From assembly GCA_949493535.1 (NCBI GenBank), contig CASZWJ010000002.1, forward strand, positions 18,287 through 82,286: 64,000 bases of DNA. Reading direction: 5' to 3'. How positions within the stretch are numbered: the stretch's first letter is position 1; every line of letters starts with the position of its first letter. Below the pieces are notes generated by a model. That model searched no databases, had not been told where the DNA came from, and saw only the letters and a program-made list of their open reading frames with translations. The DNA is from an uncultured Alphaproteobacteria bacterium. GTDB lineage: Bacteria; Pseudomonadota; Alphaproteobacteria; RF32; CAG-239. A program made the position numbers and the translations under genes. Positions 1-64,000 of this stretch are shown here, one piece after another.

Positions 1-120
1 ATAGCCGTTCATGCCGGAAACGGGTTGATTGTTGACGAAAGCGAAGTAATAAAACTTGCCAATAAAGAGGGTTTGTTTATTATAGGAATTAATCCTGCTG
101 ATTTTGCAGAAAAAAATTAA
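1..120 (+). CDS. lpxI: 3' end of UDP-2,3-diacylglucosamine diphosphatase LpxI (partial)
   Basis: Frame 1 reads IAVHAGNGLIVDESEVIKLANKEGLFIIGINPADFAEKN*, resembling the LpxI C-terminus; lies directly upstream of lpxB as usual in alphaproteobacteria. Confidence 0.75.
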   Translation: MAVHAGNGLIVDESEVIKLANKEGLFIIGINPADFAEKN

Positions 121-130
121 GGACAAACCA

Positions 131-1285
131 ATGAAGATTTATCTGATTGCCGGAGAACCGTCCGGAGATTTGCTGGGTTCCAGATTTATGCGCGCCATGC
201 GCCAAAAGGCGGACGGAAATGTTGAGTTTTTCGGCGTTGGCGGCGATACGATGGAAGCTGAAGGGCTAAAGTCCTTATTTGATATTTCCGATTTGGCGAT
301 TATGGGATTGACCGAGGTTATTCCGAGTATTCCCCGTGTTTTGAGAAGAATCAAAGAAACGGTCAAAGACATTGTCCGCGTGCAGCCTGATGTTGTGATT
401 ACGATTGACAGCTGGAGTTTTTCTTCCCGCGTGCATAAGGCTTTGCGCAAGTTGAAAACAGGGATTCCGCAAGTGCATTATGTAGCGCCTCAGGTGTGGG
501 CCTGGAAGAAAAAACGCGCGAAGACAATGTATAAATATGTTGATCATTTGTTGACGCTGTTTCCGTATGAGCCAAAATATTTTACGCCCTACCATTTGGA
601 AACGAGTTTTGTCGGGCATCCGGTTATTGAGAGCGAAGTGATTACTGCCAGCGGCGATGATTTTCGCAAAAAATATGATATTCCGGCCGATAAAAAAATA
701 ATTGCCGTTTTGCCGGGATCGCGCAAGACCGAAGTTTCAAAACTTTTGCCGGTGTTTTTGAAAACGGCAAAAGAATTGGAAGCGGCTGATGACAGTTTTT
801 ATTTTGTTATTCCGACGGTTAAAACCGTTGCTAAAAGCGTTAAAGCGGCGGTTGCCGAATCCGGACTTCCGATTTTGGTCGTGGAAACCCAAGCTGACAG
901 ATATGGCGCATTTCGGGCTTCTTCCGCGGCGATTGCCGCTTCCGGAACGGTTGCGTTGGAGTTGGCAATTTGTGATATTCCGCATATTATCGCTTATAAA
1001 GTTTCTCCTTTTTCAGCTTTTTTGGCGCGCAAATTTTTGCATATTCAATTTGTTAATTTGTCAAATATTCTGCTGGGGCGGGAGATTATTCCCGAGCTTT
1101 TGCAAGAACGTTGCGTTGAAGGTAATATCCGCAATTATATTTTAGAGTTTCTTCGTCATGAAGATTTGTATGACAAGCAAATGAACGGCTTTGCCAAAGT
1201 CCGCGAAATTTTGGGGCAGGGCGTGCAAACGCCGAGCCAAAATGCCTGTGATGTTATTTTGAAGATTATCAGAGATAAGAATTAG
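131..1285 (+). CDS. lpxB: Lipid-A-disaccharide synthase
   Basis: IAGEPSGDLLG, HYVAPQVWAW, LPGSRKTEV, ASGTVALE, PELLQ motifs; ATG at 131. Confidence 0.97.
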   Translation: MKIYLIAGEPSGDLLGSRFMRAMRQKADGNVEFFGVGGDTMEAEGLKSLFDISDLAIMGLTEVIPSIPRVLRRIKETVKDIVRVQPDVVITIDSWSFSSRVHKALRKLKTGIPQVHYVAPQVWAWKKKRAKTMYKYVDHLLTLFPYEPKYFTPYHLETSFVGHPVIESEVITASGDDFRKKYDIPADKKIIAVLPGSRKTEVSKLLPVFLKTAKELEAADDSFYFVIPTVKTVAKSVKAAVAESGLPILVVETQADRYGAFRASSAAIAASGTVALELAICDIPHIIAYKVSPFSAFLARKFLHIQFVNLSNILLGREIIPELLQERCVEGNIRNYILEFLRHEDLYDKQMNGFAKVREILGQGVQTPSQNACDVILKIIRDKN

Positions 1286-1305
1286 TTTCTTTGTATGGCA
1301 AAAAT

Positions 1306-1340
1306 AAAAAAACTGCCGGAGTAAAATCCGGCAGTTTTTT
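1306..1340. terminator. Bidirectional intrinsic terminator
   Basis: AAAAAAACTGCCGGA-gtaaaa-TCCGGCAGTTTTTT between convergent genes. Confidence 0.85.
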
Positions 1341-1385
1341 CGGCAGATAATCAGGCTTAACGGTATTAAGCCTGACGGGGTAAAA

Positions 1386-1763
1386 CTATTGTTCAATGCA
1401 TTTGCTGCACATGTAATTGTCTTCCTGAACATCAATTGGGCAATCTTTTAATTCCATATCATATCCGGGAGCGCAGCCATTGGGTTCGCATTTGTGATAT
1501 TCCCCGCAATTTGCGCTTTTGCAGGATTTCAATTCGTATCCGGCGCTGCATTCCGTTATTGTCATGCTGTATCCGGGGCATTTCTGCATGCAGCTGTTTC
1601 TGTTTTCGCCGACACCCGAAGATTCTACAGGCATTTCCGCAACGCTTCTGCTGCTACCGGACGGATCATCCCAATTATATTCGGAAAGGTGAGTTGTAGC
1701 TGCAGAGGCATTCCCTGCGGTTAAAACAGCAGCAGCGAATAATAACAATGTTTTTTTACTCAT
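1386..1763 (-). CDS. Secreted cysteine-rich hypothetical protein
   Basis: Signal peptide ending in ASA; 10 Cys in the last ~70 aa. Confidence 0.75.
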   Translation of the reverse strand: MSKKTLLLFAAAVLTAGNASAATTHLSEYNWDDPSGSSRSVAEMPVESSGVGENRNSCMQKCPGYSMTITECSAGYELKSCKSANCGEYHKCEPNGCAPGYDMELKDCPIDVQEDNYMCSKCIEQ

Positions 1764-1901
1764 GGCATAATCCTTGATATGGTTATATCCTTTTGCCAGC
1801 CTAAAGGCAAAAAGTTAAATTTTTGCAAATAAAATGAAAACAGTTGTTTTATTCGGCAGATTATTTTAATCTGAATCAAGTTTAAGCATATAGAGAGCGC
1901 T

Positions 1902-3953
1902 ATGTATTGGTTTTGGCAAAAGGTTAAAGAAAATTTTTTTGAGGAACAGCCCCGTTGGTTTTTGTGGATGCCGGTACTGTTTGGTCTGGGAATCGGAATT
2001 TATTTTTTGCTGCCGCAAGATTATTCCATTTGGTGGACTTTAGGGCTTGTTGAAACATTGGTCGTTTTAGCCATAGTTTTTCGTTTGCGGCCGGCCGTGC
2101 TTGGGGGATTAGCCGTTATTGCTCCGGTTGTTTTGGGGTTTGTCGACATTCAGCTGAAAGCAGAATATCTGAACAAGAACGAAAGGCTGCCCCGCGAAGA
2201 AGAAACCTATCTTTTCGGACGGATTGAAAAAACAGATTATAATTATCGAGGTAATCAACGTTTTATACTAAATGATACCGAGAATTTTGAAAATACGCGC
2301 AAGTTCGGAAAGGTTCGGGTCAGCAGCCGGCATAAGAACGATCAGTTGAAAGCCGGACAATGCGTGGAAATGGCCGCAAAGCTGATGCCCGTATCCAAGC
2401 CGTTCTTGCCCGGAGGCTATCAGTTTGACCGCAAGGCTTATTTCGAAGGGATCAATGCAAGCGGCTACGCTCTCAGTCAGGTTTATGAAGCCGATTGCAA
2501 AGAGAAAGCTTCTTTGAAGGCGCGTTTCGGTTTTGCCGTTGATGAGCTGCGGATGAAAATTGTTAATCACATCAAAGGGATTTTGCCGCCAGACCAAGCA
2601 TCAATTGCGGCGGCGGTCATCGCCGGCGAGCAGGGCGTTATAAATCGTAAAGTCATACAGAATTATCGGGATTCCGGATTGGCGCATTTTCTTTCCATTT
2701 CCGGTTTGCATATGAGTATGATTGCCGGCCTGATGTTTTTTCTGGTCAGGTTTGTTATGGCGTTAATTCCGCCTTTGGCTTTACGTTATGATTCTAAAAA
2801 GGCGGCGGCGGTTTTTGCTATTCTTATCAGTATTTTTTACTTATTGATTTCCGGCGCGCAATTACCGGCGCAACGGGCATTTATTATGAATTTTATCGTT
2901 GTTTTGGGGATTTTCCTCGGGCGAAGGGCAATTTCTTTGCGCACTATCGGCTGGGCTGCCCTGATAATTTTGATAATTTCGCCGCAAGCGCTAATCGGTG
3001 CCAGTTTTCAAATGTCATTCGCCGCGGTTATCGCTTTGACGGCTTTTTATGAAAAATATGCAGGAGCGCTTCAGCGCTTTTTGAACGGAAATGAAACGCA
3101 AAGTTTGTGGCTTAAAACAGTTAAGGTGATTTGGGCTTATATTATCGGTATTTTAGTTGCCGATTTTATTGCCAGTTTGGCAACTTTGCCTTTTGCTGTT
3201 TATCATTTTAACCGGATTTCCGTTTATACGACAATTACCAATTTGCTTGCCGGTCCTATCATCGGTTTGGTTATTATGCCGTTTGTTTTGATTGCGCTGC
3301 TTTTAATGCCGTTCGGGCTTGATTATTGGCCGCTGAAACTGGTTGGTTGGGGGATTGAGCTTACCAATAATATTACGGCTTATGTTTCTTCGCTGCCTTA
3401 TGCCGGTTATCAGGTGGTTTCAATGCCTTTATGGGGATTAAACCTGATTGTTTTCGGCGGACTGTGGCTGTGTTTGTGGAAACTTTCCTGGCGCAAATGG
3501 GGATTCCTGTTTGTTGTGGCCGGCGCATTAAGCGTTTTTACGGTCAAAACGCCTGATGTTATGATTGACGGCGAAGCTTCTTTGCTGGCCGTTAAAGACG
3601 AACAGAGCAGTTTGGTTATTTTGCCGGCGCGCGGCAATAACTTTACCAAACAGATGTGGCTGGAAAAGACGGCTAATGAAGTCCTCGGTGCGGCTGAGGC
3701 TGAAAAACTCAGGGAAATTTACAAGGGAAAATTAGCAGACAAAACGTGGCTTGATTTAAGCTGTGATAAAAAATCCTGTGTTTATAAAAGCCGCGTGATT
3801 TATCATAAAGGCAGAGCTTTGGTTGTTGACGGCAAACCTTTTGATGCCGAAGCGGCTGCCGGAGCATTAATCTTCTTGGATGAAGACAAGGCGGAAGCGC
3901 TGACTGTCCGTGAAGACATCGGCTTCCGCCATTGGAACAAAGATTCAATTTAG
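1902..3953 (+). CDS. comEC: ComEC/Rec2 competence protein
   Basis: GLAHFLSISGLHM, ASFQMSFAAV, PGGYQFDRKAYF; multiple TM helices. Confidence 0.93.
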   Translation: MYWFWQKVKENFFEEQPRWFLWMPVLFGLGIGIYFLLPQDYSIWWTLGLVETLVVLAIVFRLRPAVLGGLAVIAPVVLGFVDIQLKAEYLNKNERLPREEETYLFGRIEKTDYNYRGNQRFILNDTENFENTRKFGKVRVSSRHKNDQLKAGQCVEMAAKLMPVSKPFLPGGYQFDRKAYFEGINASGYALSQVYEADCKEKASLKARFGFAVDELRMKIVNHIKGILPPDQASIAAAVIAGEQGVINRKVIQNYRDSGLAHFLSISGLHMSMIAGLMFFLVRFVMALIPPLALRYDSKKAAAVFAILISIFYLLISGAQLPAQRAFIMNFIVVLGIFLGRRAISLRTIGWAALIILIISPQALIGASFQMSFAAVIALTAFYEKYAGALQRFLNGNETQSLWLKTVKVIWAYIIGILVADFIASLATLPFAVYHFNRISVYTTITNLLAGPIIGLVIMPFVLIALLLMPFGLDYWPLKLVGWGIELTNNITAYVSSLPYAGYQVVSMPLWGLNLIVFGGLWLCLWKLSWRKWGFLFVVAGALSVFTVKTPDVMIDGEASLLAVKDEQSSLVILPARGNNFTKQMWLEKTANEVLGAAEAEKLREIYKGKLADKTWLDLSCDKKSCVYKSRVIYHKGRALVVDGKPFDAEAAAGALIFLDEDKAEALTVREDIGFRHWNKDSI

Positions 3954-5536
3954 AAAATCTGCTCGCGGGTCTTCTTAAATTGTATGTCGGGGAAATCTTC
4001 CTGAGCTTTGTTTAAGTGCCAGGCGTTACGGGCAAGGAAGACATCCGCTCCGTCATGGTCGTTGGCCAGGCTGCCTTGGTTGGCATCAATGAATTTTTTG
4101 AGCTTTTGTTTGTCTTCGCTGTCAACCCAGCGGGCCGTATAGTATTGTGTTTGTTCAAACGCGACGGGAAGATTGAACTCAGAGCGGATACGGTCGGCCA
4201 TAACTTCAAACTGCAAAGCGCCGACAACTCCGACAATCCACTCGGAACCGACCACCGGTTTGAAAACGCTGGCGCCGCCTTCTTCTGCAATTTGCTGTAA
4301 TGCGGCTCCCAAATGTTTTGATTTAAGCGGGTCTAACGCGCGGACGGATTTTAACAGCTCCGGCGCAAAACTCGGAATGCCGGTGAAATGGATTTTTTCG
4401 CCTTCGGTCAGAGTGTCGCCGATACGCAATTGCCCGTGATTGGGGATACCGATGATGTCTCCGGCATAAGCGTCTTCCGCGAGTTCTCGTTCCTGAGCCA
4501 GAAACATAACCGGTGTCGGAACTTTCAGCCCTTTGCCGGTGCGGACCTGGTTTAAGGTCATGCCGCGTTTGAAATGGCCTGAGCAAATTCGCATAAAGGC
4601 AATACGGTCACGGTGCTTGGGATCCATATTGGCTTGAATTTTAAATACAAAACCGGTGACTTTGTTTTCTTCCGGCGTTACGGTGCGTTCGGCTGCCGGC
4701 TGCGGGCGCGGGGTCGGGGCGATTTTGTGCAATCCCTCCAGAATTTCGCGAACGCCGAAGTTATTGATGGCGCTGCCGAAAAAGACGGGGGTTTGAACAC
4801 CGGCCAAATAAGATTCTAAGCTGAATTCGGGACAGAGTTCTTTAACCATCATCACATCTTCGCGCAGTTTGGCAACGGCATGTGCCGGCAAAAGCTCATC
4901 AAGTTTACTGTCGTCTAAGCCTTTGCAGGTTTCAATAGTAGCGTTGATTTGTGATTTGTCTCCGGTTTTGTTCATCAAAATCAACTGGTCGTTTATTAAA
5001 TCGTAACAACCGAGAAAATCTTTGCCCATGCCGATAGGCCAGCTGGCCGGAGTAACTTCAAGCGCCAGCGTTTTTTCAATATCGTCCAGCAGGCAAAAAG
5101 GATCTTGCCCTTCGCGGTCAAGTTTATTTATAAAAGTCAAAATCGGCACATCGCGCAGGCGGCAGACTTCAAACAGCTTTTTAGTCTGAGCCTCAATACC
5201 TTTGGCAGAGTCAAGCACCATGACGGCAGAATCAACAGCAGTCAAAACACGGTAGGTGTCTTCGGAAAAGTCTTCGTGACCCGGCGTGTCAAGCAGGTTG
5301 AATGTGATGCCTTTGTATTCAAAGTTCATTACGGAAGAAGCGACGGATATGCCGCGTTCCTGTTCAACTTTCATCCAGTCTGAATGGGCGTGGCGGTTTT
5401 CGCCGCGGGCTTTTACGGCACCGGCTTGTTGAATGGCGCCGCCGAAAAGCAGCAGTTTTTCGGTTAAAGTGGTTTTACCGGCATCAGGGTGGGAAATGAT
5501 TGCAAAACATTTGCGTTTGTTTACGGTATTAGTCAT
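3950..5536 (-). CDS. prfC: Peptide chain release factor 3
   Basis: FAIISHPDAGKTT, LLDTPGHEDFSEDTYR, KIQANMDPKHRDRIAF. Confidence 0.98.
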   Translation of the reverse strand: MTNTVNKRKCFAIISHPDAGKTTLTEKLLLFGGAIQQAGAVKARGENRHAHSDWMKVEQERGISVASSVMNFEYKGITFNLLDTPGHEDFSEDTYRVLTAVDSAVMVLDSAKGIEAQTKKLFEVCRLRDVPILTFINKLDREGQDPFCLLDDIEKTLALEVTPASWPIGMGKDFLGCYDLINDQLILMNKTGDKSQINATIETCKGLDDSKLDELLPAHAVAKLREDVMMVKELCPEFSLESYLAGVQTPVFFGSAINNFGVREILEGLHKIAPTPRPQPAAERTVTPEENKVTGFVFKIQANMDPKHRDRIAFMRICSGHFKRGMTLNQVRTGKGLKVPTPVMFLAQERELAEDAYAGDIIGIPNHGQLRIGDTLTEGEKIHFTGIPSFAPELLKSVRALDPLKSKHLGAALQQIAEEGGASVFKPVVGSEWIVGVVGALQFEVMADRIRSEFNLPVAFEQTQYYTARWVDSEDKQKLKKFIDANQGSLANDHDGADVFLARNAWHLNKAQEDFPDIQFKKTREQIF

Positions 5537-5665
5537 AAATTTTTATACTCTGCTCTCAAATATTGAAAAATTAAGCTTCTTTTATCTTAATTCCTGCTTT
5601 TTGGCAAGCAAAAATAAGCAATAAAAAAGGACGGAAAACCGTCCTTCCTGTCAATGATTATACCG

Positions 5666-6949
5666 TTAAAACGGGCTGGAAACCATAGGCAGCAGCGGAG
5701 TTGCCGGAGATGTTTCTTCTGTAGCGGGCTCGGGAACAACCGGTTTTTCCGTCAGTTCAATTTGAGTTTGGATTATCTCTGTCTGGGTTCCGGCGGGAAC
5801 CGTTGCGTTTTTAGCCGGCTCTTGAACAGGTGCCGGAGCCGGTGTTGCAGCGGCTGCCGGAGCAGGGGTCGGCGCTTGGGCCGTTTTTGCCTTTTCGGCG
5901 CGGTTGATGCCGAGGTATTTTTCAATAGCCTGCTGTTCTTTGGCTTTTTCTTTGGAAGTGATTAAATTCAAATCATATAAAACTTCCAGCTTGCGCAAGT
6001 CTTTGGCTGCAGACATAATATCTTTGGCCGGCGCTTTGTTGCGCATGCGTTGTCTTGGGTTTGGCGGCAGCAGCGTTTCTATAATCAGATTGCGTTCTAC
6101 CGAAAATTCGCGCGGGGTGATTGCTCTGGCTTCAACGGCGTCTTTCAGAACCGAAATGCGTTCAATAATCAAATCCGGCGACGGGACGGATTTATCAATG
6201 CCATAAGCCGGAGCAGTGTGGGTTAAAGGCAGCAAGGCTCCGATATTGGTCATGCGGGCGTTTAAGAATTCTTCTTTGGTGACCAAATCTTTCTCAGCCA
6301 GTTCTTTCAAAATCAAGAAACGGGAAATCATGTTTTGTTCGTTATCGGAGAACAAAACTTCGGCAGATTTGATTTCTTCTTCGGTTGAGGGCTGCTCTCC
6401 CTTGGCTTTTTGTTTTTCTCTCATGAACAAAGCCTGAGCAATGGCCGATTTGCTTTGGCGCAGGCCGGCCGTTTTGCTGATATCAAAAACGTTGTTGCCT
6501 TTTTCATCTTCGACAATGAGTTTGCTCTGTTTGATGTTAATCATTCGTAAGCGCTTTTGGGCGATGTCCGACATTTTTTCGGGTTTGCCGCTTGATGAGC
6601 CGAGAATGGTTGTTTCTTTGCCGTTTAAGACAATCAAATCTTCATAGTACTGGCGGGCGCGGTTATCTCGTCCGGTTTCTTCGGAAACCATAGCGCCGAC
6701 CATTAAAGCCTGAGGCTGTTTGGGGTTCAGCTGCAAAGCCTGCGCAACATGTTCTTCCGCCTCTTTAAACTTTCCTTGAGAGTAAGCAACTGTTGCCATA
6801 TTGGCTTCTTCCGTCGCGCGGTCGCTGAACTGCCAAATGACGTTTGACGGGGCTGAACCGTCAGATGTTGCAAACTGGCTGCAAGAGCACAGTAGGCTTG
6901 CTGCCGCAGCCGTAAAGATAAAGTTCTTAGTCAGATTTCCCGAAAACAC
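5666..6949 (-). CDS. TPR-containing lipoprotein with Pro/Ala-rich tail
   Basis: Lipobox-like LLCSC; TPR-like YSQGKFKEAEEHVAQALQLNP; short repeated helical motifs (DLVTKEEF, AITPREF, LITSKEK). Confidence 0.7.
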   Translation of the reverse strand: MFSGNLTKNFIFTAAAASLLCSCSQFATSDGSAPSNVIWQFSDRATEEANMATVAYSQGKFKEAEEHVAQALQLNPKQPQALMVGAMVSEETGRDNRARQYYEDLIVLNGKETTILGSSSGKPEKMSDIAQKRLRMINIKQSKLIVEDEKGNNVFDISKTAGLRQSKSAIAQALFMREKQKAKGEQPSTEEEIKSAEVLFSDNEQNMISRFLILKELAEKDLVTKEEFLNARMTNIGALLPLTHTAPAYGIDKSVPSPDLIIERISVLKDAVEARAITPREFSVERNLIIETLLPPNPRQRMRNKAPAKDIMSAAKDLRKLEVLYDLNLITSKEKAKEQQAIEKYLGINRAEKAKTAQAPTPAPAAAATPAPAPVQEPAKNATVPAGTQTEIIQTQIELTEKPVVPEPATEETSPATPLLPMVSSPF

Positions 6950-7109
6950 AAGATTACTCCTTATGAAACGTAAGTTTTTTTGCTTCTTGCCGGTATCATA
7001 TAAAATATTAACTTATATTACAATAATTTTAATTGGCTTGTGAATTTAGTCTTGATTTATAAAAAAAAATCTGTAGTATGCAAGCAAAAGTAAATAAAAC
7101 CAAGTAGTT

Positions 7110-7194
<85 letters not shown>

Positions 7195-7246
7195 TCTTTA
7201 TATTTGAAGATGGGCAACCATTAATTAATAAATGAAGAGAAAATTC

Positions 7247-8623
7247 ATGAATGTTACAGAGTTAAAATCTGAAGGCTTGAAAAAAGTATTCAAAGTTGTT
7301 GTTCCTGCTGCCGAGTTTGGCAAAACCGTTGACGAAAAACTGAAAGGTATTGCCAAAACCGTTAAAATGCAGGGTTTCCGCGCCGGTAAAGCGCCGCTTG
7401 CCATGGTTAAGCAAAAATATGAAGCTTCCGTTAAAGGCGAAGCTTTGGAAGATTTGGTTCAGAAAACGGCTCAGCAGGTTGTTAAAGAACAGAACCTGCG
7501 TCCGGTTATGCTGCCTGACGTTAAAATTACGGCTTTCAAAGAAGGCGAAGATATTGAGTTTGAAGTCAGCGTGGAAAATATGCCTGAAATCAAATTTGAC
7601 GGCTTGAAAGATATTGCTTTGGACAAGTATATGGCAGAAGTTCCGGCAGAAGAAGTTGAGAAAGCTTTGAATTACATTGCCAACAGCCGCAAAGAGACAA
7701 ACAAGGTTGAAGACGGCCGCGTTTCTCAGAATGGCGACACAACGGTTATTGATTTTGTCGGTTCTGTTGACGGTGTTGAATTCCAGGGCGGAAAAGGCAA
7801 CAATTATCCTTTGGAACTCGGTTCCAATTCTTTCATTCCGGGTTTTGAAGACCAGTTGATCGGCAAAAAAGCCGGTGACAAGGTTGATGTTAAAGTCAAA
7901 TTCCCTGAAAATTACCATGCTAAAGATTTGGCCGGCAAAGATGCCGTTTTTGCTGTTGAAATCAAAGAACTCCGCGCTCCCAAAGCCGTTGAAATCAATG
8001 ACGAGTTTGCAAAATCTTTGGGCGAAGAAAGCTTGGATAAGCTGAAAGCTTCCATTGCAGAACGCATTAAAGCCGATTATGAAGCCGCTTCCAAGATGAA
8101 GCTGAAAAGACAATTGCTGGATATTCTTGACAAGAATTACAATTTTGAAGTTCCGCAGTCTTTGGTTGATGCAGAATACAAATCAATTGTTGACCAGTAT
8201 GAACAGGCTAAAAAATATAACCAGCTTGACGAAAGCGAAAAAGCCAAATCTGAAGAAGATTTGCTGGCTGAATACAAAGATATTGCCGTTCGCCGCGTTA
8301 AACTCGGCCTGTTGCTTTCAGAAATCGGCCAGAATGCCAAAGTTACCATTACGGCCGATGATATTAACAAAGCCATTATGAACGAAGCCCGCAAATATCC
8401 GGGGCAGGAAAAAGCCGTTTTTGATTTCTATGTCAAAAACAAACAGGCTGTTGAAAATCTGAAAGCTCCGGTTTTTGAAGAAAAAATCGTAGATTATATT
8501 CTCGGACAGGCTAAAATTAACGACAAAATCGTTTCTGTTGAAGAACTCTACAATTTTAACGAAGAAAACAAAAAAGAAGCGAAAGAAACAAAGGCTAAAA
8601 AGACTGCTAAAAAAGCTTCTTAG
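7247..8623 (+). CDS. tig: Trigger factor
   Basis: GFRAGKAP ribosome-binding motif; FKBP domain LELGSNSFIPGFEDQL; start could be 7232. Confidence 0.97.
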   Translation: MNVTELKSEGLKKVFKVVVPAAEFGKTVDEKLKGIAKTVKMQGFRAGKAPLAMVKQKYEASVKGEALEDLVQKTAQQVVKEQNLRPVMLPDVKITAFKEGEDIEFEVSVENMPEIKFDGLKDIALDKYMAEVPAEEVEKALNYIANSRKETNKVEDGRVSQNGDTTVIDFVGSVDGVEFQGGKGNNYPLELGSNSFIPGFEDQLIGKKAGDKVDVKVKFPENYHAKDLAGKDAVFAVEIKELRAPKAVEINDEFAKSLGEESLDKLKASIAERIKADYEAASKMKLKRQLLDILDKNYNFEVPQSLVDAEYKSIVDQYEQAKKYNQLDESEKAKSEEDLLAEYKDIAVRRVKLGLLLSEIGQNAKVTITADDINKAIMNEARKYPGQEKAVFDFYVKNKQAVENLKAPVFEEKIVDYILGQAKINDKIVSVEELYNFNEENKKEAKETKAKKTAKKAS

Positions 8624-8636
8624 CCATAAGTTGAAT

Positions 8637-8671
8637 AAAAAAAGCCCCGCAGAATTACGGGGCTTTTTTTT
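8637..8671 (+). terminator. Intrinsic terminator after tig
   Basis: AAAGCCCCG-cagaatta-CGGGGCTTTTTTTT. Confidence 0.85.
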
Positions 8672-8778
8672 ATGCCTATTATTAATTGAGTTTTTTTGTG
8701 TATAAAGGGCTATAAAGTTTAGACAGCCGTCAATTAGGCAATTATCTTTAAATAAATTAAAATTTTACGGGAAAAGTT

Positions 8779-10464
8779 ATGCCAAATTTGTTGAAAAATA
8801 ATTCTTTTATTTTGTTTCTGTTTTTGATTTCAGGCGGATTGATTTCTGCTTTCTTGCAATATGAAGCGGTATGGGACTTTATAAATTATCATTATTTTAA
8901 TGCCTGGGCTTTTATTAATGGCCGTGTCGGATATGATGTGCTGCTTGCCGGTCTAAACAGCTTTTTTAATCCTTTGGCAGATGTACCGCTTTATTATATG
9001 ATAGAATATCTGAATGATTATCCGCGCATTATTTATTTTATTCAGGGATTATGGTTCGGTGCTTTATGGTTTGTTTTTTATAAAATTTGTTTGATGTATT
9101 TGGATGTAACAACACTCAGAGACAAACTGGTGTTGATTCTTTGCCTGTTGATTGCTTTGAGCGGATATGCGACTTTTAAGCAAATCGGAACATCGACCAA
9201 TGAGGTTATGCTTGCGTTTTTGGTTATGTCCGGGTTATATCTGCTTTTAAAAGAACTTTTTGAAATAAAAAGCGGTAATTGGAAAACTTTTGTTTTGTCG
9301 GGTTTTCTTTTCGGTTCGGCTATGGGATTGAAACTGACGGCTTTTATTTATTGTGTTGTTATCGGTTTTTGTTTGATTGTTTTTTATAAGCAGGTTAAAT
9401 TTCCTATCAGGAATATTTTATTGTTTACATTTTCCGGTTTGATCGGCTTTTTAGTTTTTGACGGCTTTTGGTTATGGAAAATGTGGCAGATGTTTGAGAA
9501 CCCGTTTTTCCCTTTTGCCAATAGATTTTTTAAATCGAGTTGGCTGAGTGTTCATAATTTTACGGATAATAATTTTACGCCTAAAAATTGGTCTGATTTT
9601 GCTTTGTGGCCCCTGATTCAGTCTTTTTCTTTTCAGCGTGATGAAGGGAAAATGTTTGTTGCCGATATGCGCCCTGCGGTTATTTATTTTATATTTATCG
9701 GTTCAGTCTTTGTGTGGCTTGCCAAAGGAGTTAAAAATAAAAATTTTGCCATTAATCCTAAATGGGGATTTCTTATTTTATTCTTTTTGCTGACATATGT
9801 TATGTGGGCGGCGGTTTTTTCTATTGTGCGTTATTATATCGTATGGGAAATGCTGGCTGCAATTTTCATAGTTAAAGCTATATTTGGCTTTTCTCCTAAA
9901 TCGGTTATCGGCGAAGGGTTATATTATTCTTTTTTGTTGCTTTTGACATTTAGCTTGTTAAGTACGGCTTATTTTTCGGATAAATGGGGCAGACGCTATG
10001 ATTATAAAAAGATACCGACGAAGCAAGACCATTATTTTTGGGTTGATGATAATGTTTTAATACCCGATAATACGTTATTTATAATGTTTGATTTGCCTTC
10101 GTCAGCTTTGTTCGTTGAGTATTTTAAGCGTAATCCGACAATCCGAGGCATAAATGTGATGCAAGGATCTTATATTGCAGAATATGACGACGGAAGAAAG
10201 TTTGATTATTTCAATTATCATCCGAAATGGTTGGAAGAAAAAAGAAAAATAATAAACGGGCATGAGGGCATGGTCTTTTTAATTACCGTTAGAGAGAACG
10301 TTAATAACCTTGATTTCTCTAAAGAAGAGATTTTTGACAGCTATGAATGCAAGACGTTAAAAAACAATATGGTTCCTTTTGCTCAAATTTGTGTTCCCAA
10401 AAAGCTTTCGAAAGTATTGTTTAAAAAACAAGGCGATTCAGATAATGCCGAAAATATTAGGTAA
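8779..10464 (+). CDS. Polytopic GT-C-like glycosyltransferase, paralog 1
   Basis: WDFINYHYFNAWAF, IGTSTNE, GLKLT, FENPFFPFAN motifs; many TM segments plus soluble C-terminal domain. Confidence 0.72.
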   Translation: MPNLLKNNSFILFLFLISGGLISAFLQYEAVWDFINYHYFNAWAFINGRVGYDVLLAGLNSFFNPLADVPLYYMIEYLNDYPRIIYFIQGLWFGALWFVFYKICLMYLDVTTLRDKLVLILCLLIALSGYATFKQIGTSTNEVMLAFLVMSGLYLLLKELFEIKSGNWKTFVLSGFLFGSAMGLKLTAFIYCVVIGFCLIVFYKQVKFPIRNILLFTFSGLIGFLVFDGFWLWKMWQMFENPFFPFANRFFKSSWLSVHNFTDNNFTPKNWSDFALWPLIQSFSFQRDEGKMFVADMRPAVIYFIFIGSVFVWLAKGVKNKNFAINPKWGFLILFFLLTYVMWAAVFSIVRYYIVWEMLAAIFIVKAIFGFSPKSVIGEGLYYSFLLLLTFSLLSTAYFSDKWGRRYDYKKIPTKQDHYFWVDDNVLIPDNTLFIMFDLPSSALFVEYFKRNPTIRGINVMQGSYIAEYDDGRKFDYFNYHPKWLEEKRKIINGHEGMVFLITVRENVNNLDFSKEEIFDSYECKTLKNNMVPFAQICVPKKLSKVLFKKQGDSDNAENIR

Positions 10465-10542
10465 CATTGTGTAAAAAATAAACAAAATTTAGACAGTGGC
10501 GGCTAATGCTTATATTCTGTTTCTTAGATTAAGGAGCAGGGT

Positions 10543-12198
10543 ATGCGCGCAAAGATTTATTTTGATTTTTTTATATTGTTTTCATTGCTTGCATTGGGAA
10601 TGATTTTGGGCGCCTGCTTCATGTTTGAGTTTTCATGGGATTTTGCCAATTATCATTATTATAACCCTTGGGCTTTTTTTAATGGCAGGCTGGGATATGA
10701 CATAGCACCGGCATCGGTGAATACATATTTTAACCCGCTTATAGATATACCTTTTTATTCTCTGGTAAAATATTTTAATGATTCGCCACAATTCGTTTCC
10801 GCTGTTCAAGGAAGCTATTACGGTATTTTGCTTTTTGTTTTTTACAAAATCTGTCTGTTGTTTTTTGCCGGTTCAAAAGGGCAAAAAGTATTAAAAACGC
10901 TTTTGGCGTTGCTTATCGGCGGAACAGGGTATGCAACGTTTATGCAAATTTCCACAACGACAAATGAGATTCAGATTGCAATATTGGTTTTGTCCGGCTT
11001 TTATTTCTTAGCCAAAGAATTCAGCCCGTGTAAAAGCGGAAAAAATACGGCATTTATATTGTCGGGACTTTTATTCGGGACGGCATTGGGGTTGAAGTTG
11101 ACGGCGGTGATTTATTGCGCGGCTTCGGGTATCAGCCTGATTTTAATGTTTCGCCATATAGAGCGCCCTCTGGTTAAAATCGGAATTTTTACAATTTCGG
11201 GCTTGCTTGCTTTTCTTGCTGTTAACGGATATTGGATGTGGCAGATGTGGTTGCATTTTGGCAATCCGCTATTTCCGTTTGCAAATGCGATTTTCAAATC
11301 AGAGTATTATGATTTGGCAAATTTTTCTGATAGGCGTTATCTTCCCAAAAATTGGGTGCAGTTTGTTTTTTATCCGTTTTTCTGGGCGTCTCATGATAAA
11401 CGATATGTAGGAGAACATGTGTTTATTGATCCCAGATTTGCCGTTTTGTCATTGATTGCGTTTGCTTGGCTGCTTATGTTTGTTAAAAGAAAGACACAAA
11501 CGTCTTTGTTTAATAAATTTTTATATCTTTTTATGTTTACAAGTTATGCAATTTGGCTCTCTTTGTTTTCGATTATCCGCTATCTTATACCGATAGAGAT
11601 GCTGGCTGCGATTGTTATCGTTCAAGTATTATGGTATGTGAAAACAGAGAAAATTTGGCAGCAGATTTTGATTTATCCGTTTATTGTTGTCTTTATCTTT
11701 ATTTTGACAACTGTTTTTAGAGAAAGTGAGTCATGGGGAACGCGTGCGGGCAGTGAAAAAATTATTGATGTCGAAAATGTTGAAGTTAAGGATAATAGCC
11801 TGATTTTTCTTTATAACATGCCGTCAGCGGCGATAGGGGCTTGGTTTGCCGATAAGGCGGAAAATGTCAGGTTGCTGGGAACTTTGCAGTTTAATGCGGT
11901 TGAAATGAAAGGAACTGATTTTTCGGACAGAAAAATGTTTAGGAAAATTAAAGATGATTTGATTTCACAACATAACGGCGATATAATTGCTTTGGTTCGC
12001 CTATGGTGTTCAAAGCAATGTTTGGATAAGATAGCCGAAGATAAAATGTTGCAAGATATGTATTGCCGAGAGCTTAAGAACAATCTGGATTCCAATGTTT
12101 TTGTCTGTCGTTATCAAAAATGGTTTGAAGGCAATCAAAAGGGGTTGGAAAAATTAATTCAGGACAGAAATAATATGATTTCATGGTCTATACGTTGA
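10543..12198 (+). CDS. Polytopic GT-C-like glycosyltransferase, paralog 2
   Basis: WDFANYHYYNPWAF, STTTNE, GLKLT, FGNPLFPFAN. Confidence 0.72.
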   Translation: MRAKIYFDFFILFSLLALGMILGACFMFEFSWDFANYHYYNPWAFFNGRLGYDIAPASVNTYFNPLIDIPFYSLVKYFNDSPQFVSAVQGSYYGILLFVFYKICLLFFAGSKGQKVLKTLLALLIGGTGYATFMQISTTTNEIQIAILVLSGFYFLAKEFSPCKSGKNTAFILSGLLFGTALGLKLTAVIYCAASGISLILMFRHIERPLVKIGIFTISGLLAFLAVNGYWMWQMWLHFGNPLFPFANAIFKSEYYDLANFSDRRYLPKNWVQFVFYPFFWASHDKRYVGEHVFIDPRFAVLSLIAFAWLLMFVKRKTQTSLFNKFLYLFMFTSYAIWLSLFSIIRYLIPIEMLAAIVIVQVLWYVKTEKIWQQILIYPFIVVFIFILTTVFRESESWGTRAGSEKIIDVENVEVKDNSLIFLYNMPSAAIGAWFADKAENVRLLGTLQFNAVEMKGTDFSDRKMFRKIKDDLISQHNGDIIALVRLWCSKQCLDKIAEDKMLQDMYCRELKNNLDSNVFVCRYQKWFEGNQKGLEKLIQDRNNMISWSIR

Positions 12199-12215
12199 TT
12201 TATAGGAGAAAAGTG

Positions 12216-13148
12216 ATGGCACGGGAAAATGTGGCGGTTATTATACCCTGTTATAATGAAGAAGTGGCAATAGCCAAAGTGGTTGATGATTTTAAGCAGA
12301 TTTTGCCTGAAGCCAAAATTTATGTCTATGACAACAATTCTTCCGACAAAACGATAGAAGTGGCTCAAAAAGCCGGCGCGATTGTTCGCAGTGAACCGTA
12401 TCAGGGAAAGGGAAACGTTGTCCGCCGTATGTTTGCCGATATTGATGCTGACGTTTATGTGATGAGCGACGGTGATGAGACTTATGATTTAAAACGGACG
12501 CCGGAATTAATCAAAGAGCTGGTTGACAATAACCTCGACATGGTTGTCGGAGCGCGTAAAGAAGTTGATTTGGCGGCTTATCGTGTCGGACACCGCTGGG
12601 GAAATGCGGTATTGACCAAGTTGGTGCAAAGCTTTTTCAGGCATGAGTTGGTTGACATGCTTTCCGGTTTCAGGGTTTTTTCCAAACGTTTTGTGAAAAC
12701 GTTTCCTGCTCAGTCCGGCGGTTTTGAAATTGAGACCGAGCTGACGGTTCATGCCTTGTCTTCGCGTATTCCGATGAAAGAAATCGATACGGATTATTTT
12801 GCCCGTCCCGAAGGTTCTGTCAGCAAGCTTTCGACATATCGCGACGGTATCCGCATTTTGGCAATGATTGTTAATCTGGTTAAAGATGAACGCCCGCTGC
12901 TGTTTTTCAGCCTGCTCGGAATTTTGTTTATGATTCTGTCGCTTGTTTTCGGTATTCCTGTGATCGGGCAATATCTTGAAACAGGGTTGGTTCCGAGAAT
13001 GCCGACGACGGTTTTGTCAACCGGTTTGATGATTTGTGCCGTTGTCAGCCTGCTTGTCGGCTTTGTTTTGGACAGCGTTTCAAAAAGCCGCAAAGAGGTT
13101 AGGCGAATGGCTTATTTGAATTATAATCCGGTTCGTGAAGGCAACTAA
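12216..13148 (+). CDS. GT2 polyprenol-phosphate glycosyltransferase (GtrB/DPM1-like)
   Basis: IPCYNEE, YDNNSSD, DGD, DMLSGFR, FEIETE, two C-terminal TM helices; GGAG before ATG 12216. Confidence 0.9.
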   Translation: MARENVAVIIPCYNEEVAIAKVVDDFKQILPEAKIYVYDNNSSDKTIEVAQKAGAIVRSEPYQGKGNVVRRMFADIDADVYVMSDGDETYDLKRTPELIKELVDNNLDMVVGARKEVDLAAYRVGHRWGNAVLTKLVQSFFRHELVDMLSGFRVFSKRFVKTFPAQSGGFEIETELTVHALSSRIPMKEIDTDYFARPEGSVSKLSTYRDGIRILAMIVNLVKDERPLLFFSLLGILFMILSLVFGIPVIGQYLETGLVPRMPTTVLSTGLMICAVVSLLVGFVLDSVSKSRKEVRRMAYLNYNPVREGN

Positions 13149-13294
13149 TGTAGAAGGCAATCCGGATATTGTTAAATTAACCGTAAATTATAATAATATC
13201 CTTGCAAAAGCCGTTGCTTCAATTTTATTGTCAGCTTCGCTTTCGACAAGATTTCCGGAAAGAATATTTTATTAATGGCGGATAAGCGAAAATC

Positions 13295-14905
13295 ATGATT
13301 GAAAACAAAATTAAACCCTTCGTTTTGTTCCTGCTTTTTCTTGTTTGCGGCGGGGTAATCAGCATTGCTTTGAAGTTTGAGCATATGTGGGATTTTGCCA
13401 ATTATCATTATTATAATCCATGGGCTTTTTTGAATAATCGGGTCAATTATGATATTGCCGTTGCGGGAATTAATGCTTATTACAGCCCTTTTGCAGATAT
13501 TCCGCTTTATTATCTGATAAAATATTTTAACGATTATCCTAACCTTATTTATTTTGCACAAGGTTTATGGTTTGGCGCCTTGGGTTTTGTTATGTTTAAG
13601 GTATCGGAATTGTTTTTTGCAGATGTACGGAAGGTTCTCTTTGCTTTGTTATTGGGATTGAGCGGTTATGCCGTATTCTTTCAGATAGGTACAAGCACAA
13701 ATGAGATAATGCTTTCTTGTTTTGTCATGTTGAGCCTGTATCTGCTGTTGCGCGAGATTTTTATTCTGAGGCAGGGGCGTTATCGTATTTTTTTATTGGC
13801 GGGATTAATAGCCGGAGTGGCGCTGGGATTAAAGTTAACCAGTATTATTTATGTGTTGCCGCTTGGATTATCTTTGATTTGTTTTGCCAAAAATATTCCT
13901 CATCCTACTAAAAATATCGGGATATTTGTGCTGGGCGGCTTAATAGGCTTTTTGCTTATTGACGGTATCTGGTTGTGGAAAATGCAGGTGTTGTTCGGTA
14001 ATCCGTTTTTTCCTTTTCTTAATAAATTTTTTCAATCTGAGTATTTTGAAATCAGAAATTATACGGATGAGCGTTTCCTGCCAAAAAGTTTAGCAGATGC
14101 TTTGCTGCTGCCTTTTCATTGGGCTTTTAATACCTTTAGGGCAGACGGCAATACTATTGCGGTAGATTTTCGCTGGGCTGTTTTATTTGTATTGGCTTTC
14201 ATTGCTGCGGGAAGACTTTTTTACAAAAAGGAAAAGCCAAAGGCAGAAACAGCTTTTTTGATTGTTTTTACATTATTGTCTTATTGTTTCTGGATAAAGC
14301 TGTTTGCAATCGGGCGATATATGGTTGTGTTGGAGCTTTGTTCGGCGATATTGGCGGTCAAGGCAATTGTTTATTTGCTTCCCCGGCGGGAGAAAGTGAA
14401 GACGGTTTATTGGCAAGTTGTTTCCGCTTTGTTTTTTGTTGCCATGCTTACGCCGATTTTCAGCCAGATTTGGGGATGCCGAAATTGTGTTGTTGATAAT
14501 AATATGTTTTCTCAGTTTGTTGCGGTTGACGGCGTCAAAATACCGGATAATACGCTGTTGATGTTTTATAATTATCCGTCTGCGGCATTGCTTCCTTATT
14601 TTTCCGGAACGGCAGACAATATTCGCGGCGTTTCTATCAAACAGAAAAATTATCTGACGGCGGACGGAGAGACCGATGTTTTTAATGCAATCCCTAAATG
14701 GAAGAAAGCAAAGGAAGATGCTCTGAATAGTCACAAAGGGCTGCGGGTTGCCGTTTTTGCCGTTGAAGATGAAGAAACAATTGAGGCTTTGTTGAAAACG
14801 GACGATTTGCTCAAGGGAATGGTTTGTAAGAGGAAGCGAAGCAACATAATTCCGTCATACCATTTTTGCGTGGCTGCAGACAAGCAAAGCGAGATATTCA
14901 AATGA
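13295..14905 (+). CDS. Polytopic GT-C-like glycosyltransferase, paralog 3
   Basis: Same motif set as paralogs 1 and 2. Confidence 0.72.
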   Translation: MIENKIKPFVLFLLFLVCGGVISIALKFEHMWDFANYHYYNPWAFLNNRVNYDIAVAGINAYYSPFADIPLYYLIKYFNDYPNLIYFAQGLWFGALGFVMFKVSELFFADVRKVLFALLLGLSGYAVFFQIGTSTNEIMLSCFVMLSLYLLLREIFILRQGRYRIFLLAGLIAGVALGLKLTSIIYVLPLGLSLICFAKNIPHPTKNIGIFVLGGLIGFLLIDGIWLWKMQVLFGNPFFPFLNKFFQSEYFEIRNYTDERFLPKSLADALLLPFHWAFNTFRADGNTIAVDFRWAVLFVLAFIAAGRLFYKKEKPKAETAFLIVFTLLSYCFWIKLFAIGRYMVVLELCSAILAVKAIVYLLPRREKVKTVYWQVVSALFFVAMLTPIFSQIWGCRNCVVDNNMFSQFVAVDGVKIPDNTLLMFYNYPSAALLPYFSGTADNIRGVSIKQKNYLTADGETDVFNAIPKWKKAKEDALNSHKGLRVAVFAVEDEETIEALLKTDDLLKGMVCKRKRSNIIPSYHFCVAADKQSEIFK

Positions 14906-16518
14906 TGCTAAAAAATTACTTTTCCAAAGACCTGATGTTGCTGTTATTATTTCTCACCGGCGGCGGCTTGGTTTCGATGCTGCTTAAATATGAAGTTTTA
15001 TGGGATTTTGCCAATTATCATTATTATAACCCATGGGCTTTTGTGAATAATCGAATCAATTATGATATTGCTGTTGCCGGTATCAACGGTTTTTTTAATC
15101 CGCTGGCAGATATTCCGCTTTATTATCTGATAGAATATTTTAACGATTATCCGAATTTAATTTATTTTGCGCAGGGTTTATGGTTTGGCGCCTTAGGTTT
15201 TATCATTTTTAAAATTGCCGGATTATTTTTTGCAGACATGCGTCCGGTTTTATTGGTTTTGCTGCTGGGGCTGAGCGGTTATGCGGTATTCTTTCAAATA
15301 GGAACGAGTACTAATGAAATCATGATAAGTTGTTTTTTGTTGTTCAGCCTTTATCTGATTTTAAGGATATTGGGCAAAAAAAGCGAAGCCGGCAGCCGTT
15401 TGTTTTTTGCCTCAGGAATAATGTCCGGAGTGGCACTGGGATTGAAGCTGACAGCAATCATTTATTGTATTGGTTTGGGAGCAGGCTTAATTTTCTTTTA
15501 TAAGAAAATACCGCATCCGGTTGAAAATATTTTGATGTTTGCTCTGGGCGGTTTATCCGGATTTTTGTTGATTGATGGTTTCTGGCTGTGGAAAATGTGG
15601 GAACTGTTTGGCAATCCGTTATATCCGTATGCTAATAAGATTTTTCAATCGGAATATTTTGAGATCAGAAATTATACGGATGGCCGTTTTCTTCCGCAAA
15701 CTTGGGCAGAATATGTGTTTTGGCCTTTTTATTGGGCTGTCAGAACCAGCCATCCGGCTGATCAGGCTGTCGTTATTGATTTTCGCTGGGGCATTTTATC
15801 CGTATTGGCGTTTGTTGCGGCCGGCAAAGGAGTTGCACTAAAATCAAAACCTGCGGATACAACTGCTTTTTTAATTGTTTTTACGGTGTTGTCTTATTTT
15901 GTGTGGGTTAGTTTTTTTGCAATCCGGCGGTATATGATTCTGCTGGAGATATGCGGTATGCTGCTGTCTGTAAAAGCCGTTATATTTTTAGTTCCTAAGA
16001 AGCGAAAAAAGCTTTATTTCTTTTTTATTTCCATATTATTTTTGGTGGCGATGCTGACGCCTGTTTTGTCACAGAAATGGGGCGGCCGCATTTTCAGCGG
16101 CGAAAAAGAGGCTTTTGACCGCTTTGTTGCGGTTGACGGTGTCAAAATACCGGATAATACGCTGTTGATGTTTTATAATTATCCTTCAGCGGCATTGCTT
16201 CCTTATTTTTCCAGAACGGCGGAAAATATCCGCGGCGTTTCAATCCGGCAAAAAAGTTATTTTGCGGCCGACGGCGAAGAAGACGTTTTTAATGCCAATA
16301 CAAAATGGCGCAGAAAAAAGGCCGAAGCAATCCTTTTGCATAAGGGGCTGAAAGTTGCCGTGATTTCAAGAGAAAATGCCGATACGGTAAAAAAAATGCT
16401 TGAAACGGAATTTTTGTTAAAAGGTATGTTTTGTTGGCAAAAGCGCAGCAATATTGTTCCGGGATTGTATTTTTGTGTTCGGCCTGATAAGCAACAGGAG
16501 ATTTTTGCCGGTGAATGA
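14902..16518 (+). CDS. Polytopic GT-C-like glycosyltransferase, paralog 4
   Basis: Same motif set; ATGA overlap with the paralog 3 stop. Confidence 0.72.
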   Translation: MMLKNYFSKDLMLLLLFLTGGGLVSMLLKYEVLWDFANYHYYNPWAFVNNRINYDIAVAGINGFFNPLADIPLYYLIEYFNDYPNLIYFAQGLWFGALGFIIFKIAGLFFADMRPVLLVLLLGLSGYAVFFQIGTSTNEIMISCFLLFSLYLILRILGKKSEAGSRLFFASGIMSGVALGLKLTAIIYCIGLGAGLIFFYKKIPHPVENILMFALGGLSGFLLIDGFWLWKMWELFGNPLYPYANKIFQSEYFEIRNYTDGRFLPQTWAEYVFWPFYWAVRTSHPADQAVVIDFRWGILSVLAFVAAGKGVALKSKPADTTAFLIVFTVLSYFVWVSFFAIRRYMILLEICGMLLSVKAVIFLVPKKRKKLYFFFISILFLVAMLTPVLSQKWGGRIFSGEKEAFDRFVAVDGVKIPDNTLLMFYNYPSAALLPYFSRTAENIRGVSIRQKSYFAADGEEDVFNANTKWRRKKAEAILLHKGLKVAVISRENADTVKKMLETEFLLKGMFCWQKRSNIVPGLYFCVRPDKQQEIFAGE

Positions 16519-16627
16519 AAGACTGTTTTCAAACTTTTTTGTTTTTATTCGTATTTCTTTACCATTTATTGATTATATTTAGATATTGTCGAATAAATAG
16601 TTGGATTTATTGTTTGAGGAAAACAAA

Positions 16628-17257
16628 ATGATTGAAAAAAGTTCTTTAGATGTTTTTAGAAACAGTCTGGTTCCGATGGTTATTGAACAGACTTCCAAAG
16701 GCGAGCGTTCTTTTGATATTTATTCTCGTTTGCTCAAAGAAAGAATTATCTTTTTGACCGGCGAGGTTAATGACGATATTTCTTCTCTGGTATGCGCTCA
16801 GCTTTTGTTTCTGGAATCGGAAAATCCGAAAAAAGATATTTTCATGTATATCAATTCTCCCGGCGGTTCGGTTACTGCCGGTATGGCGATGTATGATACT
16901 ATGCAGTATATTTCCTGCGATGTGGCGACTATGACAATAGGCCAGGCTTGTTCTATGGGGTCTCTTTTGCTGACTGCCGGCGCTAAGGGAAAACGTTTTT
17001 CTCTGCCTAATTCGCAGATTATGATTCACCAGCCGTCAGGCGGTGCCAGAGGGCAGGCCGCAGATATTGAAATTCAGGCCAATTTGATTTTGGCGATGAG
17101 AAAGCGCCTTAACCAATTGTATGTCAAACATACCGGACAAAAACTCAGCGTTATTGAAAAAGCAATGGACCGCGATAATTTTATGACGCCGGAAGAAGCT
17201 AAAAAATTCGGTTTGATTGACCATATTATTACTAACCGTGCAGATATGTTGAAATAG
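16628..17257 (+). CDS. clpP: ATP-dependent Clp protease proteolytic subunit
   Basis: [32 protein letters not shown]. Confidence 0.98.
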
Positions 17258-17267
17258 GAATACGATT

Positions 17268-18530
17268 ATGACAGATAATTCAGATAACGGCGAAGTATTA
17301 TACTGTTCGTTCTGCGGCAAAAGCCAGTCCGAAGTTAAAAAATTGGTAGCCGGGCGCGGCGTTTATATTTGTGACGAATGTATTGAAGTCTGCATTAACA
17401 TCGTTGCGGACGAAATGGCTGAAGAAGCTAAAAAACACGGCGGGATTGATTCTGAAAATCTGCCGACCCCGTCCAAAATCAAAGAATTTTTGGATCAATA
17501 TGTCATCGGGCAGGATCATGCAAAACGCGTGTTGGCCGTTGCCGTCTATAACCATTATAAACGTTTGAACTGCATTGATAAAAAATCTGATGTCGACGTG
17601 GCTAAATCCAATGTGGTGCTGATTGGCTCGACCGGCAGCGGCAAAACGCTGCTTGCCCAGACTTTGGCCAAGATTTTGGATGTGCCTTTTGCTATTGCAG
17701 ATGCCACGACCCTGACCGAAGCCGGCTATGTCGGCGAAGATGTCGAGAATATCATTTTGAAGCTGGTTCAGTCTGCCAATTATGATATTGAAAAAGCTCA
17801 GCGCGGCATTGTTTATATTGACGAGATTGATAAAATTACCCGCAAGACCGACGGGCCGTCGATTACGCGCGACGTGTCGGGCGAGGGTGTGCAACAGGCT
17901 TTGCTTAAGATTATTGAAGGTACGATTGCCAATGTCCCGCCGCAGGGCGGACGCAAGCATCCGCAGCAAGAATTTTTGCATGTTGATACGACCAATATCC
18001 TCTTTATTTGCGGCGGCGCTTTCTCCGGTTTGGAAAAAATCGTCGGGCGCAGAGGCAAAGAATCTTCAATCGGTTTCGGCGCTGAAGTGAGAGGGCCGGA
18101 CGAGCGCCGTGTCGGAGAAATTTTGCAGGAAGTCGAGCCGGAAGATTTGCTGAAATATGGTTTGATTCCCGAATTTGTCGGTCGTCTGCCTGTTATTGCA
18201 ACTTTGGAAGATTTGGATGAAAAAGCTTTAATCAAAGTTTTGACAGAGCCCAAAAACGCTTTGGTTCGCCAATATGCCACCCTGTTTGATATGGAACATG
18301 TCAAACTGACCTTTACGGACGGCGCATTGAAAGCTATTGCCAAAAAGGCAATCGAACGCAAGACCGGCGCTCGCGGCCTGCGCGCCATTATGGAGGAAAA
18401 TCTGCTGGAATTGATGTATGATATTCCCGATAAGAAAGATGTTGTTGAAATCGTGATTGACGAGAAAGTTATCAACGACAAAAAAGCTCCGAAATATATT
18501 TGCAGAAAAGCAGATAAAAAGTCTGCATAA
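17268..18530 (+). CDS. clpX: ATP-dependent Clp protease ATP-binding subunit
   Basis: CSFCGK zinc finger, [25 protein letters not shown]. Confidence 0.98.
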
Positions 18531-18608
18531 GCGGATAAAAGGAAAAAGCCGTAACCGAGAGTTGCGGCTTTTTCTGTTGTCTGAATAAGAAGAAACGGCG
18601 AGGGATCA

Positions 18609-19442
18609 GTGCTTAACAAAATTGATATCAGGAAAGAAGAAAAACAGCTTTTTGACGCTTATGGCACTTGTTTGCAAAGAGTGTGCGGAAAGCCTTTTTA
18701 TGAAGATTTTGCCCGTGAAAAAATCAAACATTCAATGCAGGTTGTCGGTGCCGGAAATTATATTTTGAAAAATGAAAAAACGTTTCAGAATCGCTCCGAA
18801 GATTATTTGAAGCTGGGCAAGCTGGTGAATTTGTTTCATGATATCGGGCGTTTCAAAGAAATAGAATTGTTGAGCCGGAATCCGGATTCAAAACATAATC
18901 ACGGCTATTACAGTTATGAAATTCTGAAGGAGCTGGGCTATGATGATTTGCGGCTGCTGCTGCCGGTTAAACAGCACGGAAATCTGGCGGAAGCTTTAGG
19001 CGAAGACAATGAGTTTCAGAGGATTAAAGATACGCAGTTGAAGCAAGAAGTGGAAGAACTTTATGGCTTGGTGAAAGATGCGGATAAGATAGCTAATTTG
19101 TATTTAATTAAGCATGACCGGCGTATTTTTAAGGATTTGTTTTTCTCAGGACTGAGTGACGAAGTGAAGTTTGCTCCTGTTTCTGCGGCTGTGCAAGCTG
19201 CATTGGAGAATAAGACGCTTGTTAAAAATAAAGACAGAATTTCTTTTTCTGACCGTTTAATACAGATATTGTGTTTTGTTTTTGAGATATATTATAAATC
19301 GTCTTTTACATTTATTCTAAAACATGATTTATTTGCGAATGTTTATGAAGAATTGGCAAAGTTTTGCCCTGATAAAAAGCAAGCGGCTTTTATAAAAGAA
19401 TATATTTCGGCATATATCCTGAAACGATATAATGAAATGTGA
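18609..19442 (+). CDS. HD-domain protein
   Basis: KHS...FHDIGRF...HNHG...KDADKIAN. Confidence 0.8.
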
Positions 19443-19443
19443 T

Positions 19444-19752
19444 TTATAAGCGATGAATCATTGATTTTGACAAGTTGAGGATTTCTTCAAAATTGTCATC
19501 GGTTGATGTTTTGTTGCGGCGAGTATGTCCGCATTTGGTGCAACGGTGAATAATAGTGTATTCGCCGTTTTTTAATTCAACGGCTTCCGGCTTCATCAAA
19601 CCGCCGCAATCTGCTGCCCTGTCGCCAGGATTAATATCGACATGTTTGCTCCACAAACAGTTGGGGCAGTGGTTTGTATAACCGTTTCCGGTAACTTTGG
19701 TTCCGCAGTGTTCACAGATAAAATCTTCGGTTCGGCGGCTGAATTTTTTCAT
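19444..19752 (-). CDS. RNHCP-domain zinc-binding protein
   Basis: FICEHCG, YTNHCPNCLWSKHVDINPGDR, HRCTKCG. Confidence 0.85.
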   Translation of the reverse strand: MKKFSRRTEDFICEHCGTKVTGNGYTNHCPNCLWSKHVDINPGDRAADCGGLMKPEAVELKNGEYTIIHRCTKCGHTRRNKTSTDDNFEEILNLSKSMIHRL

Positions 19753-19901
19753 CTTATTTCTCCTTGTTGTCTTAAACTATCTGTTTGTTTGCAAAAAAGC
19801 AAGTTTTTGATGATGAGTTTTTATTTGCATAACATAATTTTAGTGATATATTTTCACTATTCCGATTATTCTTATATTCACTTATTAATGTTATTAGTTT
19901 T

Positions 19902-20264
19902 ATGAAAAAAGTATTTTATTTTTTATCGAAAGCATCAGCATTCGTTAAATCTTTTTTGAAAAGATGCGTCAGAGCCTGCTGGTTTTTATTTGTGCAAGTG
20001 CTTGCTGTGTGCATGGCTACGGCTTCCTGGTGTGTTATTGTGGATGAATTGCAGTATTTTCATTCTGTTAATTGGTTTAGTTTTATGGGGGCAGCTCAAT
20101 TTGTTGTGCATGTCCTGTTGGTGGGATTGCTGGTCTGGTTAGGGCTGTTTGGAATTCTGTTTTTGTTGTCGGAAGCAGTATTCATTTGGGCTTTTATTCA
20201 ATCAAGGAGCTTCCTAGGCGACTCGACTGATAAAAAGGGCTGGCTTTCAGATCTTTTTCAATAG
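19902..20264 (+). CDS. Hypothetical membrane protein
   Basis: 120 aa ORF with two hydrophobic segments. Confidence 0.55.
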   Translation: MKKVFYFLSKASAFVKSFLKRCVRACWFLFVQVLAVCMATASWCVIVDELQYFHSVNWFSFMGAAQFVVHVLLVGLLVWLGLFGILFLLSEAVFIWAFIQSRSFLGDSTDKKGWLSDLFQ

Positions 20265-20426
20265 GTTTTATCTTGCTTATATTATCTTTTTCAACGGAGC
20301 GGCGGTTATAAAGACTACCGCTTTTTTGTTTGGGGCAGGGATGTGTTTTATAGAATTGCGCTCACCGACTATCCGCTCCGAACAGGCTCCCTTTGGCCGC
20401 TGTTCGTTCAGATAGCAAAATCCATA

Positions 20427-20460
20427 AAAAAACACCATCTTGGAAGATGGTGTTTTTTTT
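20427..20460 (-). terminator. Terminator after tRNA-Cys/tRNA-Asn
   Basis: AAAACACCATCTT-gg-AAGATGGTGTTTT inverted repeat with flanking A/T runs. Confidence 0.8.
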
Positions 20461-20461
20461 A

Positions 20462-20536
20462 TGGCTCCGGCTGCCTGATTCGAACAGGCGACCAATCGGT
20501 TAACAGCCGATTGCTCTACCGCTGAGCTAAGCCGGA
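20462..20536 (-). tRNA. tRNA-Asn(GTT)
   Basis: TCCGGCT...ATCGG-CTGTTAA-CCGAT...GTTCGAATC...AGCCGGAGCCA. Confidence 0.97.
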
Positions 20537-20544
20537 ATAAATTT

Positions 20545-20619
20545 TGGAGGCCGGTACCGGAATTGAACCGATATAAAAGGATTTGCAGTCCTCTGCATAA
20601 GCCATTCTGCCAACCGGCC
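20545..20619 (-). tRNA. tRNA-Cys(GCA)
   Basis: GGCCGGT...GAGGA-CTGCAAA-TCCTT...GTTCAATTC...ACCGGCCTCCA. Confidence 0.96.
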
Positions 20620-20785
20620 AATGTGTACCGTAACTCACTCGGTGTCTCTATATATACAAATTTTTTTTGCCGCGTCAATACCTTTTTTTATTTTTTTTTA
20701 CAGTTATGCAAAATCATGTAAAAAAGGGCTTTTTTTATACGTATTATTCGATATCATAACATCAATTTGAATGAATTTTTAGGAG

Positions 20786-21229
20786 ATGTTTATGGAAAAA
20801 ATTGCAATAGGATCAGATCACGGCGGTTTTGAATTAAAGGAAAAATTGATTAATCGTTATAAAAATCAAGGCGTTAATTTTATTGACTTGGGAACACATT
20901 CTTCCGACTCCTGCGATTATCCTGATATTGCCGATAAAATGTCCGAATCTGTTTTAAAAGGCGAGGCTGATTTGGGAATCCTGATTTGCGGAACCGGAAT
21001 CGGTATTTCTATTGCCGCAAACCGTCATAAAGGAATCCGCGCGGCAATTTTGTATGATGATTTTACGGCGGAAATGGCGCGCCTGCATAATAATGCCAAT
21101 ATTATGGTTTTTGGCGGGCGGACGATGCCGTTTGAAGATGTTGCCAGAAGGATAGACATTTTTCTGAAAACCCGCTATGAGGGCGGCAGGCACCAAAGGC
21201 GCTTAGATAAGTTGGATGAGGATAAATAA
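20786..21229 (+). CDS. rpiB: Ribose-5-phosphate isomerase B
   Basis: GSDHGG, DYPD, ICGTGIG, HNNAN, GGRHQRR. Confidence 0.96.
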
Positions 21230-21230
21230 G

Positions 21231-22487
21231 ATGGATTTTACACAAGATTTGCAAAATGAAGACAAAGAAATTTTTGAGGCAATTCATTTGGAGTTGGAAC
21301 GCCAACAAAATCAAATTGAATTGATTGCTTCGGAAAACATTGTTTCTCAAGCGGTTTTGGAGGCACAAGGTTCAATTCTGACAAATAAATATGCCGAAGG
21401 TTATTCGGGGCGCCGTTATTATGGCGGTTGCGAATTTGTCGATATGGTTGAAACTTTGGCTATTGAGCGGGCGAAAAAACTTTTTGGAGCCGAGTTTGCC
21501 AATGTTCAGCCGCATTCCGGTTCGCAGGCAAATACTGCCGTATATGTTGCATTGTTGCAGCCGCATGATACGATTATGGGGATGTCGCTTGATGCCGGCG
21601 GGCATTTGACGCACGGTTCAAAAGTTTCTGTTTCCGGCAAGTGGTTGAATGCGGTGGCTTATGGCGTCCGCAGAGAAGATTCGCTGATTGATTATGATGA
21701 GGTTGAGCGTTTGGCATTGGAAAGCAGGCCTAAACTGATTATTGCCGGAGGTTCTGCTTATCCCAGACAGATTGATTTTTCCCGTTTCAGGGCAATTTGT
21801 GATAGGGTCGGCGCTTATCTTATGGTTGATATGGCGCATTTTGCCGGATTAGTGGCCGGCGGTGTTCATCCGAATCCGCTGCAATGGGCCGATGTGGTGA
21901 CAACTACGACACATAAAACCCTGCGCGGACCCAGAGGCGGTATGATTTTAACCAATAATCCCGAGCTTGCCAAAAAAATTGATTCTGCGATTTTTCCCGG
22001 TACCCAAGGCGGACCGCTGATGCATGCGATTGCGGCCAAGGCTGTTTGTTTTAAAGAAGATTTGACGCCTGCTTTTAAGGATTATGCGGCACAAGTAGTC
22101 AAAAATGCCAAAGTAATGGGCAAGGTATTGAAATCAAGAGGGCTGGATTTGGTTTCCGGCGGAACGGATACGCATTTGCTTCTTGTTGATTTGCGCCCGA
22201 AGAAACTTACCGGAAACGTCGTTGCCGAGGCTTTAGAAAAAGCACATATGACCTGTAATAAGAACGCTATTCCTTTTGATCCGGAAAAACCGAAAGTTAC
22301 ATCCGGCATCCGAGTGGGGACGCCGGCAGGAACAACGCGCGGCTTTAAGGAAGAAGAGTTTGAACAGATAGCGCATTGGATAGCCGATGTTATGGATTCC
22401 TTGACGGAGGGAACATCAGAAAAAGTTATTCCCGAAATCAGGCAAAAAGTGATTGCGTTGTGCAAAGAATTTCCTATTTATGCTTAA
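21231..22487 (+). CDS. glyA: Serine hydroxymethyltransferase
   Basis: [27 protein letters not shown]. Confidence 0.98.
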
Positions 22488-22490
22488 AGT

Positions 22491-22580
22491 AAAAAAAACT
22501 CCCGATTTTAAGCGGGAGTTTTTTTTTGTTTGGTTTAAAAGAAAACCACCCTGTTTTGTAAATACAGGGTGGTTTTTTTT
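22491..22580. terminator. Two adjacent terminator hairpins for convergent genes
   Basis: AAACTCCCG..CGGGAGTTT (22491-22527) and AAAACCACCCTGT..ACAGGGTGGTTTT (22542-22580). Confidence 0.8.
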
Positions 22581-22622
22581 CAGGTAAGATTTAAGGCAGT
22601 AAGATTTAAGGTTGCGGCGAGG

Positions 22623-23357
22623 TTAAAGGGAAGTCAGAGTATTATAGGACAGTTTATCCAACTCGGTATCCTTAGTCGCGGCTTTTTGATATTTCTTTAT
22701 CTGCCATTTAGCCAGTTTTCTGACAAGTTTGCCGTCAACATCGTAGAGGTTCCAGCCTTTGTCGTCCTTTGCGGCGTAGTAGTTGCTTGTCTGTGTTTCA
22801 GTTTTGCCTTTGGCTTTGACTTTCTTGTTGACCGTCAGATAAATGATTTCTTTCTGAGGGGCCGGAAGAATGTCTTTGCCTCCGTAGTTAAGAACACCAA
22901 GCGTTTCACCGGAAAGATAGAAAATCTGATCCTTTTTGAACAGCATTTTGTCTTTCTCGGGCAGGACAAGACCTTTATCGATGAGATAGAGGAACTGGTT
23001 GCCGTTGTCACTGTAACTGATGCAGCGGGTGGTTTGAATTGTCTTCATAACGCAGTTCTGTCCGACAATAAGCGTTGAGCCGGCGTCGTCAAAAACTGTC
23101 TGTTTGTCCGTTTGTTCGCCGAGGAAGAATTCTTCGAAAGCGATCGGCGGAGCGACGAATACGTTGTCGAGAACTTGCTGTCCTGCTGCGTCTTTAACAC
23201 CCCAGACAAAAGTTTTTTTGGCTTTGTCCTGAAGCGTGGCGTGAGCCGTAAGTCCGCTGTTTCCCAATTTTACGGGTTCGGGAGTTTTAGGGCCGCAAGA
23301 AGTAATCATACATGCAGCCGCAAGCATCATAATGCCTGAGAAAATTGATTTTTTCAT
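22623..23357 (-). CDS. Hypothetical lipoprotein
   Basis: MKKS...ITSC lipobox; own terminator. Confidence 0.7.
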   Translation of the reverse strand: MKKSIFSGIMMLAAACMITSCGPKTPEPVKLGNSGLTAHATLQDKAKKTFVWGVKDAAGQQVLDNVFVAPPIAFEEFFLGEQTDKQTVFDDAGSTLIVGQNCVMKTIQTTRCISYSDNGNQFLYLIDKGLVLPEKDKMLFKKDQIFYLSGETLGVLNYGGKDILPAPQKEIIYLTVNKKVKAKGKTETQTSNYYAAKDDKGWNLYDVDGKLVRKLAKWQIKKYQKAATKDTELDKLSYNTLTSL

Positions 23358-23607
23358 AATGATGAAAGTTTAAGTGGGTTGAAAAAAATTGAAGTTTAAC
23401 ACACAAACGTAAATTCAAGATTATGATATGTATCATTCTACAATTAATCCATACTAATACGTTCGTTAAAGTTGACTATAACACCTTTTTTTTAATATGC
23501 AATAGACAAAATAATCAAAATTTCATTTTTTTTTGGAAAAGTGAAAAAAAAGATGAATTTTTAATCTTTGTGTGTATAATGCCGGTATTATTTCAAACAG
23601 AGGAAAA

Positions 23608-24939
23608 ATGATGATTAAAATCAATTCTAAAAAGATTGCCGAAATTTTAGGTTCTGCTTCAAATGTGGTTGATGCCGATATTGATAATGTATCCTCGGAC
23701 AGCAGAGATATCCGCCACGGAGATTTGTTTATTGCCATTAAAGGCGAAAAGTTTGACGGGCATGATTTTGTGGCTGATGTTATCAGCAAAGGCGCGGCTC
23801 TTGCCGTGGTTGAAAAATTGGTGCCGGATGTTCCTGTTCTTCGCCAAATTGTTGTTCCCAATGCTTTGGAAGCATATGGAAAGCTCGGCGCGTATGTCCG
23901 TTCGCAATTTAAGGGAAAGGTTATCGGTTTGACCGGAAGTGCGGGCAAAACAACGACTAAGGAAGAACTCAAATTTATCCTTTCCAAATTTGCCTCGGTT
24001 TATGCAACCAGCGGTAATTTTAACAATGGTATCGGTGTTCCCAGAACATTATGCAATATGGATATGAATGCCGAGTATGCCGTGATTGAAATGGGGATGA
24101 GCGCCAAAGGCGAAATTTCACAGCTTGTTTCCTGGGTGAAGCCGGATATTGCTTTGATTACGAACGTTTATCCGATGCATATTGAATTTTTTCCGAATTT
24201 TAAAGGGATTGCCGAAGCCAAAGCCGAGATCTTTGAAGGCCTGAAACCGGGCGGTATTGCCATCATTAATGAAGACACCAATTTTCCCGAAGTGTTGGAA
24301 CAAAGAGCCAAAGAACATGGCGCAAAGGTTGTGATGTTTGGCAAAGAGACGCATCCCGACGCTGAATTTGAGATGATGCAGGAAGGCGAACATTATTTGT
24401 ATAATGCTTGGTGTGTATTGACTGTGGCAGAGGCTTTAGGGCTTGATGTCCGAAAAGCAGCGTCTTATCTGAAAGATTTTGGCGCTTTGGATGGTCGCGG
24501 CAAACAATGGAAACTCAAATTTTCCAAAGGGGAATATACGCTTATTGACGACAGCTATTCCGGCCAGCCCGAGGCGATGAAAATTGGTATTGAAACGCTT
24601 TCTAAAATGAAAACGACGGGGCGTAAAATTGTGGTCTTGGGAAAAATGGCCGAATTGGGCAACACTTCGCAAGCTAAGCATATTGAAATAGGAAAAACTG
24701 TTGCGGCAAGCAACATTGATATTGCCGTCGGCGTTTGCCCCGAGATGAAAGACATGTTGGCGCAGCTACCAAAGTCAATTGAGCAGCATTATTTTGAAAA
24801 TAAGAGCGGTGTTGACGAGTTTTTGCTAAATAATTTGTTGCAAAATAACGATACAGTCCTTATAAAAGGAGCCAGATATTCTTCAGAATTATATAAAGTT
24901 GCCGAAGCTTTAATTAAAAAAGGCACAGGAGACAAATAA
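23608..24939 (+). CDS. murF: UDP-MurNAc-tripeptide:D-Ala-D-Ala ligase
   Basis: [44 protein letters not shown]. Confidence 0.93.
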
Positions 24940-25418
24940 TGAAATGCCCTTTCTGCGGCTGTGATGACACACAAGTGAAAGATTCCCGTACAACGGATGA
25001 TAGTACGGCAATCAGACGCCGGAGAGAATGCCCGGAGTGCGGTTCACGCTTTACTACCTTTGAAAGGGTGCAACTTCGCGATTTGGTCGTTGTTAAGAGA
25101 AACGGCGAAAAAACGATGTTTGACCGCGATAAATTGGCTCGCTCCATTCAGATAGCCGTGCGCAAGCGTCCGGTTAATCCGGAGAGAGTTGAAAAGATTG
25201 TCAATTCAATTCAACGCCGTTTGGAAAGTTCCGGCGAAGCGGAAATCCCTTCTGCCGTTATCGGACAATATGCCATGGATGCGCTTTCTACGCTTGATCA
25301 CATTGCATATATCCGCTTTGCATCGGTTTATAAAGATTTTCGCGAAGTGAAAGATTTTGAGGATTTTGTTGAAACGATAGACAGGTTTGCAAAACTTAAA
25401 CACCAAGATGAAGAATAG
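24939..25418 (+). CDS. nrdR: Transcriptional repressor NrdR
   Basis: [34 protein letters not shown]. Confidence 0.98.
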
Positions 25419-25446
25419 GCGGATGCCCTCAACGAAAGGATAAAAA

Positions 25447-25929
25447 ATGGCAAAATATGTTTCTGAAAAAATAAAAATGAAGTCGGGTGCTCGTTTGGCT
25501 GCCGTTCAGGCAACTTATATGATTGAATACGGCCAGCTTTCTGTTGACGAGGTCATTAAAGATTTTATTAATGGCGAAGTCGGGCGTTATGTTATTGAAG
25601 ACGAAGGCAATGAGAAAGAAGAATTGGTTGCGGTTTCGGAAATGGATACAAACTATTTTGCAACCCTTACCCGCGGCGTGCATGCTAAAAAAGAATATAT
25701 GGAAAAATCTTTGGCGCATTATCTGAAAGAGGGTTGGTCGTTTGAGCGTTTTGACGGAACATTGCGCGCATTGCTGCTTTGCGCGGCTTATGAACTTATC
25801 AACACGTTAGACGTTGATGCTAAAGTCTTAATTCAAGAATATGTCGATTTAGCCTATGCCTTTTTCAGCAAAAACGAGCCGAAAATGGTAAATGCGTTGT
25901 TGGATCAGATTGCAAAAGAAATAAGGTAG
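25447..25929 (+). CDS. nusB: Transcription antitermination factor NusB
   Basis: ARLAAVQATY, GWSFER, EYVDLA, MVNALLDQIAK. Confidence 0.88.
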   Translation: MAKYVSEKIKMKSGARLAAVQATYMIEYGQLSVDEVIKDFINGEVGRYVIEDEGNEKEELVAVSEMDTNYFATLTRGVHAKKEYMEKSLAHYLKEGWSFERFDGTLRALLLCAAYELINTLDVDAKVLIQEYVDLAYAFFSKNEPKMVNALLDQIAKEIR

Positions 25930-26051
25930 GAACTTGTATAACGGGCAACTAATACAGATTTTGCGGATATTTTACTTGGTCATGTACCTCTTTGTACACT
26001 CCCTCGCAAAATTCTTGAAATCTTATTATTTGCTGCGTTCTCCAAATTCCT
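25928..26051. repeat. Palindromic intergenic element (RPE/MITE-like)
   Basis: About 35-nt imperfect terminal inverted repeats around a CATGTAC-N6-GTACACT core; same core at 52042-52149. Confidence 0.7.
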
Positions 26052-26090
26052 GCGTTTTTTATTTCTGAAAAAAGATTAGAAGAGAGAAAA

Positions 26091-26603
26091 ATGGCACTTT
26101 TGAAAGTATATGAATATCCGGATCCGATATTGAAGAAAAAGGCGGAGAAAGTTGAAAAGGTCGACGATGAGCTGCGCCGCTTTATGGATGATATGTTAGA
26201 AACGATGTATGATGCCGTCGGGGTGGGTTTGGCTGCGCCTCAGGTCGGCGTTTCCAAACGTATTGTCGTGATTGATACCACTCATGAAGGGGAAAAGCCC
26301 GAGCCTTTGTATCTGGTTAATCCTGAAATTATTTGGAAATCAGAAGAAAAAGTCTGTGGGGAAGAAGGATGTTTGTCTGTTCCCGAACAGCGTGCCGAGG
26401 TTGAGCGTTTTGCTTCTGTCAAGCTTCGTTATTTGGATTATGACGGTAAAGAGCATGAAGAGTTGATAGAAGATTTTTTGGCGATTGTCGTTCAGCATGA
26501 ATTGGATCATTTGGACGGTATTCTTTATATCGACCGTATCAGCCGCTTAAAACGCCAAATGCTTCTGAAGAAATTGCAAAAATTACGTGACGGTCAAGAA
26601 TAA
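26091..26603 (+). CDS. def: Peptide deformylase
   Basis: GVGLAAPQ, EGCLS, QHELDHLDG. Confidence 0.98.
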   Translation: MALLKVYEYPDPILKKKAEKVEKVDDELRRFMDDMLETMYDAVGVGLAAPQVGVSKRIVVIDTTHEGEKPEPLYLVNPEIIWKSEEKVCGEEGCLSVPEQRAEVERFASVKLRYLDYDGKEHEELIEDFLAIVVQHELDHLDGILYIDRISRLKRQMLLKKLQKLRDGQE

Positions 26604-26611
26604 GCAAGATT

Positions 26612-26641
26612 AAAACCGCATTTTATAAAATGCGGTTTTTT
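26612..26641. terminator. Bidirectional terminator
   Basis: AAAACCGCATTTTATAAAATGCGGTTTT palindrome between convergent genes. Confidence 0.8.
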
Positions 26642-26642
26642 G

Positions 26643-28352
26643 TTATTTTGATTTTCCGCCGTTGCCGTTGATTATTTGTGCTATGCGGTTTTGTACTTCT
26701 TTTTCTGCTTCTTTTATGTAATTTAATATTCTTTTTTCAATTTCATCGGGCAGAGGGGAGTATTGCGACCCTTTTATGTTGCTGTATTTGGTATTATTGT
26801 TATAGTTAAGGCAAATATATTCGTTTCTGTCTTTGTCATATTTGCAACAAACGCTTGGTTGGGCATATCGGTAGGTTGTCAATTTTATGCAGTTGGGGCG
26901 CCCTGACGAATGCAGTGTTTGAGCTTTTATTGTTATCGGTTCTCCTCTGCGGTTTTTGCTTTTGAATGAAATTCCCTGTTCAAGAAGCTGTTCCCGAAGT
27001 TTTTGATGCGAATGTATTTTAAATGGTTCCTGATATGTTTCGTTAAACAAAGACAGAATCAATTTCAGGCCAATGCCGTTTTGTTTGAGGGTATTTAATC
27101 TTTGCCGGCGTATTGTTTCTGCCAGCTCAATGTTTTTGCGTTCGGCGTCTCTGACAAAGGTCGGAATTTGAATGAATTTTGAAAGGTCTTGTTTTTCCAT
27201 TTTTCCGGTTTGCGGATTATAAACGTCCATTGTGTAAGCGCAGGCGCGGCGGGCAAGATATTCTTCATCTCCGTCTTCCATGCGCAGGACGGGGGCATTC
27301 CAAGCATGGCTGAGGGTTAATTCGCATCTTTGGCCGATATAATGGCCGGCATAGTTTTGGTTCCAGTTTTTAATATTGCCGTTGACGATGAAATTATTGT
27401 TTAGCAAAATTTTTTTTTGTTCGCTAAAGCTCAGTCCTTTTATTGTATTAACCAACCATTGGCATTTGTTGGGAAAAACGCTTAAATCTCCGCCGTTCTG
27501 AAAAAATTTGGCGATAGCCAGGCAGGTTTCTCGCAAATGTGCCGCTTTTTCATTATCCTCGTCAAAACGGTAAAAATTGGTTGGCGAAAGTTCTTTATGG
27601 TTTGGCTGTTTGCGGCGTTGGTTTATTCTTTGTTGCGTTTGGGCATGTTGCAGTTCGTGGCTGGCGGAATAAAGCTTTTGATTTTTATCTAAATAGTGTT
27701 CGGATATATTGCAATAAAAATCATATAAGGCGCGTATCTGCGGGGATTGCGCGCTTAAAACATCTTTCGACGGATGTTGTCTGACAAGCTGATTAATTTT
27801 TTTTATCGCTTCAACTTCTTGAGGGGTAAAGAAGAATGCTTTATCATAGAGGGTGACTTCCATTCTTTTAAGATTGAAAGAAGCCCTTTGCGAATTTATT
27901 TTTATTTCATTTCCGTGTTCGTTACGGCAAACATAGCATTGTTTTTTTTCATCATATTTAGGAAAGTAATATTCTTCTTCCCGTCGCAGCGGAACCGGGC
28001 AATCATTATAATCAGAGGGCAGATCAGCTGATTTGATTGTATAATGCGAATAGCAATGGCGGCGTCCGGTGCGTTGAGATATCTCTAAAACATGTTTTCT
28101 GAAATCTGTATCGTCTGCCAGTTCATTTGTTGGTTTTCCAATTGAGGGAATATCTTGTCTTATCTCTCTCATCAGAGCGCGGGTGAGCGGGGTATCCGCT
28201 TTGGGAAATTTTTCTTTGAATATAAAAACAGCCTCAATTTTGGGGTCATTATAATCAGCAGCTTTACAGCGGCTTACTTCGTCGGCAGTTAAGGAGACAT
28301 CGTCTTTGAAAGCAACATAATAGCCGGAATTTGTTTTTAAAACTTTTACCAT
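26643..28352 (-). CDS. Hypothetical protein with HExxH motif (possible zincin)
   Basis: 569 aa ORF, SASHELQHA followed by DNEKAA. Confidence 0.6.
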   Translation of the reverse strand: MVKVLKTNSGYYVAFKDDVSLTADEVSRCKAADYNDPKIEAVFIFKEKFPKADTPLTRALMREIRQDIPSIGKPTNELADDTDFRKHVLEISQRTGRRHCYSHYTIKSADLPSDYNDCPVPLRREEEYYFPKYDEKKQCYVCRNEHGNEIKINSQRASFNLKRMEVTLYDKAFFFTPQEVEAIKKINQLVRQHPSKDVLSAQSPQIRALYDFYCNISEHYLDKNQKLYSASHELQHAQTQQRINQRRKQPNHKELSPTNFYRFDEDNEKAAHLRETCLAIAKFFQNGGDLSVFPNKCQWLVNTIKGLSFSEQKKILLNNNFIVNGNIKNWNQNYAGHYIGQRCELTLSHAWNAPVLRMEDGDEEYLARRACAYTMDVYNPQTGKMEKQDLSKFIQIPTFVRDAERKNIELAETIRRQRLNTLKQNGIGLKLILSLFNETYQEPFKIHSHQKLREQLLEQGISFKSKNRRGEPITIKAQTLHSSGRPNCIKLTTYRYAQPSVCCKYDKDRNEYICLNYNNNTKYSNIKGSQYSPLPDEIEKRILNYIKEAEKEVQNRIAQIINGNGGKSK

Positions 28353-28496
28353 TTCTTTCCCTCTTTATCTTTTACTATACTGTAAAATAGACAAAAATAC
28401 AAGGCTTGAAAATTAAGTAAAATCAAGGTTTGATTTTGCTTGATTATTCGTTGCCAGCCGTTAATATATCTGAAAATGAATTTATGAGAGGTGCCG

Positions 28497-29414
28497 ATGA
28501 AAGTCGTATTTATGGGAACGCCGGATTTTGCGGTTCCGGTTTTGGAAAATCTTGTTAAAGAACATGAGGTCATCTGCGTTTATACGAGAGCGCCGAAGGA
28601 AGCGGGCAGAGGTCAAAAAGAGAGCAAGACGCCGGTGCATTTGAAAGCGGAAGAACTCGGCATAGAGGTTCGGACGCCCAAAACTCTGCGCAACGAGAAA
28701 GAACAGGCTCAATTTAAGGCGCTGGATGCCGATGTCGCGGTTGTGGCGGCCTATGGTTTGATTTTGCCGAAACCTGTGTTGGAGGCTTTTCCGAAAGGCT
28801 GTTTGAATACGCATGCCTCCCTGTTGCCGCGTTGGCGCGGAGCGGCGCCCATTCAGCGGGCGATTGAAGCCGGAGACGAAAAGTCCGGCGTGACGATTAT
28901 GCAAATGGACGAGGGGCTTGATACCGGAGATATGCTTTTAAAAGGCGAGGTCGAAATTACCGATACGACAACCGGCGGCGAACTGCATGACGCTTTGTCT
29001 GTCATCGGAGCTGATTTGATTATGGAAGCATTGCGCAATATTGACAATTTGCAAGCCGAAAAGCAGACGGAAGAGGGAACATGCTATGCGGCAAAAATCG
29101 AAAAGGAAGAGAGCCGTTTGGACTTTTCATTGCCGGCAATTGTTTTGGAGAGAAAAATCAGAGCTTTTAACCCTTTTCCCGGAACGTATTTTGAATATAA
29201 CGGCGAAAGATTTAAAGTGTGGGAAGCGGAGGCTTTTACCGAAGTTTCCGGATATGCGCCGGGAACAATTATTCCCAATGATGCCGGTTTGTTAATTGCC
29301 TGCGGCGAAGGAATGCTTTTGGTTACAAAAATCCAACGGCAGGGCAAAAAAGCGATGGCTATTGAGGAGTTGCTGCGCGGTTTTGAATTTGAAGCGGATA
29401 CGCTTGTTTCTTAA
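28497..29414 (+). CDS. fmt: Methionyl-tRNA formyltransferase
   Basis: FMGTPDFA, HASLLPRWRGAAPIQ, GLDTGD. Confidence 0.98.
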   Translation: MKVVFMGTPDFAVPVLENLVKEHEVICVYTRAPKEAGRGQKESKTPVHLKAEELGIEVRTPKTLRNEKEQAQFKALDADVAVVAAYGLILPKPVLEAFPKGCLNTHASLLPRWRGAAPIQRAIEAGDEKSGVTIMQMDEGLDTGDMLLKGEVEITDTTTGGELHDALSVIGADLIMEALRNIDNLQAEKQTEEGTCYAAKIEKEESRLDFSLPAIVLERKIRAFNPFPGTYFEYNGERFKVWEAEAFTEVSGYAPGTIIPNDAGLLIACGEGMLLVTKIQRQGKKAMAIEELLRGFEFEADTLVS

Positions 29415-29420
29415 TACAGG

Positions 29421-29452
29421 AAAATCCCCGGAAACTTCCGGGGATTTTTTTT
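29421..29452. terminator. Terminator between fmt and RTX gene
   Basis: AAAATCCCCGGA-aact-TCCGGGGATTTTTTTT. Confidence 0.85.
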
Positions 29453-29456
29453 GAGG

Positions 29457-32400
29457 TTAAGCAATTTTGTTTTGGGGCGGGAAGAGTTTATCAGCAGAGC
29501 TGAGGTCAATAATTGTTCCGTCTGCAAGTTCTAGATTTTCGACCATATAACCATTCCAGTTGTATTGTTGATAGATTGAAACTCCTTGTGTTTTTTCGGC
29601 ATCAACATAAATATTCAATGTATCGCCTCTGCGTTCAAAGGTTAAATTACTGCGCGTAATTCCTTCGCCCATCCGGACTGTATCGTTGCCATCCTGTTCT
29701 TTAATGGTGTCAAAACCGTCTCCGAGGTTATAAATATATGTATCATTTCCATAGTTGCCATATAATTTGTCATCTCTCGGTCCGCCGACAATAATGTCAT
29801 TGCCACCGCCGCCGGATAGGCTGTCATTGCCGCCGTTTCCATAGATGATGTCATTGTATTCGGTTCCGGTCATTGCGTCATCGGCGTCTGTTTGGTTGAA
29901 AAACAAACCTTCTTCTTTAAGCGAAATTGTTGTTCCGTCATTTAATTCGACATATTCAATATTGTTTGTGTTAAAATTGTTGTATAAAATTACGCCTTGA
30001 GTGAAGTCGTTTTTAACATAGATATAAAGCGTGCCGCTATATGAACCTCCTTTAACAAAACGCAGGTCGTCTTTAGTGATACCGGGGCCAAATTTTATTC
30101 TGTCATTCGTACCGTTGCTATCTTGAATGGTATCTAAACCGTCACCTAAGTTCCAAATGTATGTATCATTGCCGTAGCCGCCTTCAAGTTGGTCGTCTCC
30201 GGTGCCGCCGATAATGATTTCATCTGCATTGGAGCCATAAATTTTGTCATTGCCGCCCATACCGAAAATCGTGTCTCCGTTGCCGGTTGCATAAATTGTT
30301 TCGTCTGCATCCGTTTGAATTAATGTCAGCGGCATGTCGGATAAATGATAAATACTGCCGTCGGCAAAGGCTAAATCATTAACCCTGTCTCTCCCCCACA
30401 TAAATCCTGAAATTCTGATTGTTTGGTTGGGATCATTTTTGACCGTAATCTGTAAGCCGTTTCCGTTGTATGCCGAAAAAGTTAAGTCTTCGAAAGAAAT
30501 ACCTTCTCCAAACAAGATTTTATCTTTATCATGTGAGGCGTAAATGAAATCACAGCCATCGCCCAGATTGTAAATATAAGTTTTGTTTCCGTTGGTACTG
30601 GTGATTTCGTCATTGCCGGGGCCGCCAATGATAATATCATTTCCTGCGCCTGAACGGATTACGTCGTCGCCGCCGTTAGCGATAATCAAATCGTCACCGG
30701 CGCTGTCTACAATCCAATCATAACCGTCTCCGCCTATGATTGTGCGGCCGCCAAGTGCATTAGGAACAAGATTATGATGGGCATAAACATATTCAACATC
30801 CCATGAAGTTCCGTCGGTAAAAGTTATGGCATTGACTGTGGCGGAAGTTGTTCCTGCTTTATCAAAATAACTCAAGATACGGATAGAGTCGTCAGTTTGT
30901 TCTGAGCCGGCGTATTTGACGGTTAAAATTAAATCAAAACCTTCACGGGAGATTGTAACCATGTCGGGAGAGATGCCTTCGCCAAACTGAACAATATCCG
31001 GTTCATCTGCAGATGCGTTATCATCTGTGTTATCAATGGTATCATGTCCGAAGCCCGGTTCAAAGACATAAGTATCGGCACCGTTGCCGCCGTTCAGATA
31101 GTCATTGCCGTTTCCTCCGATGAGCGTGTCGTTGCCGTCTTCTCCCCAGAGAGAATCGTTGCCGTTTCCTCCGATGAGCGTATCGTCTCCTTTGCCGGCA
31201 TAGATTGTGTCATTGCCGTCTTCGCCGGAGATGACGTCCATATTGTCAGAGCCGGTTAAATTATCATCATTTGCAGTTCCTACCACATCGGCAAAAGTTG
31301 TCAGCAATACGGACATACCTTCACCTTCGGCGTTTCCGGCAGCTTTGAATGTGGCAATAATATCTTGGGTTGTCTCCGTGTTTTGCTTTTTGATTAATTG
31401 GCCGAATTCTGTTAAAGTCAAAGCGCCGTTAAGGGCATTGGCATTATAGATTTTCTGCAGTTTGGCAACGGCACCGGAAACGTCAATGTTCCAAGCAGAA
31501 TTTTCGGTGTTCCATTCCAATTTGACATTTTCCAAGAGCGGTTTGTAGTGGGTTTGCGCCAGCAATTCATGATTGATATATTCCTGCAAGATATCAAAAG
31601 CTCTGATGATGTAAGGCGCGGCTTTGCCATGCGGGTTGGGGTCCCGGTCTCCCCAGCACCATGTGCCCAGAAACTCTTCTCCCATGAATTCTTCAAGCGC
31701 TTCCAATTTGCGGGTATCGTCAATTACTTTACCATAGTTTCTGGTAGGATCACGTCCGTTTGGCGACATATTCTGTACGCCGGTCCAATGATAAATAAGG
31801 TTCAGTAAAATGCTTTTTCTGGCAGCAACGTTTGTTTCTGCAATGAAGTCTTCAACCAAGGCTTTCAACTCGCCGGTTTCATCCAGAGCCATAGCGCTGT
31901 GCAAGTCATGCACATTGCCGAATGCCCGCACGTTTGGCAGAGCTTTTATCTCTTCGGGAATTTCAACGGAAACGCGGTTGACCGTATCTGAAAAATCTGC
32001 ATTGAACCACACATCGTTAATGCTTCCGATTGTTTCGGAAGTGTTTGTAAACGAGCCGGTCTGCTTGTGGGCATTGTCATTTTCATCAACGATTGTACTG
32101 TTTTGATAGTTGAGGTTGATGTTTTTAATATTAGCTTGTTCTAATGTAATAAGTTCACCATTATCAACCAAGCCGTTTTGGTTGGAATCCTTCCAGACTT
32201 TGACTTCGTTCCAAGCAGCGTCAGAAGCGTTGAAAACGCCGTCGGAATTGCTGTCTAAGTCTTTCAGGGCTTCAAACCCGTTGGCGGCTTTTTTGCCGTT
32301 GGAAAGAACGGTATTATTGCCGAAGAGTTCGGAACCGTTGTCAATCTGCCCGTTGTTGTTGAGGTCTCTGACGAGCAGGCCGTCATCTTGTCCGACCCAG

Positions 32401-33014
32401 CCGGTTCTTTCGGCAAAGCCGTTGCCGTCATGGTCAAAATAAACGCCGTTTGCCGCCGAAACGGTTTCCACGCCGTCACCGTCCAAATCCACAATCAAAG
32501 GCGAGGGGGTTTTTTTACTTGTTCTGAATAGCGGATTTAGTAATTTCCTTAACATAACTTGTAGGCTGAGACCAAAAAATCGATGAATTAGGAGAGCAAT
32601 ACCAATAGCAGCACCTAATTGCCAGCAAACAAATACTGAAAAAATTATTGTTACAACTGCTAACCCAAAGATTTTTTCATCGCTCATTCTGTATTTGCTC
32701 ATCATTTTTGTTGTTTGTAAATTTAATGAGTTGCCGACATATTGGTATAAATGAGAAACTAATTTGTTTGTTTCTAATTCATCAAGAAACATTTGGTTTA
32801 CTTCTTTTATATAAGCCAAATCGGTTCTTTCATTTATTCCAGATAATAATTCAAATAGCTTGGGATTATAAGTAGGTCCTTGTTCTCTACAGATATTTAA
32901 TATTCCAGTTAAAAATTCGTTTGAATATATTCTTTGAGCTTCTGTTTCTGAAATACCTATAGAAATAGCAGCGCTTATTAATGTTTCTTTTAATTCATTT
33001 ATATTATCGTTCAT
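29457..33014 (-). CDS. RTX Ca2+-binding protein: variable N-terminal domain, FrpC-type self-processing module, GGxGxD repeat blocks
   Basis: PLIVDLDGDGVET...FDHDGNGFAERTGWVGQDDGLLVRDLNNNGQIDNGSELFG matches my recollection of the FrpC SPM; many GGNGND/GGTGDD nonapeptides and YNLGDGxD repeats. Confidence 0.9.
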   Translation of the reverse strand: MNDNINELKETLISAAISIGISETEAQRIYSNEFLTGILNICREQGPTYNPKLFELLSGINERTDLAYIKEVNQMFLDELETNKLVSHLYQYVGNSLNLQTTKMMSKYRMSDEKIFGLAVVTIIFSVFVCWQLGAAIGIALLIHRFFGLSLQVMLRKLLNPLFRTSKKTPSPLIVDLDGDGVETVSAANGVYFDHDGNGFAERTGWVGQDDGLLVRDLNNNGQIDNGSELFGNNTVLSNGKKAANGFEALKDLDSNSDGVFNASDAAWNEVKVWKDSNQNGLVDNGELITLEQANIKNINLNYQNSTIVDENDNAHKQTGSFTNTSETIGSINDVWFNADFSDTVNRVSVEIPEEIKALPNVRAFGNVHDLHSAMALDETGELKALVEDFIAETNVAARKSILLNLIYHWTGVQNMSPNGRDPTRNYGKVIDDTRKLEALEEFMGEEFLGTWCWGDRDPNPHGKAAPYIIRAFDILQEYINHELLAQTHYKPLLENVKLEWNTENSAWNIDVSGAVAKLQKIYNANALNGALTLTEFGQLIKKQNTETTQDIIATFKAAGNAEGEGMSVLLTTFADVVGTANDDNLTGSDNMDVISGEDGNDTIYAGKGDDTLIGGNGNDSLWGEDGNDTLIGGNGNDYLNGGNGADTYVFEPGFGHDTIDNTDDNASADEPDIVQFGEGISPDMVTISREGFDLILTVKYAGSEQTDDSIRILSYFDKAGTTSATVNAITFTDGTSWDVEYVYAHHNLVPNALGGRTIIGGDGYDWIVDSAGDDLIIANGGDDVIRSGAGNDIIIGGPGNDEITSTNGNKTYIYNLGDGCDFIYASHDKDKILFGEGISFEDLTFSAYNGNGLQITVKNDPNQTIRISGFMWGRDRVNDLAFADGSIYHLSDMPLTLIQTDADETIYATGNGDTIFGMGGNDKIYGSNADEIIIGGTGDDQLEGGYGNDTYIWNLGDGLDTIQDSNGTNDRIKFGPGITKDDLRFVKGGSYSGTLYIYVKNDFTQGVILYNNFNTNNIEYVELNDGTTISLKEEGLFFNQTDADDAMTGTEYNDIIYGNGGNDSLSGGGGNDIIVGGPRDDKLYGNYGNDTYIYNLGDGFDTIKEQDGNDTVRMGEGITRSNLTFERRGDTLNIYVDAEKTQGVSIYQQYNWNGYMVENLELADGTIIDLSSADKLFPPQNKIA
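32044..32510 (-). repeat. SPM-coding repeat copy A (inside the full-length RTX gene)
   Basis: Near-identical to 36440-36884 and homologous to 34289-34756. Confidence 0.95.
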
Positions 33015-33018
33015 TATA

Positions 33019-33945
33019 TTAGTCCTTTTTTGTTAATCTATAGTCATATGATAAGGCAATTTTCCTTATTAGTGCATGTAAGAATGCTGCAACATAGAAT
33101 AATACAAAAAAAACATAGATAGATATCCCTATTAATATTAATATATCTGTTCCGTCGAATACTTTTCCTAAGTGACTATAAACATTAGGAAGAGCTATGA
33201 CGAATATTGTACTCATTAAAATTATGATTAGGGTCAAAAATAGCGGAATACCTTTTAGTTTGTCTTGAATTACTACCGTTTCATATGAATAATTAATGTT
33301 ACTAAATATTGTAAAAAATGAAGAAAAGAAAATAATTAAAAGTAGAAAGTTTAAATAAATATTGGGGCTGAATGGAACCTTCAATGTTATGTCTGATACG
33401 AAACTCTCTAAGATGTTATTAGAAGAAGAACTTTTTAGTATATGTAAACTGAATGTAAAAATGCTGCAGATAATAACTACAATAAAAATACGTTTTAAGA
33501 TATGTTTTATTGTTTGTATTATAATATTTTTAATCAATTTTTTATCATCATATTTGGCTATTAACTTAAATATTTCGCCAGGTTGCAGTGCTTGGGTTAT
33601 ACTGCTTAATCGGAGTAAGGGTTTGTTAAAACCCATGAAGATTAAAACTGTGAAAAATGATGTTAGTACAAGCATTGCTTTTGCTGCAGGGATATTTTGA
33701 TTAAAAGCTAATAATTGGATTATTCCAATATATATGATGCCCAAAATACATAATGTTTTATAAAACCAACCATTTGTTGTTTTGTTTTCTATTTTAGATA
33801 ATATTTTTTTGATTGGGTTTTTATCAGAAAGCTTATGTGAAACTCTTGTTTTAAAAAAATTCATAATAGCTTCATTAAAGTATTGAGGAAACATATATTC
33901 TAATCTGAAGTTTTCTATAGTTCTTTTCTTTTCTTCTTTTGACAT
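33019..33945 (-). CDS. AT-rich polytopic membrane protein (candidate immunity protein, cassette 1)
   Basis: About 6 hydrophobic segments; stop 4 nt before the RTX start. Confidence 0.7.
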   Translation of the reverse strand: MSKEEKKRTIENFRLEYMFPQYFNEAIMNFFKTRVSHKLSDKNPIKKILSKIENKTTNGWFYKTLCILGIIYIGIIQLLAFNQNIPAAKAMLVLTSFFTVLIFMGFNKPLLRLSSITQALQPGEIFKLIAKYDDKKLIKNIIIQTIKHILKRIFIVVIICSIFTFSLHILKSSSSNNILESFVSDITLKVPFSPNIYLNFLLLIIFFSSFFTIFSNINYSYETVVIQDKLKGIPLFLTLIIILMSTIFVIALPNVYSHLGKVFDGTDILILIGISIYVFFVLFYVAAFLHALIRKIALSYDYRLTKKD

Positions 33946-33955
33946 AAATCTGTCC

Positions 33956-34190
33956 TTTCTAATAAAAATTGAATATAAAAATTTTATAGAATAATATCCT
34001 TGGTGGCAATTAAAAGTTTTTAATCTTGATTTATTAAAACTAAAGTTCTAGTTCTTAAAAGTGGACTTACTGTTCTATAATTTAGCCAAGTAAATTCTTT
34101 TTAGTTGCTAACAAATATAAATATAGGAAATAAATCCTAATTTTACAATAGAAAGTAGCATTCTATCCACAACTATTATTTGTGTTTAAT
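33956..34190 (-). promoter_or_regulatory. Cassette leader 1: sigma70-like promoter and ~170-nt 5'UTR
   Basis: TTGTAA (34148-34143)-17 nt-TATATT (34125-34120); homologous to 36109-36339. Confidence 0.7.
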
Positions 34191-34288
34191 TGTTTTTAGT
34201 ATACTTAAATCCTCGAAAATAAAATTAGTTTTTTCTAACATAATATCGGAGAATATAGATTATTTCATAAAACGGATATTGTTATTAT

Positions 34289-34756
34289 TTTTGCAGATGT
34301 GCCAATTTGTTTATGAGCATTGTCATTTTCATCGACAGTTTTACTGTTTTGATAGTTCAGATTGATGTTTTTAACATTAGCTTGTTATAATGTAATAAAT
34401 TCGCCATTATCAACTAAGCCGTTTGGGTTGGAATCCTTCCAGACTTTGACTTCGTTCCAAGCGGTGTCAGAAGAATTGAAAATGCCGTCGGAATTGCTGT
34501 CTAAATCTTTCAGGGCTTCAAATCCGTTGGCGGCTTTTTTGCCGTTGGAAAGAACGGTATTATTGCCGAAGAGTTCGGAACCGTTGTCAATCTGCCCGTT
34601 GTTGTTGAGGTCTCTGACGAGCAGGCCGTCATCTTGTCCGACCCAGCCGGTTCTTTCGGCAAAGCCGTTGCCGTCATGGTCAAAATAAACGCCGTTTGCC
34701 GCTGAAACGGTTTCCACGCCGTCACCGTCCAAATCTACAATCAAAGGCGAGGGAGT
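34289..34756 (-). repeat. SPM-coding repeat copy B
   Basis: Near-identical to copy A over 34524-34753, more diverged over 34289-34523; GAA>TAA at 34385-34387. Confidence 0.93.
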
Positions 34757-35227
34757 AACGCTTGCCGTTTCAACAAGCTTTTTGATTTTAGGAACGTTAT
34801 TTTTAGGTTGTTGATTAATGTCACTACCATTTAATATTGGGAATACCTCTTTATTTTCATCTAGAATTTCAGTATCCCTTTCTGTTATACCTCCTAGGAT
34901 AAGGGGAATATCATATTCAACATTAATCTCAATGACACCGTAAAGACCACTAGCTTGTAAATAAATGACAAAAGGTGGTAGCGTTGTGGGTTTTGAAATT
35001 GTTATATCTATAGGAGTTGTTGCACCTCCGGCAAGATAATCTTTCATAAGTTTTTTCTTTCCGTCGTCCCAATAAACAGTAGTTATAGAAACATTTTTTG
35101 TATGATCTCCTGTTGCAGATATATTTACAGATGCTCGAAAAGGTTTTCCGGGTGTGGTAAAAATTGGGGCAGTCAGTTTTGCATCATTAGGTAACAAACC
35201 TCCCAGTTTAAATATAGTATTTGCCAT
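34385..35227 (-). CDS. Orphan cassette: alternative N-terminal domain fused to a truncated SPM
   Basis: About 158 unique aa, then TPSPLIVDLDGDG...; ends at a premature stop. Confidence 0.8.
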   Translation of the reverse strand: MANTIFKLGGLLPNDAKLTAPIFTTPGKPFRASVNISATGDHTKNVSITTVYWDDGKKKLMKDYLAGGATTPIDITISKPTTLPPFVIYLQASGLYGVIEINVEYDIPLILGGITERDTEILDENKEVFPILNGSDINQQPKNNVPKIKKLVETASVTPSPLIVDLDGDGVETVSAANGVYFDHDGNGFAERTGWVGQDDGLLVRDLNNNGQIDNGSELFGNNTVLSNGKKAANGFEALKDLDSNSDGIFNSSDTAWNEVKVWKDSNPNGLVDNGEFITL

Positions 35228-35249
35228 TTTTTTCCTTTCTTGGTTAAAA

Positions 35250-35660
35250 TTAAGGAAAAGGTTGGCCGGTAATTAAGATTTTGAAAGTTTGGCAAATTGA
35301 TTCACAAAATAAATTATAAGACCAACAATTTCCTAAATATGAAAATAAAGTGTAAGGTCTTCTATAGATAAAACTTGTTATTATTAAGCTGCTGATAAAG
35401 TAGACAAAGAGCATTTTTTGTGTCTTTTTATAAAATGTCTTATTTACTTTTTTAGCATTGTTCAGCACAAGCTTAAAATCATATATGAAGAAAGTTAATA
35501 GGAACAAATTCCGTAAAAAAACGTAGAGCAAGAATATATCTCTTGAATTAAAACGGAAATGATTGCTGAATATTATTCCGCATAGGAATTGTGGAAGCAC
35601 AAAGAATAATACAAGCTTCAGATAAAACTTAAATTTTGGGGTTGATAACTGATTATACAT
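35250..35660 (-). CDS. Small AT-rich membrane protein (candidate immunity protein, cassette 2)
   Basis: AGGAG before ATG 35660 (MYNQL); ~3 TM segments and a C-terminal Cys cluster. Confidence 0.65.
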   Translation of the reverse strand: MYNQLSTPKFKFYLKLVLFFVLPQFLCGIIFSNHFRFNSRDIFLLYVFLRNLFLLTFFIYDFKLVLNNAKKVNKTFYKKTQKMLFVYFISSLIITSFIYRRPYTLFSYLGNCWSYNLFCESICQTFKILITGQPFP

Positions 35661-36087
35661 TATTGTTCTCCTGATGCTGTATTGGAATATAATTTCTGAC
35701 ATCGTATTGGAATGTGTCATACTTTGTTCCGGTGTAAATATCGCTGCATGCAAAGGCAAAGGGCGAACAGTAATGAAACCAGCTCAAAACAAATACAAAC
35801 AAAACATAATACATGCCTAAGAAAGTTTTTAGCAGTTTCTTATATTTGACAATATCAATGTCTTTATACAAGATGTTGAATGAATAAATTGCATATCCGA
35901 GGCAGATGAAGTTTTGTGTTGGTTCATATAATATCAGTAATTTTATCGGAAAACTTTGCGGCAGTTTATGTTGCTCCATAAACGGGTAAACAACATCGTA
36001 ACTGAAAACCTCAAGTAACCCGATAATTATTCCTCCCAGGACAAATATTATCCAAAAATCAATCCAAAATTTTTTGTTTTGTGTCAT
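35653..36087 (-). CDS. Small AT-rich membrane protein (candidate immunity protein, cassette 2)
   Basis: About 3 TM segments, CSPFAFAC; overlaps the next start. Confidence 0.65.
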   Translation of the reverse strand: MTQNKKFWIDFWIIFVLGGIIIGLLEVFSYDVVYPFMEQHKLPQSFPIKLLILYEPTQNFICLGYAIYSFNILYKDIDIVKYKKLLKTFLGMYYVLFVFVLSWFHYCSPFAFACSDIYTGTKYDTFQYDVRNYIPIQHQENNNV

Positions 36088-36108
36088 CGTATGCTTCCTA
36101 TAACGGAT

Positions 36109-36339
36109 TTTCTATTAAAAATTGAATATAATAATTTTATAGAATAAATTTTTTTATCGCAACTAAAAGTTTTTCTGGAGATGAGGCTTTGAACTAAATT
36201 TTATATCATGCAAAGGTTTGCTGTTCTTTATTTTAGTTCAGCTCATTTTTTTAGCTGCTTACAGATATAAATATAGGAAATAAATCCTAATTTTGCAATA
36301 GAAAGCAGTGTCTTATCCACAACTTTTATTTGTATTAAT
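36109..36339 (-). promoter_or_regulatory. Cassette leader 2: sigma70-like promoter and ~175-nt 5'UTR
   Basis: TTGCAA (36298-36293)-17 nt-TATATT (36275-36270); 30 nt identical to 34115-34144; TTATCCACA at 36313-36321. Confidence 0.7.
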
Positions 36340-36414
36340 GGTTTGGGGTTTGTGTTTAATTAAAATATACTAAATTAGTATTTATTGATATACATTCGGT
36401 ATAAAGAGATTATC

Positions 36415-36884
36415 TTATAAAGAAGCTGTTGTTGTTATTTTTGTAAACGAGCCGGTCTGCTTGTGGGCATTGTCATTTTCATCAACGATTGTACTGTTTT
36501 GATAGTTGAGGTTGATGTTTTTAATATTAGCTTGTTCTAATGTAATAAGTTCACCATTATCAACCAAGCCGTTTTGGTTGGAATCCTTCCAGACTTTGAC
36601 TTCGTTCCAAGCAGCGTCAGAAGCGTTGAAAACGCCGTCGGAATTGCTGTCTAAGTCTTTCAGGGCTTCAAACCCGTTGGCGGCTTTTTTGCCGTTGGAA
36701 AGAACGGTATTATTGCCGAAGAGTTCGGAACCGTTGTCAATCTGCCCGTTGTTGTTGAGGTCTCTGACGAGCAGGCCGTCATCTTGTCCGACCCAGCCGG
36801 TTCTTTCGGCAAAGCCGTTGCCGTCATGGTCAAAATAAACGCCGTTTGCCGCTGAAACGGTTTCCACGCCGTCACCATCCAAAT
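36415..36884 (-). pseudogene. Headless SPM fragment (repeat copy C)
   Basis: 36440-36884 matches 32044-32488 with 2 mismatches seen; in-frame TAA 12 codons upstream, no N-terminal domain. Confidence 0.85.
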
Positions 36885-36939
36885 TTAGAGGCTTATTGTA
36901 TTTAATGGCAATATGTTAAGTCTGGATGAGTTTGTCTGT

Positions 36940-36975
36940 AAAAAAAATCCCCGGAAGTTATCCGGGGATTTTTTT
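36940..36975 (-). terminator. Terminator of the S8 peptidase gene
   Basis: AAAAAAAATCCCCGGA-agtta-TCCGGGGATTTTTTT. Confidence 0.85.
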
Positions 36976-39900
36976 AATTGAGCGGGGCGCCGAAGCCCAA
37001 CATTATTCGGTAATCGGGGGTGACATCGCGATTATCCGGATTGATTCTTGTTCCAAATTCGGCACGGAACCATTTATCTTCTTCTGTCTCATGTGTGAAG
37101 TATAGTCCTAAGTCAATCTCCCGGGCTTCAGGTTTGAGTTTCAGATTATATTTTTCTCTGTATATAATATCTTCTTTCGGATCTCGTCCGACAGGCAAAT
37201 CAAAGAGCATGCTGCCTCGGTTGATTGTCAGCGGCTGGGCTATTTGCAGCCCCAGTTTAGCTTCTTGATTAAGTTTATACGCAATGTCAAGCGAGATGCT
37301 TTCGCTTTTAATGTCGGACAGGGACATCAGCGTATTTGATTTGGCTTTGCGGGTTTGGGTTCGTCCTTGGTAATATGCTGCGGTAATGCTCAAATCATCA
37401 ACCGGCATTAATCCGATTTCTAAACCGAAATAATTGGTCAGACTGTTCTCCGTTGCAAAAGCGCCGGAGCCGTTCATGCCCAAAACGGAACCGTCTTCCT
37501 GCAAAAAACCGCCTTTGAAGCCAAAGGTTACATAATCTGCCGGTGTGAAATTGAAGACATAGTCAATGGCATTAAACTCGTTGTCATTTTGCAATTTTAA
37601 GCGCTGATCGTCATTATAGAAACCGTTTTTACCGGTATAGACGGCAACATCAAAACTCAGTTCCTGATTGAATTTGTATGCGCTTTTAATACCGAATGCT
37701 TCGTTCATATTCAGGAACGGGTTGCTTGTTGCTTTAGAAAAATAGTCGCCGTTTTTATAAGCGGTATTTTCGCTGAAAAAGAATCCGACGCTGGTATCTT
37801 TGTCAACCATATAGTCGAAGGCAAAAGAGCCGAGCTGCATATTGTCAACAGGATCGCTGATTCTGTTTGAAAAAGACATGGACAAATTGTTATTGACGGC
37901 AATTTTTTGAATTTTGTTGCGATTAGTGAACTGTTTCATGTCGTTTTCAAGTTTTTTATTATGATTGCTTGTGGTGAACAATGATTTTGTTTCCAGCGGA
38001 TAAGGGCGTTCATATTTATCAAGGAAAATCATTTGTTGCGGCAGTTTTTCAATAATGTTGGCCATGTTGTACGGAACGGCAATTTTTGAATGGCTCAGTG
38101 CGACGGATGCACCGCTGACTGTATCTTCCGTCGGAACTTCAAAAACGCCGAGAGGCATTGTTGCCGCCTCAAGGTTGACCAGACCGTGCCCATAAATTTC
38201 ATCAACGCCGGGAGCGCCCAAATCGGTTGCCGTTTCAAACAAAATATGGACAGCTTGCTGCGGCGTTAAATTGGGAAATGCGCTCATTATCATGGCCAAG
38301 CTTCCGCTTACAACCGGAGCGGCCATGGATGTTCCCGCTAATCCGGCAACGGTATTTTCCCCATAGGTTGATTTAATCGGGTGGTCTTCCGTTCCGCCCG
38401 GCGCCGCAATGCACCAATTGGCGGCAGAGCCGCATTTGTTGGAATAGCTTGCAAGATTGTTATTTTGATCTACTGCGACAACAGAAACAAATAAACCGTC
38501 AGCAGAAGTTACTTCTTTGGGAATAGCTGAAAAAACACCGGACTCGTCTTTGCCTTCATTTCCTGCAGCCACCACGAGGATGCGCCCTTTGTTGAAAAAT
38601 GTATCAAGATTAGTATGCTGATTAAAATAGTCTCCATAATTTTGGGCATTCAGGTCTTCTCTCCAACCGGGGCCCAAGCTCATATTGACGATTTGAATAT
38701 CTTGGTTTTTCGAATCCATCATATTGCCAAAGTCTTCAATCGTACTGTTTATCAAGCCTATATGTGTATCAATATTGCCGAATTGATTGTAGATGAACGG
38801 AAGTAAACCTACATTTTGAACAACGCCCTGAGTAAGGCCGCCAATCGGTTTGGCTCCGATAATTCCTGCGACATGCGTTCCATGTCCGTTTATTTCGTTG
38901 GGGTCATAGCCTTCCGGCGCATCGGCCTGCGGACCGTTTATATAATGGGGTGTCGTGTCTGTGACTTTCCAGACATAATCGCTTGAAAAGTGGGAAATAT
39001 AAGTATTCCATGTTTCCTGCGACATACTGCCGACTTCTTGAAGCGGCTGTCCTGCGCCGTTTTGCAGCATAAGCTTTCCTTTGGTTGCGTCAAAAGAATA
39101 GCACATTGTTTTGTTGACGCCGGAGCAGGGGCCGAAGTCGAAATTAAAACCAAAGACTCCGCCGCCGTTTTCTTCCGTGAACTTAACGATATTGTCTTTC
39201 AGTTTTATATTATTAGCCCAAACGCCGTTGTCATATACGGCGACATTGACTACTTCATCACTGTATGTGTAGTCAACCTCTTGAAGCGTCGGTAAATTTC
39301 CTCCCGGGTGGTATTCTTTAAATTGACGATAGACTTTGCGGCCGTCGTAACCGCGGGCGTAAGCGGCCGGTGCATTGATTTGTTCCAGAAAACCGCTGCC
39401 GATGACCTGTTCTGTTTTGTAATCGTCAGGATTTCCGTTTGCGGGGTGAGCCATCAGATATATGTTACTGGTTGGTGATACTTCAACATCGGTCCATTGT
39501 ATATCACCGTCACCGCCGCCGGGGTTGTTACTGCCGCCACCGCCGCCGCTGCCGGCTAAGACAGCAACTGCCATACCGGTCATCAGGGCCGTTGTTCCGA
39601 ATGTTTGCATTCTGGGGGTGAAAAAAGTTTTCTTTTCCGTCGGATTTAAGAAAGCATATCTGTCATATCCCGGTTGATTCTCAAAAAAGGCATTGCGGTA
39701 ACGCGGGCTCATGCGGCGCAGGCAGGGCGGGTTAGGGTCTGCGCTCATATTGCGCAGCAGATTATAGCCGTCATAGTCTTTCTGATAAATCGCATGGCAA
39801 AGGGAATTGATGCCGTTAGAATCAGGAGAATCAATCCAGACACCGTTGGTGACGGCATTTTTCAAGCCGGCAACATCTTTGGCTTTCATAAAACCGTAAA

Positions 39901-39997
39901 TGATTCTGAATTCATAATTGCTGCTTTGGGCGAGGGTGTTTCCCGCATATAAAAAGACAGTCAGCGCGGCTAAAATGCCTTTGTAAAAATTTTTCAT
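36974..39997 (-). CDS. Subtilisin-family (S8) serine peptidase with probable C-terminal beta-barrel
   Basis: VAVYDNG, NGHGTHVAGIIG, AAGNEG, GTSMAAPVVSG, DLGAPGVDEIYGHGL; signal peptide from MKNFYK. Confidence 0.9.
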   Translation of the reverse strand: MKNFYKGILAALTVFLYAGNTLAQSSNYEFRIIYGFMKAKDVAGLKNAVTNGVWIDSPDSNGINSLCHAIYQKDYDGYNLLRNMSADPNPPCLRRMSPRYRNAFFENQPGYDRYAFLNPTEKKTFFTPRMQTFGTTALMTGMAVAVLAGSGGGGGSNNPGGGDGDIQWTDVEVSPTSNIYLMAHPANGNPDDYKTEQVIGSGFLEQINAPAAYARGYDGRKVYRQFKEYHPGGNLPTLQEVDYTYSDEVVNVAVYDNGVWANNIKLKDNIVKFTEENGGGVFGFNFDFGPCSGVNKTMCYSFDATKGKLMLQNGAGQPLQEVGSMSQETWNTYISHFSSDYVWKVTDTTPHYINGPQADAPEGYDPNEINGHGTHVAGIIGAKPIGGLTQGVVQNVGLLPFIYNQFGNIDTHIGLINSTIEDFGNMMDSKNQDIQIVNMSLGPGWREDLNAQNYGDYFNQHTNLDTFFNKGRILVVAAGNEGKDESGVFSAIPKEVTSADGLFVSVVAVDQNNNLASYSNKCGSAANWCIAAPGGTEDHPIKSTYGENTVAGLAGTSMAAPVVSGSLAMIMSAFPNLTPQQAVHILFETATDLGAPGVDEIYGHGLVNLEAATMPLGVFEVPTEDTVSGASVALSHSKIAVPYNMANIIEKLPQQMIFLDKYERPYPLETKSLFTTSNHNKKLENDMKQFTNRNKIQKIAVNNNLSMSFSNRISDPVDNMQLGSFAFDYMVDKDTSVGFFFSENTAYKNGDYFSKATSNPFLNMNEAFGIKSAYKFNQELSFDVAVYTGKNGFYNDDQRLKLQNDNEFNAIDYVFNFTPADYVTFGFKGGFLQEDGSVLGMNGSGAFATENSLTNYFGLEIGLMPVDDLSITAAYYQGRTQTRKAKSNTLMSLSDIKSESISLDIAYKLNQEAKLGLQIAQPLTINRGSMLFDLPVGRDPKEDIIYREKYNLKLKPEAREIDLGLYFTHETEEDKWFRAEFGTRINPDNRDVTPDYRIMLGFGAPLN

Positions 39998-40079
39998 CGC
40001 CAGATGTTTCCTGATAATATTAGTAATTGAATAAATTATATTTATTATCCTGTGTTTGACAAACAAAACGGGGCTTTTA

Positions 40080-40094
40080 TTAACAGAAGGTTAA
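40080..40094. promoter_or_regulatory. Candidate CtrA-binding box
   Basis: TTAA-CAGAAGG-TTAA between the divergent S8 and glmM genes. Confidence 0.4.
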
Positions 40095-40202
40095 GAAATA
40101 TTGCGAAAAATTATGTGTCTTTATTTTGGCAAAAAAATCTTGAGCTTAGCGTTAATCAATTTATACTGTGATTATTGTAAAAATAAATTTGAGAGGGGTA
40201 TT

Positions 40203-41546
40203 ATGGGAAATAAACTTTTTGGAACTGACGGCGTTCGCGGCGTGGCAAATGTTTATCCGATGACGGCTGATTTTGCAATGAAGTTGGGCAAGGCTTGTGC
40301 CGAAATTGTTTGTACCAAAACGCACCGCGCCGCAATCGGCAAAGATACGCGCATTTCCGGAGATATGCTTGAAGCCGCACTGGCCGCAGGTTTTACGTCA
40401 ATGGGTATTGACGTGGTGCGTTTGGGCGTTTTGCCGACCCCCGCAGTAACGACGGTTACGCCTGAACTGGGTGTCGATATGGCCGTTATGATTACGGCAT
40501 CCCATAATCCTTACAAAGACAACGGCATTAAGCTGATTGCCGCTGACGGGGAAAAGTTTTCCGATGCCGTTACCGCTGAACTGGAAGAAAAAGTCAACGC
40601 TGATGATTTTGCAGCCGGCCCTGATAAAATCGGGCGTATCAGCGATGATGATTCCGCAATTGAAAAATATGTCAAAATTGCGAAATCGACAGCGAAAGGC
40701 AATAATCCGTTAAAAGGACTGAAAGTTGTTCTTGATTGTGCGAACGGCGTATTTTCGGAAATTATGCCCCGTGTTTATAAAGAGCTTGGCGCAGATGTCA
40801 TTGTTATGGCAAATCAGCCTGACGGATTGAATATCAACCGCGATTGCGGTTCTATGCATCCGCAGAAAATGATGGAAAAAGTCAAAGAAGTTAAAGCCGA
40901 TTTGGGTATTGCCGTTGACGGTGACGGAGACCGGATTATTGTTTGCGATGACAAGGGTGAAAAAGTCAACAGCGAACAGATTATCGGATTTTTGGCGCAA
41001 TATATGGACAGTATAGGCCAATTGAACGGCCGTGCCGTTGTTTCGACAATCCTTTCCAACACGGCGTTGGAGCGCTTTGTCAAAGAAAAAGGCATTCCAT
41101 ATTACAGCACGCCGGTCGGCGAACGCCATGTCGTGGCAAAAATGAAAGAAACCGGCGGCGCTGTCGGCGGCGAAGAGTCCGGACATGTCGTGGCTCTGGA
41201 TTATTGCAAATCCGGCGATGCTTTGGTCGTATCGTTGATTTTAAGCGAAGGGCTGCTCAAAAGCGGTAAAAAAATGAGCGAAATTTTTCCGATTTTTGCT
41301 ATGGATCCTTTTGAATTTGTCAGTCCGCGTTTTGAGAGCCGCGAACAGGTTAAGGCGTTAGTTAAGCATGAGAGTATCCTCAAGCTGTTGGAAAACCTTA
41401 ATCAGGAAATGAACGGCGAGGGAAGAATTGTTATTCATCCGTCCGGTACCGAACCTCTTATCCGTATTTGGGTCAGCGGTAAAAATGCCGGAAAAGTGAA
41501 AAAGATTCACACAACTTTAGTTGAAGCTTTTGAGAAATTGAGATAG
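40203..41546 (+). CDS. glmM: Phosphoglucosamine mutase
   Basis: FGTDGVRG, GKDTRISG, ITASHNP, DGDGDR, GGEESGH, SGTEPLIR. Confidence 0.95.
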   Translation: MGNKLFGTDGVRGVANVYPMTADFAMKLGKACAEIVCTKTHRAAIGKDTRISGDMLEAALAAGFTSMGIDVVRLGVLPTPAVTTVTPELGVDMAVMITASHNPYKDNGIKLIAADGEKFSDAVTAELEEKVNADDFAAGPDKIGRISDDDSAIEKYVKIAKSTAKGNNPLKGLKVVLDCANGVFSEIMPRVYKELGADVIVMANQPDGLNINRDCGSMHPQKMMEKVKEVKADLGIAVDGDGDRIIVCDDKGEKVNSEQIIGFLAQYMDSIGQLNGRAVVSTILSNTALERFVKEKGIPYYSTPVGERHVVAKMKETGGAVGGEESGHVVALDYCKSGDALVVSLILSEGLLKSGKKMSEIFPIFAMDPFEFVSPRFESREQVKALVKHESILKLLENLNQEMNGEGRIVIHPSGTEPLIRIWVSGKNAGKVKKIHTTLVEAFEKLR

Positions 41547-41639
41547 TATCAAAAGGCAAGGGTTTGAAAAGGCTTAAACTTTTGTTTACTTTCAAAAGGT
41601 ATACTTACAAGCATCAGTTTATTTTTGAAACGAGGCAAC

Positions 41640-41858
41640 ATGATGAATAAGATAAAAGCCGCCGATTTAGATTGGCACAAGAATAAAGTTGTCGCAGCTC
41701 CGAAGCGCGGCAATATGGTGCTTGTAAGCTATGCTTTAAAACGCAATGAAGCTTATGGCAATTATCGGCCGCAGAATACCAGATGCGTTTGGCCGGGGTC
41801 TATGCTGAGCGGCGACACCAGGATTTTGAGCCGCCGGTTGGCCGTGAAGACATTTTAG
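41640..41858 (+). CDS. Small hypothetical protein
   Basis: GAGG before ATG; 10 nt from the next ORF. Confidence 0.5.
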   Translation: MMNKIKAADLDWHKNKVVAAPKRGNMVLVSYALKRNEAYGNYRPQNTRCVWPGSMLSGDTRILSRRLAVKTF

Positions 41859-41868
41859 AGGAATACTT

Positions 41869-42189
41869 ATGATTAAAGGTTTTTTGGCGCTGTTTCGCAG
41901 CGGAGTGATTTTTGATCCGTTTGTCCTTCTGGGCGTAGTTATGGGAATTTTTATGGCCGTTACGCCGAACAAAGAGGCTGTTGAAGCTTTGTTGAAGCAG
42001 GAAAGCTTTTATTTGCTGATTTTGCTGTTAGCTTTTTTGTATAATTGGTTTGTTAAAAAACTTTATAAAGATGACGGTGTTTCGCCGGATTATCTGCGAA
42101 TGGGCTGGAATGTTTTTGCTTCTTTTGCCAAATTTATTTTGGCCTGTGTTTTCAGTTTTCTTTCTGTTATGGCCTTGTTCTTTCTCTAA
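41869..42189 (+). CDS. Hypothetical membrane protein (3 TM)
   Basis: GAGGA ribosome-binding site, hydrophobic segments. Confidence 0.65.
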   Translation: MIKGFLALFRSGVIFDPFVLLGVVMGIFMAVTPNKEAVEALLKQESFYLLILLLAFLYNWFVKKLYKDDGVSPDYLRMGWNVFASFAKFILACVFSFLSVMALFFL

Positions 42190-42368
42190 ACTTTAATATC
42201 AATTAATGTCCCCATTGTTTCTGATGGGGCAACGGTGCGGTCGCTTCCTGAATTGAGCAAAATATCAACGGCTTGTTTCTGCATGTCAATATTGGCTTTA
42301 ATCAGCGACAATTGCATGTTTTGTACTGCCAGAGCATAAGATCCGAGAGCGTTTACGGATGAAGGCAT
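42186..42368 (-). CDS. YjfB-like small protein
   Basis: AGGAG ribosome-binding site; LSLIKANIDMQKQAV...GTLIDIKV pattern. Confidence 0.65.
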   Translation of the reverse strand: MPSSVNALGSYALAVQNMQLSLIKANIDMQKQAVDILLNSGSDRTVAPSETMGTLIDIKV

Positions 42369-42430
42369 TTTATTTCTCCTTTATTTTATTTCATTATAAC
42401 AGAAAAGTTTTAATGATTTCTAAAAGAGAA

Positions 42431-42596
42431 GAATGTATAGGCTTTAGTTTATATGTTGTGTTAAATGTTGATGTATTATTTTGAGAAAGAGGAATAATAG
42501 TTTTTCTGTTAAGTTACTACAACCGGTAAATTCAGAAAAGCTGAATTAATGTTTGACTCTGTTCACAAAATAATCAGAACTAAAGCCTATACACTA
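42431..42596 (-). ncRNA. Candidate structured ncRNA or leader (long hairpin)
   Basis: 16-bp perfect IR TGTATAGGCTTTAGTT/AACTAAAGCCTATACA plus inner IR ATTATTTTG/CAAAATAAT. Confidence 0.4.
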
Positions 42597-42712
42597 TTCA
42601 GAATAAGTGTTTTTTTTTTTTTGCAACCCAAAAATGTGAATGATCGGGTTTATTATATTGGTGTAACCGATTGCATTTTCATGAAGAATTTAGTGGGAAG
42701 ACGGTGAGGGAT

Positions 42713-42744
42713 AAAAAAAAGAGGCTCATTTGAGCCTCTTTTTT
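42713..42744 (-). terminator. Terminator after transporter paralog B
   Basis: AAAAGAGGCTCA-tt-TGAGCCTCTTTT. Confidence 0.85.
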
Positions 42745-42756
42745 AGATTGGTTTTC

Positions 42757-44100
42757 TTACATGAAGTATTGAACCTGTAAGAAGATGGTTGCAATTAAAA
42801 CGCTTATCAGCATGGTCGGAATTGACCAGAGCATGAAGCCTAAAAAGCTTATAGGATGCCCTTCACGCTGAGCCATGCCTGCAACAATAACGTTTGCCGA
42901 AGCGCCGATTAATGTACCGTTGCCGCCGAAGCAAGCGCCGAGAGACAATGCCCACCAGACGGGCATCATAGCTTCTCTGCCGCCCATTGACGGTTCCATT
43001 GATTTAATCATCGGAATCATGGTGGCAACAAACGGGATGTTGTCTATTGCGCTTGAAATGATTGCAGAAGACCAAAGAATCAGGAAAGTTGATTTTTGAA
43101 TGCTGCCTTCGGTAATCTCAATGAACTTTTGTCCCAGCATTGACAGAACGCCGGTAACTTCCAAACCGTAAACAATGACGAATAAACCAGAGAAGAAGAA
43201 AATGGTTGTCCAGTCGACAATGCCGAAAATTTCTTCGATTTTCTGGTCTCTTTCATCATGTTTGTTGCCCAGAGTGTAGAGCAAAAGCAGAATTGCCGCT
43301 CCGGCCATGGCGATTGTGCCGTTTGAAATATGCAGATGTTCGGCACTCATAAACGCTATGATAACGCAGAATAAAACAAACAATGCCTTCTTTAACAAAG
43401 ACCAGTCGGTAATGCAATCTATTTCGCTGATGTTCATAACCGTTTGCTTGTTTTCTTCCGTTGTTGCCAAACGGCGCCCCCAAATGAGGTCAAAGGTGAA
43501 AATCAAGACAATCATTGTCACCAAAACAACCGGTGTCAATTCAAACAGAAAATCCGTGAAAGACAGGTTAATGGAAGAACCTATTAAAATGTTCGGGGGA
43601 TCGCCGATCAGGGTTGCCGTACCGCCGATATTTGACGAGAAGATTTCAAGAATCAAATAAGGGTAGGGATTGATTTTGAGCTTACGGGTTATTTGGAATG
43701 TAACCGGTGCTATCAACAGAACCGTGGTTACGTTATCCAGAAAAGCGGAAAATACGGCTGTTACAAAAGCTAATACAACCAACAGTCCGCGCGGATTAGC
43801 CCGAACTTTTTTTGCAGCCCAGACGGCTACAAACTGAAACATTCCCGATTTTTCGGAAATGCCGACAATTGTCATCATGCCGATGAGCAATGCCAAAGTG
43901 TTAAAATCAATGCCTTTAAGAGCGGTTTCCTGAGTTAGAATACCTACGAATATCATAACCGTTGCGCCAAGCAGGGCAACAATAGCCCTGTTTACTTTTT
44001 CAGTAAACAGAACAACGTAAGAAATGATAACGATAGCCGTGGCTATAATTTTGGCATCCACACCGAAAACCAGCTGCGGTATTGCGGTTAAGTCTGACAT
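42757..44100 (-). CDS. ArsB/NhaD-family (SLC13/P-type permease) transporter, paralog B
   Basis: SAFLDNVTTVL, SNIGGTATLIGDPPN, IDNIPF, GGNGTLIGASAN. Confidence 0.9.
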   Translation of the reverse strand: MSDLTAIPQLVFGVDAKIIATAIVIISYVVLFTEKVNRAIVALLGATVMIFVGILTQETALKGIDFNTLALLIGMMTIVGISEKSGMFQFVAVWAAKKVRANPRGLLVVLAFVTAVFSAFLDNVTTVLLIAPVTFQITRKLKINPYPYLILEIFSSNIGGTATLIGDPPNILIGSSINLSFTDFLFELTPVVLVTMIVLIFTFDLIWGRRLATTEENKQTVMNISEIDCITDWSLLKKALFVLFCVIIAFMSAEHLHISNGTIAMAGAAILLLLYTLGNKHDERDQKIEEIFGIVDWTTIFFFSGLFVIVYGLEVTGVLSMLGQKFIEITEGSIQKSTFLILWSSAIISSAIDNIPFVATMIPMIKSMEPSMGGREAMMPVWWALSLGACFGGNGTLIGASANVIVAGMAQREGHPISFLGFMLWSIPTMLISVLIATIFLQVQYFM

Positions 44101-44213
44101 AATTTTTTTCCTTACAATGTTAAACTATTTCATTATTGGTATACGCCTGCAAAAGCTAAAATTATCTTAATTTTACAGATATAAAAAAAGAGGAGCTTGG
44201 CTCCTCTTTTTAC

Positions 44214-45566
44214 TTACATGAAGTGTCTGATATGCAGGTATATTGCCGCTATGCCGGTTGAAACCAGCATGGTCGGCAAAGACCATATCAGGAACCGCAA
44301 AAAGCTGATCGGATGGCCTTCGCGGCTGGACATGCCTGCAACGATAACGTTTGCCGAAGCAGCAATTAACGAACCGTTGCCGCCGAAACATGCGCCGAGA
44401 GACAAAGCCCACCAGACAGGCATCATGGCTTCTCTGCCGCCCATTGATTCTTCCATTGACTTAATCATCGGAATCATAGTGGCAACAAACGGAATATTGT
44501 CAATTGCGGTGGAAACAAAAGCTGAAATCCAAATAACCAGCATGGCGGCTTTTTCGATGCTGCCGTCGGTATATTCAATAAACTTTTTGCCCATTAATTC
44601 CAAAACGCCGGCTTCTTCCAAGCCGAATACGATTGCAAATAATCCGGCAAAGAAGAAGATTGTTGTCCAATCGACAAGCCCGAAAGCTTCTTCAATTTTA
44701 TGGTCGCGCTCGCTGTGGTCGGCTCCGGCCGTATAAAGCAGCAGCAAAACGGAAGCGCCGAACATGGCAATTGTGCCGTTGGCAATATGGAAGTGTTCGG
44801 CGCACATAAAGCCGCCGATAACCGCAAACAAAACAAATAAAGATTTTTTGAGCAATGTCCAATCGGTGATGCTGTCAATCTCGTTAATTTTCATAACGGC
44901 TTTTTTGTTGGCTTCGGTGGTTGTAATTCGGCGTCCCCAGATGAGATCAAACGTAACAACCAAAACCAACATGGTAACGGCAACGACCGGTGTCAGTTCG
45001 TTTACAAAATCCATGAAGGAGAGGTTTAAGGCCGAACCGATTAAAATGTTCGGAGGGTCGCCGATTAAGGTTGCCGTGCCGCCAATGTTTGATGCAAAAA
45101 TTTCTGCAATCAGGTAGGGGTAAGCATTGATTTTCAGTTTACGAGTAATTTGGAATGTGACCGGAACAATCAATAAAACGGTTGTTACGTTATCCAGCAA
45201 GGCTGAAAAGAATGCCGTTACGACAGATAAAACGACCAGCAGCCCGCGCGGATTGGCTTTGACTTTTTTAGCTGCCCAGACCGCAACGAACTGGAACATT
45301 CCCGATTTTTCGGAAATGCCGACAATCGTCATCATGCCGATAAGCAGCGCCAGCGTGTTAAAGTCAATTCCGGCAATTGCCGTTTCCTGAGTTAGAATTC
45401 CGGTGAAAATCATTACCGCAGCACCCAGCAAAGCAACAACCGCACGGTTGAGCTTTTCCGTGAAAAGGATAATATAGCTGACGATAAGAATTGCACTGGA
45501 GAGTATCATCGGATCCATACCGAAAATTACTTTTGAGGCATGGGTCAAGTCTTCGATTTGCATCAA
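44214..45566 (-). CDS. ArsB/NhaD-family transporter, paralog A
   Basis: Same motifs; tandem duplicate with its own terminator at 44183-44211. Confidence 0.9.
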   Translation of the reverse strand: MMQIEDLTHASKVIFGMDPMILSSAILIVSYIILFTEKLNRAVVALLGAAVMIFTGILTQETAIAGIDFNTLALLIGMMTIVGISEKSGMFQFVAVWAAKKVKANPRGLLVVLSVVTAFFSALLDNVTTVLLIVPVTFQITRKLKINAYPYLIAEIFASNIGGTATLIGDPPNILIGSALNLSFMDFVNELTPVVAVTMLVLVVTFDLIWGRRITTTEANKKAVMKINEIDSITDWTLLKKSLFVLFAVIGGFMCAEHFHIANGTIAMFGASVLLLLYTAGADHSERDHKIEEAFGLVDWTTIFFFAGLFAIVFGLEEAGVLELMGKKFIEYTDGSIEKAAMLVIWISAFVSTAIDNIPFVATMIPMIKSMEESMGGREAMMPVWWALSLGACFGGNGSLIAASANVIVAGMSSREGHPISFLRFLIWSLPTMLVSTGIAAIYLHIRHFM

Positions 45567-45668
45567 CAGGCTCCTTATAAAATATAAAAAATCAAAATTA
45601 TTTTATAACCAAATTCTAAACTTTGATTTAATATATTTATAAAAAAAGGATTTTCAGTCCTGTTTTTT

Positions 45669-46394
45669 TTATTTTTTGCCGCTGATATAGTTTATTGCGC
45701 CGTAGAGGGTGTTGAGTTCTTGCTCTGTCATTTGGTTGCGGGTGAAAATATTGCGCAGGTTTATGACCATTTTCTCACGTTTTTCGCCGATTTTGTAATT
45801 GCCGCATTCGGCAAGCATTTCTTCAAGATGTTCGAGGAATTTGATTATTTTTTCTTTTGAAGCCAATTCCGTTCCGTTCATTTCCAAACGGGTTACAGGC
45901 TTTTCGATTTGGGTTTTGTAAAATTCGTACCCGACAAGCAGGACTGCCTGAGACAGATTGAGCGAGGAATGGCGGGGATTAAGCGGAATGTTGATAATAG
46001 CATTGGCTAAGCAAACGTCTTCATTGCGCAATCCGGTTCTTTCGCAGCCGAACATAATGCCGCATTTCGTTCCCTGCCGCAAAAAGATATTGATTTCTGC
46101 CGCAGCAGAATCCGCGTTATAAACTGCTTTTATCTGGTCGCGGTGTCTTGCCGTTGAGGCGTATACCTGCTGCAAGTCTGCAATCGCTTCCGACGTGGTT
46201 TTAAAAACTTTGGCATTATATAAAATTTCTTCCGCGTTGGAAGATGCTGATATTGCTTTGGGGGAGAGGTGGTCTTCCCGCGGGGCTACAAGCCGCAACT
46301 CATACAGCCCGCAATTCATCATTGCTCGGGCAGACATACCAATATTTTCCGCCAGTTGCGGATTAACCAAAATAACGACGGGTTGCTCTTGCAT
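45669..46394 (-). CDS. trmJ: SPOUT tRNA/rRNA methyltransferase (TrmJ/LasT family)
   Basis: ENIGMSARAMMNCG, FGCERTGLRNED, SLNLSQAV. Confidence 0.88.
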   Translation of the reverse strand: MQEQPVVILVNPQLAENIGMSARAMMNCGLYELRLVAPREDHLSPKAISASSNAEEILYNAKVFKTTSEAIADLQQVYASTARHRDQIKAVYNADSAAAEINIFLRQGTKCGIMFGCERTGLRNEDVCLANAIINIPLNPRHSSLNLSQAVLLVGYEFYKTQIEKPVTRLEMNGTELASKEKIIKFLEHLEEMLAECGNYKIGEKREKMVINLRNIFTRNQMTEQELNTLYGAINYISGKK

Positions 46395-46406
46395 GTATTC
46401 TTTCTC

Positions 46407-46808
46407 TTATTGTAAAACCTGGCTGGCGCGTGATTTGTATTTTATTTTCGGATTAATTTCGGCCGTCGGCGTATTGACAATCTTTTCTTCCAAGCCGACT
46501 TCTTTCTGCATGAATTTGCTGACGGCGTTTCTGTCTTTAACATTAATGTTTTCAATTTTTGCTTCGGGATCAATCATTTTATTCAAATCGTTGCTGTTGC
46601 GGATATATTCCCGTAATTCGGCATCGTTACGGTATCTGATTTGATTATTGATATCTTTGATTGTTTCTTTTTTCTGGGCAATCTTTTTGCGTTGCGTGAG
46701 AATTTCGGTTGAAACCTGCTCTTCGGGCACCAAGGGTTGTTCTGCGGCGTACGCATTAAAAGAAAGGACAATGGCAAGAGCGGATGCTCCCAAAAGTTTT
46801 TTCAACAT
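46407..46808 (-). CDS. Secreted hypothetical protein
   Basis: GGAG then MLKKLLGASALAIVLSFNAYA signal peptide. Confidence 0.7.
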   Translation of the reverse strand: MLKKLLGASALAIVLSFNAYAAEQPLVPEEQVSTEILTQRKKIAQKKETIKDINNQIRYRNDAELREYIRNSNDLNKMIDPEAKIENINVKDRNAVSKFMQKEVGLEEKIVNTPTAEINPKIKYKSRASQVLQ

Positions 46809-46824
46809 ATTTTTTCTCCCGAAA

Positions 46825-47424
46825 CTAATCTGTCGATAAAATATCAATTGAATTGAACAAAAGATTTTCAATGTCGAGGCCTGTTCCTCTTTCAAAGCCT
46901 TCCATCATACCGTTGGCAATGCCGCCGAGCGGATCGTCTTTGACATCTGCCTGCAGCAAATTATCATAAGCCTGACGTAATTTTTTTGCATAGTTTTTAG
47001 GCATGTTTTTGATGCCTTCGTCATAGCTTTCAGGAATTTTGTAGCCCATTTTTCTTAAATGCTGCAGAGCGATATTCATATTGTGGCGGTTAACTTCGGG
47101 GGCAATCATTTCCTGGCCTTTTGCATCGGTATAAGTCGTGCCTTCGCCGATATAGTTGAGTTTGCCGTGTTGTCCGGAGCCGCGCCATGTCTTAACGCCA
47201 CTTTTGTCTCTGGCCCTGGCCCAAGGGTCAACGGGAAGAATCTCGCCGCCGCTTGATGTGTTGTTATATACAGGAGCCTGAGTCGGGTCAGTATCGGCGA
47301 CATTATCGCCGAAGTAGCCGTCATTAGGATGAGGCGCCCACGGGTTGCTCGGCAGTTGTGCAGAAGCGCTGCCGGCCATTAAAATTATTCCCAGAAAGGC
47401 AAAAATTCCGATTGCATGTTTCAT
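46825..47424 (-). CDS. Secreted hypothetical protein
   Basis: AGGAG ribosome-binding site, signal peptide ending in ASA. Confidence 0.7.
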   Translation of the reverse strand: MKHAIGIFAFLGIILMAGSASAQLPSNPWAPHPNDGYFGDNVADTDPTQAPVYNNTSSGGEILPVDPWARARDKSGVKTWRGSGQHGKLNYIGEGTTYTDAKGQEMIAPEVNRHNMNIALQHLRKMGYKIPESYDEGIKNMPKNYAKKLRQAYDNLLQADVKDDPLGGIANGMMEGFERGTGLDIENLLFNSIDILSTD

Positions 47425-47509
47425 AAATTTTCTCCTGCTGACCCCGTAAGTCTATTCTATAATATATTTGTAGGGAATAATAGTTACAATTTCATTAAAT
47501 ATTTGTTTT

Positions 47510-48598
47510 TTATTTGCGGATAAAGCCGCCACCCAAAACTCTTGTTCCTTGGTAAAAACAGCAGCCTTGTCCCGGAGCGGCGCCATAAAAATCATTCAGC
47601 AGCGTTACTTCCGCTTCATCGTTTTCCAGGAAGCGGATGTGGGCGGGTATTTCGCTTTGGCGGGAACGCAGCTTTACGTTGATTTCAAATTCATGAGGGA
47701 TGTTTTCTCCCAGCCAGTTGATTTGGTCGATGATGACTGTTTTGGCTTTGAGTTCGTCAATGCCGCCGACAATCAGGCGGTTGTGTTCGGTATCCAGCTT
47801 TAAGACATAAAGAATGCCGATGTTTCCGCCAATGCCGAGACCTCGACGCTGGCCGACGGTATAATGTATTAAACCTTTGTGACAGCCGATGATTTTTCCG
47901 TCTGTTGTGACAATATCTCCGGGAGAATCTTGAAAATCAGAGTGCATTTTTTTTATTAATTCAGCGTATTTTCCTTCAGCAACAAAGCAGATGTCCTGGC
48001 TGTCGGCTTTTTGATATATTTCAAGTCCTGCTTCTTTAACGATTTGTCTGGTTTCATCCTTACTGAAGTCTGCCAAGGGGCAGCGCAACATTTGGAGGTT
48101 GCGTTTTTCTACGTCAAACAAAAAATAGCTTTGGTCTTTTTTCAAGTTATTGCTGCGATGAAGTTCAACGCCGTTTTCGGTTGTTTCCGTGCGGGCATAA
48201 TGGCCGGTAACCAAAATATCTGCACCGAGTTCTCGAGCTTTGTCTGCCAGCATTCCCAGCTTAATATGCCGGTTACACATGATGCAAGGTGAGGGGGTGA
48301 GCCCTTGCAGATAAGAGGACGTAAAATAATTAACGACATTATCTGCAAATTCATTTTTCAGATTAATGAACCGATGTTCGATACCGATTTGCGCAGCGAC
48401 GGTTGCGGCATCCTGAATGGAAGATTTTCCTTCGGGGCAATACGGGGTTTGCAATAAATCCATTGTCAAGCCGAAGACGTTATAACCTTGTTGTTTTAGT
48501 AAAACGGCTGCTGCCGAAGAATCTACGCCGCCGGACATGGCAACGCAGACGGTTGTTTGTGCGGGGGATTTTTCCAATCCTAAAGAGTTTTTAGTCAT
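47510..48598 (-). CDS. mnmA: tRNA-specific 2-thiouridylase
   Basis: [42 protein letters not shown]. Confidence 0.97.
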
Positions 48599-49289
48599 TT
48601 TTCTTTCCGTTTTTGACAGCCTTTAATTGCTTTTTCAAATCATCAAGTTCACGGGTGAGGCAGTCAATTTTTTGTTCAATCGGGTCTTTTATTTCGGGGT
48701 TAAGCCCGTAAGCTTCAAAACATTGTTGTTTTTTGCCGCCTTTTTCGGCTTTGTGAGCAGGAACGCCGACAACGGTGCTGTCTGCTTCCACATCTTTAAT
48801 GACAACGGCGTTGGAGCCTATTTTTACATTGTCTCCGATTTTAATCGGGCCGAGTACTTGCGCGCCGGAACCGATAATTACGTTATTTCCGATTGTCGGG
48901 TGGCGTTTTGACATAACTTTGCCTTTGGCCGTAAAAACAGTTGTGCCTCCCAAGGTGACGTCGTGGTATAATGTTACGTTATTGCCGATTTCGGCTGTTT
49001 CTCCGATAACAACGCCCATGCCGTGATCAATAAAAAATCCTTTTCCGATTCGGGCACCCGGATGAATTTCTATTCCGGTTAAAAAACGGGCAAACTGTGA
49101 TAAAATGCGGGCTGTTAATTTAAATTCCTTTTTCCAAAGGTAATGATTCAGACGGTAGAAAAGGATTGCATGCAGTCCGGATGAGCATAAAACGGCTTCC
49201 GTGCGCCCTGACGTTGCCGGGTCTCGTGCAATGACGGCATCAATGTCTTTAAGAATAAGCTTGAATTTTTCATTCATTTTGTGGTACAT
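48591..49289 (-). CDS. cysE: Serine O-acetyltransferase
   Basis: [29 protein letters not shown]. Confidence 0.95.
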
Positions 49290-49371
49290 TCCTTGAAATA
49301 TTAAGAATTTATATAGTTTTTTTATTATATAATCACATGGTTACTAAATTTAAGTTAAGAAGAGAATTTAT

Positions 49372-50136
49372 ATGACTGAAGTATTGTTTAACGGGCATGC
49401 CGGCCGTCTTGAAGGCCGTTATCACCAAAGTGACAAACCCGGAGCTCCGATTGCTTTGATATTACATCCGCATCCGCAATACGGCGGTACGATGAATAAT
49501 AAGGTTGTTTACAGCCTGTTCAGCTGCTTTCAAAATCTGGGCTTTTCTGTTTTGCGTTTTAACTTCAGAAGCGTCGGCCGTTCTCAAGGCGAATTTGAAG
49601 ACGGGCCGGGCGAATTGTCTGATGCAACGGTTGCTTTGGATTGGCTGCAGTCTGTGAATCCTGAAGCCCGCCAATGCTGGATTGCCGGCTATTCTTTCGG
49701 CGCATGGATCGGGTTGCAGTTGCTGATGCGCCGTCCGGATATTAATAATTTTATTGCCGTTTCGCCTCCTGCCAATGAAAAAGATTTTTCATTTCTGGCC
49801 CCTTGTCCGACTTCCGGACTGATTGTTCAGGGCGGGGCTGATGAAATCGTTAATCCGCCGAGCGTTGCCACTTTGGCAAAACGTTTGAATACGCAGCGCA
49901 ATGTTCAGGTCGATTTTGCTTTGATTGAAGATGCTGACCATATGTATAATAACCATTTGGTTGATTTATATAAAATTGCCGGCAATTATGTGATTGAAGC
50001 GGTTAAGAAAAAAGCGCCGCAGAAAAAGCGCCGCGGCCGCCGTAAAAAAATCGAAATGCAGGAAGAAGAGCCTTTAATGCTCACCGATGATACCAATGAT
50101 GATATGGATAATGATTTCGGAGAGGATGAAGATTAA
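49372..50136 (+). CDS. Alpha/beta hydrolase (conserved cysE neighbour)
   Basis: HPHPQYGGTM, GYSFG, DFSFLAPCP, ADH. Confidence 0.9.
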   Translation: MTEVLFNGHAGRLEGRYHQSDKPGAPIALILHPHPQYGGTMNNKVVYSLFSCFQNLGFSVLRFNFRSVGRSQGEFEDGPGELSDATVALDWLQSVNPEARQCWIAGYSFGAWIGLQLLMRRPDINNFIAVSPPANEKDFSFLAPCPTSGLIVQGGADEIVNPPSVATLAKRLNTQRNVQVDFALIEDADHMYNNHLVDLYKIAGNYVIEAVKKKAPQKKRRGRRKKIEMQEEEPLMLTDDTNDDMDNDFGEDED

Positions 50137-50252
50137 TTTTAGAAAAGCCCTGAATTTGTCGGGGCTTTTTATTTTGACAAAATGATAATGGGGCGTTAAT
50201 ATGTGCTTAATTTAATTCTTAGTATATTCATTATTAAAATCTTATTTGGCTT

Positions 50253-51068
50253 ATGGATAAAGAAAAAATCTTAACATGGATAACCAAAACCGAAAGTTAT
50301 CGTATCCGCGATTATGAGAATAAAAACGGCATGCAGCGCCTTGCTCTTGTTTCGTTGGAAAAACCCGATGAGTTTTGTAATCGGACATACCGTTCGGATT
50401 ATCCGGATTTCTCTCATTGCCTGACGAAGAATCCTTGGTGGAAACGTTTTCTTTTTCGGGAAAAATATGCAGGAATATATAAGAAGACGATAACGATTGA
50501 TCCTCGCAGACTTGTTGTTCGAGAGGCTGTGGATGATAAAGTCTTCTGGCAGGCTGATACTGAAAAAAATCAGGTCTTGGCTCAAATCATTGCGGGAAAT
50601 GTCAAGAGGCTTGCTGTTTTTCGTCAAGAGTTGAAAGCATATTTTGCAGATTTGGCTTTACATACGGAAAATAACATGTTCCCGTTTCAGTGTTTTTTCT
50701 ATGAGGAGCTTTGTCAAAAACATCCTGAAAAGACGGTTGGCTTGGAGTATATCCGCCTTCTTTTTTGCAAATGCAATCAGGAAAAGCGTAAGCAGACGGG
50801 GCTTTCGGCGAAATTAATGAATCCTCTGGAATATTTGGATGAAGCGTTATATAGGAGCTTTCCTTATAACAGCATTATTTTCGGATATGTTCAAAGTGTT
50901 TATGCAAACTTTTATAAATCGTTCTATGGCGATGTAGAGTTTCTCTGTGACATTTTTGACTGTTCGGAATCGTTGGTTTTACACATGGACGGCCATGTTG
51001 ATGACTGCCGGATGTATCTGCGTTTTCCAAAGATGTTGGATTTGCTGGTTGAGTATTTGGAATGCTGA
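50253..51068 (+). CDS. Hypothetical protein
   Basis: 271 aa ORF; TTGACA(50174)-17-TAATAT promoter upstream. Confidence 0.6.
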   Translation: MDKEKILTWITKTESYRIRDYENKNGMQRLALVSLEKPDEFCNRTYRSDYPDFSHCLTKNPWWKRFLFREKYAGIYKKTITIDPRRLVVREAVDDKVFWQADTEKNQVLAQIIAGNVKRLAVFRQELKAYFADLALHTENNMFPFQCFFYEELCQKHPEKTVGLEYIRLLFCKCNQEKRKQTGLSAKLMNPLEYLDEALYRSFPYNSIIFGYVQSVYANFYKSFYGDVEFLCDIFDCSESLVLHMDGHVDDCRMYLRFPKMLDLLVEYLEC

Positions 51069-51099
51069 AAGTTTCTTTATGCAGACAAAAAGCCTGAGC

Positions 51100-51318
51100 T
51101 TATGCTTCAGGCTTTTTGTTTTTTATGTGGTTTAGAATGTAAATGCGGATTGTACTTGATAAGTTTTCTTGTTCGCGCGTTGAATCAATTTCCGTAACTA
51201 ATTGATTGATACTTATATTTTTATCTTTGGCAATTTTTTGAAATTCTATCCAAAATTCGTTTTCCAGAGAAATGCTTGTTTGATGCCGGTTGGCAATGAT
51301 GACGGAAATTTTTTTCAT
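51100..51318 (-). CDS. Ribbon-helix-helix domain protein
   Basis: HQTSISLENEFW...NLSSTIRIYIL. Confidence 0.85.
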   Translation of the reverse strand: MKKISVIIANRHQTSISLENEFWIEFQKIAKDKNISINQLVTEIDSTREQENLSSTIRIYILNHIKNKKPEA

Positions 51319-51804
51319 TTAATTTTTTTTGCGGAAAGCATCAATAGAAATAACGGTTGCCGAACCTGAGACTTTTTTAGCTTCGTTTTCTTCATCAAAT
51401 ACAGCAGGCGTATCGAGTTCTTTATTTAAGCTGTCTTCATTCAGATTGAAGCTTAAACCGAATTTGGCGTGAGGATCGGCGAAATAGGTAATTGCGTCAA
51501 ACGGAATAACTAAGGTTTGCAAGACTCCGCCGAAACTTAAATCGACAGAGAAGAAAGAACTCTCAACCAAAAGGTTGGAAAACTGGTGCTGCAAAACAAT
51601 AGTCATTTCCTCAGGATATTGATTTTTTAGCTGAGGAGAAACTTTTGATGAAGGGTGATTGGTTTTGAATGTGATGTAAAAGTGATGTTCGCCGGGCAAA
51701 CCTTGCTTTTCAGCTATTTTTAATGCTTCAACGACAACGTTTTTCAACGATTTTTCAATCAGTTTGTCATAATTGATTTCGCTAATAAATTCCTGCATCA
51801 TCAT
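51319..51804 (-). CDS. sspB: Alphaproteobacterial SspB (ClpXP adaptor)
   Basis: GLPGEHHFYITF, YPEEMTIVLQHQF, C-terminal VISIDAFRKK; directly downstream of tmRNA. Confidence 0.92.
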   Translation of the reverse strand: MMMQEFISEINYDKLIEKSLKNVVVEALKIAEKQGLPGEHHFYITFKTNHPSSKVSPQLKNQYPEEMTIVLQHQFSNLLVESSFFSVDLSFGGVLQTLVIPFDAITYFADPHAKFGLSFNLNEDSLNKELDTPAVFDEENEAKKVSGSATVISIDAFRKKN

Positions 51805-51825
51805 TTCCCGAAATAAGTTAAATAA

Positions 51826-52268
51826 ACGGGCCTTTCTGTTGCTGGGCGGCCCAACCCCACTTTTAACTATCCTAAGTTAAAAGGATTTCGTTTGTTGCGG
51901 ACTGCAATTAAGCAGCGATTGCAACAGGAGCTACGTTATTATCGTTAGCATTCATTTAAATTTGAACCGATAACGGTGGTATCTCACCGAGCACAGCATA
52001 CATATCTTTACTGCTCCCAATCAAGCCTGTTTCACCCCCGTTATGTTTGGCATAGCGTGTTTCATGCTTGTTAATTTTTATTCTCATGTACTGTTTTTGT
52101 ACACTTCGAAAAAAATTAACGGCGCAGCAAACACACTCTTCCAAATATACTTTTTATAAGGCAAGTTTTATGCCTGTGTAGTTTTTTGGTGGAGGTGCCG
52201 GGTACTGCCCCCGGGTCTTGAAAGCCTATTTCATACAGCCTCTAGTACCATAGTTGATTGCTCAACTC
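51826..52268 (-). ncRNA. ssrA: Two-piece (permuted) tmRNA
   Basis: Acceptor piece ends ...GGCAGTACCCGGCACCTCCACCA at 52187; coding piece starts GGGGGTG at 52039 (G3-U70 pair); tag ANDNNVAPVAIAA* at 51949-51908; outer ends approximate. Confidence 0.95.
52042..52149. repeat. Palindromic element in the tmRNA intervening segment
   Basis: TATGTTTGG..GTGTTT..GTTAATTTTT / AAAAATTAAC..AAACAC..CCAAATATA arms, CATGTAC-N7-GTACACT core. Confidence 0.72.
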
Positions 52269-52272
52269 TTTT

Positions 52273-52301
52273 AATATAAATAAATGTTTGGAAATTTTCA
52301 A
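52273..52301 (-). promoter_or_regulatory. ssrA promoter
   Basis: TTGAAA-17 nt-TATATT just upstream of the acceptor piece. Confidence 0.65.
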
Positions 52302-52357
52302 GCGATAAAGAAAACCCCTTAATAAAAATCAAGGGGTTTTAATTGTTTTGCGGCGTT

Positions 52358-53017
52358 TTATTCTGCGGCAGTATCTAAAGCATTTTCTTTGCCATAAGGA
52401 ATATCGTCAAACAAGACCGGCAATTGGGAACGGAATTCGTTTAACAGCATGGTCATGATTTCTCTGACGCTCGGATGTGTTGCCGGAGCGCAACGCAGCT
52501 TGAATATGTGGCGCCATTCGCGCAGGTTGGCTGTCATAAAGACGTCTGCTTTGGTTGAATGGGGCAGGAGCATTCGCAACTGATCGACGGCAGCGCCTTT
52601 GGCGGCCATGCTCAGGTAATGTTTTTCTATATCGGCCATTGCCTGATACCAAATATTATAAATATCGGAACCTTCTTCCATGTTGCTTGGTTTCATGAAT
52701 GTCAGCTCATTGCCGTATTTTCCTTTGGAATAGTTGCAAAAACGGGTGCTTTCAATGGCAAAGCTGGCGTGTCTGTGGCGGGTTAGGTCTTTATAAGCGC
52801 CGACATCCGTTGTGAGTTTGACCGTTACCGAAAAATGCTCTATCATAGCTTCATGGCCGAGGTCAATCAGCTTTTTTATCATTTTTTGTGCCGAATCTGC
52901 CGTGATTTTGTCTTCGCTTTTGTAGCAATTGCGGGCGCAGCGTTCCAGATGCTTGAGAATATAATCCCCGTCAAGCGGTGTAATGACCTCAATATTCGGG
53001 CTTACAATTTTAACCAT
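52358..53017 (-). CDS. thyX: FAD-dependent thymidylate synthase
   Basis: GHEAMIEH, RHRHASFAIESTRF (RHRx7S), ANLREWRH. Confidence 0.93.
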   Translation of the reverse strand: MVKIVSPNIEVITPLDGDYILKHLERCARNCYKSEDKITADSAQKMIKKLIDLGHEAMIEHFSVTVKLTTDVGAYKDLTRHRHASFAIESTRFCNYSKGKYGNELTFMKPSNMEEGSDIYNIWYQAMADIEKHYLSMAAKGAAVDQLRMLLPHSTKADVFMTANLREWRHIFKLRCAPATHPSVREIMTMLLNEFRSQLPVLFDDIPYGKENALDTAAE

Positions 53018-53168
53018 TTTCGGATTCCTTTGCGTGTAGTTTTTTATAGGGCAAATGTAGCTTACGGATACTCATTTGTCGATGTTCAAGCATAAGTTAT
53101 ACATTTAAAAAATTTGGCTCTTGTCAAAATCAGAGGAAATAAATAGCATTGCCACGAAGGAGAAAATT

Positions 53169-53651
53169 ATGGCAATTACTTATATTAAAACACCTGTCAA
53201 ATATGTAAAAATGGAGCATTATGTAGAAAATAAGGCTAATTTGGCTTATTCAACGCCGGAATCAGCTTGTTTTGATATTTGTGCGGCAATAAGCGAACCG
53301 ATAACTGTTAAAGGCGGCGAACGTTTTGCCGTTCCGACCGCAATTAAAACGGCACCGGAAAGCCCTTTGTGGTTCCGGATTAATTCCCGCAGCGGTTTGG
53401 CATTTAAAAACGGTATGATTGCAATAGGCGGCATTATCGACAGCGATTATCGCGGCGAGTGGAAAGTGATTATGCTCAATACTAATAACAATGACGGCAA
53501 AAATGATTATATCATTCATCCGGGAGATAAAATTGCCCAGGTTGAACTGCCGTTTCCGTATCGGGCGGAATTCATTGAGGTCAGCGAGGATGATTTTGAC
53601 AAATTGGCGACGGATCGCGGCGCGGGGGGATTCGGATCTTCCGGAAGATAA
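53169..53651 (+). CDS. dut: Trimeric dUTPase
   Basis: SACFD, SRSGLA, GIIDSDYRGE, GDKIAQ, RGAGGFGSSG. Confidence 0.95.
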   Translation: MAITYIKTPVKYVKMEHYVENKANLAYSTPESACFDICAAISEPITVKGGERFAVPTAIKTAPESPLWFRINSRSGLAFKNGMIAIGGIIDSDYRGEWKVIMLNTNNNDGKNDYIIHPGDKIAQVELPFPYRAEFIEVSEDDFDKLATDRGAGGFGSSGR

Positions 53652-53716
53652 TAAAGAAAAGGAGTATCTTTGTTAGGATACTCCTTTATTTCTTTTAATT
53701 ATCCTGACAGAGGAGA

Positions 53717-54172
53717 TTATTTTTCCTCATCTTTCGGAGCGTAGAAAACCGTTCCGTCAGGAGCAACGTTTTTGAATACAATGACGTCATTGATTGAGAA
53801 ACTGTCGTTCAGGCGTGAATATTCGTTCGCTTCGACCCGTGCTTGAAGTTCGCCTTTGGATACTTTTTGACCGTCTTCCAACGTTTCAAAGAAGTTATCA
53901 AAGAGGAACTCGGCAATTTTGCCACGGAACATCTCTGCGATGACCAGATGTTTGATACCGTTGCGGTCAGTAGCCGTAAGGGCATAGCAGTTACAACTGG
54001 TTCTGAACGATGATTTGTCCATGTAAACGCGGATGTGAAGGGCTGTTGCTTCTTCAAATTCGCCGCATGGGGTCAATTTGTTTCCCTTGCAATAAGCGGT
54101 TAAGCTGCTCTGGGCAACACTCTGTTTCAGCGCTTGCAGCGTCTCAGGCGTCAGTTCTTTTTTGTAATACAT
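53717..54172 (-). CDS. Hypothetical protein
   Basis: 151 aa ORF bounded by terminator-like hairpins. Confidence 0.6.
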   Translation of the reverse strand: MYYKKELTPETLQALKQSVAQSSLTAYCKGNKLTPCGEFEEATALHIRVYMDKSSFRTSCNCYALTATDRNGIKHLVIAEMFRGKIAEFLFDNFFETLEDGQKVSKGELQARVEANEYSRLNDSFSINDVIVFKNVAPDGTVFYAPKDEEK

Positions 54173-54442
54173 AATAGTTGTTTTTTGGGTTAAAAAATAT
54201 GTTATTAAACACGAAAAAAATCAAATTCAAAATAAGAAATAAAATCAATTGTATTTACAATGGCTTTAATGTAGTCTTCCGCATGCCAAAAAGCAAGGGA
54301 AATTTTCTTTTTAAACGGAGATTTTTATTTATTTATATTTTTCAACGGGAAGAGGATTTTACGGGTGTGTGAAACCGTATTAAAAAAGGCAAAAGCCTTA
54401 CTGCATTGAGCAATAAGGCTTTTGCCGGTATTTTTTTGCGTT

Positions 54443-54775
54443 TTAGGCGCGGCGGTCAACTTCCCGATATTGGGGAATGCCGTTTTTGACACCGGTCAAC
54501 ATCATGTGTTTGAGGTCAACTTTGATGGTGTCGCCGACTTGCTTGGGATAATAGCATTTGTCGGCATCGAGAATTTCAGTGTCGCGGGTTCCCATGCGGT
54601 AAACCAGAACTTTGTTGCCGCAGGTGCCGATAAGTCCGAAGACGGTTTTATTGGCCGGCCAGTGGTTTCTGCTTGTTTCTTCGAAGGGCATAATGTAGCC
54701 GCTTATAAAGTTGACACCAGAAGTTTCTACCATACCTGCGAATGCGTTCATTGCGATTTCTTTGAAATTTTTCAT
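54443..54775 (-). CDS. Hypothetical protein
   Basis: Likely start MKNFKEI at 54775; terminator at 54384-54424. Confidence 0.55.
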   Translation of the reverse strand: MKNFKEIAMNAFAGMVETSGVNFISGYIMPFEETSRNHWPANKTVFGLIGTCGNKVLVYRMGTRDTEILDADKCYYPKQVGDTIKVDLKHMMLTGVKNGIPQYREVDRRA

Positions 54776-54918
54776 TTTTTTTGTATTTGGGTTTATAGTC
54801 TTAGTGATAATGCTTATTTTGATAAAAGGATTAAAGCATATTTTGAGGATATGCTCAAGCGCAAAATGACAAAAAAATAATTTTGTCAAAAAACTGTAAC
54901 ATTTCCGGTTTGATATAT

Positions 54919-55620
54919 TTATCCGAGGACTGTTAAAATTGTTCCTACAAACAACGGAATTGAAAGGTTATCGTCAACTTCCAGTTTGTCTTCATACATT
55001 TCGGCAATAGTGGCAGCCAAACAGGCCAAAACACCGGCATAAGTGAAATGGAAAACAGGTTCGTAAAGCATGTTGATAAACAGGGCGCTGAGAAAAAAGG
55101 CAAAAGTGCCTTCCATGGATTTGTGCCGGTAGAGTTTTCTTGTGCCGCAGGCTTTGCCGATGAGGGCAGCAACAGTATCTGAAATAAGCATAACGGTCAT
55201 AGCTATGGCGGCTACCGGTTTGGAAAAAAGCAAAGTGCATGAGATTGCCGCCAATAAGACATAAAGCGAACCGCTGACTTGAAAATATATTCTTTTGGTT
55301 TCTTTATTGCGCAATGTTTTGAAAAACAGGCGGCCGAATGTCTGTCTTGCCCAAGGCCAGTGTTTGTAATTGCCGTATTCCAACACGGCATCTCCGGCAA
55401 ACAAAATAGAAAAGACAGTGACGGCAAATCCTGGGTGGGCAAAATAAATCAATGCTGGAATCCATAACGAACTCAAGTGGATTGCTTTGCGGTAAATTTC
55501 TTTTTTGTAAGATTTATTTACTTTGATTTGGGGAACAAATCTCTTTAACTGTTGTTGAAATCTGAAACGCAGCGGATTTATCATCGGTTTACCTGTTATG
55601 ATTGTTTTTTTTGTTTTCAT
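54919..55620 (-). CDS. Polyprenol/phytol kinase-like CTP-dependent membrane kinase (SEC59 family)
   Basis: RKAIH, SDTVAALIG, KSMEG, DDNLSIP. Confidence 0.8.
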   Translation of the reverse strand: MKTKKTIITGKPMINPLRFRFQQQLKRFVPQIKVNKSYKKEIYRKAIHLSSLWIPALIYFAHPGFAVTVFSILFAGDAVLEYGNYKHWPWARQTFGRLFFKTLRNKETKRIYFQVSGSLYVLLAAISCTLLFSKPVAAIAMTVMLISDTVAALIGKACGTRKLYRHKSMEGTFAFFLSALFINMLYEPVFHFTYAGVLACLAATIAEMYEDKLEVDDNLSIPLFVGTILTVLG

Positions 55621-55719
55621 GAAAATTTTTTAGCAGTTTTTAGAATTAATGCAATAGAAAATTAATAAATAAAAAACTCTTAGTGGAAAAATAAAAGCCC
55701 CTCGTTTGAGGGGCCTGTT

Positions 55720-58356
55720 TTAGATTGCTTGTTTAACGGTTTCGACAGCTTCTTTGATTTTGCTGCCGTCAGGGCCGCCGGCCTGAGCCATGTCCGGACG
55801 TCCGCCGCCGCCTTGTCCCCCGACTTTGGCGGATGCCAGTCTGACTAAGTCGACAGCCGAATATTTGCCGGTCAAATCATTGGTGACGCCGACGACAATT
55901 GATGCTTTGCCGTCATTGTCAGACGCCAATACAACAATGCCTGAACCGATATTTTCTTTGATTTCGTCAACAAAGGCTTTCAGTTCTTTAGCTTGAATAT
56001 TTTGCAGGCTTTTACCTACGAATTTGACGCCGTTGACTTCTTCAATTTTGTCTTTGTTATCAGCGCTTTTGTGGCTGACAAAAGTCTTTTTCAAATTGAA
56101 AATGTCTGCTTCGAGCTTTTTCTTTTCTTCCAAAAGCTGTGCGATGCGGGTTTCAATGCTGCCAAAATCAGATTTCAGCGTCTGGCCTATACGGTGGAGT
56201 TTATCTTCAATGTCTTGGACATATTTTTCCGCATGATGGCCGGTAACGCATTCAATACGGCGCAAACCTGCACCGACGGCAGATTCCGAAACGATATTGA
56301 AATAGCCGATGTCTCCGGTTGATTTAACATGCGTCCCGCCGCATAACTCTGTTGATATAAAGCAGCTGTCATCTTGATCGCAAATTGATACAACGCGGAC
56401 TTCATCGCCGTATTTTTCGCCGAACAAAGCCATGGCGCCTTCGGAAATGGCATCTTCCTGATTCATAATGCGCGTAATGACTTTATGGTTTTCGCGAATG
56501 ATTTGGTTGACACGATTTTCAGCTTCTCTCAATTCGGTATCGGAAATCTGTTTGTGGTGGGAAATGTCAAAACGCATGCGGTCTGCCGCGACGTAAGAAC
56601 CTTTTTGGGTAACGTGCGTACCGAGCATGTCTCGCAAAACTTTGTGCAGAATATGCGTAACCGTATGGTTTGCTGCAATATCGGCGCGGTTTTGTTCATC
56701 AACGGCAAAGGTGAGAGTATCGCCGACTTTAACTTCGCCTTTAACCAGTTTGCAGACATGAGCCGTAATTTCATGCAGTTTCTTTTTGGTGTCGGTTACT
56801 TCAATTTCACAGTTTGAGCCGTAAATTTTGCCGATGTCGCCGACTTGTCCGCCCATTTCGCCGTAAAAAGGCGTTTGGTTGGCAACGAGATAAAATTCGC
56901 CGCTATTGACAGCGTCAACTTCTTTGCCGTCAACAATCAATGCTTTCACAAGGCATTCCGCTTTTGTCGTATTATAGCCCAAGAAATCGGCAGCGCCTAA
57001 TTTGTCCTGAATTTCAAACCAGACTTTTTCGGTTCCGGCATCGCCTGAACCAGCCCAGTTTTTACGGGCTTCGGCACGCTGTTTTTCCATTGCTTCATCA
57101 AAACCTTTGACATCGACTTGCATATTTTTGTTGCGCAGAGCATCTTGAGTCAGGTCTAACGGGAAACCGTAAGTATCGTACAATTTGAACGCGGTAGCAC
57201 CGGAAAGTTCATCTCCTTCTTTAAGATTTCTTGCTTCATCATCAAGAAGACGCATGCCTTTATCAAGCGTTTTCAAAAAGCGCATTTCTTCGGCTTTGAT
57301 TGTTTCGGTAATCAGGGCTTCCGCACGATGCAATTCAGGATAAGCTTCGCCCATTTCTTTTTGCAAGGCGGGCAGAAGTTTGTACATCATCGGTTCTTTC
57401 ACGCCCAAAAGGTAAGCATGGCGCATTGCGCGGCGCATAATGCGGCGCAAGACGTAGCCGCGCCCTTCGTTGGAGGGCATAACGCCATCGGCAATCAAAA
57501 AGCTGGTTGAACGCAAATGGTCGGCAATGACGTTGTGCGAAGCTTTCAGCGGGCCGTTCGGGTCCGAATTTGCCAAATCGGCAATGGCTTTAATCAGATT
57601 TTGGAACAAATCAATTTCGTAGTTGGAATGTACGCCCTGCAAAATGGCAGAAATGCGTTCCAAACCCATGCCCGTATCAATAGACGGATGTTTTAACGGA
57701 ATGCGGGTGCCATCGGGCAAGTCTTCAAACTGGTCAAATACAAGGTTCCAAATTTCAATCCAGCGGTCGCCGTCTTCTTCCGGCGTGCCGGGCAGGCCGC
57801 CCCAGACTTCCGGACCGTGGTCATAAAAAATTTCAGAGCAGGGGCCGCAAGGGCCGGTATCGCCCATTTGCCAGAAATTATCTTTGGTGGCAATGCTGAT
57901 AATGCGATCGTCAGGCAGGCCGGAAACTTTTTTCCAAATTTCGCGAGCCTGTTCGTCCGTATGATAATAAGTAACGGCCAATTTATCTTTCGGCAGCCCG
58001 AATTCTTTGGTTACCAGTTCCCAAGCCCAGGCAATAGCTTCGTCTTTGAAATAATCGCCGAAAGAGAAGTTTCCGAGCATTTCAAAAAATGTGTGGTGGC
58101 GTACGGTGTATCCGACATTGTCCAAGTCATTATGTTTGCCGCCGGCGCGAACGGATTTTTGGGAAGTGGTCGCTCGTTTGTAGTCGCGCGTTTCGTTGCC
58201 GGTGAAAATATTTTTGAACTGTACCATACCTGAATTGGTGAACATCAGGGTCGGATCGTTATCAGGCACCAATGAAGAGGACGGAATGATTTTATGTCCG
58301 TTTTTTGCAAAAAAATTCAGATACGTGCTGCGTATATCTTTTAATGTTGTGGTCAT
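55720..58356 (-). CDS. alaS: Alanine--tRNA ligase
   Basis: [49 protein letters not shown]. Confidence 0.99.
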
Positions 58357-58452
58357 TTTTACTTCCCAAAAGTCAAAATTTTCAAATTAAATTAACCTGC
58401 TATTTTTAGAGCAAAGTTTATGCCGTGTCTAGCAAAATTTTGATATTTCGGG

Positions 58453-58938
58453 CTAAAAATCTATAATTAATCCGTTGTTTATCACAAAAATCAGATTGAG
58501 GAACGAGGCGTAGCACAGCCATAAAAAGTAAGGATAAAGCAAAAAGGCGCTTGCCGGACGCAGTTGCCGGAAGGCTGATATTGTTTTATAAACGAGGTAA
58601 TCCAGTATTAGGATAACCCCGAAGCCGACAACCAATTGTTTGGCATAAAAGAATGTAAAGCACCAAACGATATTCAGCAGCAGCTGGCTTAAAAACAGCA
58701 GTTTGGCATCCAGCGTTTTTTTAGTATAAGGAAGCGTTAAAATTCCGTAAAAAGATAACGCCATAAGCAAATAGAGTATGCTCCAAACTACGAGAAAAAC
58801 AGAATCGGGCGGCGTAAACCGGCTTGAGGCGGCGTTATGATACCATGAATTGACTCCTTGTCCGGTAAAATAAGACGAGATGAAAGCAACAATAAAAACG
58901 CTCAGCAGCGCGTATATTAATTTTGGCAGATTTTTCAT
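58453..58938 (-). CDS. tspO: TspO/MBR-family tryptophan-rich sensory protein
   Basis: WY...FTPP..VF..VWSILY.LMA, LLNIVW, LLYPYFLWLCYASFLN. Confidence 0.9.
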   Translation of the reverse strand: MKNLPKLIYALLSVFIVAFISSYFTGQGVNSWYHNAASSRFTPPDSVFLVVWSILYLLMALSFYGILTLPYTKKTLDAKLLFLSQLLLNIVWCFTFFYAKQLVVGFGVILILDYLVYKTISAFRQLRPASAFLLYPYFLWLCYASFLNLIFVINNGLIIDF

Positions 58939-59062
58939 GGCTTTCCTTCAGGTTTTAGTTTAGAAATATGATTTAACAACTTATTTTCTCTTTTCAATGC
59001 TTTGTTGACTTAAAGCTATTCCCATTTTAGAATAGCTCCGGTTATGTGTTGGGGAAACAACA

Positions 59063-59758
59063 GTGGATTTTGATATAGAACTCATAAAGGCGGAAGTTGT
59101 CCGCCGTTATAAACGCCTGATAGTTGATGTTAAGCTCAGAGATGATTCTGTGGTGTCTGCTTTTTGCTCTGACGAATGTATTTTTCCCAATTTGTATGAC
59201 AAAGGGGCAGAGGTTTGGGTTACCCGCATTAAAAGCCGTTTTCGCAAACTGCGTTATGAAGTGCAGGCGATTAACAAGGGTGACGGCTGGGTTGCCGTCA
59301 ATCAGAGGGGAATTCCCAAACTTTTTGCCGAAGCTTTTAAAAATCGGATTATGGAAGACTTTGTCCAATATAAAAAAATCCGCCATATGACGCTGGCTGA
59401 CCGGCTTCCGCATTTGGATTTTGAATTGAGCAATCCGCAGGAAAAGTGTTATGTCAGCTTACGGCCTATTTACAATAAGCAAGACGGCAAAGCGGTGTTT
59501 CCGTCAAAAGTCAATTTTTTTGACATGGAAATGTTTGAAGAAATGAAAAAAATGCGCGCAAAAGGTTTTCGAACCGTAGTTGTGTTGATTGTGCCGCGTA
59601 TGGATTGTCTGGAAGCGAAGTTTTCGTGGACGATCGACCCGATTTCCGCCGCAAGAATTTTTGAAGAAGCAAAAAACGGTTTAGAGTTTGTTTGTTATGG
59701 TTGCAACTTGAGCAAAAAAAGTATATCCATTGCAAATAAAATGAATATCAGTGTTTAA
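59063..59758 (+). CDS. sfsA: SfsA-family protein (degenerate nuclease motif)
   Basis: RRYKRL, RKLRY, LDFEL, AVFP, IDP; position before map. Confidence 0.75.
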   Translation: MDFDIELIKAEVVRRYKRLIVDVKLRDDSVVSAFCSDECIFPNLYDKGAEVWVTRIKSRFRKLRYEVQAINKGDGWVAVNQRGIPKLFAEAFKNRIMEDFVQYKKIRHMTLADRLPHLDFELSNPQEKCYVSLRPIYNKQDGKAVFPSKVNFFDMEMFEEMKKMRAKGFRTVVVLIVPRMDCLEAKFSWTIDPISAARIFEEAKNGLEFVCYGCNLSKKSISIANKMNISV

Positions 59759-59779
59759 GAAAGAAATAAGAGGTTTATC

Positions 59780-60580
59780 TTGGCAACTAAGAGAAAAGAC
59801 GGAATCACCCTTTATGAGAAGGAAGATTTTGAAGGCATGCGCAAAGCAGGCAGGCTTGCTGCCGAATGTCTGGATTATATTACGGATTTTGTAAAAGTCG
59901 GCGTTTCTACCGGCGAATTGGACGATTTATGCCGTGAGTTTTTTACCAGCCGCGGGGCTATTCCCGCTTGCTTGGGATATCGCGGCTATCCGAAATCGGT
60001 CTGTATTTCAATCAACCATGTTATCTGCCACGGCATTCCAAGCTATGAGCGCAAGCTGGCCGACGGCGATATTTTGAATATTGACGTAACCTGCATTTTA
60101 GACGGTTGGTATGGCGATACCAGCCGTATGTATTATGCCGGCAAACCGAAGCTCAAAGCGACAAGGCTGTGCGATGTGACTTATGAATGCATGATGCGGG
60201 CGATTGATGTTGTTAAACCGGGCGCAAGAATGGGGGATATCGGCGCGGTTATCGAAGATATTGCCGGCCGCTACGGATATGGTATCGTCGATATGTTTTG
60301 CGGGCATGGTTTGGGCAAGGTATTTCATGATGCGCCGAATGTTATGCATGTCGGCCGCAAAGGAACCGGACCGGTTATGGAAGAGGGCATGTTTTTTACG
60401 ATTGAGCCGATGATTAATATCGGGCGTCCTGACGGCATTATTTTAGCCGACGGCTGGACTTCAGTAACCAGAGATAAATCTTTATCCGCCCAATTTGAAC
60501 ATTCGCTCGGCGTGACTTCTGACGGAGCCGAGATATTTACGTTATCTCCTGCCGGGCTTGACAAGCCGCCGTATAAGTAA
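59780..60580 (+). CDS. map: Methionine aminopeptidase type I
   Basis: ICHGIP, NIDVT, GDTSR, GHGLG, FTIEPM, SAQFEH. Confidence 0.98.
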   Translation: MATKRKDGITLYEKEDFEGMRKAGRLAAECLDYITDFVKVGVSTGELDDLCREFFTSRGAIPACLGYRGYPKSVCISINHVICHGIPSYERKLADGDILNIDVTCILDGWYGDTSRMYYAGKPKLKATRLCDVTYECMMRAIDVVKPGARMGDIGAVIEDIAGRYGYGIVDMFCGHGLGKVFHDAPNVMHVGRKGTGPVMEEGMFFTIEPMINIGRPDGIILADGWTSVTRDKSLSAQFEHSLGVTSDGAEIFTLSPAGLDKPPYK

Positions 60581-60611
60581 AATTTGCGCTGCGTTAAAAT
60601 GGGATTGGCAT

Positions 60612-61304
60612 ATGACAGATAAAGCAAATATTTCGAGTGACGGACACAGGCAAAGAATCAGGGATAAATTTTTGAAAAACGGAGGCTCCTCTTTTGCTGA
60701 TTATGAGCTTTTGGAAGCTTATCTGACGATTGCTATTCCCAGACGCGATGTTAAGCCTTTAGCGAAACAATTGATTGCAAAATTCGGAAGTTTTGCAGAT
60801 GTAATCAGTGCTAAAAGCGAGGATTTACTCGCCGTCAGCGGTGTCGGTGAAAATACGGTTTTTGCTTTGAAAATGGTGCAGGAAGCTTCTAAACGCCTGA
60901 GTTGGGAAGTGCTTAAAAATTCGGATGCTCCCGTTATTGCCAGTATGGATGCTTTGGTTGATTATTGCCGTATGAGTATGGCTTATCAGGATGTGGAAGA
61001 ATTCAGGTTAATTTATCTGAACGGCAAGAATATGGTGATAGGTGAAAATGTCCAGCAAAAAGGGACTGTTAACCACGTGGCTATTCATCCGCGGGAAGTT
61101 GTTAAAGCCGCGCTGGAGAAAAAAGCCAGTGCTGTGATTATGGTTCACAACCACCCGACGGGGGATACGACTCCGTCAAAAGCAGATATTGATGTTACCC
61201 GTAAAGTCAAAGAAGCTTTAGATGCAATGGGTATTGTTTTACATGATCATGTGATTGTCGGTAAGTTTGGTTATTACAGCTTTCGCGATGCCGGTTTAAT
61301 TTAG
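60612..61304 (+). CDS. radC: RadC/JAB-domain protein
   Basis: GHRQR, DYELLE, HPREV, HNHPTGDTTPSKAD, DHVIV. Confidence 0.95.
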   Translation: MTDKANISSDGHRQRIRDKFLKNGGSSFADYELLEAYLTIAIPRRDVKPLAKQLIAKFGSFADVISAKSEDLLAVSGVGENTVFALKMVQEASKRLSWEVLKNSDAPVIASMDALVDYCRMSMAYQDVEEFRLIYLNGKNMVIGENVQQKGTVNHVAIHPREVVKAALEKKASAVIMVHNHPTGDTTPSKADIDVTRKVKEALDAMGIVLHDHVIVGKFGYYSFRDAGLI

Positions 61305-61417
61305 GCTAAAAAAAGTGCTTGCAAAATAAAATTAAAACGGTAAATATAAGAGCGCTTGGGAGTTAAATAGAGCGCCCAAAGCCTTAATTAAATATTATTT
61401 TGAATACCAGATATAAT

Positions 61418-61494
61418 CGGGACTTAGCTCAGCCTGGTAGAGCGCTTGCTTTGGGAGCAAGATGTCGTAGGTTCGAATCCTATAGTCCCGACCA
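61418..61494 (+). tRNA. tRNA-Pro(TGG)
   Basis: CGGGACT...CTTGC-TTTGGGA-GCAAG...GTTCGAATC...AGTCCCGACCA. Confidence 0.97.
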
Positions 61495-61714
61495 ATAAAA
61501 AAAGCACCGGAGGGTGCTTTTTTTATTGGATTGCGGACTTGGATTTGAACCTACGAAAAAGTAGGTTCGACAACCAGCGAGAGCGAGACGGAAGTATCGC
61601 GGTCTGCTGAAAGCAGATGAGCGCCCGTGCGATGGAGTGAAACGGAGTCAATCCTATCGTCCCGACCAATAAAAAAAGCGCCTTTGGGCGCTTTTTTTGT
61701 GGATTGCGGACTTG
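61476..61714 (+). repeat. tRNA-linked direct repeat (174-bp period)
   Basis: AATCCTATAGTCCCGACCA (61476-61494) repeated as AATCCTATCGTCCCGACCA (61650-61668), each followed by a terminator and GGATTGCGGACTTG. Confidence 0.9.
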
Positions 61715-61726
61715 TGAAAAATAATT

Positions 61727-63148
61727 TTAATCGCGGTATTTTCCTAATTGCGGCAATAGCAATAATTGAGACTGCGGGTTTGCCAAAATCTGCAATCCGC
61801 GTTTGCCAAGGCTTGCATTTTCCAAAGCGAGTGAAAACGTATGGAACGGAGTGTTATCGGCAACGGCTGAGTTTTTCTTAGTGACAAAGCCCATATGATG
61901 ACCGTTTTCTTCATTTTTCAACCTGATTTCATTGCCCTTTTCATCTTTGGTTGTAAAATCCTGCGGCAGTTTCATAGCTATAATGAAATTTCTGCCGTCT
62001 TCCATTGTTGTTAACCTGTAGTTTCCTTTATCATTTTCTTGAAAACGGCATAGCTTGTATTGTTCGGGATTAAACATATTAATGAACGGTTCTTTGCGCA
62101 AGTGGTCATCAGCGTAGTTGCTCATAAAATGCATTCCTGAGTATTTGCTGTTTTTTTGTATTGGCAAAAAGGCATAACTGACAACGAAAATATTTTGCAA
62201 AGCTTCTTTGACGGTTTGTTTGTCATAAATTTGTTCTGCTAAATGTGAAAAAGCGTTTATCCAACGGTGTGCGTGAGCCATTCCGGCACAATAACCGACA
62301 ATTGTTATGTTCCCGCAGCAGCGTTTGAATGTTTCTTTATCATGAGGCGAACCTGATTTGATGTTATATTTATCGTCTATTTTTATTTCTTTGCCTAAAA
62401 AACGGGAAAAATTTTTAGCAACAAAGTTCATGTCAACGTTTGTAAAGTAATTTTCAGGATTGCGAATAGTTTTTAAACATAGAGCAAATTTTTCGCCTCG
62501 GGGCTGTTCGATTGGAAAATGCGCTAAATAAACGTCTGCTTCCGAACCAAAAATCTTTTTGTTATCTAAAGTTTTCCCCATAAATTCAGATGTCCAGAAT
62601 TGCAAAACTTCCTGCTCTCCTTGTACATGGAATGGCATGGATAAAAAGAGATTGTGCCTTTCGGGATTGACAATAAAACCGTAATTATTGAACTTTGCAT
62701 GGCTGATTGTATCAGGATTGTGTATCTTCCAAAATTGATAGTCACAGTTTTTATGAAATACATATTTACTATTTTCGATATTGCCGGAGCAATCTACCGA
62801 ATATTGAGCAGCGGCTTGATAAAGCTCAATCAGCTCCGGTGCCGTTGCTTGGGTGTTGCTCAAAGTTTCAAAAACCTCTTGCGCATCTCGGATATACCCG
62901 CTCAACTGCAAGGAAAAAGTCAATAGATTTTTTTCATCTATGTTGTGTGGCAGTGTCGGAACCGTTTTTTCTCCGCAACGGGATAAGAAACGGTTAATGG
63001 CTTGTTCAAAACGGCAAATGCGCTTATGCTTCAGTATATTGCCAAGCGTATTGCGTTTTTGTTCGTCATTTTGTTGCAAAAGCGGTTGATTTGTTACATT
63101 GCTTATAAAAGCAGCTCTGATTGCTTTTGCTAATGGATTAGTTTGCAT
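61727..63148 (-). CDS. Hypothetical protein, possible remote alpha/beta hydrolase
   Basis: 473 aa; ITIVGYCAG elbow-like motif, late NGHH. Confidence 0.55.
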   Translation of the reverse strand: MQTNPLAKAIRAAFISNVTNQPLLQQNDEQKRNTLGNILKHKRICRFEQAINRFLSRCGEKTVPTLPHNIDEKNLLTFSLQLSGYIRDAQEVFETLSNTQATAPELIELYQAAAQYSVDCSGNIENSKYVFHKNCDYQFWKIHNPDTISHAKFNNYGFIVNPERHNLFLSMPFHVQGEQEVLQFWTSEFMGKTLDNKKIFGSEADVYLAHFPIEQPRGEKFALCLKTIRNPENYFTNVDMNFVAKNFSRFLGKEIKIDDKYNIKSGSPHDKETFKRCCGNITIVGYCAGMAHAHRWINAFSHLAEQIYDKQTVKEALQNIFVVSYAFLPIQKNSKYSGMHFMSNYADDHLRKEPFINMFNPEQYKLCRFQENDKGNYRLTTMEDGRNFIIAMKLPQDFTTKDEKGNEIRLKNEENGHHMGFVTKKNSAVADNTPFHTFSLALENASLGKRGLQILANPQSQLLLLPQLGKYRD

Positions 63149-63222
63149 TTTTTTTCTACTTGTACAAAATTTTTATGTGAGTTATGAAATATTATATCTC
63201 TATATACTGAAAAAGGAGTTTT

Positions 63223-63924
63223 GTGGTGTCACTTTTTAATAATAAATGTTACAAATGCGGAAAATGCGGCGAAAATCCCGATAAATTGGTTATTTTTGTC
63301 CATGGTTATAATGGTTCTCCTGAGGCAATTCACTATGCGATTCAATGGCTTAGTGAAAAATTGGAAAATGCGGTCATTGTTGTGCCGAGAGCGCCGTATA
63401 CTTGTGAAAAAAATGCGGAAAATTTGCAATGGCTGAGCTTTTTTAAGTCAGATCCGGAAATAAAATTTAAGGATTCTGCAACTCCGACAGCTGAAATCTT
63501 TGATATTTTTAATAGGCTCGGAGATGATTTTTCTCAAACGGCGACTCAGATGAATGAATTTATTGATGAGCAACAACGTTTATGGAATGTAGCTGATGAC
63601 AATACATATCTTATGGGTTTTTCTCAGGGAGCAATGATTTCTATTTATACGGCGTTATCCCGTTCTCGGCAGCTCGGAGGTTGTATTTCCGTGGCCGGAA
63701 TTATTGCCGGTAAAGACAGACTGGCGACAGAAATTGTTTCCCGTCCGCCGTTTTTGCTGCTGCACGGAAAAGTTGACACGACGGTTCAGTATAAGACGGT
63801 TCCCGATACGTTGGCGTGGTTGAAAAGCCATCAGATTGATTTTGAATTTTTTGACTTTGACGGGCTTGCTCATCGGATGAGTGAAGATGAAATGCAAAAG
63901 GTTGCTGATTTTATAAACAGTTAG
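63223..63924 (+). CDS. Phospholipase/carboxylesterase (alpha/beta hydrolase)
   Basis: FVHGYNG, GFSQG, LHGKVDTTV, LAH. Confidence 0.9.
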   Translation: MVSLFNNKCYKCGKCGENPDKLVIFVHGYNGSPEAIHYAIQWLSEKLENAVIVVPRAPYTCEKNAENLQWLSFFKSDPEIKFKDSATPTAEIFDIFNRLGDDFSQTATQMNEFIDEQQRLWNVADDNTYLMGFSQGAMISIYTALSRSRQLGGCISVAGIIAGKDRLATEIVSRPPFLLLHGKVDTTVQYKTVPDTLAWLKSHQIDFEFFDFDGLAHRMSEDEMQKVADFINS

Positions 63925-63957
63925 GCATTTTGTTTTTCTATTTTGACAGACAGAATT

Positions 63958-63989
63958 AAAAAAAACACTCCCGAAGGAGTGTTTTTTTT
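63958..63989. terminator. Intrinsic terminator
   Basis: AAAAAACACTCC-cgaa-GGAGTGTTTTTT. Confidence 0.85.
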
Positions 63990-64000
63990 GATTGGTGATC

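Follow-up and report, generated by a model that had tools for sequence, protein, structure and literature searches.

A candidate inverted polymorphic effector/partner system: an end-truncated alphaproteobacterial RTX array with N-terminal cassettes probably exchanged at an FrpC-type module

The closest described counterparts of the locus reported here are the 'clip-and-link' RTX proteins, FrpC/FrpA of Neisseria meningitidis (with FrpD) and ApxIVA, in which a variable N-domain, a self-processing module (SPM), a conserved region and RTX repeats follow one another in this order. The small gene directly upstream encodes FrpD, which is specific for the N-domain, and N-terminal variability of FrpC-like proteins is on record (PMC5472700). 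In the published SPM cleavage reaction an Asp side chain is the nucleophile, and the substitution D414A abolishes cleavage (PMC7078468, PMC7846742). The CdiA-CT/CdiI, Rhs and MafB systems combine a conserved delivery body with a sharply bounded hypervariable end domain and an adjacent, co-varying partner gene, and their orphan cassettes retain some conserved-region sequence through which they can recombine (PMC3482391, PMC5472700). In the available text of PMC3482391, 'T1SS' is mentioned 0 times and RTX proteins appear as host-directed toxins. In Caulobacter the bacteriocin CdzC/D, which has a linked immunity gene, shows antibacterial delivery to be within reach of a T1SS (PMC5380434), and Min-Wnt/Lipocone toxin domains are fused N-terminally to RTX repeats (bioRxiv 10.1101/2025.01.14.632903), although the text available for these two describes no SPM joint, upstream orphan cassettes or partner co-variation. 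Our literature search found no description of orphan cassettes stacked at SPM stubs or of their exchange between genomes. MARTX proteins resemble the present array as T1SS-exported repeat proteins whose effector modules can be exchanged and which include an autoprocessing domain, and their effector repertoire differs between strains through recombination. However, MARTX effectors are internal and are freed inside eukaryotic cells by a cysteine protease domain, the repeat type and size differ from those of the array's RTX protein, and we know of no MARTX locus with linked partner or immunity genes or with upstream orphan stacks.

The window, the whole 64,000-nucleotide stretch that was analysed, carries between fmt and an S8 autotransporter gene an array that reads, on the minus strand, headless SPM copy C, two membrane ORFs, N-domain 2 with SPM copy B, one membrane ORF and a 1185-aa RTX ORF. 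This order, like every other structural statement of the preliminary description, was reproduced. An SPM segment of ~450 bp is present in three copies (A, B and C) that separate unrelated, AT-rich cassettes. Copies A (32488..32044) and C (36884..36440) are 99.55% identical over 445 nt, the two differences seen at first being the only mismatches, and A (32510..32044) and B (34756..34290) are 93.1% identical over 467 nt with 32 mismatches, their homology starting at the T-P-S-P codons (32510 and 34756) as had been described. Over its first ~230 nt copy B is almost the same as A and C. Taken with the two-position difference between A and C, such likeness is what gene conversion would be expected to leave, and the A/C match suggests that it was recent. 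Copies B and C share their 3' tail and the adjoining intergenic element at 84.2% over 791 nt (34737..33956 vs 36887..36109). Copy C (36415-36884; 36415-36882 in the gene order) has neither an N-domain nor the junction Pro, its homology begins within 'LDLDGDG', and its 3' tail is truncated in the same way as that of copy B. The N-domains and membrane genes had been called unrelated and AT-richer: blastp detected no mutual relatedness among N-domain 1, N-domain 2 and the membrane ORFs (best E-values 1.4-4.5), and the GC content of the cassettes, 26-35%, lies below the 44-48% of the SPM and RTX body (whole genome, 42.5%). The intergenic element is itself repeated on the minus strand, at 33956..34186 (copy 1; D5 33956-34021, D4 34098-34186) and 36109..36336 (copy 2; D5 36109-36174, D4 36248-36336). 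Of the shared promoter proposed for the two cassettes, the repeated element stands and holds a promoter-like site in equal register in each copy (34009->33981 and 36162->36134), but such sites are weak evidence, the AT-rich stretch yielding 51 vs 25 expected.

By phmmer the repeated module was identified as the SPM of FrpC (169 residues aligned to PDB 6sjw, E 5.1e-44). Where FrpC has an Asp-Pro scissile bond and D478, each of the four headed SPM junctions of this genome has Ser-Pro (T-x-S|P), with 'KKTPS|PLIVDLDGDG' in copy A and 'ASVTPS|PLIVDLDGDG' in copy B, and the position equivalent to D478 carries Asn. Release of the N-terminal fragment by FrpC-type, Ca2+-dependent cleavage had been supposed; since the nucleophilic Asp is replaced by Ser, the published anhydride chemistry cannot apply and such release is not to be assumed. 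The Ser-Pro joint and the Asn argue against self-release, and in this clade the N-domain would probably stay attached rather than being clipped off by an Asp-anhydride reaction. The variant is widespread, as 86 of the best 150 of 23,904 representative SPM proteins have an N-proximal S|P junction. N-domains of at least 60 aa are found in 81 of these 86 and form 50 unrelated clusters, 37 of them singletons, although the SPMs of these proteins are 53-79% identical to the query SPM.

Cassette 1 precedes the RTX body within the 1185-aa ORF (29457-33014, minus), which comprises N-domain 1 (aa 1-171; 32502..33014), the full-length SPM copy A (aa 172-350; 31965..32501, DNA repeat core 32044-32510), a conserved middle region that links the SPM to the RTX repeats (aa ~351-577; 31284..31964) and the RTX beta-roll body (aa ~578-1185; 29457..31283; PF00353, E 1.1e-33 in 6 stretches, and PF06594). 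The SPM and middle region are 64% identical to a paralogue on contig C4 of the same genome and 40-63% identical to relatives. N-domain 1 is helical and bears a hydrophobic hairpin, its two hydrophobic segments spanning aa 111-129 and aa 133-151; its AF2 model (mean pLDDT 62) is all-helical, and no match was returned by Pfam, NCBIfam or fold searches. It has an N-terminal subdomain of ~100 aa in common with the N-domain 3 family. The cassette 1 partner gene (33019..33945, minus) encodes a 308-aa polytopic membrane protein with ~7 hydrophobic segments and no family match in Pfam or NCBIfam; homologues lie directly upstream of an N-domain-1-like RTX gene in locus L018 (E 3e-26) and in remnant locus L043. 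At its C-terminus the RTX ORF reads '...SSADKLFPPQNKIA' up to the stop, and C-terminal alignment indicated that it lacks ~45 residues kept in 8/8 relatives compared.

Cassette 2 is an orphan. Its 280-aa ORF (34385-35227, minus) joins N-domain 2 (aa 1-157; 34757..35227) to SPM copy B (34290..34756), a stub closed by an in-frame TAA after 'GEFITL', past which the DNA homology continues. N-domain 2 is predicted to be a jelly-roll beta-sandwich (AF2 pLDDT 70, pTM 0.68); its best VIA Z values of 9.7-9.4 were to beta-sandwich binding-type domains, against a stated background of 7-8, and Foldseek TMq was at most 0.47, the fold thus being a generic jelly-roll of the binding-module kind. Two small membrane proteins are encoded upstream on the same strand, 2a of 144 aa (35653..36087) and 2b (35250..35660), the latter called as 35250-35759 (169 aa) with its likely start at ATG 35660, 7 nt downstream of AGGAG, giving ~136 aa. 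In the MAG locus L008 this cassette, accompanied by both membrane genes, stands at the head of a full-length RTX gene: the N-domains are 41% identical (E 1e-37), the 2b homologue lies directly upstream of the RTX gene (E 2.7e-10) and the 2a homologue is in the equivalent position (E 1.5e-12).

The same cassette grammar was found in L008, L018, L040 (G001), L041 (G024) and L042 (G007). In related alphaproteobacterial MAGs, 4/5 N-domain families recur with matching upstream partner genes: N1 with a TM308-like gene (2/2 cassettes), N2 with a TM144-like and TM169-like pair (2/2), N3 with an ankyrin gene (4/4) and N4 with a TM275-like gene (2/2). Partner homology was detected in 0/3 pairs of the large 'upN' family (3 cassettes). 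The cassette as first delimited (an N-domain plus the 5' SPM portion, with its gene or genes upstream) is upheld by co-variation across genomes, and the idea that N-domains vary independently of the upstream genes fails for these four families. N-domain families in the MAGs switch between orphan and full-length position, usually near hlyBD-type T1SS genes, and three are found as orphans as well as in active position. No recombinant junction was seen directly, and stub and full SPM DNA are 95% identical in L008 and 80-83% in three other loci, so recombination would not be equally likely everywhere. The second array of the genome, on C4, consists of an orphan ORF of 823 aa carrying an SPM stub, an ankyrin gene and a 1100-aa RTX gene. 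It adjoins genes for HlyB (C39-like domain and ABC) and HlyD, which, with two TolC-family genes in the genome, are the T1SS genes that the preliminary description wished to see located; no C39-like-domain ABC exporter was found on any other contig, and the C4 array is the genome's canonical locus.

The fmt-S8 array has no T1SS genes nearby. On our reading of the sequence, a terminator hairpin is duplicated at its borders, copy 1 (29421..29452) between the fmt and RTX stops on the left and copy 2 (36940..36975) overlapping the stop of the S8 gene on the right; these borders are the only two sites of the motif TCCCCGG-N-CCGGGGA in the 1.72-Mb genome. In G003 fmt and S8 are 48 bp apart, and in G011 the interval holds only a 251-aa ORF. 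Because these congeners are without the array and the border hairpin is duplicated, we interpret the array as an ectopic 7.5-kb insertion into the fmt-S8 terminator, cut at both ends. A comparison of cassette sets in this interval had been proposed; in G003 and G011 it is without an array. Export through a C-terminal signal had also been proposed. With the C-terminal tail absent, a difference from FrpC, and the T1SS elsewhere, export is doubtful, and this RTX copy is probably exported poorly or not at all.

The N-domains of the locus matched no toxin family in Pfam, NCBIfam or fold searches, and a family scan of 58 S|P proteins gave M23 in 1/58, LysM in 2/58 and no Ntox/Tox family. SPM-joined N-domains elsewhere include Peptidase_M23 (P0107), GH108 with PG_binding_3 (L019), Phage_lysozyme2 (L016) and LysM (P0135, L013), and distant members thus include peptidoglycan hydrolases or binders; in the five-copy Nitrospirae array L019, SPM genes alternate with small signal-peptide or TM genes. 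The ankyrin partner of the alphaproteobacterial loci carries a signal peptide and is of periplasmic type, and ankyrin repeats (Imm-ank) are a recognised immunity class (PMC3482391). Most likely, the N-domain would be a competition effector and the upstream gene product its cognate protective or binding partner. In the mirror-image design originally suggested, co-variation and the interchangeable orphan/active placement of cassettes are observed, and the roles of warhead and immunity are putative.

Several alternatives were considered. Contigs from 19 runs in 11 studies (mouse gut in the run records) contain the locus, which is not one sample's assembly artefact. A mis-joined or duplicated SPM copy might be suspected, as the A and C cores differ only at 2 positions and the short contigs of four runs break there, so that the pairing of A/C core flanks is not independently fixed. 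However, each unique segment recurs in contigs of the runs X7, X11 and X13, the listed pieces holding 0 other letters, and each run shows three distinct 3' and three distinct 5' core flanks; copy B is clearly distinct and the stub-plus-full architecture occurs in at least five other independently assembled genomes, which makes an artefact extremely unlikely. The array could instead be an inert relic, a random cassette fragment caught in the fmt-S8 terminator, neither expressed nor exported and decaying. Both ends are cut inside functional units, copy B carries an in-frame stop, the candidate exporter lies on C4 and the congeners have an empty site. Nevertheless, the long ORFs (1185, 308, 280 and 144 aa) are intact, the three runs agree to the letter in the listed pieces, a ~98% variant in X16 has paired +1/-1 indels 7 nt apart that would restore the frame, promoter-like sites are kept in both intergenic copies and gene conversion appears recent. 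We regard a relic as unlikely.

Another possibility is FrpC/FrpD-like anchoring or adhesion, in which the cognate upstream-encoded protein would hold or display the N-domain as a binding module, and switching would be antigenic or binding variation driven by host antibody, phage or receptor pressure. The fold of N-domain 2 resembles binding modules, and a non-cleaving Ser-Pro joint would tether a binding head to an RTX stalk. In Neisseria, FrpD binds the FrpC N-domain with a Kd of ~0.2 nM, the pair is a proposed adhesin (PMC5233953, PMC5472700), and FrpC-like N-terminal variability has been ascribed to immune pressure (PMC5472700). FrpD is an outer-membrane lipoprotein, however, whereas the partners here are polytopic membrane or periplasmic-type ankyrin proteins, superfamily N-domains elsewhere include peptidoglycan hydrolases, and strict linkage to a co-varying partner with stored orphans is a toxin-immunity signature; we consider adhesion quite improbable. 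Classical RTX cytolysins have N-terminal hydrophobic pore-forming domains, and the two hydrophobic helices of N-domain 1 in a mouse-gut organism would fit a host- or protist-directed cytolysin with upstream membrane proteins as accessory factors for export, folding or activation. This is very unlikely: the searches gave no RTX-toxin acyltransferase or pore-domain family, the NCBIfam RTX_toxin match of the RTX protein covers the repeat region only (181 bits vs a cut-off of 1000), the remaining N-domains are not hydrophobic, and accessory factors need neither co-vary with unrelated N-domains nor sit with orphans.

We propose that the array is probably an inverted polymorphic effector/partner system whose N-terminal cassettes would be swapped at the SPM joint. 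The fuller explanation, to which we incline with some reserve, is an end-truncated, ectopic cassette array of a T1SS-type RTX family with polymorphic, SPM-joined N-domains. The window copy, inserted in the fmt-S8 terminator, begins with a headless SPM and ends with a tail-less RTX gene; cassette storage may be its only role, or it may be heading to decay. In contrast to CdiA, Rhs and MafB, the variable domain is N-terminal, with partners and orphans upstream and export presumably by T1SS, and the joint is the SPM rather than VENN, PT-TG or similar motifs; this mirrored arrangement would arise because the T1SS signal occupies the C-terminus. In each cassette, one or two partner genes, for polytopic membrane or signal-peptide ankyrin proteins, would precede a variable N-domain fused to the 5' portion of an FrpC-type SPM, whose DNA would be the conserved joint to the RTX body. 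Homologous recombination or gene conversion in the SPM DNA would then bring a stored orphan cassette to the front of the one RTX body; its partner gene, being tightly linked, would travel with the N-domain.

The array between fmt (28491-29414, plus strand) and the S8 autotransporter gene (36974-40066) was found by ORF and repeat comparison to have the structure first described for it, with the gene order, three copies of the FrpC-type self-processing module (SPM), near-identity of copies A and C and start of homology at T-P-S-P all confirmed. On the minus strand, the headless SPM copy C (36415-36884) is followed by an intergenic element of ~230 bp, two small membrane ORFs, a 280-aa ORF that joins N-domain 2 to the truncated SPM copy B, a second copy of the intergenic element, a polytopic 308-aa membrane ORF (33019-33945) and a 1185-aa ORF made up of N-domain 1, SPM copy A, a conserved middle region and RTX repeats. 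Of the small membrane ORFs, one encodes 144 aa (35653-36087) and the other was called as 169 aa (35250-35759), overlapping the first by 107 nt (35653-35759); its true start is likely the ATG at 35660, which has AGGAG 7 nt upstream. As this ATG lies just past the stop of the upstream ORF and gives a length that agrees with the homologue in L008, a relative's MAG locus, the protein is probably about 136 aa. Homology of copies A and B begins exactly with the T-P-S-P codons (32510 and 34756) and extends over 467 nt at 93.1% identity, and A and C have 2 differences in 445 nt; B and C also have the truncated tail and the intergenic element in common (84% over 791 nt). The first ~230 nt of copy B are near-identical to A and C, and divergence builds up toward the 3' end only, a pattern that gene conversion among the copies would produce. 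Each copy of the intergenic element has a promoter-like site in the same register; in DNA so rich in AT, this counts as weak evidence only. Among themselves the N-domains and membrane ORFs are without similarity; they have a GC content of 26-35%, against 44-48% for the SPM and RTX body (genome, 42.5%), and were thus correctly described as unrelated and AT-richer.

An alternative explanation for the repeats, raised in the preliminary description, was that they are an assembly artefact. Contigs from 19 public runs (11 studies) contain the stretch, the runs being mouse gut metagenomes wherever the organism was labelled, and the contigs of four of these 19 runs were compared with the array. Three runs not flagged as possible sources (X7, X11 and X13) have contigs that match every unique segment, with no other letters in the pieces listed, and the array is therefore not an artefact of one assembly. 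These contigs stop at the borders of the repeat core, at about 32073/32460, 34401-34455/34706-34919 and 36469/36847, and so give the core three distinct left and three distinct right flanks; because the cores of A and C are identical, the pairing of their flanks is not provable from short contigs. In X16, one of six runs with about half of the words of the locus, 28000-32073 and 34831-36469 are matched by contigs at about 98% and 32563-34317 (cassette 1) is left without cover, and no contig among those listed crosses the gap. This would fit a strain in which N-domain 2 is joined to the RTX body, although a gap that no contig bridges is not evidence for one.

The fmt-S8 interval had been proposed for comparison between strains, and its content does differ among related genomes: fmt and S8 are 48 bp apart in G003, are separated only by a 251-aa ORF of unassigned function in the closest congener, G011 (L038, G011:C30, 3975-4730), and are separated by the 7.5-kb array here. 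The gap may be a recurrent insertion site. The array is bracketed by near-identical terminator hairpins (TCCCCGG...CCGGGGA; 29421-29452 and 36940-36975), no third copy of which was found in the genome, and G003 and G011 each have a single hairpin, of different sequence, beside the S8 stop. The paired hairpins look like a target duplication from insertion of the array, the whole of which we read as an insertion. Since it begins within an SPM and ends within an RTX C-terminal region, so that both ends fall inside units, the insert resembles a piece captured from a larger array. Just past fmt on the minus strand is a 569-aa ORF (26643-28352) with no Pfam family at E ≤ 0.01.

The cassette model predicts above all that N-domains change places between orphan and active positions. 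This was borne out when 13 N-domains and 22 upstream proteins were compared all against all, three N-domain families occupying both positions across genomes. N-domain 2, an orphan in the window, is active in L008 (41% identity, E 1e-37), and both small membrane proteins are kept with it (E 1.5e-12 and 2.7e-10; 2/2 cassettes). N-domain 3 is active on contig C4 of the window's genome and orphan in L008 and L040 (genome G001), is related to the N-domain of L018, another relative's MAG locus, and keeps its ankyrin protein in 4/4. N-domain 1 occurs in the window and in L018 with the 308-aa membrane protein (E 3e-26; 2/2), and a fourth family, N4, in L040 and L041 (genome G024) (57% identity) with a 275/283-aa membrane protein (45% identity; 2/2). 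The exception is the large 'upN' family, in which three cassettes have N-domains that are only ~30% identical and upstream genes without detectable homology (0/3 pairs). The suggested co-variation of N-domains with their upstream genes thus holds for four of five families (10 cassettes) and fails for 'upN'. Part of an SPM is retained by the orphans in copies B and C, the C4 stub and stubs in L008, L010, L016, L019, L040 and L041.

The nearest relatives are uncultured Alphaproteobacteria MAGs. Within the genus, 8 of 12 other genomes have some match and only three (G001, G003 and G007) a full-length body, which is also found in two genomes of other genera in the family. These loci follow a common grammar, in which T1SS genes precede one or more partner genes, then optionally an orphan N-domain with SPM stub and one or more additional partners, and then the full gene. 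A second array of the window's genome, on C4 (L007, G000:C4:14000-33999, 3110-15382), is linked to T1SS genes and runs from hlyD and an hlyB-type exporter gene with a C39-like domain through a 325-aa ORF, an 823-aa orphan ORF (a large N-domain, some RTX repeats, a proline-rich linker and an SPM stub) and a signal-peptide ankyrin protein to a complete 1100-aa N-domain 3-SPM-RTX gene in which the conserved C-terminal tail is present. A degenerate locus in the congener G008 (L043, G008:C9, 6761-11035) has an ankyrin gene, a TM308-like gene and a membrane gene 98% identical to the G001 partner, and ends in an 88-aa SPM stub only, with N-domain and RTX body absent; partner genes here appear to outlast their effector. 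Contig C3 of the window's genome also has, on its minus strand (G000:C3:~39500-41400), a 624-aa ORF in which a membrane anchor at the N-terminus is combined with a distant SPM-like region (25% identity, junction Pro absent) and a homologue of the middle region (36% identity). Similar ORFs of 560-680 aa occur in at least seven congeners, so that the gene seems to belong to the core of the genus; it may be an older relation of the mobile family.

Export by a T1SS through a C-terminal signal had been assumed for the RTX protein. Gly/Asp-rich nonapeptide repeats are present in the window gene (PF00353, E 1.1e-33, six stretches; PF06594, E 2.9e-12), and the machinery was located in the genome: a HlyB-type ABC protein (PF03412, PF00664 and PF00005) and a HlyD_3 protein, both on C4, and two TolC-family (OEP) genes elsewhere. 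No exporter genes are linked to the window array, the C4 exporter with the C39-like domain being the only one of the genome, and no further copies of any cassette gene were found elsewhere in the genome. A C-terminal tail of ~45 residues, highly conserved in 8/8 relatives compared, the C4 paralogue included, is absent from the window gene, where homology stops at '...SSADKL', with eight unrelated residues left before the stop and a terminator beyond it. The alignment indicates that this gene is 3'-truncated. RTX proteins exported by a T1SS have an uncleaved secretion signal in the last ~50 residues, and we know of no sequence rule that defines such signals; the missing tail would be the secretion signal. 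Export of the window's RTX copy is doubtful.

The SPM of the window is the self-processing module of FrpC (FrpC residues 415-591), with query residues 14-182 aligned by phmmer to chain residues 1-171 of 6sjw_A (E 5.1e-44). Calcium-dependent release of the N-terminal part, as in FrpC, had been carried over to this locus in the preliminary description; however, the Asp-Pro scissile bond is absent, the junctions of the four headed copies in the genome being TPS↓P, TPS↓P, TRS↓P and TSS↓P (all T-x-S↓P), and there is no Asp among the 10 residues upstream of the junction in copies A and B. In two reports on FrpC, the side chain of Asp414 attacks its own carbonyl to form an anhydride (PMC7078468) and cleavage is abolished by D414A (PMC7846742). 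Of the residues of the transient fifth Ca2+ site, the one equivalent to D478 in alignment with the FrpC SPM is Asn in the window ('ELFGNNT') and the Asp equivalent to D579 is kept; in FrpC, D478N lowers cleavage only moderately. Given the Ser-Pro joint in place of Asp-Pro, the effect of D414A in FrpC and the Asn at the D478 site, self-release of the N-domain by the known Asp-anhydride chemistry is not expected in the SPMs of this genome. Ser-Pro modules would be either uncleaved tethers or processed in another way. Across 192 modules, N or S occupies the D478 site in 85 of the 94 resolved S↓P cases, and D occupies it in 12 of the 19 with D↓P. A single origin of the Ser-Pro class was considered and rejected, since the tree of these modules requires 17 S/non-S changes; its largest near-pure S clade has 42 tips, in a sample biased to relatives of the query.

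Family and fold searches gave no match to toxin families for N-domains 1 and 2. N-domain 2 is modelled as a jelly-roll beta-sandwich (pLDDT 70) with weak or generic Foldseek matches only (TMq ≤ 0.47) and VIA Z scores of 9.7-9.4 (stated background, 7-8) to SID1 ectodomains, a superantigen and GOLD domains. The model of N-domain 1 is helical with a hydrophobic hairpin and of low confidence (pLDDT 62), and gave no Foldseek match (best E 2.1). The best ESM Atlas values for the two domains, 0.77 and 0.75, were under the lead threshold. A word-index search of both against longer proteins returned no homologue, a null that carries little weight because the known L008 homologue was also missed. These searches and models do not point to toxicity of either domain. 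Producers of pore-forming colicins are protected by small polytopic membrane proteins, and by this precedent the hairpin of N-domain 1 would be consistent with a membrane-active effector whose protector is embedded in the membrane. N-domains 1 and 3 have an N-terminal subdomain of ~100 residues in common and are divergent beyond it.

An exhaustive SPM search returned 23,904 representative proteins with the threshold at E ≤ 1e-3, of which 3,614 also pass E ≤ 1e-30. Among the best 150 of the 23,904, a junction motif was recognizable in 137, with a first junction of S↓P in 86, D↓P in 12 and another pair in 39, and within the S↓P group the junction is conserved as A-E-x-x-x-S↓P-L-x-x-D-L-D-G-D-G. 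Of these 150, the 81 S↓P proteins with an N-domain of at least 60 residues have SPMs 53-79% identical to the query and N-domains that split into 50 unrelated clusters, of which 37 are singletons; judged by sequence clustering, a conserved SPM with 50 unrelated N-domain clusters is the pattern of a polymorphic system. Few of these N-domains are recognized by Pfam and those that are point to the bacterial cell wall: Peptidase_M23 in one protein of the search (P0107), GH108 (muramidase) with a peptidoglycan-binding domain in L019, phage-tail lysozyme in L016 and LysM in P0135 and L013. The peptidoglycan hydrolase N-domains are in distant members. L019, a Nitrospirae MAG contig, has five Asp-Pro SPM genes in a row (3847-15817), two with truncated SPMs, alternating with small signal-peptide or membrane-protein genes, and is an Asp-Pro counterpart of the Ser-Pro array in the window.

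We propose that recombination of the RecA type, or gene conversion, within the SPM swaps the expressed N-domain, for which B and A, almost perfectly identical over a stretch of at least about 180 nt, would offer the substrate. The upstream partner gene would travel along with its N-domain and its product neutralize or hold that domain, the RTX body and T1SS would deliver the protein and, in Ser-Pro members, the head would stay attached. The basis for this model is the joint DNA with its sharp homology borders, the linked partners, the orphan/active exchange across genomes and the T1SS in the genome. On balance we lean slightly towards the locus family being an inverted polymorphic effector/partner system, and the interpretation put forward earlier is supported in part. 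The window copy is probably a crippled, ectopic fragment of such a system, and may be a cassette store only, or decaying.

The family would work like CdiA/Rhs/MafB turned end for end. As in polymorphic toxin systems generally, a conserved body carries a hypervariable terminal domain set off by a conserved junction, but classical members have a C-terminal warhead with orphans downstream, whereas here the variable domain is N-terminal and partners and orphans are upstream. The underlying architecture is that of FrpC/FrpD, lacking here the Asp-Pro of the clip-and-link reaction, and the locus is a typical member of neither group. Polymorphic toxin systems are, to our knowledge, established for T5SS, T6SS, T7SS and Sec-dependent routes, always with the warhead C-terminal; a T1SS version must carry it at the opposite end, and the locus family has this layout, with upstream partners and orphans and a conserved internal joint. 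In the searchable literature, the N-termini of FrpC-like proteins are said to vary 'possibly due to immune pressure' (PMC5472700), one toxin domain is placed N-terminal to RTX repeats (bioRxiv 10.1101/2025.01.14.632903) and ankyrin repeats are a listed immunity class (PMC3482391). Neither SPM-joined upstream orphan cassettes nor a polymorphic-toxin reading of FrpC-like proteins was found in the searchable full text, which leaves out subscription papers and supplements.

A much more tentative possibility is that SPM-joined N-terminal cassettes are a widespread, unrecognized T1SS-linked class of polymorphic effectors with immunity, of thousands of protein clusters across phyla, in which the SPM serves both as a DNA recombination joint and as either a Ca2+-triggered release (Asp-Pro) or, in the large Ser-Pro class, a lasting tether or a joint processed in some other way, and in which Neisseria FrpC-FrpD would be an effector-immunity pair and not an adhesin. 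If the locus family is a polymorphic system of T1SS type, a very large set of unannotated N-domains and partners would be opened up (3,614 representative clusters, SPM E ≤ 1e-30), FrpC and FrpD would gain a testable function, and the role of a Ser-Pro 'self-processing' module would become a question that bears on the use of the SPM in protein engineering. A means of competition among commensal gut Alphaproteobacteria would also be shown.
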